Of a stretch of 64,000 bases of DNA, positions 1-64,000 are shown in pieces. Each line of letters begins with the position of its first letter. Positions within the stretch are counted from its first letter, which is position 1. Position numbers and translations under genes: made by a program. This DNA comes from an uncultured delta proteobacterium (GTDB lineage Bacteria; Myxococcota_A; Polyangia; Polyangiales; Polyangiaceae): contig CAVOKF010000004.1 in the NCBI GenBank assembly GCA_963696385.1, positions 704,001 through 768,000 on the forward strand, read 5' to 3'. The notes under the pieces are model-generated. The model was not told where the DNA came from and did no database searches. It saw only the letters and a program-made list of their open reading frames with translations.

Positions 1-848
1 ACGACGATGGCCGCTGCGCCGACTACGATCGCCGAGAAGCCAAGGATCGTTCGGCCTCCGACGACTCCGCCGGTCGGAGTTTCGCGCTGCCGCGTGGCGA
101 CGCCTGCCGGTGACGTCGCAGTGAGGTCGAATTCCACTTGGCGCTCGCCGCCCTCGTCGACCGTCGTGACCTCGGGCGCCGGAGTCTCGAACCCCGGCAC
201 CCGCACGACGACGGTGTGCTGGCCCGCTGCAACCGTCATGCGCGCGGTCCCCCGGCGCAGCTCTCGGCCCACACCGTCGACCTCCACCGTTCCATCGCCA
301 TTTCCGGCGCGGACCACCAGCACGCCAGTCTGCTGGGGTGCGGCGAGTTTAGCCAAGAGGTGGGCGGCGATATCCGTGAGCACGACGCCGTTCGGGTCAG
401 TCAAGCTATCGGCATAAGAGCGGCTCGCGTCCGTTGGGGGTTGACCCCGCGTCCAGAGATGAATGTCTGCCGCGACCAGTCCTGCCTTTTGCTTCGTCAT
501 CGTCCCCCACACGAACCGATCGGCGCGCAGTTGGTCCCCCATCCGTTGCAGGCAGAGGGCGTCCGCTCGGGGAGGGCAACGTAGAGCGATCGACAAGGTC
601 TCGAACGATTGAGTCGTTTCCACGAGCGACCAATGTGGACTCGCGCGAACAAGCGCGCGAAGGGCGTGGGTCAGCGCGTCGGCTTGATCGTCGGCGTCGT
701 CGGTTCGGATCGAAAGCACGTAGACGGGCAAAGCGTTCGGACCGTCGTCGGCAGCTCGCGCCGGGGATGACCGAAAGGCCCCCGCGGCGATCACCAAAAA
801 GGCGAACGCGAGCGCCCGGAGCACTATGGTTTGCGCCGCACCGATCAT
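1..848 (-). CDS. PEGA-domain secreted/membrane protein (3'-truncated by window edge)
   Basis: Manual minus-strand translation from ATG 848: MIGAAQTIVLRALAFAFLVIAAG (signal peptide)...VLSIRTDDADDQADALTHAL...CPPRADALCLQR...GVLVVRAGNGDGTVEVDG...VAAGQHTVVVRVPGF (PEGA-like); no stop seen before position 1, so absent from ORF track. Confidence 0.75.
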   Translation of the reverse strand, partial: MIGAAQTIVLRALAFAFLVIAAGAFRSSPARAADDGPNALPVYVLSIRTDDADDQADALTHALRALVRASPHWSLVETTQSFETLSIALRCPPRADALCLQRMGDQLRADRFVWGTMTKQKAGLVAADIHLWTRGQPPTDASRSYADSLTDPNGVVLTDIAAHLLAKLAAPQQTGVLVVRAGNGDGTVEVDGVGRELRRGTARMTVAAGQHTVVVRVPGFETPAPEVTTVDEGGERQVEFDLTATSPAGVATRQRETPTGGVVGGRTILGFSAIVVGAAAIV

Positions 849-939
849 CCGGGTGCGCTCACTCCGAAGCCTCGCTGCCAAGACAGATCCACTCGTACCC
901 GAGCCCCGTTCGATCCCGGACCCACTCGCGAAGCGTACC

Positions 940-1548
940 ATGCGTATCACCGGCGGGATCTATCGGTCGCGGACACTGCATGCGCCGCGCGGGCGCGCGA
1001 CCCGGCCGACGTCGGATCGTGTCCGGGAGGCGCTCTTCGGGATTCTTGCGTCGGCGCGGGTCCTCGCGGGGGCTCGCGTGCTCGATCTGTACGCAGGAAC
1101 GGGTGCGCTCGCGATCGAAGCTCTCTCTCGGGGCGCCGAGCGAGCCTTGCTCGTCGAGCGTTCGCCCGAGGCCATCCAGGTGCTCCGAGCGAATGTCGAG
1201 TCTCTCGGATGCGGTCGAGTCGCTCGCTGGATCCAGGGCGACGTCGCGCGCGTCGTGCGCCGGGTTGCGGTCGAAGGGCCGTTCGACCTGGTGTTCGCCG
1301 ATCCGCCCTGGGCCATGGTCGACACCGGTGTAGCCCCTGAAGCGCTCTCCGACCTCGCCTTCGCCGGCGCGGTGGCGGATAGAGCTTGGGTGGTGCTCGA
1401 GCACGCAGGGCGCACCACGCCCCCCGATGTAGCTGGCCTCTTTCGCGGCGAAACGCGCCGATACGGCGACACGTCCCTTACATTCTACAAACCCGCTATA
1501 CTCGGCGCGCCTCGCACGGACGTACACGCGGGGCCTCCTTCCGATTGA
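940..1548 (+). CDS. rsmD: 16S rRNA (guanine(966)-N2)-methyltransferase RsmD
   Basis: MRITGG..R.R.L..P...TRPTSDRVREALF, VLDLYAGTGALAIEALSRGA, FDLVFADPPW, RRYGDT motifs. Confidence 0.93.
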   Translation: MRITGGIYRSRTLHAPRGRATRPTSDRVREALFGILASARVLAGARVLDLYAGTGALAIEALSRGAERALLVERSPEAIQVLRANVESLGCGRVARWIQGDVARVVRRVAVEGPFDLVFADPPWAMVDTGVAPEALSDLAFAGAVADRAWVVLEHAGRTTPPDVAGLFRGETRRYGDTSLTFYKPAILGAPRTDVHAGPPSD

Positions 1549-1561
1549 GTCCTCCCAAGAG

Positions 1562-2164
1562 ATGAGTCCTCCCTCGAGCCGTCCGCCCGCTGGCGTTCCT
1601 GTTTCGGGCGGCAACGCGAAGTACGCGATCGTTGCCGTCGTGCTGGTCCTCGGCATCGTCGCGGTCATCGGGCAGCGCAATTGCTCGAGCCACGCGAGCG
1701 GGCCCGCTCCGCTGGCAAGCGCGTGGGTCGCTCCGTCGAGCGCCCCTCCGTCCAATCCGAAGCTCGACGACATCCCGCCCCCACCTCCGCCGGAAGAGAG
1801 GCCCGAGGCGGGGTCGATTGCGCCGAAAGTCGTCTACGCGTCGGCGGCCGGCTGTGACGGCAAGTGCTCGGGCACTCCTCCTCCGGAACTCGGACAGGCC
1901 CTTCAGGCACGGGCCATCCAGGCTCGCCGCTGTTACAACCAAGCGCTCGCCCAAGACTCGTCGCTCAGGGGCCACGTCACGATCGCGGTGCGTGTCGGAC
2001 CGGGCGGCAACGCTTGCTCCGCATCGGTTTCCACGAACGATATGGGGGCGCCCGGGGTTGCCAACTGCGCCGCGAACATCTTTCGGGCGAGCTCGTATCC
2101 GTTGCCTCGGGGGGGATGTGTCGACGCGGTGGTACCGCTTTCGTTCGTTCCCCAAGGCCAGTAG
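1562..2164 (+). CDS. AgmX/PglI (TonB-C-like) C-terminal domain membrane protein
   Basis: N-terminal TM helix, Pro-rich linker, C-terminal ARRCYNQAL...LRGHVTIAVRVGPGG...VANC...VVPLSF. Confidence 0.75.
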   Translation: MSPPSSRPPAGVPVSGGNAKYAIVAVVLVLGIVAVIGQRNCSSHASGPAPLASAWVAPSSAPPSNPKLDDIPPPPPPEERPEAGSIAPKVVYASAAGCDGKCSGTPPPELGQALQARAIQARRCYNQALAQDSSLRGHVTIAVRVGPGGNACSASVSTNDMGAPGVANCAANIFRASSYPLPRGGCVDAVVPLSFVPQGQ

Positions 2165-2221
2165 AGGACGCGTGCGGCTCGGGCTCGCGCCTGCCGTTTT
2201 CTCCGACGCGGCGAGACGGAG

Positions 2222-3082
2222 GTGACTTTTGATCCCGGCCCGTCGACGCCTTCCCCGGCGAACGACGCGAGGCGTGCCGTATTGCTCGAGGTCGCCTACG
2301 ACGGCACCGATTTTCACGGCTGGGCCGCACAGAAGGGGGCGCGTACGGTCGAAGACGCGCTAGGGGGAGCCGTTCGCGCGATGGACCCGCGAGCCGGGCC
2401 GCTGCGCGGCGCCAGCCGCACGGACGCGGGCGTGCACGCGCAGGGCCAGCTCGCTGCGTTCGACACGTCGAGCGTCATTCCGGCGCGCGGCTGGGTGCTG
2501 GGGCTCAACCAGCACCTGCCGAGCGATGTTGCCGTACGCGCGGCGCGGGCGGTTCCGTGCGGGTATTCCCCGCGGTTTGCCGCGCGATCGAAGCGCTATC
2601 GTTACCGCGTTCTCGTGGACCCCGTACGCGATCCGCAGTGGCGCACCCTGGCTTGGCGGGTGTCGAGCATCGACTTGGTCGCGATGGTCCACGAGGCGGC
2701 ATCCGCGGTGGGCACTCACGATTTTGCGAGTTTTCGGGCGGCGGCCGACGAACGGCGCAGCACCGTGCGGACGCTTACCCGAGTGCACGTGGAGCGCGAG
2801 ACGGATGCGCGAATCGTCGCGGTCGTCGTCGAAGGCGACGCGTTTCTTTACAACATGGTGAGGATCCTGGTTGGCACGCTCGTGGACGTCGCGCGAGGGC
2901 GGCTCGCTGCAGGAACGATTGCGCGGTCGCTCGCGCAGCGCACACGCAGCTCTGCGGGCACGACCGCGCCGGCGCACGGGCTGGTCCTCGAGCGGGTTGA
3001 CCTGCGGCTGCCCGACGACGCTGGGGAGCGTTGGCCCCCGCCGGACAACGAGTTTGACCCCTCGGCGGCATCGGGGCCATGA
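2222..3082 (+). CDS. truA: tRNA pseudouridine(38-40) synthase TruA
   Basis: VAYDGTDFHGW, GASRTDAGVHA (catalytic Asp), GTHDFASF, FLYNMVRILVGTL, TAPAHGL. Confidence 0.95.
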   Translation: MTFDPGPSTPSPANDARRAVLLEVAYDGTDFHGWAAQKGARTVEDALGGAVRAMDPRAGPLRGASRTDAGVHAQGQLAAFDTSSVIPARGWVLGLNQHLPSDVAVRAARAVPCGYSPRFAARSKRYRYRVLVDPVRDPQWRTLAWRVSSIDLVAMVHEAASAVGTHDFASFRAAADERRSTVRTLTRVHVERETDARIVAVVVEGDAFLYNMVRILVGTLVDVARGRLAAGTIARSLAQRTRSSAGTTAPAHGLVLERVDLRLPDDAGERWPPPDNEFDPSAASGP

Positions 3083-4107
3083 GAGGGGGCACGCGGGTAC
3101 TGGTGCGCGCCGCGCGACCCGGGGAAGGGGCCGCCGTAGCCGGGCTATGGCGCGAATTGTGGGACGCTCACGAGCAGTGGGGTGGATACCCGGGCTCGCA
3201 TGACGCGCGCGTCTACGCGCAGGTCGCGGCGAGGCTGGATCAAGATGCACGCCTGCGCGCGGGACACGCTCTCCTCGGTCGCCACGCGCACTTCGTTGCC
3301 GATCTCGGTGGCGCACCCTGTGGTCAGGTCGAGGGTTGGCTCGATCATCTTGGCGAATCGAGTACGTCTCCGTTGACGTGCGAGGTCCGTTCGCTCGTGG
3401 TCGCCCGCAGCGCGCGCGGAAAGGGTGCGGGTCGTGCGCTGCTCGAGGCGTTGGCGGTTGCTGCGCGGGACGCGGCGGGCCGAGTTCCTTGCATCCTCGC
3501 CGCCGAGGTTCTCGAGCCGAACCCCGCGCACGCTTTCTATGCGCGCGTCGGATACGCGCCCGTGTCCTGGAGCGCCAGAATCGACGCGCCCGAAGGCGCC
3601 GTCGCGCCGAGCTCGCCCATCAAGACTCGCCTCGCGACGCCTCAGGATGCGGGTGCGATAGCCGAGCTCGAGGAGGCGCTCGCGCAGCGCCGGTTGGCCG
3701 TCGGTGACGCTCGCTTCGAACGACCGACCATCGACGCCGCGCTCGTGGCTACTCTCGCAGCGCATCTGGGGGTCGACCCGGTCGCGTTTCCGGGCGATCC
3801 TGCGACCATCGTGGCCGTCGATGCGACAGGCGCCGTGATCGCGGCGGCCAGCGTCGCGGTGCAATCGCTTGAGCCGCCGTTTCTTCCATTGCGGCGGGGG
3901 CTTGTGGGTCGCTTTGCCGTTCAGCCGGGCCGGCCTGCCCGCCCGCTCGTTCGAGTGCTGGTCGCGCTCGGTTGCCGCATGGCGGCATCGCATGGCGCAC
4001 ACTACGTCGAGCTCACGGATCTCTCCGCCCCGGGCACGGAATTGCACGATGCCGCCCTAGCCACAGGTGCAGAGCCTTGGTCGCGCGTCGTGACGAAGCG
4101 CTGCTGA
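3079..4107 (+). CDS. GNAT family N-acetyltransferase (tandem GNAT-like halves)
   Basis: LVVARSARGKGAGRALL acetyl-CoA motif, N.AHAFYARVGY; ATGA overlap with truA. Confidence 0.8.
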   Translation: MRGGTRVLVRAARPGEGAAVAGLWRELWDAHEQWGGYPGSHDARVYAQVAARLDQDARLRAGHALLGRHAHFVADLGGAPCGQVEGWLDHLGESSTSPLTCEVRSLVVARSARGKGAGRALLEALAVAARDAAGRVPCILAAEVLEPNPAHAFYARVGYAPVSWSARIDAPEGAVAPSSPIKTRLATPQDAGAIAELEEALAQRRLAVGDARFERPTIDAALVATLAAHLGVDPVAFPGDPATIVAVDATGAVIAAASVAVQSLEPPFLPLRRGLVGRFAVQPGRPARPLVRVLVALGCRMAASHGAHYVELTDLSAPGTELHDAALATGAEPWSRVVTKRC

Positions 4108-4158
4108 GCCGGGGGTGCTTGCTCCGCGGTCTCGTCGGACTACCTTCTCACCGTGCCC

Positions 4159-5589
4159 ATGCGCTTCAAGTTTCGTCTCGTTGCCGTCCCGTTAGCGGTC
4201 GCTTGCGGAATGTCTTTGGCCGCTGTCGGATTGGCGCAAACGTCGGCTCCTCGCCCGGCGGGGGCCGCGACCGCGGCTCCGTCCGTCCCGACGCCTGCCC
4301 AAGTCCAGGCGTCGACCGCCGAGGCTCGGCGGCTTTCCGACGGATTCGTCGCCGTGGCGGAGCGCGCGAGCCCGAGCGTGGTCCAAATCGATATCACGGT
4401 GCGGGACGACAAGGCGGATTTGCTTGCCCGCTTTTTCGGACGCGGAACGGGCGATGAACCGATCGCCCGCGGCACCGGGTCGGGTGTGGTGTTCACCTCC
4501 GACGGGGCGATTCTGACGAACAACCACGTGGTCGAGGCCGCCCTCACGATCAATGTGCGGCTGCGGGATGGCCGGTATCTGCCCGGCCGTCTCGTCGGAA
4601 GCGATTCGGCGACCAATCTGGCGGTCGTCAGAGTCGATGCGACGGGGCTCACGCCGGCCAAGTTCGCCGACTCGGACCTGGCGCGTGTCGGAGAGTGGGT
4701 CGTCGCCATCGGGTCGCCTTTCGGGCTCGGTTACACCGTCACGGCCGGCGTCTTGTCTGCCAAGGGCAGAGGCGGACTCGGAATGAACGCGATCGAGGAC
4801 TACTTGCAGACGGACGCGAGCATCAATCCGGGCAACTCGGGGGGCCCGCTCTGCAACTTGCAAGGCGAGGTGCTCGGGATCAACACGATGATCAATGGGC
4901 GCGGCCAAGGGATCGGCTTTGCCGTACCGAGCACGATGGCACAGCGAGTGGCCGACCAAATTCTGAAGACGGGCCGCGTTTCGCGCGGATGGATCGGCGT
5001 TTCCGTTCAGGATGTGACCCCCGAGCTCGCGGCAGCCATGCACCTGACGCCCGGTGCGGGAGCGCTCGTGAACAATGTCGCTCTGGACGGACCGGCGTTT
5101 CGAGCGAACGTGCGTCCCGGCGATCTCATCGCGTCCGTCGGGGGCCGTTCCATTCACGACGGCCACGATTTGATTCGCGAGACGATCTCTCGCGAAGTGG
5201 GGCAGCCGGTTCAGCTCGAAATTATCCGTGCCGGCCAACACTACAGCGCGAACGTAACGCTCGCCGAGCGTCCCGAGGCCGCCGCGGCCGCGCCGCCCGT
5301 GCAGCTGCCGGCCACGGCGCACCAGGGCATGGGACTCGTGGTGAGGGACCTGTCCCCGGAGCAGGCGGCTGAGATGAACCTCCCGGCCCGGCCGGTTCCG
5401 GTTCTGACGCAAGTGACCCCGGGCTCGGCCGCGGACCGCGCGGGACTTCGCCCGGGCGACGTCATCATCGAGGCCAATGGAAGCCGGGATCCGACATCCG
5501 CACAACTGGCGGAACTCGCCCGCTCCGGAGCGCTCGTTCTTCGCGTCAAGCGCGGCGATGCCTTTTTCTACGCCGCACTCAAACGCTGA
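4159..5589 (+). CDS. degP: DegP/HtrA trypsin-like serine protease with two PDZ domains
   Basis: GTGSGVV, TNNHVV, IGSPFGL, LQTDASINPGNSGGPL; two PDZ-like segments; signal peptide. Confidence 0.9.
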   Translation: MRFKFRLVAVPLAVACGMSLAAVGLAQTSAPRPAGAATAAPSVPTPAQVQASTAEARRLSDGFVAVAERASPSVVQIDITVRDDKADLLARFFGRGTGDEPIARGTGSGVVFTSDGAILTNNHVVEAALTINVRLRDGRYLPGRLVGSDSATNLAVVRVDATGLTPAKFADSDLARVGEWVVAIGSPFGLGYTVTAGVLSAKGRGGLGMNAIEDYLQTDASINPGNSGGPLCNLQGEVLGINTMINGRGQGIGFAVPSTMAQRVADQILKTGRVSRGWIGVSVQDVTPELAAAMHLTPGAGALVNNVALDGPAFRANVRPGDLIASVGGRSIHDGHDLIRETISREVGQPVQLEIIRAGQHYSANVTLAERPEAAAAAPPVQLPATAHQGMGLVVRDLSPEQAAEMNLPARPVPVLTQVTPGSAADRAGLRPGDVIIEANGSRDPTSAQLAELARSGALVLRVKRGDAFFYAALKR

Positions 5590-5641
5590 CGACCGCTGAT
5601 CGTCCTTGGACGGTGCCGCGAGATCGACTACGGGTCTCGCG

Positions 5642-6784
5642 ATGGTCGAGATCCGGCAGATCCCGATGGGGGGCCCCATCCACGATTTCCTCGAGGTCGT
5701 CGATTACATCTACCGTGGGGATCCCGTTCACGTTCGCCCGCTCGACTTCGAACTCCGCGATCGACTGAGCCCGCGGAAAAATCCGTTCTTCGAGCATGGC
5801 GAAGGAACGATCTTCACGGCCTATCGCAACGGCTGGTGCGTCGGCCGAATCACGGCGCAACTCGACCGCGGGCACCTCGCCCGGTACGGCGATTCGACCG
5901 GCTTCTTCGGGTTCTTCGATACGATCGACGACGAGGAAGTGGCCAGGGACCTTCTGTCGCGTGCGGAGAGCTGGTTGCTGGCCAAGGGGATGACGCGCGC
6001 GCGCGGCCCCCTTTCGCTCAACATGACCGAGGAGGTGGGCTGCCTGGTCGAAGGGTTCGACCAGCCCTCGTTCATCCTGTCGCCGCATCATCGCCCGTAC
6101 CAGGGCTCGCTCATCGAGCGTGCAGGCTACGCAAAAGCCAAGGATTTCTACGCGTGGACCTATGCGGTGACGGAGCCGAACGCGCGCGTGAAGCGAGCCT
6201 GCGAAGAGGTCGCGTCGCTCGCGGAGGTTTCACACCGAACGCTGTCGATGGATAACCTGCACAAGGACGTCGAACTCTTCGTCGACATCTACAACGACGC
6301 CTGGGGCGACAACTGGGGCTATGTCCCCGCCACCCGGCGCGAGATTCAGAAGATGGCTTCCGATTTCCGGTTGATCCTCAAACCCGAGATCACGTGCATC
6401 GTCTCGATCGACGGCGAGCCGGCCGGCGTCGCCTTGGCCTTGCCCAATTTGAGCGAGGTCACGCAGGATCTCGGCGGCAAGCTGTTTCCCTTCGGGCTTC
6501 CGAAGATTCTTTGGCGCTTGAAGGTTCAAGGGACGCGAACGGCGCGGCTCATCGCCCTGGGCATCCGAAGGAAGTGGCGTGGCGTCCGCAGGTACGCGGG
6601 CCTCTCCGCCTTCATGTACGCCGCCATGAACGATGGCGGTCGCAAGCTCGGCATGCGCGGGGGCGAGCTTGGCTGGACGCTCGAGGACAACGGGCGGATG
6701 AACGCCGGCATCCGATTGATGGGTGGCACGGTCTACAAGCGGTATCGCGTGTACGAGAAACCATTGATCCGGGGGACGGCATGA
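5642..6784 (+). CDS. GNAT-fold N-acyltransferase, YghO/bacterial ceramide synthase (bCerS)-like
   Basis: KNPFFEH, VGRITAQ, GFFGFFDTIDD, GCLVEGFD, YNDAWGDNWGYVP, GKLFPFG, ELGWTLEDN, YKRYRVYEK. Confidence 0.75.
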   Translation: MVEIRQIPMGGPIHDFLEVVDYIYRGDPVHVRPLDFELRDRLSPRKNPFFEHGEGTIFTAYRNGWCVGRITAQLDRGHLARYGDSTGFFGFFDTIDDEEVARDLLSRAESWLLAKGMTRARGPLSLNMTEEVGCLVEGFDQPSFILSPHHRPYQGSLIERAGYAKAKDFYAWTYAVTEPNARVKRACEEVASLAEVSHRTLSMDNLHKDVELFVDIYNDAWGDNWGYVPATRREIQKMASDFRLILKPEITCIVSIDGEPAGVALALPNLSEVTQDLGGKLFPFGLPKILWRLKVQGTRTARLIALGIRRKWRGVRRYAGLSAFMYAAMNDGGRKLGMRGGELGWTLEDNGRMNAGIRLMGGTVYKRYRVYEKPLIRGTA

Positions 6785-7770
6785 GAGTTCTCGTAACGGG
6801 AGCAAGCGGCTTTCTGGGCGGCCATGTCGTCGAACGGCTGAGCGCTCGCGGAGACCAGGTTCGTGCGTTGGTCCGGTTGACGTCGAACCGCAAGCACTTG
6901 GAGCGGCTGAACAACGTCGAGCTGTTCGAAGGAGCGATCGAGCAGATCGATCGCATGCGCGAAGCGGTGGACGGAATGGACGCCATCGTTCACGCGGCCG
7001 GAATCATCAAGGCGCGCGGCACCGACGAGTTCTTTGCCATCAACGTCGGAGGTACCTCCAATCTCGTTCAGGCGGCGCGAGTCTCGTCAGCGGTCCGTCC
7101 GCTCAAGCGTTTCGTCCATGTATCCAGTCTGGAAGCATGCGGTCCATCGGCCGACGGCGAGCCGGTTCCCGTCGATCAGGAAAGTCCCGTGACCGCGTAC
7201 GGTCGCAGCAAACTCGCGGCCGAGAAGGTCGTGCTCGCCGTCAGGGACGAGGTGCCGGTCACCATCCTGCGGCCCGGCGCCATCTACGGTCCCCGCGATG
7301 GCGAGATTTTCGAGGCGTTTCGGTCGATCCAACGAGGGGTACTCCCTCTCGTGGCGGGCGGCGAGGCGAAGGGCATGTGGATTTACGCGACCGACTGTGC
7401 CGAGGCGTGCGTCCGCGCGATCGAGGCGGACGTCCCGAGCGGTCGCATTTACTTCGTCGACGACGGTTGCGGTCCGCTTCCGGCGAAGACCATGCTCGCC
7501 GACGCGGAGGATGCGCTGGGCCGCCGGGCGACGATCCGCGCGAACCTGCCCGTACCCGTGCTGATGACGATCGCCCGCGGCGTCGAAATCTTCGGCCGCA
7601 TCGCAAACCGTCCCGTCATGCTCACGCGCGAAAAAGCCGGCATGTTGTTGCAGAACTGGGTCTGCTCGTCCGAGCAAACGCGCCGCGATCTGACCTGGGA
7701 GCCGAAAGTCCCGTGGAACGATGGAGTGCAGCGGGCGGTGAAGTGGTACCGCGATAACGGCTGGCTTTAG
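6781..7770 (+). CDS. NAD-dependent epimerase/dehydratase (extended SDR), ceramide reductase CerR-like
   Basis: VLVTGASGFLG, HAAGIIKA..FFAIN, YGRSK (YxxxK), LRPGAIYGPRD; ATGA overlap with upstream acyltransferase. Confidence 0.85.
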   Translation: MRVLVTGASGFLGGHVVERLSARGDQVRALVRLTSNRKHLERLNNVELFEGAIEQIDRMREAVDGMDAIVHAAGIIKARGTDEFFAINVGGTSNLVQAARVSSAVRPLKRFVHVSSLEACGPSADGEPVPVDQESPVTAYGRSKLAAEKVVLAVRDEVPVTILRPGAIYGPRDGEIFEAFRSIQRGVLPLVAGGEAKGMWIYATDCAEACVRAIEADVPSGRIYFVDDGCGPLPAKTMLADAEDALGRRATIRANLPVPVLMTIARGVEIFGRIANRPVMLTREKAGMLLQNWVCSSEQTRRDLTWEPKVPWNDGVQRAVKWYRDNGWL

Positions 7771-7884
7771 CTGCCGTGGGCGGGTGCCTGGGCCCCAGAC
7801 CTAGCGCGGCGGGCCAGACAGCACTACTTTCCCCCGCATCCGCACCGCGACGGGCGCGTGCGCTAAGGACCGCCAACCATACCC

Positions 7885-10968
<3,084 letters not shown>

Positions 10969-11006
10969 GTGCTGGTGACGGCCACCCTTTGATAGGATTG
11001 CCAACC

Positions 11007-11528
11007 ATGAACGGTCGGGCATGGTCGAGCGGGTTGGCGATGGTCGTCGTCTCGGCACTTTTGGGCGCAGCCGTCGCGGCGTGCGGCGGACACGAAGCGG
11101 CATTCCCCAACGTGAAAGTAGGCCAGATGCCTGCCGACCAAACGTGGCCGGGCGTCTATTACAACCCCGTCTACGGGTATCTTCATCTGGTTGGTCAGGA
11201 AGGCAACATCGTGGGCCGATGGAAGCGCACCGACTCGAGCCATTGGGGTGAGCTCAACGGCACGATCGAGGGCAACATCCTGCGCTTCAAGTGGACCGAG
11301 CACACCTACGGCGCCGTGGGCCCGTCGGCCGATCTCCACGGCACCGGTGTTTTCGCGTACAAAATGGGTACAAACGACATCCCGGAGCTCGACGGTCAAT
11401 ACGCGCTGGAGGATTCGGACAAGACCGGCGATTGGCATTGCATCAAGCAAATCGGGCTGAAGCCCGACCTGAGCTCGATCAACGGCGACAGCCCAACGGG
11501 CGCTCCGACGCAAGATCAGTGGAAGTAG
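11007..11528 (+). CDS. Hypothetical lipoprotein (beta-rich)
   Basis: Lipobox VAAC after hydrophobic stretch; aromatic beta-strand pattern; co-directional with secA. Confidence 0.75.
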   Translation: MNGRAWSSGLAMVVVSALLGAAVAACGGHEAAFPNVKVGQMPADQTWPGVYYNPVYGYLHLVGQEGNIVGRWKRTDSSHWGELNGTIEGNILRFKWTEHTYGAVGPSADLHGTGVFAYKMGTNDIPELDGQYALEDSDKTGDWHCIKQIGLKPDLSSINGDSPTGAPTQDQWK

Positions 11529-11538
11529 CGCGTTTGCC

Positions 11539-13038
11539 GTGCCCGTGGCGCAGGCGCACGAAAACGATCCCGTGATCGCTGGCCCCCTGGGGGGCCTTTG
11601 GCTCTCGGCGGTTCGTATCCAGACGCCGATCTCGATTGTTCGCGCACTCCGGTGGTGGCGCGAAATGTCGCGTCTCGGGGTAAACGTCCCGCTCTTCGTA
11701 GCGCACGATTTTGGGCTTCTCTATGCGGTCTCAGCCGAACAAATCCAACTGCGAGACGATGCCATCGGGCAAGCCTTCGCCGGTACTTCAAGCGCTGCCG
11801 CGCTCGTCACGCGGTATCGCGCCCTGGTCGCCGAGTTGGCGGCGGACGCCGGGGCTCGGATCGCCAAGATCGGGTTGACCGATGACCTGATCGCCGTCGT
11901 GCTCGTCCGTCTGCTGGCCGGAACCTCTCGCATCGCGGAAGTCTCGCCGCCCTGGCCGCAGACTTTGCCGCTCGACGTGGAACTCGTGCGCGAGCTCGAA
12001 TCGCAACTGCCTCGGCTCTTCTCGGCGGTGCCGCGACGCTACGAATTTTCGTTTTTGCAGGCCTTGACGAGCGATCGGCTCCGATTGCTCGCGACGACCG
12101 ACGCGCTGGACGTCAACACGCTGCGACTGCTCGCCATGTTCCCCGACGAACCGACCCTTCACGGATCGTTCGCCGAGGTCGATCTGCTCGCCGCGTTGTC
12201 GAACGCCATGGCCAGCGACGTCGTCGAGTTCTCGCTCGAGCTCTTGCCCCGTGTCCTCGAAACCAGGCGCTCCGATGGGCTCCGTTCGCACTCGGCCGAC
12301 GGCTACGCCGGTGTTGGGAGGTACGGGAGCCTCGATTCGATGGTGTTGACCGAACTTGCGTGGAGCGACGAAGAGCTTGCCCGCCGCGCGCTCGAGGGCG
12401 AGATCCTCTTCTTTGCCCGTGAGCAGGCCACCGGTCCGGCGGCTCGTCTGCACCACGTTCTGGTCGATGCGTCGGCATCGATGCGGGGCGATCGCGAGGT
12501 GTTCGCGAGGGGTCTGGCGATCGCCCTCGCCAAGAAGCTGCAGCGCGGAGGTGAAGAAGTGCGGATGCGGTTTTTCGACTCGCGTCTGTACGACATCCGG
12601 CGCGGACCATCGCGCACGGCTCTTCCGCTCGCGTGGGTGCTCGGCTTCAAAGGAGAGCGCGGGCGCAACCCGGCCCGCGTATTGGCTCACCTTGCGACGG
12701 AGCTCGAATTGCTGCGGACGCGGGATCCTCGGGAATCCGTCGTCCACCTGATTACCCACGCCGCCCTTCATGTACCCAGGGCGATCGCCGCCGAGGTCGG
12801 CCGTCTCGCCCACTTGTTCTGTGTTTTCATCCTCCCGAGTGGCGGCGTTCTCGATCTGGATTGGCTGGATCTGATCGAGAGCTACGCGGTCGTCGGTCAC
12901 GAAACCCTAAAGCGGCAGAGTGAGCGCGTGAACGCCGGAGCTCGCATCATCGGCGACATCACGGACGCCGGCCGCACCGACGGGTTCGGCGTCGGGCGGG
13001 CCCGCGGGGTGGGTCGCGCTCGGGTGCGTCACGTGTAG
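11539..13038 (+). CDS. vWA (MIDAS) domain-containing hypothetical protein
   Basis: HVLVDASASMRG (DxSxS), RMRFFDSRL, VHLITH. Confidence 0.7.
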   Translation: MPVAQAHENDPVIAGPLGGLWLSAVRIQTPISIVRALRWWREMSRLGVNVPLFVAHDFGLLYAVSAEQIQLRDDAIGQAFAGTSSAAALVTRYRALVAELAADAGARIAKIGLTDDLIAVVLVRLLAGTSRIAEVSPPWPQTLPLDVELVRELESQLPRLFSAVPRRYEFSFLQALTSDRLRLLATTDALDVNTLRLLAMFPDEPTLHGSFAEVDLLAALSNAMASDVVEFSLELLPRVLETRRSDGLRSHSADGYAGVGRYGSLDSMVLTELAWSDEELARRALEGEILFFAREQATGPAARLHHVLVDASASMRGDREVFARGLAIALAKKLQRGGEEVRMRFFDSRLYDIRRGPSRTALPLAWVLGFKGERGRNPARVLAHLATELELLRTRDPRESVVHLITHAALHVPRAIAAEVGRLAHLFCVFILPSGGVLDLDWLDLIESYAVVGHETLKRQSERVNAGARIIGDITDAGRTDGFGVGRARGVGRARVRHV

Positions 13039-13364
13039 CCGAAAAGCTTCGGAAGCTTCGTGGCGAGCATTTGGTTTCCGGTCACCTTCAGCTTGCCCGA
13101 AAAAAAGAACGGCAGCGCGTTCGCTTCCGGGTTCTCGAGCAACGTCTGGAAATCGTCGTCGCTGATCGTTACGGTACAATCCGCCGGCCCGCTGCCCGGC
13201 TTGCACGAGGGGCCGGAGCTCGTCACGTCCACGTTCCATTCGCCCCCCGTCGGGCCCGTGATGGTCATTTGATACTTGGCGCCGATCGCCTTGGCGTCGT
13301 CCGCGTTCTTCGCGAGCGTGGCGGGCAATTGAACGTTAAATAAATTTCGAATGTCGACAGCCAT
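13029..13364 (-). CDS. SCP2 sterol/lipid-binding domain protein
   Basis: YQMTITGPTGGEW.VD, ADCTVTISDDDF, FFSGKLKVTGNQMLATKL; strong GAGGAGG RBS. Confidence 0.9.
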   Translation of the reverse strand: MAVDIRNLFNVQLPATLAKNADDAKAIGAKYQMTITGPTGGEWNVDVTSSGPSCKPGSGPADCTVTISDDDFQTLLENPEANALPFFFSGKLKVTGNQMLATKLPKLFGYT

Positions 13365-13396
13365 CTGCTTGCCTCCTCGAGCGCGAGCGCGCGCGG

Positions 13397-13425
13397 AGTG
13401 AATCGCGATTCAGCGCCATCGTCAA
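13397..13425 (-). promoter_or_regulatory. Putative sigma70 promoter of SCP2 gene with overlapping 14-bp palindromic operator
   Basis: Minus strand TTGACG-17 bp-TTCACT; perfect palindrome TGAATCGCGATTCA at 13399-13412. Confidence 0.5.
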
Positions 13426-13440
13426 GCGCACGCGCACGCG

Positions 13441-14448
13441 TCAGCTGCTGCCCGACGTTCGGTTCCGTCCCGCGGCTTTGGCGCGGTACAAGCGCTCGTC
13501 CGCGGTGCGGATGAGGATCTCGATCGTCCTCGAGTCGTCGGACAGCTCGTTGAGCGATACGTAGCCCCCGCTGACCGTCGTGCGCAGAACCGACCCTTCC
13601 GCCGCGATCTCGAGCTTTTCGATGGCGGTTCGAATGCGCTCGGCGAACCGGCCGACGTTGTGGTGTTCGATGCCCCGCACGAGTAGGACGAACTCCTCGC
13701 CTCCGAAGCGGGCGAATACGTCTTCGGCCCGAATCATGCGCGCGACTTGGCTCGACACCTCCCGGAGCACCTCGTCGCCCGCCATGTGCCCGTATCGGTC
13801 GTTGATCTGCTTGAAACGATCGATATCGAACATGATGAGCGCAAGCTGCCCCGAGTGGCGTTGAGCGAACGCGAGTTCGCTCGCCATGCGCTCGACGAAA
13901 TACCTTCGATTGTAGGTCCTCGTCAGCGGGTCGCGCATGGCCGACTCGTACAGCTGATGGGTCAACATCTCCGCCTGCGAATCGAGGATGGCGAACGACA
14001 CGCTGACGTTCGGTCCGATGTGGATCCGGTCACCGCTGTTCAACTTGACTCGCGTGACCTTTTTGCCATCGATGAACGTTCCGTTGGTCGATTCCAAATC
14101 TTCGAGCAGGTAGTCGTTCTCGTCGAGGCTCAAGATGCGCGCATGCAGGCGACTCGCGCCCGCGTCGTCCAGACGAACGTGCGCTTCTTTGCCTCGTCCG
14201 AGCAGCGTCTCATGATCTTTTACCGAAAAAGCTCGCCCCGCGCCCGGTCCGGAGATCACCGTCAGGAGTGCGCGCGTGCGCCCCTTCGATTGCTGCGCGG
14301 GCGGTGGCATCGCCAGGGTGTCGGCTAGGCCCGTGCTCGGCTCCTCCTCGTTCCAATCGTGGTGGACTCGAGGGATCGATGGCTGCTCGTCCGCGAACTT
14401 GGGCGCGTGCGGTACGGTCGTGACGTCGCGTTTCTTCTCGTCGGTCAT
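13441..14448 (-). CDS. FHA-domain diguanylate cyclase (GGDEF)
   Basis: FHA (LGRG...SRLHARI...DLESTNGTFIDG); DPLTRTYNRR, FDIDRFKQINDRYGH.AGD, RAED I-site, RFGGEEF; alternative start 14472. Confidence 0.92.
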   Translation of the reverse strand: MTDEKKRDVTTVPHAPKFADEQPSIPRVHHDWNEEEPSTGLADTLAMPPPAQQSKGRTRALLTVISGPGAGRAFSVKDHETLLGRGKEAHVRLDDAGASRLHARILSLDENDYLLEDLESTNGTFIDGKKVTRVKLNSGDRIHIGPNVSVSFAILDSQAEMLTHQLYESAMRDPLTRTYNRRYFVERMASELAFAQRHSGQLALIMFDIDRFKQINDRYGHMAGDEVLREVSSQVARMIRAEDVFARFGGEEFVLLVRGIEHHNVGRFAERIRTAIEKLEIAAEGSVLRTTVSGGYVSLNELSDDSRTIEILIRTADERLYRAKAAGRNRTSGSS

Positions 14449-14533
14449 GGCACGTCCCAGCTGAAGGCCCATCCTACCATTCGACCCTGGACGATGCGTG
14501 CTTGCGCCGCTACAAGCCCCGGTAAGAGCGCCG

Positions 14534-15379
14534 ATGGGACTCCTCGACGGCAAGGTCGCGCTCGTAACCGGCGCCGGTGGAGGAATCGGACGCGCCCACG
14601 CGCTCCTTTTCGCGCGAGAGGGGGCGAGTGTGCTCGTCAACGACGTCGGCGTCGACCGAGACGGATCAGGCACCGACGCGTCCCGCGCCGAACGGGTCGT
14701 GGCGGAGATCCGCGCGGCCGGTGGCGTGGCGGCGGCAAGTCACGATAGCGTCGCGACCCAGGAGGGGGCTGCTGCGATCGTGCGTTCGGCACTCGCGGAG
14801 TTCGGTCGGGTCGACGTGCTCGTGAACAACGCGGGAATCTTGCGCGACAAGAGCTTCTTGAAAATGGACGAGCCGATGTGGGATTCGGTCGTCGCGATTC
14901 ATCTCAAAGGCACATTTCTGTGCTCGCAGTGCTTCGCTCGCCAGATCGTGGCGCAGGGGGGCCGCGGGCGCATCGTCAATACGACCAGCGTGAGCGGGTT
15001 GCTTGGAAATTTCGGCCAAGCCAATTACTCCGCGGCCAAGGCGGGCATCTACGGGCTGACTCGCACGATGTCGATCGAACTGCAAAAGCATCGGATCACC
15101 GTCAATGCCATTGCGCCTATCGCCAAGACGCGCATGACCGAGGATTTGCCGATGTTTCAGGGCATCGACACGCTGACCCCCGAACACGTCGCCCCCTTGG
15201 CGCTCTTTCTCGCGAGCGAATTGTGCTCGGATCGGACGGGACACGTACTGGCCGTCGCAGGCGCACGCGTATACGCCTTCAAGATCGTCGAAACGCCGGG
15301 TCGGTTCAAGGAATCGGACCGTGGCGTCTGGACGGCTCAGGAAATCGCCGACAGCTGGGAGGCGATCGTCAAGGCATGA
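14534..15379 (+). CDS. SDR family oxidoreductase (3-hydroxyacyl-CoA dehydrogenase / MFE-2 N-domain-like)
   Basis: VTGAGGGIGRAHA, VNDVG, NNAGILRD, GNFGQANYSAAKAG. Confidence 0.9.
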   Translation: MGLLDGKVALVTGAGGGIGRAHALLFAREGASVLVNDVGVDRDGSGTDASRAERVVAEIRAAGGVAAASHDSVATQEGAAAIVRSALAEFGRVDVLVNNAGILRDKSFLKMDEPMWDSVVAIHLKGTFLCSQCFARQIVAQGGRGRIVNTTSVSGLLGNFGQANYSAAKAGIYGLTRTMSIELQKHRITVNAIAPIAKTRMTEDLPMFQGIDTLTPEHVAPLALFLASELCSDRTGHVLAVAGARVYAFKIVETPGRFKESDRGVWTAQEIADSWEAIVKA

Positions 15380-15399
15380 GTCCCGGCAAACCGACTTAC

Positions 15400-15570
15400 T
15401 ACAGCGCCCCGTTGAACGGTACCCGAGCGTTCTGGGTATGCCTGCTTTGCAGGCTGGCGCTGTACTAAGATGATTTCCTTGGGGCTTTGCCCCAAACCAC
15501 CCATGGCCTCCTGGCGATTGAAGTACACCGCCCAGCGGATCCCTTTGTTCTGCGGCGGTGCACTTACGCC
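15400..15570. repeat. Palindromic intergenic element (MITE/REP-like or structured RNA)
   Basis: TACAGCGCC(15400-08)/GGCGCTGTA(15456-64) enclosing three hairpins; TTGGGGC-TTT-GCCCCAA (15479-95); AAGTACACCGCC/GGCGGTGCACTT (15521-65). Confidence 0.55.
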
Positions 15571-15630
15571 CTGTCCGGTCCGCCGGCGCGCGGCGCGGCG
15601 ACCGGATCGCGTGCTAGCGTGGGCGCTTCG

Positions 15631-16281
15631 ATGCTCGATGCTCGCGCCCTGCTGACCGCCACCGTCGACTACGTACGAAAAAATCCAGACGAGCTCGTAC
15701 GCGCGGCCGTCAATGCTGCCGGGTTGCGTTTTGGTGTTCCCCTCGCGGCACTTCGCTGGCTCAGCTCTCAGGCCAAGCTTCCGCGCAAGGCTCCGAGAGA
15801 CATCGACATCGGCAGCGCCCCGCCCGCCTTGCGCGTCACTCTATCCGTCGACGCGATGGGCACTCCGGTTCGTGCGAGTGCGGCCGTTCGCGTGGACGAG
15901 ATCGACCTGTCGTCGGACGCGATGCGCATCGGAGTGCGCTTGAGTGACGTGCGCCTCGCCCTGATTGGCGACAGCGACACGCCCGTTGCGACGCTCATCA
16001 AATCCGGTGCGCTCGATCTGTCGAAACCCGGCAATCTGGTCAAATTTTTGCCTAAACGCCCGCCCTCGGTCGTCGAAGCGGACGGAGACCGAATCGTCAT
16101 CGACCTGCTGAAGCTCCCCACGTTCGCAAGCAACACGCGACTGAGGCAAGCCCTTGCCATCTTCACTCCGGTCGTGAACGTGCGTGCGGTGGAGACGGAT
16201 CGCGATCACCTTTACATTGCGCTCCGCGCGAGCCCGAGGGGCTTGGGCAAAGCCATTGCGGCCCTGCGGGGCCGCAGCTGA
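15631..16281 (+). CDS. Hypothetical protein
   Basis: ORF with GC-rich third codon positions starting MLDARALL; no recognisable motif. Confidence 0.7.
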   Translation: MLDARALLTATVDYVRKNPDELVRAAVNAAGLRFGVPLAALRWLSSQAKLPRKAPRDIDIGSAPPALRVTLSVDAMGTPVRASAAVRVDEIDLSSDAMRIGVRLSDVRLALIGDSDTPVATLIKSGALDLSKPGNLVKFLPKRPPSVVEADGDRIVIDLLKLPTFASNTRLRQALAIFTPVVNVRAVETDRDHLYIALRASPRGLGKAIAALRGRS

Positions 16282-16417
16282 TCGCTTACCAAGGACGCTC
16301 GGCAGGACGGTGCACGGCAGGGGTTTGCCCCCGATCATCACCTTGCCGATGGGCCGTGGCAAGCGGGGCGATCTTCGCGGCGCGTGTGCTAAAAGTGACG
16401 CTCGCGGGCAACGAGCA

Positions 16418-16491
16418 CGGGGAGTCGCACAGTCCGGTAGTGCACGAGCTTTGGGTGCTCGTCGTCGCGGGTTCAAATCCCGCCTCCCCGA
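16418..16491 (+). tRNA. tRNA-Pro (anticodon TGG)
   Basis: Acceptor stem CGGGGAG/CTCCCCG, D loop AGTCCGGTAG, anticodon arm CGAGC-TTTGGGT-GCTCG, T arm GCGGG-TTCAAAT-CCCGC; CCA not encoded. Confidence 0.96.
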
Positions 16492-17268
16492 CAAGGGTAA
16501 AAAGTTTAGCGCTATTCTCTACTTTGCGGATCCAAGGGATCACGGCGCAGGCGCCGAGACATCGACCGCCTGAAGGGCGCTCGGTGCGGGGCAACCTCCG
16601 GCGTGCGCCCCCCGGCGGGTCGTCGACGTCGAGGTCCTGTCGGCGACCTCGCGTTCCAGTCGCCTTCGGGATTGCCCACGAGGGTCCTTCGCAGTGCGCC
16701 GACTCGCCCGTGGCCAGCGCGTGCCGACGCAAGCAGGGAGCCCTCTAATACAAATGAAAAATCGTTAATCTCGGACTTGCCGCTCGCGACTCGGCACCGT
16801 TCAATCCGCTTGGGCGCGGCAGCCAAGAGCGGCGCGCACCACGGTATCCGTCGGATGACGTCGCTGCAGAACGAATACGCCCGGGGCCTACCGAGTCATC
16901 GCCGGATGCATCGTGCGCATGGCCGGCGGCGTGTTCCCGCAACGTGATCGAAAAAAGTTTTCACTCTCCGATGCAGGGAAGGCAAACGCCTACATCGAGC
17001 AACGGTCGGCGGTCGGGCATGACGTTCTGCAGCCCGGAACTGGCTCGTACGGGTCGAATACCGCCTTGTACAACCCGCACTTGGCGCAATGCCAGCCCGC
17101 CGCGAGGCGGGTGTCGCGCATCGATCCACGGCGGCGGGTGAATGGGCACGAACGACCGTGAATGACGACGAGCGACAGCCCCCGACCGCGTTCCGAGGTC
17201 CCACCGATTTTTTTACCAAAAGTTCTGCATCGCCTTGGCGATTCATTTGTGTATAGTCGTTTACCCCA

Positions 17269-17673
17269 ATGGCTGACTCACTTCGTTCTCAACTCGCCGA
17301 CCTCGCTGATTCATTCGCCACTGCGGTTCTCAGCGCCATTCGTTCGGCGTCACTCGATGAACTTCTGGCGGAAAGCGGGGGTCCGCGCCGCGGGGCATCC
17401 CGTGCCGTCGGCGCCGTGCGCGCGGCCCCGCGATCCTCCCGAGGCTCATCGTCCGGCCGCCTTCCGCGGCGGTCGGCCGACGACATTGCCCAGGTACTCG
17501 ATTCGGTGACGTCGCTCGTCAAAAAGCACAAGGAGGGGCTGCGCGCGGAGCAGATTCGCGAGGAGCTCGGGCTTCAAGCGAAGGAACTGCCCCGCGTCCT
17601 CAAAGAGGGACTTTCTTCGCGAAAGCTGAAGAGCAAGGGCCAGAAGCGCGCGACTACGTATTTCGCGTCCTGA
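17269..17673 (+). CDS. Basic DNA-binding protein (N-terminal helices, Arg-rich linker, C-terminal winged-HTH-like)
   Basis: GLRAEQIREELGLQAKELPRVLKEGL...KSKGQKRATTYF; preceded by AT-rich region with TATAGT. Confidence 0.75.
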   Translation: MADSLRSQLADLADSFATAVLSAIRSASLDELLAESGGPRRGASRAVGAVRAAPRSSRGSSSGRLPRRSADDIAQVLDSVTSLVKKHKEGLRAEQIREELGLQAKELPRVLKEGLSSRKLKSKGQKRATTYFAS

Positions 17674-17846
17674 CCGGATCGCGAACCCCCCCCGATCCGC
17701 TAATGCGCTTCGATCGTTGCGGTCGGGGCTGGTTGCCCCGAGCATCGAGCGGAAGCGATATCCAACGAATACGGGTGCACCCCGAGGGGTGCCCGGTGAG
17801 GGCACACGGGGGCGTTTGGGGCGGGCACGGGCGAGTGGGTCAGCCA

Positions 17847-19343
17847 TCATCTGCCGAGATATTCGTCGAGTGCGGCGAGATCGATCTCGTAGATCGAAGC
17901 GCCGTTGATCGGCGACCAAAAGATCCGCCGGAGCATTCGCGGATGCGTCTCGGCAAACCGCATCATCTTGTGCGTCCGGTGCATCGCCACGAGGCGTACG
18001 CCGCGATCCCAGAACCGGCGCAAGATGGCCGCAGTGTCCGGCGACGTGTCGGCGCGGTCGTGAATCTCCCAGATGTCGTGGAACACTTCGGGATACGGAT
18101 AGAGGAAGTAGCGGCTGAGTCCCTGCACGCAAACGACTCGATCGTACTGCCAGCGCAGCATGCAATAGTCCGCTTCGGCTACGTTTAGAATGGGACGATC
18201 GGCGTTCGCCTCGAGGATTTCGCGTGCGCCTTGGTATTGCCGCGTCGGCAGGTGAGTGGCCAGGATCGATAGCGTGGCGCGCCCGTGCAGAACGAGCGCG
18301 GGCACCAGCAAGGCCGACGCCAGGACGGTCAACGGGCACGACGGAGCTCGGCGTGGCGCGAGCACCGCTAGAAGGGCGAACGCGATGGGAACGGAGTACT
18401 CGCGCGTGCGCATGGCCTGCGCCGTCAGCGCGATGCCCGTCAGCGCCATGCCGGACAGCACGATCGCGTCGGACCCCAGCCGGGCCGGGGCGACGCGTGC
18501 ACGCCACGCGACGAGCGCCACGGACGCGATGACGGCGATGAGCAGAAGCAGCCACTCCGGGTGAGACAGGAGCACTGCGGGCGGGAAGCCATGAAACTCC
18601 GCGATCTCCTGATCGTCATAGAGATGGGCCGTGTCGCGCCCCATCTCGCCGATGTGCAGAGCTGCAAAGCGCCATGTCGTCCCCCGTGCGTCCATGTACG
18701 GGTTGACCGTGAGGCCGAGCGCCAGTCCTGCAGCCGTCACGGCAGGGTCGACGAGGAGCCTCCGACCTTCTGAGAAACGCAGCAGGGCCAGAGCGGCGAC
18801 GCCGCCGATGTGGAAAGGGAGCAGGACGAGGCCGCCCTGGTAACTGATCATGGCGATGTAGCCGATCGCCAGAAGGCTCGAGCGGCGCCGAAGGACGCGA
18901 GGCTCGAAAAAGGCGACCTGGGTCATCGCGAAGAGCAGAGGCACGACGAGTTGACCGCCTCGCAGCTGCAGGAATCGCCAGTCCTGCGTCGAGAACAGCA
19001 TGGGCGCTACGGCCCAGATCCACCCGTAGGCCACACCTCTCGCCCTCACGAAGAGGTACATCGCGGCGCAGACGCCCGCGAAAAGGGTTGCCGTGGCGAT
19101 CTTCATGCCCAGCTCGGCGTCGCGGACGAGGCCGAATGGTGCGAGCAGAATGTGATATCCCCAGTAGTGATCGACCGGCAGCTCCCGGAGGATCGTGAAC
19201 GGCAGGCTCCGCGCGGCGTCGGGTACCCATGGGCCACGCGCGATCTCGCGCGCAACCGCAAAGTGATAATGGTTGTCGGCGGACGCGGGGTAGCCCGGAC
19301 GCAGGGTCAGCAACGTGGCCGCGTACGCGGCGCTCAGCAACAC
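17847..19343 (-). CDS. Multi-pass membrane protein, GT-C glycosyltransferase-like (start uncertain)
   Basis: TM1 followed by ADNHYHF loop, many hydrophobic segments, soluble C-terminal domain; the 795-aa track ORF extends out of frame into the upstream permease. Confidence 0.6.
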   Translation of the reverse strand: MLLSAAYAATLLTLRPGYPASADNHYHFAVAREIARGPWVPDAARSLPFTILRELPVDHYWGYHILLAPFGLVRDAELGMKIATATLFAGVCAAMYLFVRARGVAYGWIWAVAPMLFSTQDWRFLQLRGGQLVVPLLFAMTQVAFFEPRVLRRRSSLLAIGYIAMISYQGGLVLLPFHIGGVAALALLRFSEGRRLLVDPAVTAAGLALGLTVNPYMDARGTTWRFAALHIGEMGRDTAHLYDDQEIAEFHGFPPAVLLSHPEWLLLLIAVIASVALVAWRARVAPARLGSDAIVLSGMALTGIALTAQAMRTREYSVPIAFALLAVLAPRRAPSCPLTVLASALLVPALVLHGRATLSILATHLPTRQYQGAREILEANADRPILNVAEADYCMLRWQYDRVVCVQGLSRYFLYPYPEVFHDIWEIHDRADTSPDTAAILRRFWDRGVRLVAMHRTHKMMRFAETHPRMLRRIFWSPINGASIYEIDLAALDEYLGR

Positions 19344-19389
19344 GACGCCACATGTGCCGATTGCCGTGGATCGTTTCTGGGGCGGTGTA

Positions 19390-20700
19390 CTAGGGACCGT
19401 GGGCGACCCCTCGAGCCCCGGCGAGGCGATAGAGGATGGGTCCGAGGGCGACCAGGACTGCGCCGATGGCCAGCGAGGGGATAAATCCCACACGCTCATC
19501 CATGCACGCCCAGGATGCGACGGCAACAATCGCCGCCGGCGGAATCCCAAGAAGCGTGGCTGCGATCGTGCCGCCGGGAACTCGAAACGGCCGAACCAGC
19601 CCGGGCTCGCGGACGCGCAATACGACGAGCGCGACGAACTCGAGAAGCAAGCTCGCTCCGTAAAGGACCACGTCGAGTGCGACCAGGTGACTGAACCCAA
19701 TGCCAAGGCACGCGGCGTATGCGACCGAGCAGGCGACGATGGATGCCCATGGCGCGCGGTTTCCCCGCGCCCGACGCGCCGACCACCGAGGCAGATGGCC
19801 GTCGTCTGCCAGGGCCGCCGGAACACGCGAGTACGAAAGGAGCAAAGCGTTGAACATGCCGAGACCGCAAAGCATGCCGCCGGCGGCGACCCCCACCGCC
19901 ATGACGTTGCCTCCGACCTGACGGGCGGCGTCCACCCACGATCCGGTGGTCCAGCTGCCCGGGTCGACTCCTGCGAAACGCATCGCGAAGACCGGCAGCA
20001 CGTACGTGAACGTAACGAGTGTGACGGTTGCGATGACCGCTCGCGGGTACGTGCTCTCCGGCCGGTGGACCTCGGCGGCAATCGTCGAGGCGTTGTCCCA
20101 CCCCATATAGTTCCACATGGCGACGAGCACGCCGTCGAGGAGATTGGGCGTCCGCGCCGCGTGGACGACTGGCCCACCGGCCGTGCCGGCGCCGCGCGCG
20201 AGTGCGAATGCGACGAGCGCAGCGAAAGGCGCAAGCAGCAGGCCGCCCAGGGCGATCGAGCCGCGCCCGACGCTCGCTGCCCCTCGGATGTTCCACACCC
20301 CGCTTGCCGCGATCACGAGCGCCGCCGCGGCGATGCTCGCGCGGCCATGCGACCAGGAAGGCACCAGTCGCCCGAGGTACAGAGCGAAAAGTGTCGGGTA
20401 AATGGCCATGTCGAAGACGCTCGCAACCAACGAGAGCCAGGCCTCCTGAAATCCCCAAAACGGGCCGAGGGCCCGACGCACCCACGCGTAGTAGCCGCCC
20501 TCGTCCGGGATCGCGCTGGCCAGCTCGCCGACCATGAGGGCGGTCGGTACGCTCCATACCCAGGGCGTTACGACGAGCGCGAGCAGTGCGGTGCCGTAGC
20601 CGTGCCTTACGAGCTCTTCCAGGCCGTAGGGTCCGCCCGAGACCATGAAGTACGTCGACGCCACGAGCGGCCAGAAGCCCAGCTTGGCTCTTGCCCGCAT
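19390..20700 (-). CDS. APC family amino acid/polyamine permease
   Basis: YFMVSGGPYGLEE, ELASAIPDEGGYYAWV, WNYMGWDNASTIAAEV, LRVREPGLVRPFRVPGG. Confidence 0.92.
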   Translation of the reverse strand: MRARAKLGFWPLVASTYFMVSGGPYGLEELVRHGYGTALLALVVTPWVWSVPTALMVGELASAIPDEGGYYAWVRRALGPFWGFQEAWLSLVASVFDMAIYPTLFALYLGRLVPSWSHGRASIAAAALVIAASGVWNIRGAASVGRGSIALGGLLLAPFAALVAFALARGAGTAGGPVVHAARTPNLLDGVLVAMWNYMGWDNASTIAAEVHRPESTYPRAVIATVTLVTFTYVLPVFAMRFAGVDPGSWTTGSWVDAARQVGGNVMAVGVAAGGMLCGLGMFNALLLSYSRVPAALADDGHLPRWSARRARGNRAPWASIVACSVAYAACLGIGFSHLVALDVVLYGASLLLEFVALVVLRVREPGLVRPFRVPGGTIAATLLGIPPAAIVAVASWACMDERVGFIPSLAIGAVLVALGPILYRLAGARGVAHGP

Positions 20701-20756
20701 TCCGATCGTCCGGAGCCCGTGTGGTCGCCCGCTGGGTTTCGTTGCAGGGCGTTCGG

Positions 20757-20972
20757 TTAGTCCTCGTCGACGACGACCATCTTTTGCAATTCGAGCAAGC
20801 CCGTCCGCGCACTTTTCAGCCTCGAGAATGCGTCTTCCGCAGGCTTGGTGATCGTCGTTTTCTCGGCCCGCGGTGCCACACGGGTGCGACGAAGGATCTC
20901 GGCGAGGGCTCTCTCGGCGACCTCGACCTCTTCGATGGCGCTCGCCAGCCTCTGCGCGAACATCCTCTTCAT
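20757..20972 (-). CDS. Small helical hypothetical protein
   Basis: 71-aa ORF with helical-hairpin/coiled-coil pattern, co-directional with permease. Confidence 0.6.
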   Translation of the reverse strand: MKRMFAQRLASAIEEVEVAERALAEILRRTRVAPRAEKTTITKPAEDAFSRLKSARTGLLELQKMVVVDED

Positions 20973-21496
20973 GGGGCGTCATCGTAGCGCGCCGTCGCCC
21001 GTCCGTGCCTATCCGCAAGTCGCGCGAATAAATAAAGTGCAATGGTTCTTGCGGGATGGGTCACTAGCAAGCCGCGGGAGCGACGTTGGGGGGACCGGAC
21101 ACAGCCCGGAAAAAAAGGCAAACGAGGCTAAATAAGACGCTGAGCCAGGCGAGGGGTCCATTCCGCATCGCGGTAAGAGCGCCCCACCCCCCCCCCGGAT
21201 GTGCGATCCGGGCGATGCGCGAGCGATGCGCGACCGAATTCGATCTCCCCGGCGGCGACGAGCTTGCGTCGACTCGCATGAGCGCGTACCTTTCCGCTTC
21301 GCTCACGAACGTTACCTGGCTCACCACGCTCTCTCGACTCTGGGATCGCGACTGGCCGCCTCATGACGCAACGTGGAACCGTCGCGGGTGTTCCGCTGCG
21401 GCTGTCCCTCCGATCCCGGCAGCTCAATTGGATGGCAGGCTTTCGGCGCCCAGAAAGGGGCGCCTTCGACGAGCTGTCGAGAGACAAGTGACCATC

Positions 21497-21856
21497 ATGG
21501 GAAATCGACTGTATGTGGGCAACCTTCCGTTCAGCGCGACCACCGAGACGCTTCGCGAAGCCTTTGCGCCGTCCGGCGACGTCGCCGACGTGCATATCGT
21601 AACCGATCGAGAGAGTGGCCAGTCGCGCGGCTTTGCGTTCGTGACGATGGGCAATGCTCACGAGGCCGCGAAGGCTATCGCGGCGATGAACGGCGCGATG
21701 CTGGAAGGGCGCGCGTTGCGCGTCAACGAGGCGGAAGATCGACCGCAGCGTAGCGGCGGCGGTGGCGGCGGCGGCTTCGGTGGGCGCGGCGGTGGCGGCG
21801 GTGGCGGTGGTGGCGGCCAAGGCGGAGGCAACTCCGGTCGGCGCAACAAGTGGTAA
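21497..21856 (+). CDS. RRM RNA-binding protein with Gly-rich tail
   Basis: RNP2 LYVGNL, RNP1 RGFAFVTM, LRVNEA, poly-Gly C-terminus. Confidence 0.95.
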   Translation: MGNRLYVGNLPFSATTETLREAFAPSGDVADVHIVTDRESGQSRGFAFVTMGNAHEAAKAIAAMNGAMLEGRALRVNEAEDRPQRSGGGGGGGFGGRGGGGGGGGGGQGGGNSGRRNKW

Positions 21857-22089
21857 TCAGGGCTTTGCCCTAGTGCGTCGCGTCCGCGGCGCCTCGCCCC
21901 AGCGAGTCAGAGCTGCGACCGGCGCGGTCCGCGGCCGGAGGATACGGAGCGAAAACCATCGACGGGCGGCCGGCCGCCCGTCGCCTTTAGGGCGTTTCAA
22001 GCGCTCCGAGCCCCCGTTTCAGGCGATCCCAGTCCCCGAAGGGCCTGGTGGTGGTACGATGCCGCGTTCGGCGCGCGAAACGATCTGAC

Positions 22090-22422
22090 ATGATGGCCAA
22101 GGACAAGCCGCGACCGCTCGTGCGGATCACCAACCAGTTTCGAAAGCGACAGGCGATGGTCTACGACCTCACCTGCGATGAGGTGCGCCTCACCATCGAG
22201 GTAACGGCGCGAGACAACGAAGACGGTCTGGGCGAGTGGAGCGTCGGCGCTCACGCGCGGCAATCGCCGGAGAAACCGACCATCGACGAGCCAGGCACGA
22301 CGCGCAGCGATGCCCTCCGGGCGGTTGCCCGAGCATGGGCAGCAAAGCAAGGTGGCTTTGGCTTTCCGGCTCTCGACTGGGACGCGGTCGCCGAGGCGTT
22401 GCTCGCGGTGCGCGCGATCTGA
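22090..22422 (+). CDS. Hypothetical protein
   Basis: 110-aa ORF ending LDWDAVAEALLAVRAI; plausible codon usage. Confidence 0.65.
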   Translation: MMAKDKPRPLVRITNQFRKRQAMVYDLTCDEVRLTIEVTARDNEDGLGEWSVGAHARQSPEKPTIDEPGTTRSDALRAVARAWAAKQGGFGFPALDWDAVAEALLAVRAI

Positions 22423-22476
22423 ACCGGTCCGTTGGCGGCGCGCAGACCGGTCGTGGCGCGTCCAAGTCCGGGTGCG

Positions 22477-24605
22477 TTATCTCTTCGACACGACGCTCCA
22501 GGTCAAGGCCTGCGCATCGCGCACGTCGTCGGTGCCAGGGCTTACCCGTCGATAGCGACCTTCTGCATCCATCTCGTAGACGCGGCAGGTGTCCAAATCG
22601 AGTGGCGCTTGGCATTCGCGACGCAAGCGATCGCACAGCGCTGGGCTCGTGACGGGAAACAGCAATTCGACGCGGCGATCGAGGTTTCGCGGCATCCAGT
22701 CCGCGGAGGCAAGAAAGAACTCCTCCTCGCCCAAAGGCCCGAAACCGTACAGTCGTTCATGTTCGAGGAATCTGCCGACGAGCGAGCGAACTCGTATTCG
22801 ATCCGAAACGCCCGGCATTCTCGGCCTTAGGCAGCAGATTCCGCGAACGACCAGATCGACTTCGACCCCGACTTGAGACGCTGCATACAGCGCGCGGATG
22901 ATCTCGGGGTCCACCAGCGCGTTGAGCTTGGCGAAGATTCTCGCCGCAAGGCCCGAGCGGGCGCGGTCGGATTGGGCCCCGATTTTTTCGAGGAAGGCGT
23001 GCCGCAGCCTCTTCGGTGCGACCGCGATCTTGCGATACGGGTAACTCCGCGAGAACCCCGACAGGGCGTTGAAGAGCTCCGATAGGTCATCGCCGATCTC
23101 GGTGTCGGCGGTGAGCAGGCCCACGTCCGTATAGAGCTTCGCCGTCGAGGCGTTGTAGTTGCCCGTCGACAGATGCACGTAGCGCCGAAGCTCGTCGCCT
23201 TCGCGCCGCACGACGAGCAAGGCTTTGGCGTGCGTCTTCAGCCCGCGCGATCCGTAGAAGACGTGCACGCCGGCCCGCTCCATGGCGCGGGCCCATCCGA
23301 TGTTGTTCTCCTCGTCGAAGCGGGCCTTCAGCTCGATCGATACGGCGACTTGTTTGCCGTTGTCCGCAGCGCGCACCAGCGTGCGGACGACCTCGGCGTT
23401 CGATCCGGCGCGGTAGAGGGTCATCTTGATCGCCAGCACGTTCGGATCGTCGGCGGCGAACGACAAGAGGTCGAGAACCGGTACGAACGACTCGTACGGA
23501 TGGTGCAGCAAGATGTCGTGTTCTCGAATCGCCTCGAATGGACTGTCGTGCGCAGCCCATTCGGGAGGAACGCGCGGCGGCAGCAGCGGGTCGCGCAGAT
23601 CCGGACGCGGCAGCGATGCGAGCGAGAACAGGGACGCGAAACCGAGCAGAGATCCGCACTCGTACAGGTCGTCGGGGTCGAGTTCGAGCTTTTCGAGCAA
23701 CAGCGTCCGAATCCGCTCGGGAACGCCCGGCGCGACCTCCAAACGAACGCCGGCGCCGAAGCGGCGCCTCCTCACCTCGCGGTCGACGAGCGCCAAGAGA
23801 TCGTCGGCCTCTTGCTCCAGGATTTCGAAGTCCATGTCTCGCGTGACGCGGAATGCATGAGATCCACGATCCGCATACCCGGGAATAAATCGCTCAGATT
23901 CGAGGCAATCACGTCTTCGAGCGGCACGAATTCGAGGTGCGCCGTGCCTTTGGCGTGCGGGTCCGCTGGTTCGTGGCCAAGGGGCACGAATCGCGGCAGG
24001 CTTTCGGGAACTTTGACGCGCGCGAAACGCCATTCGAGCGTAGTGGGCTCCTCGACTTCCACCGCGAGCGATAAAGATAGATTCGACAGAAATGGAAAGG
24101 GATGGAGGGGATCGACGGCGAGCGGAGTCAGGATCGGGAACACCGATTTGCGAAAATAGGCCCTGAGCCACTCGTGCTCCGAGGCGCTCAGCGAATGGGT
24201 GGGACGTATGCGGATTCCGGCGTTCGCGAGCGCCGGCAGGAGATCGCGCTCGAACAGGGCATCCGCTCGGGTGAGGTCGGCGAGCACCGTGTGACGGACC
24301 TGCTCGAGCTGCTCGGGGACCGACAGGCCGTCGGCCCCCGCAGTGGGAACGAGGGCCTCGAGCTGCTCGTGGAGACCCGACACGCGAATCATGAAAAATT
24401 CGTCCAAGTTCGAGCCGAAGATCGCCAAGAACTTCAGCCGCTCGAGCAGAGGCCATGCGTCGTCGCAGGCTTGGTCGAGTACGCGGGCGTTGAACGCCAG
24501 CCACGAAAGTTCTCGGTTAATGAAGAGGCGCGCATCGTCGACTGCGCCGGCCGGCTTGGGACTCGACGAAGCGACGGGCGCGCCTTCGCCGCCGGAGAGG
24601 GTCAT
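22477..24605 (-). CDS. ppk1: Polyphosphate kinase 1 (one-base frameshift at ~23865 in this assembly)
   Basis: FINRELSWLAFNARVL, NLDEFFMIRV in one frame; FRVTRD, LLHHPYESF, ELKARFDEENNI, KTHAK, STGNYN, GRFLEH, SADWMPRNLDRRVE in the other; span 2129 nt = 3n+2. Confidence 0.93.
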
Positions 24606-24774
24606 GACCGACCGGTCGCAGACCTTTGCGACGAACCTGCGTGGATTTGTTCACGATGTGGCAAAAACGATGCGTAGGCGGCGCTCCAGCGCCTCTTTGT
24701 GCGGGCCCGCCTCTATGTTAGGAGACCTGCAAGAGGTGCCACCTGAACGCCCACGGGGCAAGGATTGGAGACCC

Positions 24775-24927
24775 ATGAAGAGAACGCTGATTGCTGCGAC
24801 CCTTTTTCTTGCCCTGGGTGCGCTTGGGGTGGGGCTCGTTTTTGGCTCTGCCGGTCAGGCCCGCGCGGCGAGCCTCGCCGAGAGTCGGCTGAGTACCCCG
24901 TCGGACGGGGATGGCGGAGGTTGGTGA
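24775..24927 (+). CDS. Small secreted peptide (50 aa; signal peptide + 19-aa tail ending DGDGGGW)
   Basis: GGAG RBS, MKR + hydrophobic core + ARA cleavage site; stop overlaps next gene start. Confidence 0.6.
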   Translation: MKRTLIAATLFLALGALGVGLVFGSAGQARAASLAESRLSTPSDGDGGGW

Positions 24928-27022
24928 TCGCCTTGCGCGCGCCGGAGCGGCGCTCTCGCTCGCAGTCGCCGTAGGGAGCTGCACGCCGGGTTCAGGTCCC
25001 CATGTCCCGCCCGCGCCCGGGCCCGCGAAAGGTGCACGCGCGGAGGCGCTTTCGGACCGGCTGGCTGGGTTACGCGCTTGGGAGGGTGCGACCCGAGATC
25101 GCACCGACTTCGCTCGCGTGCGAACGTCCGACATCGCTCTCGGCACGGATCCCTACGTCATTCGGCGCATGGATGGCCCGAAAGGCGACGATCCAGCGCA
25201 GGCCGGGCGCTTCGTCGGCATTTTGCGTGGGCGCGGGGCGCTGGTGGAGCTCGATGAAGCCTTGCACGAGGTTCACCGGCTCGCAGCGCCGGGTTCCCCG
25301 AGCGGTCTGGCGGTCTCGCCGGCCGCGGTGTTTGCCGTCGGCGAGCTCTCCAGCCGCGTCGCGCGTTTCCGCAGCGTGCGCGGGCGCCTCGAGCCCGCGG
25401 GGTTCATCAATCTCCCCGGGGTTCGTGCGATGCGCGATGTCGCGACGGGCCCTGAGGGCGTCGTGTACATCGTTGAGGAGCACGATGGTCGGCTCGTGAC
25501 GTTGCGTCCCGGAAGCGATGACGAGGAGACCCCGGCGGCGCGGGTGGACGCCGTACTGTGCCAGGGTCCCATACACGTGCTGAGGGTGGCGAAGTTCCTT
25601 CTGGTGGATTGTCTCATCGACCATCAAGTGGTCATCCAGTCGGTCGATGCCCGCGGGTTCCCCGACCCTTCGACCGAGATCCGCATCGCCCGAGACGGTC
25701 CGATTTGGGGGATCGATGCTCTGCCGCGGGCGGACGGGTTGATGGTCGCTGTCGGAGCCGTCGAGGATCACCCGCTGGATCGCACTCAGGGGTCATTCGG
25801 CTTCATCGACTCATTCGTCGCGCTGTATGGGGTGGACAACGGCCGAGCGGCCAAGATCGGAGAAGTGAACGCGTCCGCCTACGGGCTTGTGACGCCCAAG
25901 GCATTGAAGGTCCTGCCTCTTCTCCCCTCCGGCGGGCTCGAAATCGTCGTCGCTGGTTATGGCTCCGATCGTCTCGCTCGGTTCGACTGGACGGATGCGA
26001 ATCCGCTTGGGTCGCCGACCGTCCAAATGCGCACCATCCCGCCGGGAGCCGCTATGATCGAAGCCGCCGGAGATGGATCCTGGCTCATCGCCGATCCGTT
26101 GATCGATTCGTGGGTGCGGGTCACATCGTCCGATACTGTCGTAATGCCCGTGGAGGACGACCTGTCGCGTCAGCGCACGGTCGACTCGAGGTTGGGTGAG
26201 GCACTCTTTTTCACCACGCTGATGGCGCCGTGGAACCGGTCGGACGGCCGTCTCAGTCGCTTCACGTGCGAGACATGCCACTTCGAAGGTTACGTCGATG
26301 GTCGCACCCACCGCACCGGTCGTGGCGATATCCTGGCGACGACGAAGCCGCTGGCCGGGCTGCTGAACAATCGACCCCACTTTTCGCGAGCTCTCGATCC
26401 GGACCTGACGACGATGGCGGACAACGAGTTTCGCGTTGCCGGAGCGAAGAGCGACCACGATCCATGGTTCGCTCTGTCGGCCGAGGACTTTCCGTGGATC
26501 CGCCGCCTCGGCGTGACCGGAACGACGCTCACCGCCGAAACTCTTCGACGCTCCCTCGTGAGTTTCTTCATGGATTTCACACCGCGGCCAAACCCTTCCG
26601 TCGAGGGTCGCACGCATTTTAGCGATCTCGAGCGTTCGGGTGCGATCGTTTTCCGGGACGAGTGCGAAGGTTGTCACCAAGCCCGTCTGGTGGCCGACGA
26701 CCCGTCGACCCGCGTTCCGTTCGAAGGATGGCAAGCTCTCGTGATGACGCCTCAAGGAGCGATCGTTTGGGCCCGTGCCGAATACGCGAAGACGGGGGTC
26801 ACGCCTTACGTCAACGAGCGTGGCGCACGGGTCGTTTCGCTGAGGCGCCTGTACAAGAAGCACCCGTATTTCACGAACGGAACCGCGAGGGACGTACGCG
26901 GGGTCCTCGATCGCGTTCGAGTGGCAGACACCCGCTTCTTCCACGAGGGCGGGTCCGAATCCGCGCGAAGCCTCTCGGAAGCGGAAAAAACGGCCTTGGC
27001 GGCATTTCTCGACTTGCTTTGA
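24911..27022 (+). CDS. Lipoprotein with beta-propeller-like region and di-heme cytochrome c (bCcP/MauG superfamily) domain
   Basis: Lipobox VGSC; LGEALFF..CETCH (26267-81); GAIVF..CEGCH (26663-77); SLRRLYKKHPYFTNG; LSEAEKTALAAFL. Confidence 0.8.
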   Translation: MAEVGDRLARAGAALSLAVAVGSCTPGSGPHVPPAPGPAKGARAEALSDRLAGLRAWEGATRDRTDFARVRTSDIALGTDPYVIRRMDGPKGDDPAQAGRFVGILRGRGALVELDEALHEVHRLAAPGSPSGLAVSPAAVFAVGELSSRVARFRSVRGRLEPAGFINLPGVRAMRDVATGPEGVVYIVEEHDGRLVTLRPGSDDEETPAARVDAVLCQGPIHVLRVAKFLLVDCLIDHQVVIQSVDARGFPDPSTEIRIARDGPIWGIDALPRADGLMVAVGAVEDHPLDRTQGSFGFIDSFVALYGVDNGRAAKIGEVNASAYGLVTPKALKVLPLLPSGGLEIVVAGYGSDRLARFDWTDANPLGSPTVQMRTIPPGAAMIEAAGDGSWLIADPLIDSWVRVTSSDTVVMPVEDDLSRQRTVDSRLGEALFFTTLMAPWNRSDGRLSRFTCETCHFEGYVDGRTHRTGRGDILATTKPLAGLLNNRPHFSRALDPDLTTMADNEFRVAGAKSDHDPWFALSAEDFPWIRRLGVTGTTLTAETLRRSLVSFFMDFTPRPNPSVEGRTHFSDLERSGAIVFRDECEGCHQARLVADDPSTRVPFEGWQALVMTPQGAIVWARAEYAKTGVTPYVNERGARVVSLRRLYKKHPYFTNGTARDVRGVLDRVRVADTRFFHEGGSESARSLSEAEKTALAAFLDLL

Positions 27023-27097
27023 CGCACACTCGTCGACATGACCCCTGGACTTGGTCTAAGGTCGCCTCGCTTGTTTTCGGAAGGGGTAATCAGAAAT

Positions 27098-27628
27098 ATG
27101 TTGAAGCAAAAATACGCAGGGGCGCTTGCACTTGTCGCGATCACGGGGGCGATCACGTGGGGGGGAGTCGTCGTCACCGGTTGCTCGTCCAGTGAGTCGA
27201 GCTCTCCCCCCGAGGACTCGGGGTTGGACCAAAGCGCTTCCGACGCGCCGAGCGATCAGGGAACGGGTTCCGAGACGACGGCCGACGCCTCCGATGCCGG
27301 CGTGAGCGACGCCTCCGACGGCGCGGTCGGCGATGCGTCCGATGCCGGCGTGAGCGATGCGTCCGATGGCGGCCACGGCGATGCGTCCGACGGCGAGGTC
27401 GGTGACGCCTCCGATGCCGGCGTGAGCGATGCGTCCGATGGCGGCCACGGCGATGCGTCCGACGGCGAGGTCGGCGACGCGTCCGACGGCGCGGTGGGCG
27501 ATGCGTCCGACAGCGGGGTGGGCGATGCGTCCGACAGCGGGGTGGGCGATGCGTCCGACAGCGGGGTGGGCGATGCGTCCGACAGCGGCAGCGACGCGCC
27601 CTCGGATGGCTCAGTCGAAGCCGACTAA
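27098..27628 (+). CDS. Acidic low-complexity lipoprotein with DASDxxxx octapeptide repeats
   Basis: Lipobox VTGC; about 13 DASD(A/G/S)xxx units. Confidence 0.75.
   Translation: MLKQKYAGALALVAITGAITWGGVVVTGCSSSESSSPPEDSGLDQSASDAPSDQGTGSETTADASDAGVSDASDGAVGDASDAGVSDASDGGHGDASDGEVGDASDAGVSDASDGGHGDASDGEVGDASDGAVGDASDSGVGDASDSGVGDASDSGVGDASDSGSDAPSDGSVEAD
27284..27595 (+). repeat. 24-bp coding tandem repeat (~13 copies)
   Basis: Units such as GATGCGTCCGACAGCGGGGTGGGC repeated with variants. Confidence 0.9.
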
Positions 27629-27634
27629 CGGAAA

Positions 27635-27668
27635 CGGGGCACCGGGCTGACAACAGCCCGGTGTCTCG
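27635..27668. terminator. Stem-loop between convergent genes
   Basis: CACCGGGCTG-ACAA-CAGCCCGGTG (27640-63), extendable with G-U pairs; no strong U tract. Confidence 0.5.
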
Positions 27669-27727
27669 CAATTTCCGCGTTTCGGGTTACCGGATCCGGC
27701 TGGCCGCTGTCCTGTCGCAGCCGGCCA

Positions 27728-28229
27728 TCACTTAATGAAGTATCCTGAAACGCGCCATCGCCCATCGCGTTCCTTGGTCGGCGTGACCGTCTCGATTGCA
27801 CCCGGCTTCTTTTCGAAGTGCGTGTCGAACTTGAGCACCACGTATTGTCCGTCCGGGGCGCCCGGCAGTGTCGTCGAGAATTTCGCCGTCTTGAGCGTTC
27901 GCGAGAATCACCTTGCCGAGCGGATCGCGCACTCCATGGACGGCCCTCTCCCAGCCCGCCTGGTCGAGGGTGCCTCTGAAGAGAGCCGCGGCCTCGCTGA
28001 AGCTCTGCCCGTTGTTGCCGGCGTCCACGAGAGCGAGCCAGGCTTCGGCCGCCGCGCGTGCAGCCTTCTCGTCCCCCGCGGTCGATGCATCGGCTGCGGC
28101 CGCCGGCGCCTCAGTCGTCTGAGCGTCGATTCCCGGCGATTTCCTCTCCGTACAGCCGCAGACCGCGAGCAGCGCCGCAACGGTGGCACGCAAGAGGTCC
28201 AGCCGGGCCCTCGCGCGTCGGTGAGCCAT
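27728..28229 (-). CDS. DUF4019-like lipoprotein (one-base frameshift at ~27907)
   Basis: VCGC lipobox, AAEAWLALVDAG, RDPLGKV in one frame; LPGAPDGQYVVLKFDTHFEKK..AIETVT...DGRWRVSGYFIK in the other. Confidence 0.85.
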
Positions 28230-28381
28230 TGCGCCGAGGCTAACTCCGCTCGCACGCCGGAGCAATAACAGGTTGGTTCGACCTCCGCTCTTGGTTCGCA
28301 CGTGCGCGGCCTTTGCGTCCGTTTGCGCCGTGCAGCAGCGCGTCCGGGGGGATGGATCCGGGGAACATACGAAACGGACCC

Positions 28382-29017
28382 CTACGGATTGCGGCGGACA
28401 GGGAACGACGCAAGAACCAGCTCGACGGCGCGGCTCAAGCGCCCATAGTCGACCGGTCCGGGATTGACCTCGGTACGAGCCGAGCCGTGCCAGACGAGTT
28501 GATGGGTTTCCCCATCGAACGCGTCGATCACGAATGCACCCTCGACGAGGTCTCCCTCCTCTTGGTCGAGCTCTCCGTGGTATTCCGATGTCCCCATGTC
28601 GGCGGGGCCCGGCACGTTGCCCGGGGTGTCGTTTGCGCGCGACGCCTCCGGCAAACCGGAGACGCCACCGCCGAGCGGCATGATCCCCGTGCCGGTCGGC
28701 ACCTCCACCTCGCGACGCCCGGCCTCGACTCTCACGACGAGATCGGCCTGATCGCGGGCGGCGAGTCGGTACCCTCGGCTCTGAAGAATTTCCGCGGCGA
28801 GCTGCCGGACGTGATCGCGCACATCGGCCGATCGAGGCGAGGCCGCATGGCCGGCAGGAGCCCGGCGGCTCACGTCGAAAGCGATCGTCCGGTACCGTTC
28901 GAAGTGGGCATCGGGCGATTGAATCGCGTGAACGTGGATCGCCGGTGCGCAGCCTGAGCCGCCGCTCATCAGCGCGGCGACCAGAACGAGAAGGGAGATC
29001 TTCACGGGGTGGGCCAT
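28382..29017 (-). CDS. DUF4136-like lipoprotein
   Basis: SGC lipobox, FERYRT, LQSRGY, ADLVV, EGAFVIDAFDGETHQLVWHG, AVELVLASFP. Confidence 0.85.
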   Translation of the reverse strand: MAHPVKISLLVLVAALMSGGSGCAPAIHVHAIQSPDAHFERYRTIAFDVSRRAPAGHAASPRSADVRDHVRQLAAEILQSRGYRLAARDQADLVVRVEAGRREVEVPTGTGIMPLGGGVSGLPEASRANDTPGNVPGPADMGTSEYHGELDQEEGDLVEGAFVIDAFDGETHQLVWHGSARTEVNPGPVDYGRLSRAVELVLASFPVRRNP

Positions 29018-29170
29018 CTTACGGCGTCTCACCGGATCCTGCTCGACGCGAGTACGGGCAACTCTGGCGCGTTTTTCCGCGCGCGGATGCGGCCGGCGTC
29101 CCGGCGGCCGGAACGAGACCTCGGGTCGGGCTCCCGGCTGGGAGGTCGGCCGGATCGGGCCAGCCCCGGT

Positions 29171-30085
29171 TCATTGGAGTCGCTCGAGAAGATCTTCACG
29201 TTCCAGCGCCAAGGCTCCGAGCGTCGTTCGGACCATGTCGAAGTGCTCCTCCAAGAGGTCGAGCCAATCTGCGACGCGAAACGTGAGCGCGCGTCCGCTC
29301 GTGAGCGCGCGCGCCTCCCACCCGAGGATCGGGTCTCCGAAAGCGGCGGCGCCGCACACGAAGTCGCCCGCGCGACCTCGCCACACGACCTGCGGAGCCG
29401 AGTGCACGGCTTCGACCTCTCCATCGAGAAGAAGCACGACTCGTCCGCCGGGATTTCCACGCTCGATCAAGATGTCGTCGCGGTCGAATGCCATGACCTC
29501 GGAGGCGACCGCGAGGTCGCTCAAGGTCTGCACCCCGGCACCGCGGAGCAGCGGCGCTTCCGTCAGCACGGCGAGCCGCTCGATCACGTCGAGCTGAAGG
29601 CCGGGCGGACAGGGCGGCGGCGCCCCGCGACGTGAATCGCCGCCCGCCGCCCAAAGTCTTTGCTCGAGCTCCGCCACGGTTCTCACCGATCCGAACACGG
29701 CTGATCGGGTCAGCGCGAAGCTCTCAGAAAGAAGCTCAATCCACGCTTCGGCCTGAACCTTCATCGCCTCGATGTCCGTGAGCGCGATCGCCGTCCGAAT
29801 GCGCGGCCGCTCGAGCAGAGCGTCGGACATGCCGAACACGGATCGGCTCTCGTAGGTCCATGGCGCGCTCCCCTCGCGCACGAGCCGCACACGGCCCTTA
29901 CGGAGGAAGTAGTAAAATTCGGGCGGGTCGCCCGCAGAAAACAGAGTCTCGCCGGCTTGGGCGATCTGCTCCTCGAGCAGGGAAGTCAAGCGATCGGTCA
30001 CCCAGGACTCCGTTACGCCCGCATGCGCGCCGAAGGCGGCCAGGAACAGCTCACGATGGATCCGCTCGAGCTCCACATCAGGCAT
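29171..30085 (-). CDS. Tandem cyclic-nucleotide-binding domain protein
   Basis: AGETLFSAGDPPEFYYFLRKGRV..SVFG...PRIRTAIALTD; second degenerate domain LIERGNPGGRVVLLLDGEV; overlaps upstream stop. Confidence 0.85.
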   Translation of the reverse strand: MPDVELERIHRELFLAAFGAHAGVTESWVTDRLTSLLEEQIAQAGETLFSAGDPPEFYYFLRKGRVRLVREGSAPWTYESRSVFGMSDALLERPRIRTAIALTDIEAMKVQAEAWIELLSESFALTRSAVFGSVRTVAELEQRLWAAGGDSRRGAPPPCPPGLQLDVIERLAVLTEAPLLRGAGVQTLSDLAVASEVMAFDRDDILIERGNPGGRVVLLLDGEVEAVHSAPQVVWRGRAGDFVCGAAAFGDPILGWEARALTSGRALTFRVADWLDLLEEHFDMVRTTLGALALEREDLLERLQ

Positions 30086-32754
30086 GGCCGGCCTCGGGCA
30101 GGTGCGACGGGTTCTCGGTGGCCGATAGGGACCGCTCTTTCGTGCAGGCCGCCGCAAGGCCAGCCAGGATCGGGTCGCGGTCACGCATGAGCGTGGCGAG
30201 GGCCTCATCGCGCCCGCGGGGAATCGCCGGCCCACCCAAAGAAGCCGCTCGCGCGGCGCGCTCCGGCAAAGACAGGTCCTCCGTAATCAGACGGAGCAGG
30301 GCGCGGAGCTGCTCTTGGTCGCGGTGTCTCAGTAGCGCATCGAGCAGCTCGCCGGCGTTGGCACGCGTGTACGGGTCGTCCGAGAGGCACGCGAGCCGCA
30401 CGCGCCGGAAGTCTTCGCGCGGGTGGGCGATGGCGAGGAGTCGAAAGACGCGCTCGATCGACTGGCGGAGCTTGTCGTCGAGGAGGCCATCGAGCAGCCG
30501 AGCGGCCGCCCCGGGATGGCCCTGCACGAGCGGGGCTGCGCCGAGAGCCACTCGACTTGCGAGCAAGCGGAAGTGCCGGGTGAGCGCGGCCCGAGCGATC
30601 CGTTCGACCCGGGCGCGATCCAACGGGATGCGCCTCTCCGTGACGAGAATCTCCAGTGCACGGATCGACTTGTAGCGGACGAGGCCGTCCTCCTCCGTTT
30701 CGATGTTGTCGAGAAGGTGCTCGGCCGCAGCCCTCGTGCCGAATCGCCCGAGCGTCTTTGGAAGGTGAATGCGGTCGCGGTGCGGTCGCGTCGTGTCGCG
30801 CAGCGCCCACCAGACGGCCTGCAGAGCGTCTTCCCCGAACGCGACGAGCGCGGCCCGGACCGCCTCGCGCCCCTCTCGCGCCGACAGGAGTTCGACCAGA
30901 CGAGGGATGAGCCGCGGGTCGCGCTGACGCGCGGCCGCCCGTGCGAGCAGCTCGGTGTGCTCGGGCGATGTGTCCGTGGAATCGCCGAGCGCCAAAAGGA
31001 GGCGCGACAGCGCCGGCGTCGGGGCGACGTCGGCGATGGCGGCCAGCATGCCGAGTCGCCCGCGGTCGCCCGAGTCGCCGACTTCGCGCAGTTGAGTGCG
31101 GAATCCGTTCGTCTTCCATCGCGTCCTCCATGGGGTCGCGCAGGGCCAGAACGACGGTCGCGTATCCGCGCACGCGTGAGCCGACGTCGTCTGCCAAACG
31201 TGCGACGTCGAGTTCGTTGTGCATCGCGAGCGCGCGGGCCGCCGCCATTCGGACGCCTTCACGACGATCTCCGAGCAATCGGTGCGCCAGGACCATCCAA
31301 TCGGTGCGCGTGGATGCCCCGAAGTGATCGAGGGCCTCGGTGAGCACCCGCTCGTCGGAGTGCAGCAGGATCAACGCCGGCACGAAGCCTTCGTGGCCGC
31401 GACGCGACAGGGCTTTCATCGCGCCGACCACCTCGAGGGGGTCCTCGCTCGCGAGGTGCTGGACGAGGATTTGCGCGCTCTCGAGGTCCAATGGCCCCGG
31501 GCTGTCTTGCCCCTGCAGAGAGCCGACCGTGACAGCCTTCCGGAGCAGAGCCAGATAAGGCTTGTGCATCGTCACGGCCACCGCGAGCCACGTACCGGCT
31601 AGTGCGGCGACGCCCCACGGAAGCAGCCACGGCGCCGTCGCCCAGGTCCCGCTCAGCGCCAGGAGCCCGGCCCCCGTGAGGGTCTGCGACGCACGCACCA
31701 GTGCGCCGTCGATCAACGGCTTGAAGTGTTGGCGTATCCGCACCGGCAGCGGCAGGTAGATGAGCTCTCCCGAGATGCGGTGCATCGAGTATCGTAGGGC
31801 GCCGTCGATCGCCTTCATCACGAGCACGGCGCTCAACGCGCCCCCGAACAAAACCACTTCTGCGGCGCCGAGCAGCAAGAGCACCGGCGTCACGATTACG
31901 GCTGCCGTGACGCCGAGACGCCGCACGACGGCGCTGCCCAGGAGTACCTGCACGATCAGCGAGAGAACGTTGAGCGCGAGATAGTAGCGGGCAATGAATG
32001 GCCCGATGCTCGCGCTTGGCATCGACCGAGCCACGGTCGACTTGAAGCAGTAGTCGAGTACGAGGAGCGTTGCCGTGGAAAGCACGACGCTCAGCGCGAT
32101 GCGGGACAATAGCGGCTGATCGCGAAGCGCACGCCACGTATCGGTCAGGGTCGGCGCCGCCTCGGGTCCGAAGCGCCGCTCGTCGCCGCCGACTCGCAGC
32201 AGAGCCGTGCAAGCCATCAAAAAAAATGCCGCCGAGACGAGCAGGAGCGCCTTGACCGACAGCACGAGCAGCAGCGCTGCGGCCGTTCCGGATCCGACGA
32301 TACCGCCCAGAACACCCGCGGCGGCAATCAAGCCGAACAGCCGTCGGCTCTGTGCGACCGTGAGGGCCTTGCCGACCAGCGTCCAGAATTGCGGGACGAC
32401 GATCGATCCAACCAGGCCGCTCACCACGTATACGGCCATGGCGGACGGCGTGCTCGCCGGGACGGCAAAGAGGGCGATGGCCAGGACCGCCGCGATGGCC
32501 AACGTTCCTCCCAAAGACAGGCGCGCCCCGAAGCGCTCGGCCGCGAGTGCGGCCAGCGATGCGGCCGGCCATGCGCACACCGCGATGGCGATGTAGACGA
32601 TCCCGAGCGCCCGCGGCCCCGGGCCCGCAAGCAGGAGGGCGTCGCGGGCGGCTTCGAGCACGGTGTGCCCGGTGATGATGAGCAAGAGGACGGACGCGAA
32701 CCCCAGCAGGGCCACACGCCCTTCGCCGTCGCGCACGTCCAGGAGGCGAGGCAT
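30078..32754 (-). CDS. NTT (TLC ATP/ADP translocase)-like MFS transporter fused to HEAT repeats (one-base frameshift at ~31103)
   Basis: LEAARDALLL, QFWTL..QSRRLFGLIAAAGVLGGIVG, LRYSMHRISGELIYLPLP..KPLIDG; C-terminal HEAT-like repeats split over two frames; span 3n+1. Confidence 0.8.
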
Positions 32755-32780
32755 GGCTCGACGCAATCGAGAAGGCTCGT

Positions 32781-33563
32781 TCAGGGCTTGGCAAATAGCA
32801 ACGCGAACCGATCGCTTGTCCCCCGCCGCTCCGCGGCCGCCTCCGGGGAGTCGTTCCAGTCGCGCGAATCCGAGGGGTTGCGCAGAAAGCTTCCTTCGCG
32901 TTCCAACACGAAACCGGCTTGTTGCACTTCCGATCGCACGACCGCCTCGTCGATGCGATGCAGCGTGTGCACGTCGGCGATCCCGGTCCCGGGCCGGGCG
33001 CTATGATCGATGACGGCGTATTTGCCGCCCTTCTTGAGCGCAGCGAACACCGCGCGATTCATCGCCCCGCGATCGACGCCCAGCCAAACCGTGTCGTGAT
33101 ACACGAGGTTGATGACGACCCTATCGAGATCGCTTGCCTCGGGCGGAAACGGCTCGTCAAGTTCTCGGTCCACCCGCACGATATTCTTCGCGGCCGGCGT
33201 GGACAGCCGTTTCGTCCAAGCCCCTTCGGATCCCTGCAGGATGATCCGAGGATTCTCGGCGTAGACCACACCGGTCGGCGCGACCGCTCGCGCGAGGATC
33301 TCTGCGGTATACCCCGCGCCAGCCGCCAGCTCTCCGACGCGCATCCCTGGTACGATACCGAGGAACGTCAACATTTCTGCCGGGTGTCGACCCGGGTCGA
33401 GCAGCCGGTCCGAGGGCGAACGATCGGGCGCCGCGACGAGGGCGCGAGCCTCGGAGGATGCGATCCGGGGTGTGGGCTCGGGCACGGGTGCCGATGGAGC
33501 GGGGCAGGCCGAGGCGGTTGCGACGGTCGCCGCGGCGCAGAGGGCGACGTAAAAAAGGCGCAC
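32781..33563 (-). CDS. Class I SAM-dependent methyltransferase with signal peptide
   Basis: DPGRHPAEMLTFLGIVPGMRVGELAAGAGYT, LVYHD, ALKKGG.YAVIDH, LRNPSD, SDRFALLF. Confidence 0.88.
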   Translation of the reverse strand: MRLFYVALCAAATVATASACPAPSAPVPEPTPRIASSEARALVAAPDRSPSDRLLDPGRHPAEMLTFLGIVPGMRVGELAAGAGYTAEILARAVAPTGVVYAENPRIILQGSEGAWTKRLSTPAAKNIVRVDRELDEPFPPEASDLDRVVINLVYHDTVWLGVDRGAMNRAVFAALKKGGKYAVIDHSARPGTGIADVHTLHRIDEAVVRSEVQQAGFVLEREGSFLRNPSDSRDWNDSPEAAAERRGTSDRFALLFAKP

Positions 33564-33756
33564 CTCGTTGAGATGCTTCGGCGCCGCGCTTCGTGACGGT
33601 CGCCGCGCGAGACTGCCGCCGGCGTCCGATTCCGCCGCCCCTTGCGCCGGGGGCTAACCGGTCACCGCGACGCCCGCGCTCTCGACTCCTCGCACGGCGC
33701 TCCATCGGACGTGCCGAGCGACGATCCGACCGAAGTCCATGACCGTGTCATCGTTT

Positions 33757-35487
33757 CTAGCGCTCGATCCCCACCAGACGGTATCCGCGAGTCGGTCCGA
33801 GATCGTACAAATGCACCCGCAGCGGTGCCTCGGAGACACCGTCCTGCAGCGCAACATGGACATAGCGGCTCGGCGCGTCGTCTGGTTCCCCGCCGTCTCT
33901 TGCGACGTGACCGAGGTCCACGCACAAGCGCGCGCCCTCGCCCTTTGCAACGGGCAGGATGACTCCGCCGTCCATGCGTACGACGTAGCGGAAACCATCG
34001 GATTTTCGCACACGGCGCGACGCGGCCAGGTCGACGGCGCAGAGTCGGTCGCCCCTTTCGATCTGCACGGAGGCGATGGGCGATAGCCGTGTGAGATACC
34101 GCTCGAGGATGCGTTCGAGCCGTCCCTCGAGCACGCGAGCGACGTACGCGGTATTCCGCGGATCGGTGAATCGCCCTGCCTCGGCGAGCGCAAGGACCAT
34201 CTCCGGAGTGAAGCGCGCGAGGATGCGTGCCATCCAGGCGGCGTCGCGCTCGGTCATCCGTGCGAACGCCGGATTCGGATATTCGTTCTTCCACCGGTCG
34301 GGAACGAAGTGATCGGCGTCGAAGTAGCCGAAGACTTCGTACCCGGCGACTCGGTTGCGGTCCCACGGGCGCAACGGGATTCCCAGGGTCAAAAAGTCCG
34401 ATGCGATGTCGGCCCAATCGACGATATAGGAGTAGCCCATGCGTCGGGTGATGGCTTCTTGGGGCCAGTTCGCCCCGAGGCAGTCGCCCCAGTCGAGGTA
34501 CGAGTGGACCACCCGGCCGGGCGAGGAGTCGGGGTCGCTCGGGCGATTCGCGAGCCAGATGTCCATGCCGTTTTTCTCGTTGCTGTCGACGTGTCCGAGC
34601 CATGCCGCCAACAAGCGATCGGCGCGTAGTTCGCGACGGTCCTCGTGCGGCACGACGTCGTTCGGATCGTCGGCGCGCATCCCTTCGTAGCGAAAGGGGC
34701 CCAACAGCCGCCCCGGCAGCCACGCCGACGCAAGCATGCGGACGCTGTCGCCACGACGGGGTGCAGCGCGCAGGATTCGGTCGAGCGCTTCGCGATCGAA
34801 ATCACGCTCGTCGCCCAATGTCGAGAATTTGTAGCGTAGCCCTCGGGTGAGCTTTAAGGTCGACGGCTTGAAGTAGACGACTTGCTCGCAAGTCGTGTTG
34901 TAACCGACGGCGTGATACGCGGCCGAGGCGATGACGGTGGCCGCGCTCGACAGCTCCGGCTGATCGGGGTCATCGAGCTTGAATAGGTACCTGCCTTTGC
35001 CTGGAATGTTCACGCGAAAGCCGGGCGAATTGCCGCTCGTCTTGCCCTTGTCGATGACCCAGCTGCCGTCGGTGGCACTGTCGGCATCGATCAGCAACGA
35101 CGAATCGCAAGCTCCGAGCACGAGCTCGTCGCGGCTCATGGGCCTCACGCCCAGGCGGTTGGTGAACCAGGAAGAGTCGGGCACCTCGTCGAGGCTGTTG
35201 ACGTCCACGGACTCGTCGCTCACAGCGATGCCGAGAGTCTGCGACAGCGGGCGAAAAAGAACGTTGTCGGCCTCGTCCCAGAATTGGGGGGACACGTACG
35301 CCTGTGGCGCGCAGGATACGTGCCGCGGGTTCGTTGCCGTCGGTTCCAGGTGACAAGGCGCCATGACCGAGCCAAGGTCACCGTCCTGCCAGAGGGGCTC
35401 TCGCAGCGGAAAGCGACGCTCCGCGTGAGCGCACGATGCGATCGCCAAGCACTCGATCAAGGCGAGGGAGCGAGCCTGAGAACGCAT
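33757..35487 (-). CDS. Lipoprotein with atypical protein-kinase-like fold
   Basis: Lipobox IASC; KGKTSGNSPGF, YLFKLD, PELSS, HVDSNEKN (Dx4N), YLDWG. Confidence 0.65.
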   Translation of the reverse strand: MRSQARSLALIECLAIASCAHAERRFPLREPLWQDGDLGSVMAPCHLEPTATNPRHVSCAPQAYVSPQFWDEADNVLFRPLSQTLGIAVSDESVDVNSLDEVPDSSWFTNRLGVRPMSRDELVLGACDSSLLIDADSATDGSWVIDKGKTSGNSPGFRVNIPGKGRYLFKLDDPDQPELSSAATVIASAAYHAVGYNTTCEQVVYFKPSTLKLTRGLRYKFSTLGDERDFDREALDRILRAAPRRGDSVRMLASAWLPGRLLGPFRYEGMRADDPNDVVPHEDRRELRADRLLAAWLGHVDSNEKNGMDIWLANRPSDPDSSPGRVVHSYLDWGDCLGANWPQEAITRRMGYSYIVDWADIASDFLTLGIPLRPWDRNRVAGYEVFGYFDADHFVPDRWKNEYPNPAFARMTERDAAWMARILARFTPEMVLALAEAGRFTDPRNTAYVARVLEGRLERILERYLTRLSPIASVQIERGDRLCAVDLAASRRVRKSDGFRYVVRMDGGVILPVAKGEGARLCVDLGHVARDGGEPDDAPSRYVHVALQDGVSEAPLRVHLYDLGPTRGYRLVGIER

Positions 35488-35569
35488 ATTCTACGGAAAG
35501 CGTGGCCCGGCCGACGAGTCGCCCGCCCGCTGACGTTTGGCGCGAACGGGCCCGTCACGACCCGGGCGA

Positions 35570-35842
35570 ATGAACATCCAACTCCCGGCGATGGCGGCGA
35601 ACGTTTCGTGCAACTCGTGCAAGTGGTGCGCCGACCACCTCGGCGACTACGCCGAGGGCCTTCTCGAGCACGACTTGCAAACCGCGTTGCAAGCCCATGT
35701 CGCTTCTTGCTCGCACTGTACCCGTCTGGTCCATGACTATCTGGCGATCCCAAGAGTCGTTCGGCGCGGCACCGATTGCGAGATGCCGCAGGAAGTCCAA
35801 AGCCGCCTGCGTAGACGGCTCGCGATGAGCTCGAAATCTTGA
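35570..35842 (+). CDS. Soluble zinc-binding anti-sigma factor (zf-HC2/ZAS)
   Basis: C...LGDY..G.L...LQAHVASCSHC (HxxxCxxC); alternative start 35591. Confidence 0.85.
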   Translation: MNIQLPAMAANVSCNSCKWCADHLGDYAEGLLEHDLQTALQAHVASCSHCTRLVHDYLAIPRVVRRGTDCEMPQEVQSRLRRRLAMSSKS

Positions 35843-36004
35843 CGGCGCGATCGTGCGCGAATTTTGCGCATTTCCGCATGCTCTGCGGGTCTTTCCACCC
35901 CGCGTACATGAACTTCAACCCCGGATCGCCAAGACCCGCGCCCCCGAGCTCACAGGGTCCGCTGGCAGCGGGGTGGCCCTGCGATTGCACGGACTGCCGA
36001 TACC

Positions 36005-36604
36005 ATGCTCGTCAGCACCACGGAAGCGTTGACCACGGACGAGGCGCTCGCGGAACAGGCGCGACGAGGCATCCAGAGCGCGTTCGTCGTGTTGGTGACG
36101 CGTTACCAGAAGCGCATCTACCGTCTCGCCATGCGCATGTCGCGAAACGCGAGCGACGCGGAGGAAATCACACAAGAAACCTTCCTGCGTGCGCATCGCG
36201 GGATCAGCACCTTTCACGGCGCATCGCGCTTTAGGACGTGGCTCTACCGAATCGCCATGAACGAGGCACTCATGCGTTGGCGGTCGGCTAAGCGTCGTCC
36301 AACCGAGTCGCTCGACGTCGCCTTGCCCCGGTTCGCCGACGTTGCAGCGGCGGCCTCGGCTCCTTCGGAGCGCGCGGACGATCTGGTCGGAAGCAAGGCA
36401 CTGATGCAGCATGTGCGAGAGGCTCTCGACCGGCTCGACGAAGAGCACCGATCGGCGCTGGTCTTGCGGGACCTGGAGGAATGGACAGCGGAAGAGGCGG
36501 CAGAGGTGCTCGGTGTTTCGCCGGATGTCGTTCGACAGCGCGCGCATCGAACGCGTTTGAAACTGCGCGAGATGCTGGCGGGCTTCCTGACCGACGGCAC
36601 GTGA
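36005..36604 (+). CDS. ECF sigma-70 factor
   Basis: DAEEITQETFLRA, FRTWLYRIAMN, ALVLRDLE..TAEEAAEVLG..VRQRAHRTRLKLR. Confidence 0.93.
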   Translation: MLVSTTEALTTDEALAEQARRGIQSAFVVLVTRYQKRIYRLAMRMSRNASDAEEITQETFLRAHRGISTFHGASRFRTWLYRIAMNEALMRWRSAKRRPTESLDVALPRFADVAAAASAPSERADDLVGSKALMQHVREALDRLDEEHRSALVLRDLEEWTAEEAAEVLGVSPDVVRQRAHRTRLKLREMLAGFLTDGT

Positions 36605-37494
36605 GCTTGCGGTGCCGAACGATCGGTCTCGCGATCCTCCTGGCGCTGCTCGGTTCGTCGACCGCTCGCGCCACCGACGGGGTGTCGCTTCCGGCGCAAT
36701 GGGATCCGCGATGGACGCACGCCGGTCCCGACGACTATGCGCTGACCGGCGGCGGTCTCGCAACGCTGGCTTTCGAGGCGACGTTCCTGCAGGGTGAACA
36801 ACCTGCACTGCACTGGACCGGCCCCATCCTTTTCGACCGGGCCGTCCGGGACGTGCTGCGCGGCTCGACGGCCCAAACCCGCGACGCGGCGGCGGTGGCG
36901 AGCTGGTCGATTCTGGCGCTGGACATCGCCTACCCGCTTTTCGACGTGCCGTACGCGTGGCGACGCTACGGATCGGCGCTGGCCTGGGATCTCTTCTGGC
37001 AAGACGCGACGGCGATCTCGCTCGTCAGTGCCACCGACTTGGCTCTTCGCGACGTCATCGGTCGAGCGCGTCCCATGGTGAGCGACTGCTTGGCTGCCGG
37101 CGGCAGCGCGAGCCAGTGCCTCGGCGACAACACGGAGGCCACGCGCTCGTTTCCCGGGGGACATTTCGCCATAGCCACGACGGCCGCGGTTCTCGTGTGC
37201 ACCCAGCATCTGGCCATCCACCTGTACGGCTCGCCTTGGGATGCCCTTACGTGCGCAACGGCTCTGACGGTGGACGCGGCGGTCGGTACGTTGCGTCTGG
37301 TCACCGACAACCACTGGGCCTCCGACATCCTCGCGGGCGGTGCGCTCGGATTCGCGTTCGGCTGGGGTGTTCCGGTCGTCATGCATCTGCACGCACACGC
37401 CGCTCGATCCGGCCCCGGCCCCCTCGCGATCGCGGTTCCGATGCCTTTGTCGGTCCATCACGGGGCGGGGCTCGGCATCACCGGCTGGTTCTGA
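36601..37494 (+). CDS. PAP2 family phosphatase
   Basis: IGRARP, SFPGGH, LRLVTDNHWASDILAG; GTGA overlap with sigma gene. Confidence 0.88.
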   Translation: MSLRCRTIGLAILLALLGSSTARATDGVSLPAQWDPRWTHAGPDDYALTGGGLATLAFEATFLQGEQPALHWTGPILFDRAVRDVLRGSTAQTRDAAAVASWSILALDIAYPLFDVPYAWRRYGSALAWDLFWQDATAISLVSATDLALRDVIGRARPMVSDCLAAGGSASQCLGDNTEATRSFPGGHFAIATTAAVLVCTQHLAIHLYGSPWDALTCATALTVDAAVGTLRLVTDNHWASDILAGGALGFAFGWGVPVVMHLHAHAARSGPGPLAIAVPMPLSVHHGAGLGITGWF

Positions 37495-37657
37495 CGACCG
37501 TTGGCCGTGGGGTCAGCCGCCGTCGAATGTCCTCGGCCGATCGCCAAAGGGCTCGGATCCACCTCCGCGTTTGCGCTTGCGGCGCTCACCCGAGTCCACG
37601 TCGACATCGACGTGGGTCCACCCGCTCCGGGCCGACCCCACGCCGGGCTTCGGTCGC

Positions 37658-38062
37658 TCACCGCTTTTTCTTGGATGCCTTTTTTGCGCCCTTCTTCGCC
37701 GGCTTGGCCTTCGACCAGACGCCCAGTGTCGCGCCCGTCGGATCTGCGAAGATCCCGATGATGCCATTCTTGCCGATATCCATCGGTGGCAGGACGACCT
37801 TGGCGCCGCCCTTCTCCGCCTTCGCGAGGATCTTCTTCACGTTGTCCACTTCGACATACGGCAACCATGTGACCGGAGCTCCGGGCATAGGTTGCGCTTG
37901 AATGCCGCCTCCGGGCCCCTTGCCGGCGGCGATCATCGTGTAGACGCCGCCGTCCCCCATCGGCGTATCGGTCAACTTCCAATCGAAGAGTTTCTTGTAG
38001 AATTTCTTTGCAGCACCGAGGTCTCCGGTCGTCAATTCGATGTGGGCAAACGGATTGGCCAT
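37658..38062 (-). CDS. VOC/glyoxalase family protein with Lys-rich tail
   Basis: HIELTT.D..AAKKFYKKLFDW, WLPYVEVDNV, PPMDI, FADPTGATLGVW. Confidence 0.9.
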   Translation of the reverse strand: MANPFAHIELTTGDLGAAKKFYKKLFDWKLTDTPMGDGGVYTMIAAGKGPGGGIQAQPMPGAPVTWLPYVEVDNVKKILAKAEKGGAKVVLPPMDIGKNGIIGIFADPTGATLGVWSKAKPAKKGAKKASKKKR

Positions 38063-38249
38063 GGGCTCTCTCCTGGGAAAATCGGGGATGTCAGCATCGC
38101 TCGCGCCGAGCGTGTCACCCAAGAGACCACGTTCTTGTCCCGAATCAAAGGTCGCGGGGGCCGAGGTTGTTCGTTGCGGTTCGAGTGGAGCGCGGCTTAG
38201 AGCGGCGCCGCGGGAGGCCCAGCGCGAGGATTGATGGTATGCCGTCGAC

Positions 38250-39695
38250 GTGGCGTCCGGCCCTCGCGCATCTGCAGATACGACGGCGCCCTCGTCCTCC
38301 CTGGGTGCCGGAGCCTCGGCGCGCATCCAGCAGCTTCATTGGGTCCACGGCCCCGATTGCGAGAAGGGTCCGCGCGATCGGCGCGATGAGGATTGTCTTC
38401 CCGAGCGGGCCTCCCGTGTGACGATCGACACGGACGAACTGGTTCTCGGCCGGGAACCCGAGGGCGCGAGGACGCTGGTGGTTTCTGACAAACGCGTATC
38501 TCGCATTCACGCCGCATTCGCTCGCGACGGCGCCACGGGTGACATGTGCGTTGCCGACCGCGGTAGCCGCCACGGCACCATCGTGGACGGAAATCGAATC
38601 GAGGGTGCCACCCGGCTGGTCCACGGGAGTGTCATCCGCCTGGGCGAATCCATCTTCGTTTTCACCGATTCACTGCTGCGGATGGAGGAGGCGAAAGCCC
38701 TGGCGCCCGAGACGCCTGCCTTGCGGGGAACGAGCCTTTCCATGCAGCGGGTGCGCGGGGAGATCGCGCTCGTCGCGCCCCGTTCGCTGCCTGTGCTCAT
38801 TCTCGGCGAAACAGGGGTCGGCAAGGAGCTCGTCGCGCAGGAGATCCATCGCCAGAGCCGACGGAGCGGGCCGCTCTTGGCCGTGAACTGCGCCGCCATC
38901 GCTGCAACACTCGCGGAGACGGAGCTGTTCGGGCACGCCGCGGGCGCATTCACGGGGGCGACGCAAAGAAGCGACGGAGTGTTCGTGGCGGCAGACCAAG
39001 GAACTCTCTTTTTGGACGAGATCGCAGAGCTTCCGCTCGCCCTTCAACCCAAACTGTTGCGCACCCTTGCAACCGGTGAGGTCCGCCCTGTCGGCCGAAC
39101 CGACTCGCGCAGGGTCGACGTGCGTCTCGTCGCGGCCACCCACGGCGATCTGCAAGGGGCCGTCGACCGGGGCGGCTTTCGGGGGGACCTCTTGGCTCGG
39201 CTCGCTGGGTGGACTCTCCGGGTGCCACCGCTTCGCGAGCGCCGGGAGGACATTGTCGGACTCGCACGACTCTTTCTCAAGCGGGTCGCCGCCGATCTTC
39301 GCTTGTCGGCCGGGTGCGTCGAGGCGCTCGTGCTGGGCGAGTGGCGATACAACGTTCGCGAGCTCGAGCAGGTGTTGGCGGCCGCGGCCATCCGCGCCGA
39401 TCGTGGCGTCATCCGTCCGGAGCATTTGCCCGAGGCGATGGCGCGTCCGGTGCTGGAGCGTACGGCGGTTCGATCCGATGCCGCGCGGGCCCCGCTGCAA
39501 GCGCTGGTTTCGCCGGACGCGATCCCGGACGCCGATGGACTCGGGCGCGTCGTGCAATGGTTTGACGGCAACATCGCTCGGGTCGCCAGTTACTTCGGCA
39601 AGGATCGAAAGCAGATTTACCGTTGGGCCGACCGACTCGGCGTCGATCTCCAATCCGCGCGCACAGCCGTCGGCACGGACGACGAGGCAGGCTGA
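38250..39695 (+). CDS. FHA-domain sigma-54-dependent transcriptional activator (Fis HTH)
   Basis: [69 protein letters not shown]; start uncertain. Confidence 0.92.
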
Positions 39696-39853
39696 CTCGC
39701 CGCCGACGAGGGAGCGCCGTTTGACGGCAGCCAGGGAGGCCCCGCGGCAGCTCGTCCGCCCGATCGCGCTCTTCGTCGGTAATATGGCGATCCCGCCCGA
39801 TCGCGCTGGCCCTTGAAGGTGCGTTGCGGGCAACATGGATCAAGCGAAAAAAC

Positions 39854-40591
39854 GTGAAAACCACTTTGCCGCTGCGTCTGCGAGCCTTGGGTGCGGCCGT
39901 TGCCACGATGTCGATGGCGTGGGCTTCTGGCTGTTCCTCGACCGAGACCAATCTGCCGCTTGTCGGAAACTGCGACGCCCACTGCTCCTTGCCGAGCGAG
40001 AGCGTCGGGATTTCGGCAGCCCAGTCGAGCGAAGCGGGGTCGGGGGCATGTCCCGTCGAGACGACAGACTCTCTTTGTCTTCAATGTCTCAGCGCCGATT
40101 GCTGTACGACGCTCAACGCGTGCGGATCGACCGCGGAGTGCCAAAATTTGGTCAACTGCGAGGGGGCTTGCACGGGCGCGGCGTGCACCGCCGGCTGCGA
40201 GCAGGCCTTTCCGAATGGCGCCATCGCCCTCGAGGCGCTGAAGGCGTGCGAGTCGGCCCAATGCCAGGTGTGCAGTCAGCTGGGCGTCGGTGATTCGTGC
40301 TACGTCGCAGGATCCACGTGCAACGCCGGACTGTCGTGCACCGGTCTCTGGTGCACCGAAGCCTGCGCGCTCACGTCCGATTGCGTGGGGCTCGGCGCGG
40401 CCGGCGGCAACTCGCTGGGCCAACCCAACGCCTGCATCCAAGGCGCGAGCGGCAGCGACACGTGCGTTCCGGGTTGCACGGCGGATTCGGACTGCCAATC
40501 GTTCCCGGGCACGTATTGTCTCTCGACGACCTCCGTGGCCGGTCTGTCCGTGATGGTGTGCACGAGCCCTCCCGACGCCGGCCCCGGCTGA
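39854..40591 (+). CDS. Cysteine-rich lipoprotein
   Basis: Lipobox ASGC; 29 Cys in about 245 aa. Confidence 0.8.
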   Translation: MKTTLPLRLRALGAAVATMSMAWASGCSSTETNLPLVGNCDAHCSLPSESVGISAAQSSEAGSGACPVETTDSLCLQCLSADCCTTLNACGSTAECQNLVNCEGACTGAACTAGCEQAFPNGAIALEALKACESAQCQVCSQLGVGDSCYVAGSTCNAGLSCTGLWCTEACALTSDCVGLGAAGGNSLGQPNACIQGASGSDTCVPGCTADSDCQSFPGTYCLSTTSVAGLSVMVCTSPPDAGPG

Positions 40592-40661
40592 AGTCTCTAC
40601 GCGCGCCGAGTCGATGAGTCGGTCGAACGCTCGACGGGTCGGCTCACGGCGATCCGGTTCG

Positions 40662-41411
40662 TCAGTCGAAAGAGGGCGAGCCCTGAAATACATAAGACCC
40701 GACGTGCCGGAGTCGGCTTCGAGTGTCGAGCCAGATCTTGCCGCCGATGCGCCGCCAGCGGTGACAGAAAGTGAAATCCTCGCTCAGGAACGTGCCGGTT
40801 TCTGGCTCGATCATGCAATCGAACAGAGTGTACAGGTTCGAGCTTTGGCGCGCCGGAGCCGGGTAGGTGTGCATGGCCCCGTAGTGCGTCTCAGGGTAGG
40901 CAGCGACCAGCCGCTCGACGACTGTCCTCCGAATCAGCATGAATCCCGTTCCGGCAAATTGCGCCGTGACGAAGCCATCGCGCTCCTCACGGTCGCTCGC
41001 GGACAGGGGTACTCCCACGTAGTGCAGCCCGGCCTCCCGCAGCTGGTCCACGGTGAGGCTCTCGGTGGCCGATCGCCGCGCGGCTTGTGACCAGTCCAGG
41101 TTCTTGACGGGGTACATTCCCGCAACGACATCCTCGTCGAAAGCGAGAAGACGCCCCACCTCCTGCGGTTCGAACCCCGTATCCGCATCGATGAACAGCA
41201 GGTGAGTGGCGTCGGGGCTGTCGAGGAATCCGGCGAGGATGCTGTTTCGGCTGCGCGTAACGAGTGAGTCGTGGGCCGCCGTCCATAGGCCAACCCGGAT
41301 GTTGTGCGTGCTGGCGTACGCCATCAGCTTCAACATCGAGTGAAGGTAAACGTGCGTGACGAGACCGGCGTAGCACGGTGTTCCGACGATCACGTTCGGG
41401 GGCGACGGCAT
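40662..41411 (-). CDS. GT-A fold glycosyltransferase-like protein
   Basis: VGTPCY, SLVTRSRN, THLLFIDAD (DxD), GTGFMLIRR, LSEDFTFC.RW, LRHVG. Confidence 0.78.
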   Translation of the reverse strand: MPSPPNVIVGTPCYAGLVTHVYLHSMLKLMAYASTHNIRVGLWTAAHDSLVTRSRNSILAGFLDSPDATHLLFIDADTGFEPQEVGRLLAFDEDVVAGMYPVKNLDWSQAARRSATESLTVDQLREAGLHYVGVPLSASDREERDGFVTAQFAGTGFMLIRRTVVERLVAAYPETHYGAMHTYPAPARQSSNLYTLFDCMIEPETGTFLSEDFTFCHRWRRIGGKIWLDTRSRLRHVGSYVFQGSPSFD

Positions 41412-41492
41412 GGCGTTCAGGGTACCACCCGCCCCGCGCGCCTCGAGCCGCCGCGTGCAAGCCACGTTACAAGTGTTAGCGTGGCTGGCGCG

Positions 41493-43037
41493 ATGCATGA
41501 CCCGGAGCCGATCGATCGCGGACTCAGTGCCAACGGGGGCCATGGCGCGGCGTTGCCTGGGCCGCTGACATCCATTCCGTCCAAGCAGGAGATCGGTCGG
41601 GCCGTGGCCGCGGCGCGAGCGGCCCAGTGGCACTGGCGACTCGAACCGTTGGAGACTCGGGTGGCGGCGCTTCGTCGTGCGGCGACGGCGATGCTGCAGA
41701 GGCGCGCGGAGGTCATGGCGCTGTCGCGCAAGGAAATCGGCAAGGTTGCCGCCGAAGCGCTGTTCTTCGAGGGGCTCGGCCCCCTCGACGCCATGGCCGC
41801 GTGGGCTCGGGTCGCGCGGACCGCGGCGAAGCGGCGACGGGTTTGGCTGAATCCACTCAGCTTTCCGCGCAAGAGCGCGTTCGTCGACTACGTGCCTCGC
41901 GGCGTCGTCGGCGTGATCGCCCCCTGGAATTATCCCGCGGCGGGCCTGTATCGGCCGATCTTTCCGGCTCTCATGACGGGCAATGCGGTCATCCTCAAGC
42001 CGTCGGAGCACACGCCGCGAACGAGCGCCTGGCTGGTCGACCGGCTGGCCGAGGAGCTTCCGGCGCGCCTCGTTCAGACTGTGCAGGGCGACGGTCGCAC
42101 GGCGACAGCGCTCATCGACGCCGGAATCGACGCATGCGTTTTCACGGGGTCCGTGCGCAACGGGCAGGCGGTTCGGATCCGCTGCGCCGAGCGCGGGATT
42201 CCTTCGAGCATCGAAATGGGGGGCAAGGACGCGGCGATCGTCCTTTCGGATTGCGACCTGCCCCGGACGGTCGCGGGCATCACCCACTGGGCGCTGAGCA
42301 ATGCGGGGCAGGCGTGCGGAGCGATCGAGATTGCCTACGTGGAGGAGGCGATCGCGGACGATTTCGTCGCCGCGATGCGTCGTGCGTGGACGCGATTGAC
42401 CGCCGAGTCGGTCGCGCCGCTCGGCAACCGCCAGCAACTCGACCTGGTGCGAGCCCACGTCGAAGACGCACGGGCCAAAGGGGCCGACGTCGTCAGCGGC
42501 GGCGTGGGCCCGGATTCCGGTCTCTGGTATCCGCCCACGCTTCTCGATCGGTGCGACGATCGCATGTCGGTCATCCGAGACGAGACCTTCGGCCCCATCC
42601 TCGCGATCGTTCGCATCGAAGCTCTCACGGAGGCGGTGCGAGGCATCAATCAGTCGCGGTACGGACTTGGGGCGTCGGTCTGGTCGCGCGATCTCTCGCG
42701 CGCACAGCGCATCGCCGAGCGCCTCGAGGTCGGCGTCGTGAACATCAACAACCATTCTTTCTCGGGAGCCATTCCTTCGCTGCCCTGGAGCGGCACACGC
42801 GAAACGGGGTTCGGCGTCGCCAATGGGGCCGAGTCGCTTCATACGTTCGTCCGCCCACGCGTGACGACGGTCGATGCGTCGCGCGGACCGGACCTGTACT
42901 GGATGCCCTACGACGATGCGCTGATGGATTTGGGCGAGAGGCTCGCCGAAGGGCAGCTCGGCAGGTTCGACGGGGCGTGGAAGCTGCCGCACTTGATCCG
43001 TCATCGCTTGAGGACGATTCGCGACTTCTTCCGGTGA
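41493..43037 (+). CDS. Aldehyde dehydrogenase
   Basis: GVIAPWNYP, LKPSEHTP, FTGS, EMGGKD, NAGQAC, ETFGP, YGLGASVWS. Confidence 0.93.
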   Translation: MHDPEPIDRGLSANGGHGAALPGPLTSIPSKQEIGRAVAAARAAQWHWRLEPLETRVAALRRAATAMLQRRAEVMALSRKEIGKVAAEALFFEGLGPLDAMAAWARVARTAAKRRRVWLNPLSFPRKSAFVDYVPRGVVGVIAPWNYPAAGLYRPIFPALMTGNAVILKPSEHTPRTSAWLVDRLAEELPARLVQTVQGDGRTATALIDAGIDACVFTGSVRNGQAVRIRCAERGIPSSIEMGGKDAAIVLSDCDLPRTVAGITHWALSNAGQACGAIEIAYVEEAIADDFVAAMRRAWTRLTAESVAPLGNRQQLDLVRAHVEDARAKGADVVSGGVGPDSGLWYPPTLLDRCDDRMSVIRDETFGPILAIVRIEALTEAVRGINQSRYGLGASVWSRDLSRAQRIAERLEVGVVNINNHSFSGAIPSLPWSGTRETGFGVANGAESLHTFVRPRVTTVDASRGPDLYWMPYDDALMDLGERLAEGQLGRFDGAWKLPHLIRHRLRTIRDFFR

Positions 43038-43156
43038 GCGCCCTGGGCTCGGGTCTCGCGGCCCGCCGATCTGCCTGGGAGATCGACCGGAAGAAACGAG
43101 CGGCGGCAGAGGCTCCACAGGAACTCGCGCACCCCCGCAGTGCCCCGCTCGGGCCT

Positions 43157-45055
43157 TCAGCCCAGTTGCTCGGCGATTCGCTCGCCGGCGCGTGTCGCCA
43201 CCGCCATGATGGTCAGCTGGGGATTGACTCCGAGAGGGCCGGCAACCGTGCTGCCGTCGACGACGTAGAGGCCCGGGACGTCATGGGCTTGGTGATCGAG
43301 CCCGACGACGCTCGTCTTGGGGTCGCGGCCCATCTTGCACGTCCCGAGCGGGTGGTAGCTGAGCCAGCTGATGTCGGCGGGCGCGATTCGAGCACGGCGA
43401 AAGCGGGCAAAGTCGGCGTCGCGTTCGATGGCGCCCGCCCCGAAAACGACCGGATAAAGAGCCTTTGCGCCCGCCGCGAGGCACATCTCGCCGGCATGAA
43501 CCATCGCGCGGTGCATCCGATCGACGTCCGCCGCGCTGATGCGGTACGTGATGAGCGGCAGGCCGCCGACATCGCGCCAGACGCGACCGTTCGGGCTCGC
43601 ATCGCGCAGGAGCAGTCCGAAGGAGGCGATGTGATCCATGCGTTCGAGGGTCGACATAAGCCGGCGGCCGGAGAACGGAAAGAGCATGGGCGCGACGTTG
43701 ACCGCGGGCTGCGCCGCGGTCATCAAAATCCCCTCCCGAAGGAATTGGTCGCACGCATAGCCCTGCGGAATGTGGCGATGCCCTTCGATCGCTTCGTCGA
43801 ATAGGGCCAAAAAGCCGCTGCTCGGGTGCGTGCTCAGATTGCGACCGACCTGTCCGCTGCGGTTCGCGAGACCCTGCTTGAGGAGCAGCAGCGGGGTCGG
43901 AATGGCGCCGCCCGCGAGTACGACCGCGCGTGCGCGGATGCGCACGCGCTCTCCGAGCCTCGACTCGGCCTCGATGCCCACGGCCCGGCCTCCCTCCAAG
44001 AGGACGCGCCGTGCGCGCGCTCCGGCGAACAGCACGCCGCCCCGTTGGAGGGCCGGCGGCAGGTAGGCAATCTGGGTGGACCGCCTCGCGTCCTGCCGGC
44101 ACCCGAAGTCACAGAAGCCGGACCCATCGCAGTCCGGCGCGTTGCGTGGGATCGGGCCGTGGCTCCATCCGAGCGCATCGCAGCCGCGCGCCATGACGTC
44201 GCCGATGGGACCGATGGTTGGCCTGCGGGCCGGCTGCACGTCGAGGATCCGCTCGACCCGGTCGAAGTACCGGCTCATCGCCGCCGGGGCGAAGTCGTCG
44301 GTGCCGAGCTCCTCGGTCCACCGTTCGAGGACCCAGTCGGGCGCACGAATGCACGTGCCGCCGTTGACCGCAGTGGAGCCACCCACCAAGCGGCCCATGA
44401 AGATGGGCATCACGACGTTGCCGACCGAAAACGCTGCGCGGTAAAAGCGCTGATGGGCGCGAACGCTGCTGCCGTCGAAGGCGTCGCGCAGGTAGTGCTC
44501 GCCTTCCTCGAGGAACACGACGGCATGGCCGTGGTCGGCGAGCTCGCGGCCGACGACCGCACCCCCGGCCCCGGTGCCGACGATCACGGCGTCGCATTCG
44601 ATGTCCTCGGTGTGACGGTCGATCCTTCGTATTTGGGCCGTCCATCTCGGGGACTCGACCGATTGCAGGACGTCCAGACTCGATCCGCTTTTCTTCCGAT
44701 CGACCCGATCGAAGTGGACGAGCTTGTACACGAGGCCGATGAGGACCAGCGGACCGCGCAGAGCCCCGTCTCGCTCCCAGCGTTGCAACAAAGCGTCCTG
44801 CTCAGCTGCAGAGAGTCGATGGAATCGCCGCCCCGTCCTGGCGATGGCGGCAGCGTCGAGCGCTTGGTGCGCGAGTTGCCACGCGCGCGCGAGCGCCGGA
44901 TGCATCGATTGAACGAGGCTGTCCGCCATGGCTTGGGTGCGCTCGTCGGCCCCGCCGTCATGGGTCGATCCAGGAATGATCGCCTCCGCGAGTGCGAGGG
45001 CCGATCGGCTCCGACCTGGGCGCGAGACGGAGAACGTGCGTGCCGCGTCATCCAC
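43157..45055 (-). CDS. GMC family oxidoreductase (long-chain alcohol oxidase-like)
   Basis: VIVGTGAGG, GRLVGGSTAVNGG, CDGSGFCDFGC, LAGGAIPTP.LL, GRNLSTHP, HPLGTCKMG, GVNPQLTIMA; start uncertain. Confidence 0.92.
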   Translation of the reverse strand: MDDAARTFSVSRPGRSRSALALAEAIIPGSTHDGGADERTQAMADSLVQSMHPALARAWQLAHQALDAAAIARTGRRFHRLSAAEQDALLQRWERDGALRGPLVLIGLVYKLVHFDRVDRKKSGSSLDVLQSVESPRWTAQIRRIDRHTEDIECDAVIVGTGAGGAVVGRELADHGHAVVFLEEGEHYLRDAFDGSSVRAHQRFYRAAFSVGNVVMPIFMGRLVGGSTAVNGGTCIRAPDWVLERWTEELGTDDFAPAAMSRYFDRVERILDVQPARRPTIGPIGDVMARGCDALGWSHGPIPRNAPDCDGSGFCDFGCRQDARRSTQIAYLPPALQRGGVLFAGARARRVLLEGGRAVGIEAESRLGERVRIRARAVVLAGGAIPTPLLLLKQGLANRSGQVGRNLSTHPSSGFLALFDEAIEGHRHIPQGYACDQFLREGILMTAAQPAVNVAPMLFPFSGRRLMSTLERMDHIASFGLLLRDASPNGRVWRDVGGLPLITYRISAADVDRMHRAMVHAGEMCLAAGAKALYPVVFGAGAIERDADFARFRRARIAPADISWLSYHPLGTCKMGRDPKTSVVGLDHQAHDVPGLYVVDGSTVAGPLGVNPQLTIMAVATRAGERIAEQLG

Positions 45056-45186
45056 GCGCGCGTTTGTATCACGGCGGCGCCGAAGGCCCCACCCGATGCC
45101 CCGGGCGGCCCGCCGGGATCCCGTCGCGCGGCCGGCGTCTTCGCGATCCCTTCTCGTGACACGAGCGCGTTGGCTATAGCGACGCT

Positions 45187-46035
45187 GTGCGAATTGCCCG
45201 ACGGATCGGCGCCGTGGGTGCGGTTCTTTGGTTCTGCCTCGCGGGGGCGCCGGCGGCGGCGCAAACGCCGGCGCCGACCCAAAGGCTGCGCTGGGATCCG
45301 CCACTCGACCTCGCCGTGACGCTGAGCGGCGCGGCCGCTTGGATCGCCAGCGAGATGCTCAAGCCCGACCTCGCCCCATCGCACTGCCGATGGTGCGGCG
45401 TGGACGCGGTGGACGCGGGCGTCCGCGGCGCGTTGGTCTGGCGCGACACGACCGCGGCCGACACGATCAGCAATCTCGCGGGGTTTGCCCTGATGCCTCT
45501 CGTCAGCGTGGGATTCGATTCCCTTGCGGCCGCTCACCAGCGTGCGCTCGGCAACGTGCCCGAAGACGCGTTGATCATCGCGGAGGCCGGTGTCGTGGCG
45601 GCCAATGTGACTCAGCTTACGAAGTGGCTCGTGGGTCGGGAGCGACCTTTTGTCCACGCCCTGCGACCCGAAGACAAACCGCGGACGGCCCAGCCTTCCG
45701 ACAACGACCTGTCGTTCTTTTCCGGCCACACGACGGAGGCCTTCGCACTGGCGGCTGCTTCGGGCACGATCGGCACGATGCGTGGCTACCGATGGGCGCC
45801 ACTGGCCTGGAGCGTGGGCGGTGCGGTCGCCGCCGCCACGGGCTACTTGCGCATCGCCGCAGACAAGCACTGGCTGACGGACGTCCTGACGGCAATGGTG
45901 GTCGGCATAGGGATTGGCGTGGCCGTGCCCTACGTGTTCCATTCCGCGATCGACGACCGGGCCCGCCCGTCGGCGTTGTCCGCCGTGCACGCGCAGGCTG
46001 TGCCGGGGGCGACCGCGCTGACCTTCGCGTGGTGA
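45187..46035 (+). CDS. PAP2 family phosphatase
   Basis: KWLVGRERP, SFFSGH, LRIAADKHWLTDV. Confidence 0.9.
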   Translation: MRIARRIGAVGAVLWFCLAGAPAAAQTPAPTQRLRWDPPLDLAVTLSGAAAWIASEMLKPDLAPSHCRWCGVDAVDAGVRGALVWRDTTAADTISNLAGFALMPLVSVGFDSLAAAHQRALGNVPEDALIIAEAGVVAANVTQLTKWLVGRERPFVHALRPEDKPRTAQPSDNDLSFFSGHTTEAFALAAASGTIGTMRGYRWAPLAWSVGGAVAAATGYLRIAADKHWLTDVLTAMVVGIGIGVAVPYVFHSAIDDRARPSALSAVHAQAVPGATALTFAW

Positions 46036-46109
46036 GGCAAGGGGGCCCGCAACGGACACGCCACGCGACTCCGGGCGCCGTCACGAGGCGGCCCGTCTGC
46101 GCCGAGCAT

Positions 46110-46165
46110 GAATTTGAAGACGATTTTCAAATTCTGGTTGACCAGAACATGATAATCACGTTCAA
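46110..46165. promoter_or_regulatory. Two Fur-like operator sites upstream of TonB-dependent receptor
   Basis: GAATTTGAA-N7-TTCAAATTC palindrome (46110-34) containing TTGAAGACGATTTTCAA; second site ATGATAATCACGTTCAA (46149-65); AT-rich island. Confidence 0.7.
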
Positions 46166-46179
46166 TTGCAACCTCGAGA

Positions 46180-48657
46180 ATGCGGCGGCCCCACGTCATC
46201 CGGACACGCCGTGCGCGCACGATGGCGGCGCTTCTCGCCCTAACGGCCATCGCGGCGGCGTGGCTCGTCGCCCGGGACGGACAGGCCGACGACCGCGCGC
46301 CGTCGCCGACAGGTGGCGATTCGCTCGCCACGCCGTTCGCACTGCGCGGCACGGTCCACGACCCGGCGCATACCCCCGTCGAAGGCTCCACGGTCGAAGT
46401 CTTCGGTTCCCTGAACGCCTCGGTTGCCCAGGCGCGCTCCGACGCCCACGGCGCCTTCGATCTGCCGCCGCTGCCGGGCGGCTCCTACCGCGTCGTCGTC
46501 AGCCACTCCGGCTTCCTGACGTCCGAGGTCGCCGTCGACCTTGGGCCGGCGACCGGACCGTTGGACCTGATTCTGGACGTCGCGGCCGCGGCGCAGGTCC
46601 CGGCGGTGCAAGAGGTGCAAGTGCGCGGAGACCGCGGAGCCGGGCCCGGGCAGACCGGCAGCAGCGTGTCTGTGCTCTCGCGAAAGGACGTGCAATCGCT
46701 GCCCGGCGGCGACGCCCAGAGCCTGAGCCAAATCATGCTCACGCAGCCCGGGTTCACTCCGGACACGTTCGGGCCGGACGGACTCCTGCACATCCGCGGT
46801 GAGGAAACGGGAGTCCTCTACGTCGTGGACGGGGTGCCGATTCCCGGCGGCCTTGCCGGTCAGTTCACCGACGTTCTTCCGACCGGGCTGGTGGAGGGGG
46901 TGCGCCTCATCAGCGGCGGGCAGCCGGTCGAGTACGGCCCGAATCCCGGCGGGGTCGTCGACGTCACGACCCGCCGCGGGACCGGTACTCCCGAAGGCGC
47001 AGTCCAGATGGTCTACGGCACCTACCAAAAGGCTCAGCCCTCGGCCTGGTATTCCCAGGCGTTCGGCAAAGCCGATGTCTTCGTGGCCGGCACTTTTCTG
47101 AGCACCGAGCGCGGACTGGACCCTCCGGCGGTGAGTCCCATCCTGCACGACGGCCTGAAATCCGGGAGCGCCTTTACGCGGATCGACGTTCGACCGAGCG
47201 AGCGCGAACGGATCGAGTTGCTCGCGAGGTACTCCCAGGCCGACTTTCAAATCCCAATCGATCCGACGCTCTTGCCGCTTTCGGACGGGCCACCCAACGC
47301 GATACGGGGGCCGGACGTCTATGGAAATAGCCCGCCGCAGTTCGTTCCGTACAACGCCAATCCGACCGAATCGGAGCGCGATCTGTTCGTGACCCTGTCG
47401 TATTCCTACGCTTTCCCGAGCGGCCGCGTACAAATCGCTCCGTACGTCCGCTCTTCGTACGGCGACTACGACTGCGATGCGGCCGGCTCACTGGGAGCCA
47501 CGGCCGACCCGGGATCGGCCTGCTCCGACGTCACGCGCAACCTCCTTCACGAAGGTCAGACCGCGACGGTGGCCTGGGCGGCGGGCGAAGAGCAGCGGTG
47601 GAAGGCCGGCGTCGCGTTCGACGCGGCCCAATCCGGCGTCGGCTACACCCAATTCACGCGCTACGCGTCGGCGATGGCCGGTCCGGATCCGGCCCTGACC
47701 ATCTCGGGCCGCAACGACACCCAGTTCTTTGCCGGTGGCGCGTTCCTTCAGGACGAAATGACGTTCGGGAAGCTCAAAATCTTCCCCGGTTTGCGGGCCG
47801 ACCTCCAGGACGCCAGCTTCGCCGGGACCCACGAGCCGAACCTTCTATTGACGGGCCCGAGCGCTCGCCTCGGTATGACTTACTCGTTCTCGAAGACCGT
47901 CGTGCTCCACGCGTTCGCAGGCTACATCTGGCAGCCCCCCAATGCGGTGGACGCGGCGGTGGCGGCGCGCGTCCTGAACGTCGCCCCCGGCCAGCCCATC
48001 TCCGTCGACGTCAAGGCCGAGAGGGACGAGTCGGCCGAGGTCGGCCTCTCGTACCGACTCCCGCGGCGATTCGAGGCAAGCCTGACCGGGTACGGACGCA
48101 TCTCGCAAGACACGCTGGACGTGCAGACCGTGGGCTCGACCAACCTCATCGAGGACTACAACTACGATCGGGGCCGGGCCGTGGGGGCCGAGTTCGTGGT
48201 CCGCGGTACGGCCAATCCGTACCTCCAAGGATTCGGCAACGCGAGCTGGAGCCTCGACCAAGGAAAGGGAATCGACTCGGGCCGCTACCTCTTCACGCAG
48301 GCGCAGCTCACCTACGGGGGTTGGCAGACTCTCGACCACGTGCAGCGATGGACCGTCAATGCCGGAGTCGATCTGCACGATGCGTCTGAGAAGAGCCACC
48401 TCGCGGTGCTCTTCCAGTACGGCAGCGGTCTGCGGACCGGCCCGGACAACAACGAGACGGTCCCGGGGCACGCCACGTGGAACCTGACCTTGCGGCACCG
48501 CTTCGACTTCCCGCCCATCCATCCGGAGGTCGCCGTGGATGTCTTCAACGTGTTCGACGCGGTGTACGCGCTGCGGATCGCGAACGGCTTCGTCGGCAGC
48601 GCGTACGGGGCGCTTCGCCAGGTCGACGTGCGTCTGATGGTCCCCTTCGGGGGCTGA
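46180..48657 (+). CDS. TonB-dependent outer membrane receptor
   Basis: Signal peptide, carboxypeptidase-regulatory-like N-domain, plug (LHIRG..YVVDGVP..EYG..GGVVDVTT), barrel end DVFNVFDAVY. Confidence 0.9.
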   Translation: MRRPHVIRTRRARTMAALLALTAIAAAWLVARDGQADDRAPSPTGGDSLATPFALRGTVHDPAHTPVEGSTVEVFGSLNASVAQARSDAHGAFDLPPLPGGSYRVVVSHSGFLTSEVAVDLGPATGPLDLILDVAAAAQVPAVQEVQVRGDRGAGPGQTGSSVSVLSRKDVQSLPGGDAQSLSQIMLTQPGFTPDTFGPDGLLHIRGEETGVLYVVDGVPIPGGLAGQFTDVLPTGLVEGVRLISGGQPVEYGPNPGGVVDVTTRRGTGTPEGAVQMVYGTYQKAQPSAWYSQAFGKADVFVAGTFLSTERGLDPPAVSPILHDGLKSGSAFTRIDVRPSERERIELLARYSQADFQIPIDPTLLPLSDGPPNAIRGPDVYGNSPPQFVPYNANPTESERDLFVTLSYSYAFPSGRVQIAPYVRSSYGDYDCDAAGSLGATADPGSACSDVTRNLLHEGQTATVAWAAGEEQRWKAGVAFDAAQSGVGYTQFTRYASAMAGPDPALTISGRNDTQFFAGGAFLQDEMTFGKLKIFPGLRADLQDASFAGTHEPNLLLTGPSARLGMTYSFSKTVVLHAFAGYIWQPPNAVDAAVAARVLNVAPGQPISVDVKAERDESAEVGLSYRLPRRFEASLTGYGRISQDTLDVQTVGSTNLIEDYNYDRGRAVGAEFVVRGTANPYLQGFGNASWSLDQGKGIDSGRYLFTQAQLTYGGWQTLDHVQRWTVNAGVDLHDASEKSHLAVLFQYGSGLRTGPDNNETVPGHATWNLTLRHRFDFPPIHPEVAVDVFNVFDAVYALRIANGFVGSAYGALRQVDVRLMVPFGG

Positions 48658-48680
48658 GGTTCGGACAACCAGGAGCGCGC

Positions 48681-48890
48681 ATGAAACCTCGTCCCCTCAC
48701 TCTCTGCGTGGTCGTGCTGATCCTCGTGGATTGCGGTCCATGGTACAACGACAGCGGAGCGGCGGATCCCGCCTCGTGGTGGCCGTGGAGTTGTGACGAC
48801 GGGGGCCCGGCACCCGAATCCGGCTGTCCGCCTCCGGCGATCTGTCCGGATGGCGGCGCCGACGATGCCGGAGCCGATGGCGGCTGTTGA
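48681..48890 (+). CDS. Small Cys/Trp/Asp-rich exported peptide (lipoprotein-like)
   Basis: AGGAG RBS; MKPRPLTLCVVVLILVDC then WWPWSC..C...C...C; 69 aa. Confidence 0.6.
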   Translation: MKPRPLTLCVVVLILVDCGPWYNDSGAADPASWWPWSCDDGGPAPESGCPPPAICPDGGADDAGADGGC

Positions 48891-49145
48891 ATCCGTGCCG
48901 ACGATCGCCGCGCCTTCGGCGACCCGGCCTATTCGATCGAGAAGAGCCCCGAGCGCGTAAGCCTACTGATCCCCATCGTGCACCGCCCAGGTGCGTCGAC
49001 CCGGCCACGGCTCGGGCGCGATGCGGCGCGGCGCGACCGACCGGAAGCCGGACACGAAGGGCCGTCGCCGGGAATGCCTGCGAGACAGGACAAGGCGATC
49101 GGCAATGTTCTCGGCTATGAGCGCCGCGTGCAGCGATCCGCCTCG

Positions 49146-50321
49146 ATGTCCGTCGACGAGGATCCGCCCCGTCGCGGGGGGTACGCGGCTGCGCTTGCCG
49201 TGTGCACGGTCAACCTGCTCGCGAACTTCGCGATCGGAATCGTGGTCCCCGTATTGCCGCTCTACATGCGCGGCGTGCTCGGCGCGAGCGACGTGAGCGT
49301 CGGCGTGGTCATGGCGTCGTACGCGGTCACGACGCTCGCCAGCCGCCCGCTGGGCGGTCTTTGGGGCGACCGGGTCGGCTATCGTCGTCCGGCCGCATCG
49401 GGGGCAGTGCTGATGGTCGTCGGGACGGCCGCGTACGGGCTCATTCGAACCGCAGCGTGGCTCCTGTCGTGCCGACTCCTCATCGGTCTAGGGGAGGGGC
49501 TGTCGCAGGCGGCTTGCATTACCTGGGCGGTGTCGCTCGCGCCCGCACGACGTCGGGCTGCCATCTTGTCGTATGCGGGCGTGTCGGGCTGGGTGGGGGT
49601 TGCGCTCGGCGCGCTCGTGGCTGACGCGGTGCTGGCGGGGGGAGGCTATGCCGGCGCGTTCGCGGTCGGTGCGATCGCGCCGGCCATCGGCCTTGCGGTG
49701 CTGGCGTTCATCCCGAGGGTCCGCGCGGGCGCGCGAGCGCACGCTTCGATCACTGGGCTTGCGGGAACGTTCGGGCGCCAAGGTGCCGCTTACGCGCTGG
49801 TGACGGTCGGCTATGCCGCGGTGCTGACGTTTGGTGCGCTGTTGCTTCGAGCGAGCGGCGGGGCTGCGCCCAGCCTGCTTTTGCACGCGTTCGTCGCGGG
49901 GGTCATCGGGGTGCGCATCGTTGCCGGCAACCTCCCCGCCCGCCTCGGCCCCGCGCGCACCGCGGCGCTGTGTGCCGGCGCACAGGCGATCGGGACGCTC
50001 ACCGTGGCGGTCACGGCGTCGCACCCGGGATGGGTTGCGGGGGCGGGTGTCGTCGCGGGGATGGGCTTCGGCTTGTCGTTCCCGTCTCTCGCCCTCGACG
50101 CCCTCGGCCGGGTGTCCCCCGGCGATCGGGGTGTGGCCATCGGGATCGTCTCGGCGTTTTTCGACGTCGGCTTGGCCGCGTCCGGCGTTCTGCTCGGCGG
50201 GGTCGCCGAGCGGGCCGGATACCCCGCCGCATTCGTCGTCTCTGCGGCCTGCGCGGCGCTCGCGGCGGTCATCGTCGTGCGGCGCCCCCGCGTCGCCGTT
50301 CACGCCGCGGCGCGCTCGTAA
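49146..50321 (+). CDS. MFS transporter
   Basis: VPVLPLY, RPLGGLWGDRVGYR motif A, RLLIGLGEG, about 12 hydrophobic segments. Confidence 0.9.
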   Translation: MSVDEDPPRRGGYAAALAVCTVNLLANFAIGIVVPVLPLYMRGVLGASDVSVGVVMASYAVTTLASRPLGGLWGDRVGYRRPAASGAVLMVVGTAAYGLIRTAAWLLSCRLLIGLGEGLSQAACITWAVSLAPARRRAAILSYAGVSGWVGVALGALVADAVLAGGGYAGAFAVGAIAPAIGLAVLAFIPRVRAGARAHASITGLAGTFGRQGAAYALVTVGYAAVLTFGALLLRASGGAAPSLLLHAFVAGVIGVRIVAGNLPARLGPARTAALCAGAQAIGTLTVAVTASHPGWVAGAGVVAGMGFGLSFPSLALDALGRVSPGDRGVAIGIVSAFFDVGLAASGVLLGGVAERAGYPAAFVVSAACAALAAVIVVRRPRVAVHAAARS

Positions 50322-50459
50322 CTCAGGCAAGGGTACCGGGGGTGTTGGCAGCGCCGGGGATCGGTGCTCGGGCCGGACGGGGAGCCGATCGTCGATCGCA
50401 CGTCCGCTGAAGCTGAAACGCGCGCTTTGGACCGTCGCAATGGCCTAGAGTCGCCGTCC

Positions 50460-52016
50460 GTGAACGGGCGTTGGTTTGTCCGCGGCGACATCGACGGATT
50501 CTTCGGTCTCTTCGTCGACAACTTGCTCCAGCTCATGCTGATTTCCGTCCTGTCGGGCGCGGTCTGCGGTTTGCCCGCCACGCTGGTTTCGGGACGCATT
50601 CTTCCGGGTGCCGCGATTTCGATCCTGCTCGGCAACGTGTTCTACGCCTGGCAGGCCAAGAAAACGGGTCGCCCCGACGCCACGGCGCTGCCCTTCGGTA
50701 TCAACACGCCGAGTCTCCTTGCCTACGTGTTTCTCATCATGGGGCCCGTGTTCCAAGAGAGCCATGATCCGATCCTGGCGTGGCGCGTCGGCCTCTTCGC
50801 AGGGCTCGCGAGCGGCGTCCTCGAGGGCGTCGGCGCGTTCGTAGGCGATCGCCTTCGGCGCCACACCCCGCGGGCGGCGCTCTTGTCGGCGCTCGCCGGT
50901 GTCGCGCTGACGTTCATCTCGATGGGGTTCGTGTTTCAGATCTTCGCGCGGCCGTGGATCGCTCTTTTGCCGGCGCTTCTTTTGCTCGCCACGTACGCGT
51001 CGCGCGCACGTCTTCCGTTCGGTGTTCCGGGCGGGTTGGCGGCCCTGGTCGTCGGGACCGCGCTCGCGTGGCTGATCCGCGCGTTTGAGCCCAGTCTTTT
51101 CGTTCCTCCGCACGAAGCGATCGCAATCGCGTTTCGACCGCCGGTGCCGGCCGTCGGCGAAGCCCTTGCGCTCGTCGCCGACGCGCGCGCCTACAAATAC
51201 ATGTCGGTCGTGCTGCCGATGGCGTTGTTCAACGTGATCGGATCGTTGCAGAATCTCGAGAGCGCCGAGGCGGCGGGCGACCGGTACGAGACGAGATCTT
51301 CGCTCTTGGCGAATGCGGCGGCCACCGTGGTCGCCGCCTTTTTCGGCTGTCCCTTTCCGACCACGATCTACATCGGGCACCCCGCCTGGAAGGCGATGGG
51401 AGCGCGCCGCGGATATTCGATTCTCAACGGCGTCGTGATCGCCGTTCTCTGCTTGGTGGGGGGGGTTCCGCTCGTGCTCAACGTGGTTCCGATCGAAGTG
51501 ACGCTCGGTATTCTTCTCTGGATCGGCCTCATCATCACGGCGCAGGCGTTCCAAGAGGTGCCGCGAGCCCACGCGATCGCGGTGGTGCTCGGGCTCATTC
51601 CGTCCTTGGCGGCATGGGCGCTCGTCCTCATTCAGACGACCCTTCGCATCGCTGGGACCGGGCTTTTCGCCGTTGCCCCCAAATTCGGCGCCGAGATGTA
51701 CATTGGCGGAATCATTGCGCTAAGCCAGGGCTTTCTTCTGACCTCGATGATCCTCGCGGCGCTGCTCGTCTTCGTGATCGAAAGGCGCTTCCTCCGCGCC
51801 GCCGGCTGGGCTCTCGCCGCCGCGGTTTTATCGATGATCGGTCTCATCCACGCGTACCAACTGACCCCCGCAGGGGTCGAAAACCGCTTTGGTTTCGCCG
51901 CCGCACCGGGATTTGGCGTCATGTATGCCCTCGCCGCCATGGGCCTCGTGGCCCTTCACTTCGTGGGGCCCGGCCCGCGACCGAGCTCAGCGTCGTCTGC
52001 CACCGATATCGCCTAG
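50460..52016 (+). CDS. NCS2/AzgA-like nucleobase permease
   Basis: GDIDGFFGLFVDNLLQ, TALPFGINTP, QNLESAEAAGD.Y, PFPTTIYIGHPAWKAMGAR. Confidence 0.85.
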   Translation: MNGRWFVRGDIDGFFGLFVDNLLQLMLISVLSGAVCGLPATLVSGRILPGAAISILLGNVFYAWQAKKTGRPDATALPFGINTPSLLAYVFLIMGPVFQESHDPILAWRVGLFAGLASGVLEGVGAFVGDRLRRHTPRAALLSALAGVALTFISMGFVFQIFARPWIALLPALLLLATYASRARLPFGVPGGLAALVVGTALAWLIRAFEPSLFVPPHEAIAIAFRPPVPAVGEALALVADARAYKYMSVVLPMALFNVIGSLQNLESAEAAGDRYETRSSLLANAAATVVAAFFGCPFPTTIYIGHPAWKAMGARRGYSILNGVVIAVLCLVGGVPLVLNVVPIEVTLGILLWIGLIITAQAFQEVPRAHAIAVVLGLIPSLAAWALVLIQTTLRIAGTGLFAVAPKFGAEMYIGGIIALSQGFLLTSMILAALLVFVIERRFLRAAGWALAAAVLSMIGLIHAYQLTPAGVENRFGFAAAPGFGVMYALAAMGLVALHFVGPGPRPSSASSATDIA

Positions 52017-52087
52017 GAGCCGCTTGCCGCGGGGGCGCCGTGGCTTCGGCGGTCCGAATGCCTTATACTAGGCATTAGGCGGCGATC

Positions 52088-52894
52088 ATGAAGACGTCTC
52101 TGGCGATGGCGACGTGCTGTTCGGTGGTGATTCTCACGGCGGCGAACGCTCCGGCTCAGGACCAGCCTTGGTGGAACGGTGAGTCGTCCGACGTCGCCCC
52201 GCAGTCCCCCCCGTCCGCGCCTCCGGCGGCTCCGTCTCAAGCGCAAGGCCAACCGCCACAGTCGCCGCCTCAGCCACCACCGCCGCCCCAAGCGGCACCC
52301 GGGTCGGATTCCACGCAAGCGGGGCCTGCGCAACCTCCGCCCGGTCCACCTCCATCCGCTCCGCTTCAAGCCGGCGAACCCGGGGCGCCGCCGCAGCCTC
52401 CTCCCGATGGGCAGGCCTACCCCGCTGCTCCCCAAGTCACCGAGCAGATGGCGTCGCAGGGCGAGTGGGTTTACACGGCACAATACGGCTGGATTTGGGT
52501 GCCCTACGGATTGACGACCACGAATGTGGGGGTCAATCCGTACGTGTATCTTTACGCCCCTTCGTACGGTTGGAGGTGGTTGGCGTCTCCCTGGGGCCTG
52601 GGGCCCTTTCATTATGGGCCGTGGGGGTGGGGTCCTCGGTGGGGCGCTCAATACGCTCCGCGCGGCTGGGGCGGGGCCGCTCGTTACGCCCCGCGCATCG
52701 GCGGGGCGGTGGTCCACGCGGCGCCGGGTGCCTACGGCCGCGGGGTTCTGGTCGCGCCGCATGGCTACGTCGGTGGAGGGGGAGCGCCTTACCTCGGCGC
52801 ACGCCGAATGGGGGGCAATTACGGTACCGCTTCGCACATCGGCGGAGGGGCGGGTGGCGGCCACGCAGGTGGTGGCGGCGGCCACCACCGCTAG
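52088..52894 (+). CDS. Secreted Pro/Gln-rich protein with Trp/Tyr/Gly-rich module (DUF6600/YXWGXW-like)
   Basis: Signal peptide, Pro-rich region, GEWVYTAQYGWIWVP..YGWRW..PWG, Gly-rich tail. Confidence 0.7.
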   Translation: MKTSLAMATCCSVVILTAANAPAQDQPWWNGESSDVAPQSPPSAPPAAPSQAQGQPPQSPPQPPPPPQAAPGSDSTQAGPAQPPPGPPPSAPLQAGEPGAPPQPPPDGQAYPAAPQVTEQMASQGEWVYTAQYGWIWVPYGLTTTNVGVNPYVYLYAPSYGWRWLASPWGLGPFHYGPWGWGPRWGAQYAPRGWGGAARYAPRIGGAVVHAAPGAYGRGVLVAPHGYVGGGGAPYLGARRMGGNYGTASHIGGGAGGGHAGGGGGHHR

Positions 52895-52917
52895 AGTACC
52901 GCGCGGGCACGAAACGC

Positions 52918-53439
52918 TTACCCGCGCACGGCCTTCTCCAGCAGGTCCCCCACGGGCGCGAGTCGGGCCGCAAGGGCCGGGTCGAGGCCATGTCGTTCCA
53001 CGAGGAGCGCGGGCGTGTTGAATGTGATCCACACGGCCCCGCGTTCGTCTTGCCAGACGAGCGCTTTCAGGGGCAGGTCGATCGCCGTGGTGGGTCGTGC
53101 GACCATCAGCGGCGTGCCGGCGCGGGGGCTTCCGAAGATCAGGACGACCGCAGGCGGCATTACGAGACCGGCCGCACGCGCCTCGGCGGCCTGATCGATG
53201 CGGGCGAACACCTTCATTCCCGCCGCTCGGACCGCCGTCTCGATTCGTTCCACGGCCTCGTCGACGCCGAGTGCCGTGGGAACGGTCCGCATGGATCCTC
53301 GCTGCGCGGCTGTGGGAGGAGTGGGAGGGACCTCGGGAGGGCCGGCGTGCGTTCCAGTCCATTCGGGCGGATCGCTCGCCGGGAACGATTCCTCGCTGGT
53401 CTCATCGATCGGATCGTGGGGGGTGCCGGGCTCGCTCAT
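52918..53439 (-). CDS. DUF302 domain protein with N-terminal ESFPASDPP motif
   Basis: GMKVFARID, VLIFGSPRAGTPLM, AIDLPLKALVW; AGGAG RBS before 53439. Confidence 0.85.
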   Translation of the reverse strand: MSEPGTPHDPIDETSEESFPASDPPEWTGTHAGPPEVPPTPPTAAQRGSMRTVPTALGVDEAVERIETAVRAAGMKVFARIDQAAEARAAGLVMPPAVVLIFGSPRAGTPLMVARPTTAIDLPLKALVWQDERGAVWITFNTPALLVERHGLDPALAARLAPVGDLLEKAVRG

Positions 53440-53609
53440 AACGCTCCTCGGTGCAGTGAACGCCGTCTATACGCCTTAGCGGAAGGGGCTCGGCCTGCAA
53501 CACGTGTTGCTTCTGCTTCGGCCCGCCGCGTCCGCGCCACGCGCGGACTGAGCGCGCATTCCCCGATTGACAGTCGGCGCCCATGCGCGGCAGCATTCGC
53601 CGATTGCCT

Positions 53610-54176
53610 ATGATGATCCCCACGAAGCTCTCCTACGCGTCCCTTCCCGCTCTCCTCGTCATGGTGGCCTGCGGCAGCAGCAACGGCGGCGGTGGTGCCA
53701 GCAGCAGCAGCGGGAGCAGCAGCAGTGGCAGCCCGGACTTTGCCGGCACCTACAGCGCAACCTTTTCCGGCACATTCCAAAACACCTCTCCGAACACCCT
53801 CTCCGGGCCCAGTAGTTCGGTCGCCACAATCACGGTCACCAACGTGTCCGCCACAGTGATCGAACTGTCTTGGCAGGTTGCCCCCAACCCACCGAGCGGC
53901 ACGGCGTTCTTCCTGATGTCCGGTTCGAGTGGCACGCTCACGGACGCGGGGGCCCCCGCAGTTTCCGCGGATGCCGGAGGGACGGCGGTGGGTGGCTCGT
54001 GCTTCACGGGCCTCGTCAATGGCAACACGCAGACGAACTGCTGCACGGACTGCACGGTCTCGTTCAGCGGCAACACCCTCACGCAGCCGAACGCCGGCGA
54101 TTACAACGGCACGACCCCTCAAGGGATTGCCTATACGGGCACCTACACGGGCACTTGGGTGGGCACACGCCAGTAG
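53610..54176 (+). CDS. Ser/Thr/Gly-rich lipoprotein
   Basis: Lipobox MVAC, Ser/Gly linker, beta-rich domain with CC.DC. Confidence 0.75.
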   Translation: MMIPTKLSYASLPALLVMVACGSSNGGGGASSSSGSSSSGSPDFAGTYSATFSGTFQNTSPNTLSGPSSSVATITVTNVSATVIELSWQVAPNPPSGTAFFLMSGSSGTLTDAGAPAVSADAGGTAVGGSCFTGLVNGNTQTNCCTDCTVSFSGNTLTQPNAGDYNGTTPQGIAYTGTYTGTWVGTRQ

Positions 54177-54202
54177 CGGAGCGACTCGCGCCCGATCTTC
54201 GA

Positions 54203-55675
54203 TCAGTTGCCCGTGCGATTGGGATCTCGCCAGGCTCGTTCGAAGGGCAGCCGCCAGGCATGCGGCGCAATCAGCGAATGGATCACGTTCGGTCCCCAGG
54301 AGCCGGGCGTGTAGAGGCGAACGGGGGGAGGTGCCTCCAAGAGCGGTGTGGACTTCTCCCATAGCTGTTCGATGCCGTCGGCCGTGGTAAAGAGCGTGCG
54401 ATCGCCTCTCATGGCGTCGAGAATCAGTCTCTCGTACGCTTCGAGCACGTCTCCGGCAAATCCCGTCTCATGCATCGCGAATTGCAAGCTCAGCTTGTCG
54501 AGACGCATACCGGGTCCGGGGCGCTTGCCGTAAAACGAGAGCGACATCTTCGACGCGTCCGCCAAGTCGAAGGTCAAGTGGTCCGGCCCCTGCGCGCCGA
54601 CGCCTGAACCGGCCGGAAACATGCTCTTCGGGGGTTCGCGGAATGCGATCGAGATGATCCGCTGCCCTTCGGCAAGCCGCTTGCCGGTACGCAGGTAAAA
54701 CGGAACGCCGGCCCACCGCCAGTTGTCGATGAAGCACTTGAGCGCGATGAACGTCTCGGTATCCGACTCGGGGTGGATGCCGTCTTCGGCCCGGTAGCCG
54801 ATGTATTGTCCGCGGACGACGTGCGTCGGCTGGATGGGCAACATGCTGCGAAATACTTTGTTCTTTTCCTCGCTGATGGGATTCGGCTCCAACGAAGTGG
54901 GCGGCTCCATGGCCATGAACGCGAGGATTTGAAACAGATGAGTCACGACCATATCGCGAAATGCACCGACCGTTTCGTAGAACCCGCTGCGCTTTCCGAG
55001 ACCCAGCGTCTCCGGCACGTCGATTTGTACGTGGTCGATGAAGTTGCGATTCCAGATCGGCTCGAAGAGCCCATTGGCAAAACGGAACGCCAGGATATTT
55101 TGAGCCGGCTCCTTGCCGAGAAAATGATCGATCCGAAAAATCTGTTGTTCGCTGAATACCTCGTGCAAGCGTGCGTTCAAGGTCACGGCACTCGCGAGAT
55201 CGGTCCCGAACGGCTTCTCCATGACGACTCGAGATCGCTCGACGAGTCCGGCTTCGCCGAGCGTTCGTACGGCCGACAGCGCCGCGCTCGGCGGTACGCT
55301 CAAATAGTGCAACCGTCGGCTTTCGCCGACGAACGTTTGCTCGGCCTTCTCGGCCGCCGCCTTCAAGGCGCCCGCACCCGCCGCCAGCGGCACGTAGTCG
55401 AGGCTCTCGGCAAAGGAGGTCCAGTCTGCGTCGGTCACCTTGCGAGTGCCGAAATCACCCAGAGCGGCACGCGCGACCTGGCGGAAGCCCTCCGCGTCGA
55501 TTTCGTCGAGCGAGACGCCGATGATCCGGCAGCCCGGGATGAACCCGGCGCTCGAGAGATGGAACAGGCCGGGCAGCAGCTTGCGTCGCGCAAGGTCCCC
55601 GGTCGCCCCCACGAGCACGACGAGGTGCGGATACCGCGGACCCACCCGTGCATGAGTTTTTGCCGCCGTATTCAC
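54203..55675 (-). CDS. zwf: Glucose-6-phosphate 1-dehydrogenase
   Basis: GATGDLARRKLLP, MEKPFG, RIDHFLGKE, DNWRWAGVPFYLRTGKRL, EAYERLILD. Confidence 0.97.
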   Translation of the reverse strand: MNTAAKTHARVGPRYPHLVVLVGATGDLARRKLLPGLFHLSSAGFIPGCRIIGVSLDEIDAEGFRQVARAALGDFGTRKVTDADWTSFAESLDYVPLAAGAGALKAAAEKAEQTFVGESRRLHYLSVPPSAALSAVRTLGEAGLVERSRVVMEKPFGTDLASAVTLNARLHEVFSEQQIFRIDHFLGKEPAQNILAFRFANGLFEPIWNRNFIDHVQIDVPETLGLGKRSGFYETVGAFRDMVVTHLFQILAFMAMEPPTSLEPNPISEEKNKVFRSMLPIQPTHVVRGQYIGYRAEDGIHPESDTETFIALKCFIDNWRWAGVPFYLRTGKRLAEGQRIISIAFREPPKSMFPAGSGVGAQGPDHLTFDLADASKMSLSFYGKRPGPGMRLDKLSLQFAMHETGFAGDVLEAYERLILDAMRGDRTLFTTADGIEQLWEKSTPLLEAPPPVRLYTPGSWGPNVIHSLIAPHAWRLPFERAWRDPNRTGN

Positions 55676-55748
55676 TGGCTCATCGCGACTGTACCCGAGC
55701 TATCGCAGTCTGGACGCCATTTTTACCGAAATGGCGCCGCGATCGCGC

Positions 55749-57323
55749 TCATCGCCTCGCGCGCGACCTGACGAGCGCGCGGACCGCACGCAAATCGAAT
55801 GGCTTTCGCACGATGGGTGCGTCCACGGTTTCGAGAAAACGCCGGCCGTCGTCGGTGAATGCGCCGCCCGTGATGAACACGAAGCGGTCCGCGCTTTCCG
55901 GACGCTTGGTCATGACCTCGCGGTACACATCCGCCCCGGTGACGGTTGGCATCATGAGATCGCACAGCACGAGATCGTAGCCATGCTCGGTCGAGAGCCG
56001 ATCGATCGCTTCGCGCCCGTCGGTCAGGATGTCGACGTCGCACTCTTTCGCGAGCGCGCGCGCCAGCGTGCGTGCAACTCCGATGTCGTCCTCGATGACG
56101 AGCACCCGAAGTCGTCTGCGGGCTCCCTTCCGCGGTCGGACCTCTTCGTCGGCCTTTGCGGCACTCACGCGGGTCGGCGCTACGGGGGTCGGGGCCGCCG
56201 GCATCGCGGCCTCGGTGCCGACGGATGTCGAAGGCAGCGCGATGCGGAAGACCGTTCCGCGATTCGCGGCGCTCTCGAACGTGATCTCGCCTCCGAGCGC
56301 CTTCACGATCGAGCGCGTGATCGAAAGTCCGAGTCCCATCCCCTGGCCGACGTCCTTCGTCGTGAAAAATGGCTCGAAGACACGCTCCCGGATCGCCTCG
56401 GGGATTCCCGTGCCGTTGTCGGCGATCTCGATGAGCACGCGGGCGCCATCCATTCGCGTAGCGATCCGAATCTCGTTGCGCGCGGCCCTCGCCTCTGAAA
56501 ATGCCTGCGCGGCATTTACGAGAACGTTGAGAAACACTTGCGACAGCTGCGGCGGATCGGCCAATACGGGTGTCAAATCCCCGAACTCCTTGACGACCCG
56601 CGCGCTGTATTTGACTGTGTTCGCAATCAGGATCAACGATTGGTCCAGTAGCTTGTTGACGTCCACCGGCTGGAGTCGACCGGTCTCGCCGCGCGCGAGC
56701 ATCCGCATACTCTGGACGATCTCGCTGACGGTCTTGGCCGCCAGCTTCGCATCGGTCAGCGCTTCCACCAGTTCCCCGGGGGGCGCTCGATCTCCGTTGG
56801 CGCGCCACAGGCTGACCGATTCGAGTGCAAGATCCAACGACGCCATGACCGTCGTGAGCGGGTTGTTGATCTCGTGCGCGATGCCGGCCGCAAGCGTAGC
56901 GAGGGCGACGAGCCGCTCGGCTGCGCGCAGCGTAGCCGCGTTTCGGCGAGCCTCGGTCACGTCGCGCACGGCGGCGGCCACGAAGTGTTCGCTGCCGACA
57001 GGGACTGGGCTGAGACTGATCTCGACCGGAAACTCGCCCCCGTCCTTTTTCCGCCCCCAAAGCGAGCGGCCCGCACCCATCGCGCGCGTGCGGGGGGCCC
57101 GGACGAAATCGATCCGGTACCCCTCATGGTTCGCTCGGAACCGCTCGGGGACGAGGATCTCGATCGCCTTCCCCGACAACTCGTCGCGCGAGTAGCCGAA
57201 CAGATGTTCGAGTAGAGTGTTCACGAAGACGATCCGCCCGCCCGAATCGACGACGAGCAGGGCGTCGGGTGCAGCCTCGATGAACTCACGGATGAAGGCG
57301 TCGTTGACGATCGGATCGGGCAA
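55749..57323 (-). CDS. PAS-domain hybrid sensor histidine kinase with C-terminal receiver
   Basis: PAS (EAAPDALL..GRKKDGGEFPVEISLSP), AGIAHEINNPL, QVFLNVLVNA, DNGTGI, FEPFFTTK, GLGLSI, REC (VLVIEDD..DLVLCDLMMP..KP); start uncertain. Confidence 0.93.
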   Translation of the reverse strand: MPDPIVNDAFIREFIEAAPDALLVVDSGGRIVFVNTLLEHLFGYSRDELSGKAIEILVPERFRANHEGYRIDFVRAPRTRAMGAGRSLWGRKKDGGEFPVEISLSPVPVGSEHFVAAAVRDVTEARRNAATLRAAERLVALATLAAGIAHEINNPLTTVMASLDLALESVSLWRANGDRAPPGELVEALTDAKLAAKTVSEIVQSMRMLARGETGRLQPVDVNKLLDQSLILIANTVKYSARVVKEFGDLTPVLADPPQLSQVFLNVLVNAAQAFSEARAARNEIRIATRMDGARVLIEIADNGTGIPEAIRERVFEPFFTTKDVGQGMGLGLSITRSIVKALGGEITFESAANRGTVFRIALPSTSVGTEAAMPAAPTPVAPTRVSAAKADEEVRPRKGARRRLRVLVIEDDIGVARTLARALAKECDVDILTDGREAIDRLSTEHGYDLVLCDLMMPTVTGADVYREVMTKRPESADRFVFITGGAFTDDGRRFLETVDAPIVRKPFDLRAVRALVRSRARR

Positions 57324-57498
57324 GGGGGTCGACTCGCGGCGAGCATAGGCGAATTCATGAAGACCGGGCAAAAGCCGAGGACCGCGCCGCGCGCTCCCGG
57401 ACTGCAGGATGTGCATTCGAGCGCAACGCTTGCCGGATGCGAGGATGATGACTAGGGCTCGGTGCGTGTCGGTCCGCCGCTTGCTTCGCCGCGATGAC

Positions 57499-58341
57499 AT
57501 GCATCATCCATCATGGCCCATCGCCGTTCTTGTGATGTCCGGCTGCGCAGGCCCCCCTGCCTCGCTGACCCCGCCCGCGGCAGCGCCCGAAACGGCGAGG
57601 GCCTCACCCGGATCGACGGCGGCGGCCGTTGCGACCCACGAGCCGAGCCCGATCGGCCAGATGGCGCGCGTGCCCGAGGGCACGTACCGGATGGGTTCCG
57701 AGGTCGGCGAGCCCGACGAGCAGCCGGTGCACGACGTCCGGATCCTCGCGTTCGAAATGGACCTCACGGAAGTCACCGTAGGCCAGTATGCCCAGTGCGT
57801 GCGCGCCGGCGGTTGCGTGCCCGCGCCCACCGTCGTTCAGTTTCCCGGCGTGACGGAGGCGGATCGGCAGCTCTTGGATCCTCAGTGCAACGACGACCGG
57901 CCCGAGTACAAAGAGCACGCGGAGAACTGCGTCGATTGGAGCATGGCCGACGCGTACTGCCGCTGGGCCGGCAAGCGCCTGCCTACCGAAGAGGAGTGGG
58001 AATACGCCGCCTGCGGTAGCGACTGCGGCAAGGCGCTCGAGGGACAAGGCGGAGCAGCGGGCATCCTGACTCGCGAACGCTGGCCGTTCACGACGCGCGT
58101 GGCGATAGGCTGGCCGGGACCGTTCGGAATCTACGATATGGCAGGCAACGTCTGGGAGTGGACGGCGGGCGTGTACTGTCCGTACGATCATCCCGCATGC
58201 CGCGATTCGCGGCGCGTCGTCCGGGGCGGAAGCTGGTCGATGGTGGACGCTTTGTCCGTGCGTCTCACCGATCGATCGCCGAGCGATCCCGCGACACGCA
58301 ACACCAACCTCGGATTTCGCTGCGCTCGCGGTTCTCCTTGA
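57499..58341 (+). CDS. Formylglycine-generating enzyme (SUMF1/FGE-sulfatase) fold lipoprotein
   Basis: MSGC lipobox, GTYRMGS, DEQPVH, TEVTVGQY, RLPTEEEWEYA, YDMAGNVWEW, RGGSW, LGFRCA. Confidence 0.88.
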   Translation: MHHPSWPIAVLVMSGCAGPPASLTPPAAAPETARASPGSTAAAVATHEPSPIGQMARVPEGTYRMGSEVGEPDEQPVHDVRILAFEMDLTEVTVGQYAQCVRAGGCVPAPTVVQFPGVTEADRQLLDPQCNDDRPEYKEHAENCVDWSMADAYCRWAGKRLPTEEEWEYAACGSDCGKALEGQGGAAGILTRERWPFTTRVAIGWPGPFGIYDMAGNVWEWTAGVYCPYDHPACRDSRRVVRGGSWSMVDALSVRLTDRSPSDPATRNTNLGFRCARGSP

Positions 58342-58508
58342 GGCTCCGAGGGCCCCGGCACGTGTCGCGATCCTCCGGGCGATCTCTCGCGCGACGCGGA
58401 GTACCCGGCTCGGAGTGAGACGAGGACGACACGCAACGGCAAGGGCGGGGGCTCTCCACCTCGATGTGCTAAGTGCCCGCACAAACGTGCGCGTCGCCCT
58501 GGCGGCGC

Positions 58509-58814
58509 TTACGCGAAGTTCTTGGCGGGCATCGCCAGGACGTCGTGGACGTACGCGATGATCGGCTGGCCCGCGTACTGGCCCGCGATGAGTTCCAGGA
58601 TCCTCTCGGCCAGCTCCGGGGCGACGAGCATCTCGAGCCGCAAGCTCGATGCATCGACGAGGCCGGCGGTCCGAAGGCCGTGCACGCCGCGCCCATCGAC
58701 CTTGCCGACGCTGTAGGCCGTCACCCCGATCGCTCTCAGGTCGTTCGACAGCCGCGGCTCGAGCTCGAACGCCGCGACCACGGTGACGAGAGTGACTTTT
58801 GCTTTCTCGACCAT
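58509..58814 (-). CDS. PII-like (SbtB-like) small protein
   Basis: LVTVV..LE.RL..GVTAYS..GRGVHG.R..LRLEMLV..IAYVHDV; AAGGAGG RBS. Confidence 0.75.
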   Translation of the reverse strand: MVEKAKVTLVTVVAAFELEPRLSNDLRAIGVTAYSVGKVDGRGVHGLRTAGLVDASSLRLEMLVAPELAERILELIAGQYAGQPIIAYVHDVLAMPAKNFA

Positions 58815-58923
58815 CACGACCTCCTTGTGAAATGCCGCGCCGCCGGCTCGTTCGCCTCCGGCGACGCGGTTGCCATGGGCTTGCGGGACGACGTTGGACG
58901 ATCGGTGAGCACGGGCGTGCGCC

Positions 58924-61900
58924 TCACGACTCCGCCGGTCCCAACGGTCCGTCGTCTTCATGACGCGCTTTCCAGTCCTCGAGCCAATGATGCGCGAGGA
59001 CCAAGAGCGGAGGCTGTAGGATGCGCGTGAGAACCGCCAGGATGAGCGATCCGCCGATGACGACGATCGCCAGGGGCTTCTGCGTTTGCGCTCCGATGCC
59101 GTTCGAAAGGGCCGCCGGCATGAGACCGAGCATCGCGACGAGCGTCGTCATGAGCACGGGTCGGAACCGCTTCTCGGCGGCCTCGCGCGCGGCCTGCTCA
59201 ATCGAGTGACCTTCCGTGTTACGGAGCCGCTGAAAGTACGTGACGATGAGAATGGCGTCTTGAATCGCGATTCCGAAGATTGAAATGAACCCCATCGCCG
59301 CGGAAACCGAGAATGTGGTTCCCGTGATCAAGAGAGCCAGCACTCCGCCCGTGCATGCGACGGGGATGTCGATGAGGGTGATCATCGTGTCCACCCAGTT
59401 TCCGACCGCGATGTAGACGACGAACCCGATGAGCAAGATGGTGAGCGGGACCATGATCGTAAGCCGCTTCATGACCCTGTTGAGCTCTTGAATCTCGCCC
59501 TCCCACTCGAGGTGCATGCCGTACGGAAGGTGGACATGGTCCTTGATTCTCTGTTGGGACTCGGCGATGGCGCTCGCCAGGTCGCGGCCGCGCACGCCGA
59601 ACTTGACCGGGGCGTAGCGCTGCAGGTTTTCGCGATAAATGCTGGTCGGCCCGGTGACTTGCTCGACCGTCGCGATCTGACCGAGTGGGATGTACGACCC
59701 GGAAGGCGTGGACACCGTAATCTCGCGTATGGCCTCGATCGACGACCGGTATTTCTCCTGCCATCGCACGGTGAGGTCGAAGAACTTGTCGCCTTCGTAC
59801 ACTTCGACGATGGGCGTCCCGTTGCCTGTGAGTCCGCCGAGTGCCGACTGAATGACGTTCGCGACGTCGCCGGTATTCAGACCGTAACGCGCGAGCGCCT
59901 TGCGGTCCGGCGTGATCTTGACGTCGGGCTGCCCCAGCGACTTGAAGAGCCCGAGGTCCACGACACCGGGCACGGTTCGCATAACGTCGACAATCTGGTC
60001 GGCCACCTTTTCGTTCTGCTCGAGGTCGCGCCCGAAAATTTTAACCGAGTTTGCGCCTTTGACGCCGGCGGTGGCCTCCTCGACGTTGTCGAGGATGTAC
60101 TGCGAAAAGTTGAAGAGCGTGCCGGGAAATGCCTCGGTCAGTTCCTTGTTCATCTCGTCGGTCAGCTTGTCTTTCGTCACGCCGCGCGGCCACTCGTCGA
60201 ACGGCTTGAGCGGCGCGAAGAACTCGACATTGAAGAATCCGGTCACGTCGGTGCCGTCGTCGGGGCGTCCGAGCTGCGAGATGACGGTGACGACTTCGGG
60301 ATACTTGCGGTTCGCGTCGGTGCACGCGACGCTCGGATCGGACGGGCAGCCCCGCACGATTCGTCGCATGCGCGTCGTGTACTCGGCCGATTTTTCGAGT
60401 GAGATCGACATCGGCATCGTCGCGCGGATCCACAGATTGCCTTCCTCGAGCTTGGGCATGAAGTCGCGCCCGAGAAAGGGAAAGAGCACGATGCACGCGA
60501 ATATGGGAATCGTCCCGAAGGCCAGTGCCGTCTTCGGCCTGCGGAGCGCGGCGTCGAAGAAGGGATTATAAACTTTGTGAAGAAAGTGCATGATGAAGTT
60601 TTCTTTTTCTTCATGCTGGGCCGGAACGAATCTCGCGGCGAGCACGGGCGTCAGGGTCAGCGCGAAGAGAATGGCTCCCCCGATCGCCGTCGCGTAAGTC
60701 CGCGCCATCGGCCCAAAGATGGCCCCCGGCACGCCGACCAGCGTGAAGAGCGGCAGAAATGCGAGGCCGATGATGAGCGTCGAGTACATCATCGGCGTGC
60801 CCACTTCGCGCGCCCCGGCGAGCACGCGCTCGTTCATCGACCCGGTTCCGCTCGGGCCAAGGCGCCGGAAGATGTTTTCCATCATGATGATGGTCGAGTC
60901 GACGACGATCCCGAAGTCGACCGCGCCGAGCGAAAGCAGGTTGGCCGATTGCCCGGTGGCCACGATGGCAATGATGGCCACCGTCAGGGCCAGCGGGATG
61001 TTGAGCGCCGTGATGATGGCCGCGCGGACGTCGCTCAAGAAGAGCACGAGCACGAAGACGACCAGGGCCATGCCGATGAGGACGTTCTCGAGCACCGTGT
61101 GGACGGTCAGCTTCGTGAGCTCGCCGCGGTCGTAGTACGGAACGAGCTTCATGCCGGGCGGAAGAAGGTTATTTTCTTCGATGAACTTGACCTTGTCCTT
61201 GATGCCCGCGAGCACCGGGTTGGCCTGGGCGCCATACCGCATCAGCACGATGCCTTGCACGACGTCATCGGCGTCGTCGTGCCCGACCATTCCGAGCCGC
61301 GGTGCGTGCCCCACGGTGACGTCCGCGACGTCCTTGACGCGGACGGGCGTTCCCGTGTTCAGGCCGCCTGCCTGGGGTCCCTGGGAAATGACGACGTCGT
61401 TGATGTCCGTCAGCGGCGTGTCGAAATAGCCGAGCAGGCCGATGCCGCGGATGTCGTAGGATTGCTCGCCGATCGAGAGCCGCTGACCGCCCACGTTCTG
61501 GTTGGCGTTCTGAAGAGCGGCGATCGTCTGGGTGAGCGTGACGCCGTGGCCGCGAAGCCGGTACGGGTCGACGTCGACATGGTACTGCTTGGTCGTGCCG
61601 CCGTAGCTCGTCACGTCGATGACGCCTTGGACCTGACGCCATTGGCGCTCCATGATCCAATCCTCGGCCGTCTTCAAATCGGTCAGGGTGTACCCCTTGC
61701 CCTCGAGCGTGTAACGAAACACCTCGCCGATGGCGTTCCACGGTGAAATCTGAGACGACAAACCGTTCGGCAGCTGGATCCAGCTCGTCATCCGGTTGAT
61801 GACCTCCTGGCGATCGGCCCAGTAGTCGGTCCCCCAAGCGAAGTAGCACTTGATATCGCTCAGGCTAAAGAGCGACTGCGAGCGAATGTAGGTGAGCCCG

Positions 61901-62130
61901 CGCATCCCCGACAGGCCGACCTCCATCGGGATCGTCACGTAGCGCTCGACCTCCTCGGCGCTCCAGCCCATGGGCTGGACCAACGTTTCGACGAGCGGCG
62001 GGCAGGGGTTGGGGTACGCCTCGATATCCAGCTCCGAGTAGGCGATGGCCCCCCCGAAAATGACGATCAGTGTGCTCGCGATGACGATGATGCGAAACTG
62101 CAGCGCGAAGGCGACAATTCGTTGAATCAT
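58924..62130 (-). CDS. CusA/CzcA family heavy-metal efflux RND permease
   Basis: IEAYP, EEVERYVTIPME, ANLLSLGAVDFGIVVD, FMPKLEEG, GRPDDGTD, RFRPVLMT, GAQTQKPLAIVVIGG. Confidence 0.95.
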   Translation of the reverse strand: MIQRIVAFALQFRIIVIASTLIVIFGGAIAYSELDIEAYPNPCPPLVETLVQPMGWSAEEVERYVTIPMEVGLSGMRGLTYIRSQSLFSLSDIKCYFAWGTDYWADRQEVINRMTSWIQLPNGLSSQISPWNAIGEVFRYTLEGKGYTLTDLKTAEDWIMERQWRQVQGVIDVTSYGGTTKQYHVDVDPYRLRGHGVTLTQTIAALQNANQNVGGQRLSIGEQSYDIRGIGLLGYFDTPLTDINDVVISQGPQAGGLNTGTPVRVKDVADVTVGHAPRLGMVGHDDADDVVQGIVLMRYGAQANPVLAGIKDKVKFIEENNLLPPGMKLVPYYDRGELTKLTVHTVLENVLIGMALVVFVLVLFLSDVRAAIITALNIPLALTVAIIAIVATGQSANLLSLGAVDFGIVVDSTIIMMENIFRRLGPSGTGSMNERVLAGAREVGTPMMYSTLIIGLAFLPLFTLVGVPGAIFGPMARTYATAIGGAILFALTLTPVLAARFVPAQHEEKENFIMHFLHKVYNPFFDAALRRPKTALAFGTIPIFACIVLFPFLGRDFMPKLEEGNLWIRATMPMSISLEKSAEYTTRMRRIVRGCPSDPSVACTDANRKYPEVVTVISQLGRPDDGTDVTGFFNVEFFAPLKPFDEWPRGVTKDKLTDEMNKELTEAFPGTLFNFSQYILDNVEEATAGVKGANSVKIFGRDLEQNEKVADQIVDVMRTVPGVVDLGLFKSLGQPDVKITPDRKALARYGLNTGDVANVIQSALGGLTGNGTPIVEVYEGDKFFDLTVRWQEKYRSSIEAIREITVSTPSGSYIPLGQIATVEQVTGPTSIYRENLQRYAPVKFGVRGRDLASAIAESQQRIKDHVHLPYGMHLEWEGEIQELNRVMKRLTIMVPLTILLIGFVVYIAVGNWVDTMITLIDIPVACTGGVLALLITGTTFSVSAAMGFISIFGIAIQDAILIVTYFQRLRNTEGHSIEQAAREAAEKRFRPVLMTTLVAMLGLMPAALSNGIGAQTQKPLAIVVIGGSLILAVLTRILQPPLLVLAHHWLEDWKARHEDDGPLGPAES

Positions 62131-62170
62131 GGGCCGGCAAGAGCCTTCGCCCAGGGGGGGCCCGCCGCGC

Positions 62171-62197
62171 ATGACAGCAACATTAAATCGGCGTAAG
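62171..62197 (-). promoter_or_regulatory. OmpR/PhoB-type direct repeats upstream of RND gene
   Basis: Minus strand CTTACG-N3-ATTTAAT-GTTG-CTGTCAT, last two half-sites 11 bp apart. Confidence 0.4.
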
Positions 62198-62431
62198 GAT
62201 CGCGAAACGCGCCGGCTTCCAAGAGCCGCTAGCGTGACGCATCGCCTAAATGGCCAGAGTTATTTTTAGCCGTTCGTCTTCGTCTGGCGCGCCGAATGCT
62301 TTCCACCTTTGTGTGGGATCCGATGGCCGAAATGACCCTGTCGAGCGCGAGACAAGGGGGCAGAGCGCCCCGGTTGCGGCCGATCGCTGTCGCGCCTTGC
62401 CGCGGCCGCGTGTTTGCGATGGACGGGCATC

Positions 62432-63100
62432 GTGAGAGTGTTGATTCTCGAGGACGACAAGAGACTGGCCTCCTTTCTCGCGCGCGTGCTCACGGAGGAG
62501 GGGTTTGCCGTCGATGGGTGCGCGTGTGGCGCCGACGCCATCGCTCAGGCCGAGGGGGTTGCCTACGACCTCATCCTGCTCGACTGGATCGTCCCCGACA
62601 TGGATGGACTGAGCGTGTGCCGCGAGATCCGTCGATCCGGTCGCACGGCGCCCATTCTCATGCTGACGGCTCGATCGGAGACACGCGAGCGCGTCCTCGG
62701 ACTCGAGGCGGGCGCCGACGACTACATGGGCAAGCCGTTCGAAGTGGACGAGCTCGTCGCTCGAATCCGCGCTCTGCTGCGCAGGACGTCGGGTTTTGCC
62801 GCAATGCGTTATGGTGATCTCGAGCTCGACCGCGTCACGCGTCAAGCCAAGATGGCCGGGGTCACGCTCACGCTCACGCATCGCGAGTACGCCTTGTTGG
62901 TTCACTTGGTGCACCGCGCCGACCGGATCGTGACGCGGTCGGACCTTCTGTCCCACGTCTGGGCCCTTCGTTTCGACCCCGGCTCGAATCTGCTCGAAGT
63001 GCACATCAGCCGATTGCGCGACAAATTCGGGGATCGCGCGTGGATGATCGAAACGGTGCGCGGGGTCGGTTACCGCCTGCGCCGGCAGCGGGCAGCATGA
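62432..63100 (+). CDS. OmpR family response regulator
   Basis: VLILEDD, YDLILLD, PILMLTAR, GADDYMGKPF, LTHREY.LL, IETVRGVGY. Confidence 0.96.
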   Translation: MRVLILEDDKRLASFLARVLTEEGFAVDGCACGADAIAQAEGVAYDLILLDWIVPDMDGLSVCREIRRSGRTAPILMLTARSETRERVLGLEAGADDYMGKPFEVDELVARIRALLRRTSGFAAMRYGDLELDRVTRQAKMAGVTLTLTHREYALLVHLVHRADRIVTRSDLLSHVWALRFDPGSNLLEVHISRLRDKFGDRAWMIETVRGVGYRLRRQRAA

Positions 63101-64000
63101 GCCTCCGAGGCCGTTTCGTAGCCGCCTCGTCGCTCGTCGCGTTCACGACGTTGAGCGGGGCCTTTTCGGCCGTCTGGTTTGCGTACGGCGCGATGCAAGA
63201 GCGAAAGCTCGACGGATCTCTTCTCGCGGAAGCCGCCGAGGACGCGGTCGACGCATCCTCCGACCGTCCTGCCGAAGCCAACCGTCCCACTCTGCGCCGG
63301 GGTGAGCTCGGGCCCATCACGAAGTACGCGGCGATCTACGACTCCGGCGGACAGGCCCTCGTCTGGACCCCCAATCTCGAAGCCGCACGCCCGCGCATGG
63401 ATTTCATCCGGCATCCGTTCGGATCGCCGTTCGATTTTTGGTGGAACAACGAGCATCTGCGAGCCGTGCTGGTCCCTGTCCCGACCGATCGCGGGCAGTC
63501 GCTCCTGCTGGCCACCCCGCGCACGGACCTCGACGGCGATGCCCGGGATCTGGAGCGGCGCATGATGGCGGCCGTTCTGGTGGCGGTCGTGGCCTCGGCG
63601 GCGGCCACGTCGTGGCTTGCGCGTCGGCTCACCCGAGACCACGATCGCATCGCCGCCGTCGCGCGCGCCGTGGCCGCGGGAGACTTGTCCGCGCGCATCG
63701 GTCCGACTTCGGGCGATCCCGAGATGGTCCGTCTCGGACGAGACTTCGACGACATGGTCTCGCGGTTGGCGGTCGTGGTCGAGACCCAGCAGCGCTTCAT
63801 CGCCAACGCCTCGCACGAACTTCGATCGCCGGTCACGACCCTGCTCGGCGAGCTTTCTTTCGCCTTGCGGCGCGACCGCGACGCCACCACGTACCGCGAG
63901 TCGATCGAGGAGGCTCTCGGTTCTGCGAGACGCTTGAGAGTCGTCACCGAGGAGTTGCTGGCGCTTGCGCGCATGGGGGCTACGGAGCCGGCACGCGAGA
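63097..64000 (+). CDS. HAMP-domain sensor histidine kinase (3'-truncated by window edge)
   Basis: Manual translation from ATG 63097 (ATGA overlap): MSLRGRFVAA TM1..TM2..AVAAGDLSARI..EMVRLGRDFDDMVSRL..FIANASHELRSP. Confidence 0.92.
   Translation, partial: MSLRGRFVAASSLVAFTTLSGAFSAVWFAYGAMQERKLDGSLLAEAAEDAVDASSDRPAEANRPTLRRGELGPITKYAAIYDSGGQALVWTPNLEAARPRMDFIRHPFGSPFDFWWNNEHLRAVLVPVPTDRGQSLLLATPRTDLDGDARDLERRMMAAVLVAVVASAAATSWLARRLTRDHDRIAAVARAVAAGDLSARIGPTSGDPEMVRLGRDFDDMVSRLAVVVETQQRFIANASHELRSPVTTLLGELSFALRRDRDATTYRESIEEALGSARRLRVVTEELLALARMGATEPARE

Follow-up and report, generated by a model that had tools for sequence, protein, structure and literature searches.

NTT-HEAT proteins, in which an NTT membrane domain is followed by C-terminal HEAT repeats, occur in free-living bacteria including the Deltaproteobacteria, and none has been characterised according to the passages of Major, Embley and Williams 2017 (PMC5381601) that treat this family. 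The same passages propose an uptake of ATP that is adjusted to the energy needs of the cell. The stretch of DNA studied here, 64,000 nt of contig CAVOKF010000004.1 (GCA_963696385.1) from a soil myxobacterial genome (hereafter the window), carries a gene of the same architecture with a cNBD gene immediately behind it; in the published family this domain is encoded a few bases downstream or is fused. The locus differs in its other neighbours, since an exported kinase, a PAP2 protein and an Omp85 barrel are not mentioned in those passages. The NTT-HEAT/cNMP pairing that had been recognised in an earlier, sequence-only reading of the window is real, and had already been published (PMC5381601, in the same passages).

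Kinases that act outside the cytosol are the other point of comparison. Eukaryotic secretory-pathway kinases depend on ATP carried into the lumen of the ER and Golgi. Fam20C, the Golgi casein kinase, shares an atypical kinase fold outside the cytosol with the kinase-like lipoprotein of the window (here KIN), with Z scores of 10.4–11.8 between KIN and Fam20 that include an N-terminal segment. The logic would also be shared, namely a kinase that works where ATP is not synthesised, combined with a nucleotide carrier. KIN differs in that it has no PF06702 match and an Atlas feature score to a bacterial Fam20C cluster of only 0.80, in being a lipoprotein that is partnered by Omp85, and in the family of its carrier. 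Among bacterial atypical kinases, the closest structures are CtkA of H. pylori (Z 13.7) and CotH of the Bacillus spore coat (Z 12.0), in each case over ~235 residues, but their identity to KIN is only 9–12%, and KIN has no Pfam match. The former enters host cells by secretion, and the latter acts in a place that has ATP; we know of no nucleotide carrier that is tied to either.

Phosphoryl chemistry on a lipid of the periplasmic face is carried out by LpxT, a PAP2-family enzyme that modifies lipid A (PMC2229476). However, LpxT takes its phosphate from undecaprenyl pyrophosphate rather than ATP, and it is not known to act with a kinase-fold partner or a carrier. Heinz and Lithgow 2014 (PMC4104836) described PlpD, in which a patatin is fused to Omp85, as well as Omp85 proteins that lack POTRA domains (‘noNterm’). 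Most KIN copies have a gene for a ~420-aa POTRA-less barrel of the Omp85 type immediately upstream, and one distant KIN-Omp85 fusion recalls the passenger-plus-barrel layout of PlpD. The KIN copy of the window differs from these in having no adjacent barrel. We report that a conserved envelope module is present in the region in an intact form that lacks the barrel; the module consists of the POTRA-less Omp85 barrel, the kinase, a PAP2 phosphatase and the NTT-HEAT carrier with its cNMP-domain protein. No paper that describes a kinase/carrier/PAP2 module was found in the literature. The module is widely conserved and undescribed as such, while its NTT-HEAT/cNMP part was already known.

Gene content and integrity of the locus

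Open reading frame and profile searches recovered all six co-directional minus-strand genes of the sequence-only reading, with the domains as named there; they are listed in Table 1 with the neighbouring genes. The stretch was found in soil, peat and wetland metagenomes by a search of public sequencing runs, and among the runs searched, no RNA run containing it was found.

Table 1. Features of the locus, with positions in the window.
Feature	Position	Strand	Remarks
ppk1	22477-24504	-	3.2 kb from the six-gene cluster
DUF4019 lipoprotein	27728..28229	-	PF13211, E 2.5e-10; 166 aa frame-corrected
DUF4136 lipoprotein	28382..29032	-	PF13590, E 3.4e-14
304-aa protein with two cNMP-binding-type domains	29171..30085	-	PF00027
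NTT-like 12-helix MFS carrier with C-terminal HEAT repeats	30078..32754	-	TLC PF03219, HEAT_2; 891 aa frame-corrected
One-letter assembly insertion in the carrier gene	31102..31102	.	GAATC in place of GATC on the + strand
Lipobox class I SAM-methyltransferase-like protein	32781..33563	-	PCMT profile
KIN, 576-aa lipoprotein without Pfam family	33757..35487	-	modelled kinase-like fold ~130-470, beta-sandwich 470-576
zf-HC2 (anti-sigma-type) protein	35537..35842	+	PF13490, E 2.3e-7
ECF-type sigma factor	36005..36604	+	Sigma70_r2, E 7.8e-20; Sigma70_r4_2, E 5.3e-13
PAP2-family membrane phosphatase	36481..37494 (matched part ~36685-37488)	+	PF01569

The window shows two apparent frameshifts, in the carrier gene at 31102 and in the DUF4019 gene at 27906. 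Taken with the closest relative, in which the carrier and the cNMP gene are deleted, these might be read as signs of a decaying locus in which the carrier and DUF4019 genes are pseudogenes. This is extremely improbable. The extra letters are absent from the contigs of four public runs wherever these cover the sites, the probable source sample included; at 31102, the letter was missing in all three runs that cover the position. An alignment of the DUF4019 gene with that of the closest relative likewise showed one extra letter in the window. Since the public contigs omit the letter and single open reading frames then run through both genes, both frameshifts are one-letter assembly errors and the genes are intact.

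The kinase-like lipoprotein and the neighbouring carrier

KIN matched no Pfam or NCBIfam family in profile searches at E values up to 0.01, and no PDB entry by sequence. The profiles of Fam20C (PF06702), PI3_PI4_kinase (PF00454) and CotH (PF08757) were among those that it did not match. Because neither these profiles nor any PDB sequence matched, KIN is placed in a separate family within the kinase fold, outside the Fam20C, CotH and PI3_PI4_kinase families. The fold itself is seen in an AF2 model (pLDDT 82, pTM 0.86), for which kinases dominate the Foldseek list. The highest VIA Z scores of the model were 13.7 with CtkA, 12.3 with PI4KIIalpha, 12.1 with actin-fragmin kinase, 12.0 with CotH and 11.8 with Fam20C, and residues ~130-470 align as a bilobal fold with kinases that also include HipT and MavQ (Z 10-13.7).

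The residues expected of a kinase are kept in the family. In an alignment of 46 close sequences, the columns of which were assigned to kinase motifs by reading, K170, H299, D301 and N306 are the same in every sequence and at least 90% have D332; the catalytic-type Lys, the HxDxxxxN loop and the metal-binding-type Asp are thereby retained, and six further Cys are conserved as well. Among 20 distant relatives, the K of IKFD, the HxDxKxxN motif and the DFG motif, all canonical, are invariant. The leader of KIN ends in the lipobox LAIASC. A pattern search found a strict lipobox in 63 of 74 relatives, most of the others having a Cys at that position, and this Cys is nearly invariant in the alignment. 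The ‘kinase-fold lipoprotein’ that had been guessed from the sequence is borne out by the model, the matches to atypical kinases and the lipobox Cys, and KIN is accordingly a predicted exported lipoprotein that has the fold of an atypical protein kinase and keeps residues of the catalytic type.

The sequence of the carrier makes it a marginal, putative member of the NTT/TLC family. It scored 23.9 bits against the Pfam TLC profile PF03219 (cut-off 21) over a partial stretch only, and 22.5 bits against the NCBIfam AAA superfamily model, far under the cut-off of 387. HEAT_2 matched the C-terminal part (E 2.3e-7). By phmmer, the best and sole significant PDB match was the ADP,ATP carrier of C. pneumoniae (9j3n, E 1.3e-6). 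The model has 12 long helices ahead of the HEAT part, which would place both ends of the protein on one side of the membrane. In Foldseek, ranks 1-3 were taken by AtNTT1 and C. pneumoniae NTT1 (CpNTT1) with E values of 1e-8 to 2.5e-8; the TM scores on these targets were 0.67-0.74, at 16-18% identity to the solved NTTs. Other MFS folds, among them the lipid carriers SPNS2 and MFSD2A, start at about 4e-6 and are only ~100-fold worse.

The start ATG of the cNMP gene overlaps the stop of the HEAT-encoding gene by 8 nt (ATGCCTGA), and in relatives this gene comes after NTT-HEAT at 18 of 20 loci. The tandem cNMP-domain protein is predicted to be translationally coupled to the carrier. PF00027 matched it in two stretches (E 8e-21). 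In a 26-sequence alignment, the Gly and Ala of the phosphate-binding cassette are invariant and, as the motif was read, the usual Glu is missing in both domains. Since this Glu, together with an Arg, contacts the ligand in cNMP domains, it is uncertain whether either domain binds a cyclic nucleotide.

Recurrence of the linkage and further partners

The linkage of kinase, NTT-like and PAP2 genes recurs across many related and distant lineages. An NTT-like carrier lies within 10 kb of a kinase homologue in 48 of 79 loci from related genomes, which are kin rather than independent and in several cases present in duplicate, and in 36 of 79 loci from distant metagenomes. Where at least 5 kb is available on both flanks, the fractions rise to 31/45 and 15/18; the remaining 14 of the 45 well-flanked related loci have no NTT-like gene at all. 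The co-occurrence of kinase homologues with NTT-HEAT genes, on which the sequence-only reading was to be checked, is therefore found. Seen from the carrier, a kinase homologue lies within 10 kb of a strong NTT-HEAT place in 22 of 26 cases in relatives. By chance, an NTT-like gene would be expected in ~0.6% of 20-kb stretches, as calculated from the two such genes in the 6.9 Mb of the host genome, the second of which stands alone on another contig. Two NTT-like lineages, HEAT-fused and stand-alone, associate with KIN, and the HEAT-linked copies are scattered over the KIN tree such that 19 changes are needed. The closest relative has a 3.28-kb deletion that removes the carrier and the cNMP gene and leaves KIN in place, so KIN can persist without an NTT-HEAT carrier; in the host genome, three of the four KIN copies have no carrier nearby.

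The tightest partner of KIN by locus counts is the Omp85 barrel and not the carrier. An Omp85-like gene lies directly upstream on the same strand in 64/79 related and 63/79 distant loci. The product has ~420 aa and no POTRA domains, and PF01103 matches 12 of 28 members. No barrel gene stands beside the KIN copy of the window, and the only barrel copy of the genome is on another contig. A PAP2 gene (in the window, PF01569 with E 9.7e-12 and 45.2 bits, cut-off 27.2) is found within 1.3 kb of all four KIN copies of the host genome and in 35/79 related kinase loci; one KIN-PAP2 fusion and one KIN-Omp85 fusion occur among the distant relatives. These fusions and the barrel gene upstream add to the lipobox as support for an export of KIN. 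The zf-HC2 gene is divergent from KIN across a 50-nt spacer, and the ECF sigma and PAP2 genes beyond it are divergent as well. The ECF sigma gene shares 60% identity with the ECF gene that accompanies the module in another locus (L013), and an ECF gene is present in 11/79 kinase loci. The POTRA-less barrel and the PAP2 phosphatase, both recurrent, had been missed in the sequence-only reading.

Possible roles of the module

The module suggests a passage of nucleotides across the inner membrane that would power phosphorylation in the envelope. Of the readings considered, we favour a supply of ATP to a kinase of the envelope, tentatively and at somewhat less than an even chance. The carrier would bring a nucleotide out of the cytoplasm into the periplasm, in the simplest case ATP exchanged for ADP, and KIN would spend this nucleotide on the phosphorylation of a target in the envelope. 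Lipid phosphates are the substrates of PAP2 enzymes. Because the steady partner of KIN is a phosphatase of this type, the target is probably lipid-linked, and the PAP2 protein could take the phosphate off again. The activity of the carrier may be set from the cytoplasmic side, by the HEAT tail that lies there and by the cNMP-domain protein.

The ATP-supply reading competes with others that accept the module. The NTT-like carriers may move something other than a nucleotide (the substrate of the kinase, a lipid head-group precursor or a product), with KIN using another phosphoryl donor. The marginal TLC match, the 16-18% identity to solved NTTs and the presence of SPNS2 and MFSD2A among the fold matches fit such a cargo, and PAP2 enzymes such as LpxT are described as using periplasmic lipid pyrophosphate donors (PMC2229476). 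It is nevertheless doubtful, as ATP/ADP translocators fill the first three places among the fold matches and supply the one significant sequence match in the PDB, two distinct NTT-like lineages both accompany KIN, and a protein-kinase fold with intact Lys, Asp and Asn motifs normally uses a nucleotide. Alternatively, the carriers could import external nucleotides, scavenged by a predatory or saprophytic soil bacterium, with the barrel, kinase and phosphatase handling such nucleotides or phosphate esters on the outer side of the inner membrane. Every characterised NTT imports nucleotides according to the passages cited above (PMC5381601), the stretch is present in metagenomes of soil, peat and wetland, and an outer-membrane barrel with a phosphatase would suit uptake. 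Import is unlikely all the same: the kinase has no evident part in uptake and its need for an external donor would persist, lipid phosphates are what PAP2 enzymes act on, and the KIN-PAP2 and KIN-barrel fusions point to membrane chemistry.

KIN might also be a pseudokinase, or a kinase fold with another chemistry, that works alongside the Omp85-like barrel as its lipoprotein partner and is linked to the carrier by shared regulation only. Kinase folds with other chemistries exist, no Pfam kinase family matches KIN, and the barrel is its tightest partner; yet the near-invariance of the Lys, HxDxxxxN and Asp in the 46 close and 20 distant sequences would be unexpected of a pseudokinase and renders this reading quite improbable. 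The full six-gene system of the sequence-only reading, in which the kinase would act on the DUF4136 and DUF4019 lipoproteins and ppk1 would be linked, is very unlikely. The genes are co-directional with short spacers and all four extra proteins have export signals, but DUF4136 occurs in 2/79, DUF4019 in 1/79 and the methyltransferase in 6/79 kinase loci. Nothing marks the two DUF proteins, whose lipoprotein-type leaders were read from the sequence, as substrates. ppk1 does lie about 3 kb away, as had been stated, but its adjacency is confined to this locus and the syntenic one of the closest relative. DUF4136, DUF4019 and ppk1 are local, unrelated neighbours outside the conserved module, the membership of which differs from the six genes; of the earlier interpretation, the kinase/NTT-HEAT co-occurrence stands, and the lipoprotein substrates, ppk1 and the methyltransferase are not supported.

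The putative exported methyltransferase accompanies the module in one subclade, as an occasional accessory. It exceeded the Pfam cut-off for PCMT narrowly (21.3 bits against 20.3, over 49 residues only), and its PDB matches to TrmI and PIMT were weak (E about 0.01). A glycine-rich SAM motif, ELAAGAGY, was read by eye, and its relatives carry the database name ‘predicted methyltransferase’. A lipobox-type leader is present in all seven distinct orthologues.

Gene order and integrity of the cluster

Gene calls together with Pfam and NCBIfam profiles recovered all six minus-strand genes that had been described from the sequence alone, in an assembly of 6.9 Mb (66% G+C, eight contigs). They encode a kinase-fold lipoprotein (KIN), a methyltransferase-like protein, an NTT-like MFS domain fused to HEAT repeats (the carrier), its cNMP-domain partner and the DUF4136 and DUF4019 lipoproteins. 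The ATG of the cNMP gene is overlapped by the TGA of the HEAT gene (ATGCCTGA), 27 nt lie between the methyltransferase stop and the carrier start, and the remaining spacers measure 140-195 nt. The carrier has a cytoplasmic-type tail, and its cNMP-domain partner is translationally coupled to the carrier gene. An Rfam search of the whole window gave tRNA-Pro at 16418 as its sole match, leaving the cluster without a riboswitch, and a promoter scan of 27500-36700 found no promoter-like site. A terminator scan of the same stretch returned 10 terminator-like sites, all intragenic (shuffle mean 5.3), so that the two scans are uninformative. None of the public RNA runs searched for the stretch contained it.

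Genes and open reading frames in the window (window coordinates)
Feature	Position	Strand	Remarks
KIN	33757-35487	-	576 aa; no Pfam or NCBIfam family
Methyltransferase-like protein	32781-33563	-	PCMT 21.3 bits, cut-off 20.3
Carrier	30078-32754	-	MFS/TLC-like domain, then HEAT repeats
cNMP protein	29171-30085	-	two cNMP-binding-type domains; PF00027 E 8e-21
DUF4136	28382-29032	-	
DUF4019	27728-28229	-	
ppk1	22477-24504	-	
Lipoprotein with haem-binding-type motifs	24911-27022	+	703 aa; no Pfam match
Lipoprotein with tandem repeat	27038-27628	+	no Pfam family matched
Sigma-54-dependent activator	38250-39695	+	N-terminal FHA domain
Long ORF	40662-43118	-	overlaps the next
Long ORF	41304-43037	+	
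Duplicated gene	about 58900-62150	-	~1100 aa

As assembled, the carrier is shifted in frame near 31100 and DUF4019 near 27900, and the two could be taken for pseudogenes in a decaying locus. The carrier breaks between ERI and RTQL relative to an intact orthologue (72% identical), and alignment with the closest relative shows one surplus letter in DUF4019. A frame check of 63 kb against that relative gave a handful of frame differences; since these run in both directions, the comparison could not separate error from decay. Contigs from public sequencing runs could, and four runs (X1, X4, X6 and X8) were compared over 27700-31400. The letter at 31102 is absent from X1, a possible source of the assembly (depth 10.7/10.7), from X4 (4.7/4.7) and from X8 (3.5/3.5), X6 giving no cover; that at 27906 is absent from X1 (10.7/10.7), X8 (4.3/4.3) and one X6 contig (2.03/7.13), X4 giving no cover. 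With the letter removed, the carrier reads as 891 aa and DUF4019 as 166 aa, each with one terminal stop. Because the public contigs lack the letters and the genes then read through, the locus is intact in nature; decay is ruled out, and both frameshifts are assembly errors, which were the sole reason that this copy seemed broken. A pseudogene verdict on such loci should await inspection of the reads.

Both errors convert GATC to GAATC on the plus strand, a pattern that may reflect a motif-linked, perhaps methylation-linked, consensus error in the assembly. Genome-wide k-mer counts show no depletion of GATC; GAATC is only about 23% commoner than in the relatives' loci, like other A/T-containing words. 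The window and the closest relative also differ by 2 nt in length at 41434, inside the two overlapping long ORFs.

The kinase-fold lipoprotein and the carrier

The KIN family holds at least 2967 proteins at E up to 1e-5 and 2438 clusters (50% identity) at E up to 0.001, and all of the matches are unnamed or 'hypothetical'. In an alignment of 46 sequences the putative kinase-motif residues K170, H299, D301 and N306 are invariant, D332 and the lipobox Cys are nearly so, and six additional Cys are conserved; the IKFD, HxDxKxxN and DFG motifs are kept in 20 distant relatives. A strict lipobox pattern was found in 63 of 74 relatives, and two distant relatives carry fusions to envelope domains (Omp85 in one, PAP2 in the other). 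Searching the PDB by sequence returned monobody chance matches only (E at least 0.09). The AF2 model (pLDDT 82.4, pTM 0.86) contains a separate beta-sandwich at residues 470-576, and its best VIA matches are atypical kinases without exception, namely CtkA (Z 13.7, rmsd 4.3, 238 aligned), PI4KIIalpha (Z 12.3), actin-fragmin kinase (12.1), CotH (12.0), Fam20C (11.8), HipT (10.5) and MavQ (10.3). From its leader, its motifs and the predicted structure, KIN is an exported lipoprotein of kinase fold. As no named family takes it in, it is kinase-like by fold and motifs, yet no member of Fam20C, CotH or PI3/4K.

The TLC match of the carrier is barely over the Pfam cut-off, and its sole significant PDB match by sequence is the C. 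pneumoniae ADP,ATP carrier 9j3n (E 1.3e-6). In the model of residues 1-560 (pLDDT 83), 12 long helices precede pairs of HEAT-type helices. The top three Foldseek matches of this model are ATP-/ADP-bound AtNTT1 and CpNTT1 (E 1e-8 to 2.5e-8, 16-18% identity), and the remaining MFS transporters in the list follow from 4e-6. The KIN loci also include another type of carrier, about 480 aa long, that likewise matches TLC.

Linkage of the genes in close and distant relatives

KIN is present in multiple copies across 41 relatives' genomes, with four in this genome. The first 20 loci inspected hold KIN, carrier, HEAT and cNMP in 18 cases; one of the others is ended by a contig end, and one is the closest relative, which has a deletion. 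A larger set was scored with purpose-built HMMs, and its counts are to be read knowing that the 79 loci overlap with the first 20 and are kin to one another.

Genes found beside KIN at 79 genome-contig loci of relatives
Gene	All loci	Loci with at least 5 kb on both sides
X (POTRA-less Omp85-like barrel), directly upstream, same strand	64/79	40/45
Any NTT-like gene	48/79	31/45
HEAT	33/79	24/45
cNMP	29/79	21/45
PAP2	35/79	24/45

A further 79 metagenome loci of distant KIN relatives have X adjoining in 63 and an NTT-like gene in 36, and among those flanked by 5 kb or more to each side the counts are 18 of 18 for X and 15 of 18 for the NTT-like gene; in part of these loci the carrier is an NTT-HEAT-cNMP fusion. 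Viewed from the carrier side (matches with E up to 1e-100), a KIN match lies within 10 kb on the same contig at 22 of 26 carrier places outside this genome, the exceptions being G008:C3:496139, G002:C387, G016:C18 and, in an unpublished genome, G010:C721. The co-occurrence of kinase homologues with NTT-HEAT or NTT-like genes, the absence of which would have refuted the sequence-only reading, is thereby borne out. This genome has only two NTT-like genes in its 6.9 Mb, so that one would be a chance neighbour in well under 1% of 20-kb stretches. On the KIN tree (75 rows) HEAT-linked copies occur in both main branches, and HEAT linkage changes 19 times against a shuffled mean of 24.9, a value equally low in 7 of 500 shuffles. 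The commonest full order is stand-alone NTT-like gene, X, KIN, PAP2, NTT-HEAT and cNMP. Of 28 X proteins, 12 match PF01103 (E down to 4.4e-11), and the top PDB hit for X is BamA (E 0.021).

Other proposed members fell away. By tblastn, HEAT was counted in 27 of the 79 genome-contig loci, the methyltransferase in 6, DUF4136 in 2 and DUF4019 in 1, and the last three are not regular members of kinase loci. The link to ppk1 was not sustained either, as that gene adjoins the KIN cluster only here and in the syntenic closest relative.

The window departs from the common order. Its KIN is without an adjoining X; the sole X of the genome is on contig 7, upstream of a different KIN copy, and the window KIN has its nearest orthologues in loci L037 and L038, where they stand second in a tandem pair of KIN genes that follows X. 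Divergently upstream of the window KIN lie genes for a zf-HC2 protein, an ECF sigma factor and PAP2; each of the four KIN copies in this genome has a PAP2 gene no further than about 1.3 kb away. The methyltransferase has a lipobox-type leader in all seven distinct orthologues examined, and the very large family to which it belongs goes by the name 'predicted methyltransferase'. The window adds an intact variant of the module that lacks the barrel and includes a putative exported methyltransferase and an ECF sigma pair. The closest relative, with about 90% DNA identity, has lost the stretch corresponding to 29260-32540 in a clean 3.28-kb deletion. The carrier is gone from residue 64 on and the cNMP gene as far as residue 275; KIN, the methyltransferase, DUF4136 and DUF4019 survive.

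The three further KIN paralogues of this genome (G000) lie at G000:C4:38278-42646 and G000:C7:713180-716922. Two of them diverge from either side of a PAP2 gene, and the third belongs to an X-KIN unit that likewise adjoins PAP2; no NTT-like gene was found near any of the three. The sigma-54-dependent activator of the window lies about 0.8 kb past its PAP2 gene.

Proposed function, alternatives and precedents

The KIN lipoprotein, the NTT-type carrier, the cNMP partner and the PAP2 phosphatase are linked in close and in distant lineages. In the mechanism proposed here, the carrier would pass nucleotide to the periplasm, KIN would spend it on an envelope target and the HEAT/cNMP part would regulate the carrier. 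The steady presence of PAP2, and its single fusion to a KIN relative, favour a target that is linked to lipid. Judged from sequence and models, the supply of nucleotide to KIN by the carrier is tentative, its likelihood falling somewhat short of even. Against it stand the marginal NTT membership by sequence, the KIN copies that occur without carriers, the loss of the window's carrier in the closest relative and the uncertain ligand of the cNMP domains. With that marginal membership the cargo might be something else; on the other side, the structures nearest to its model are those of nucleotide-bound carriers. Import by the carrier rather than export is an unlikely alternative. It is also unlikely that KIN is non-catalytic, an alternative to be weighed against its invariant motif residues and in favour of which its place outside the named kinase families may be cited. 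The sequence-only reading, in which ATP was fed to KIN, cyclic nucleotide gated the carrier through HEAT/cNMP and the DUF lipoproteins were possible substrates with ppk1 nearby, is confirmed as a gene observation and partly supported as an interpretation: carrier, HEAT and cNMP recur with KIN, the DUF lipoproteins and ppk1 do not. Its full six-gene system, acting as one with these lipoproteins as substrates and a tie to ppk1, is very improbable.

A broader version of the nucleotide-supply mechanism would hold for many Gram-negative bacteria, as nucleotide-dependent phosphorylation outside the cytoplasm; as a joint claim it is doubtful, and less probable than the supply step taken by itself. 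An NTT-type exchanger would send ATP into the periplasm and return ADP, switched by its cytoplasmic HEAT tail and the cNMP-domain partner. The atypical-kinase lipoprotein, usually docked to its own Omp85-type barrel, and the PAP2 phosphatase would write and erase phosphate marks on envelope lipids or proteins. In the window's subclade the carrier might additionally serve the exported, putative SAM-dependent methyltransferase.

The periplasm is generally taken as ATP-free, and the usual account of envelope processes is that the inner membrane couples energy to them. Atypical kinases that are exported or secreted are known (CtkA, CotH, Fam20), and the closest analogy to the module is the eukaryotic secretory pathway, in which lumenal kinases rely on imported ATP. 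On the broader version, bacteria would have in this module an equivalent of the ER/Golgi ATP carrier and the Fam20-type kinases. If the mechanism holds, the module would represent a bacterial system of a new kind and would give the NTT-HEAT family its first function; the genetic tie of KIN to relatives of ATP/ADP carriers makes the idea of ATP in the periplasm directly testable.

The NTT-HEAT architecture with a cNBD gene directly downstream has been described and left uncharacterised (Major et al. 2017, PMC5381601). The family is widespread, with members among free-living bacteria, cyanobacteria, chlamydiae and oomycetes, and it has stayed uncharacterised since; the supplements of that paper could include myxobacterial NTT-HEAT genes. 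Within the literature searched, no paper linked NTT-type carriers with exported kinases, PAP2 or Omp85 barrels, and the module was not found in the literature on periplasmic ATP or kinases, on NTT-HEAT after 2017, or on atypical kinases with lipoproteins and Omp85. Within this scope, the NTT-HEAT/cNBD pair is published and uncharacterised, and the whole module is undescribed in print.

Beyond the cluster, the 703-aa lipoprotein carries a pair of CxxCH haem-binding-type motifs close to the C-terminus, and its counterpart in the closest relative is 90% identical. The C-terminal two thirds of the neighbouring lipoprotein consist of a 24-nt tandem repeat (12.8 copies, array 27283-27589) that encodes Asp/Ser/Gly-rich octads (DASDxGVG). 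The gene of about 1100 aa has a second copy at G000:C4:794425-798043, about 32 kb further along the contig, with 86% DNA identity, and both copies are present in the closest relative.
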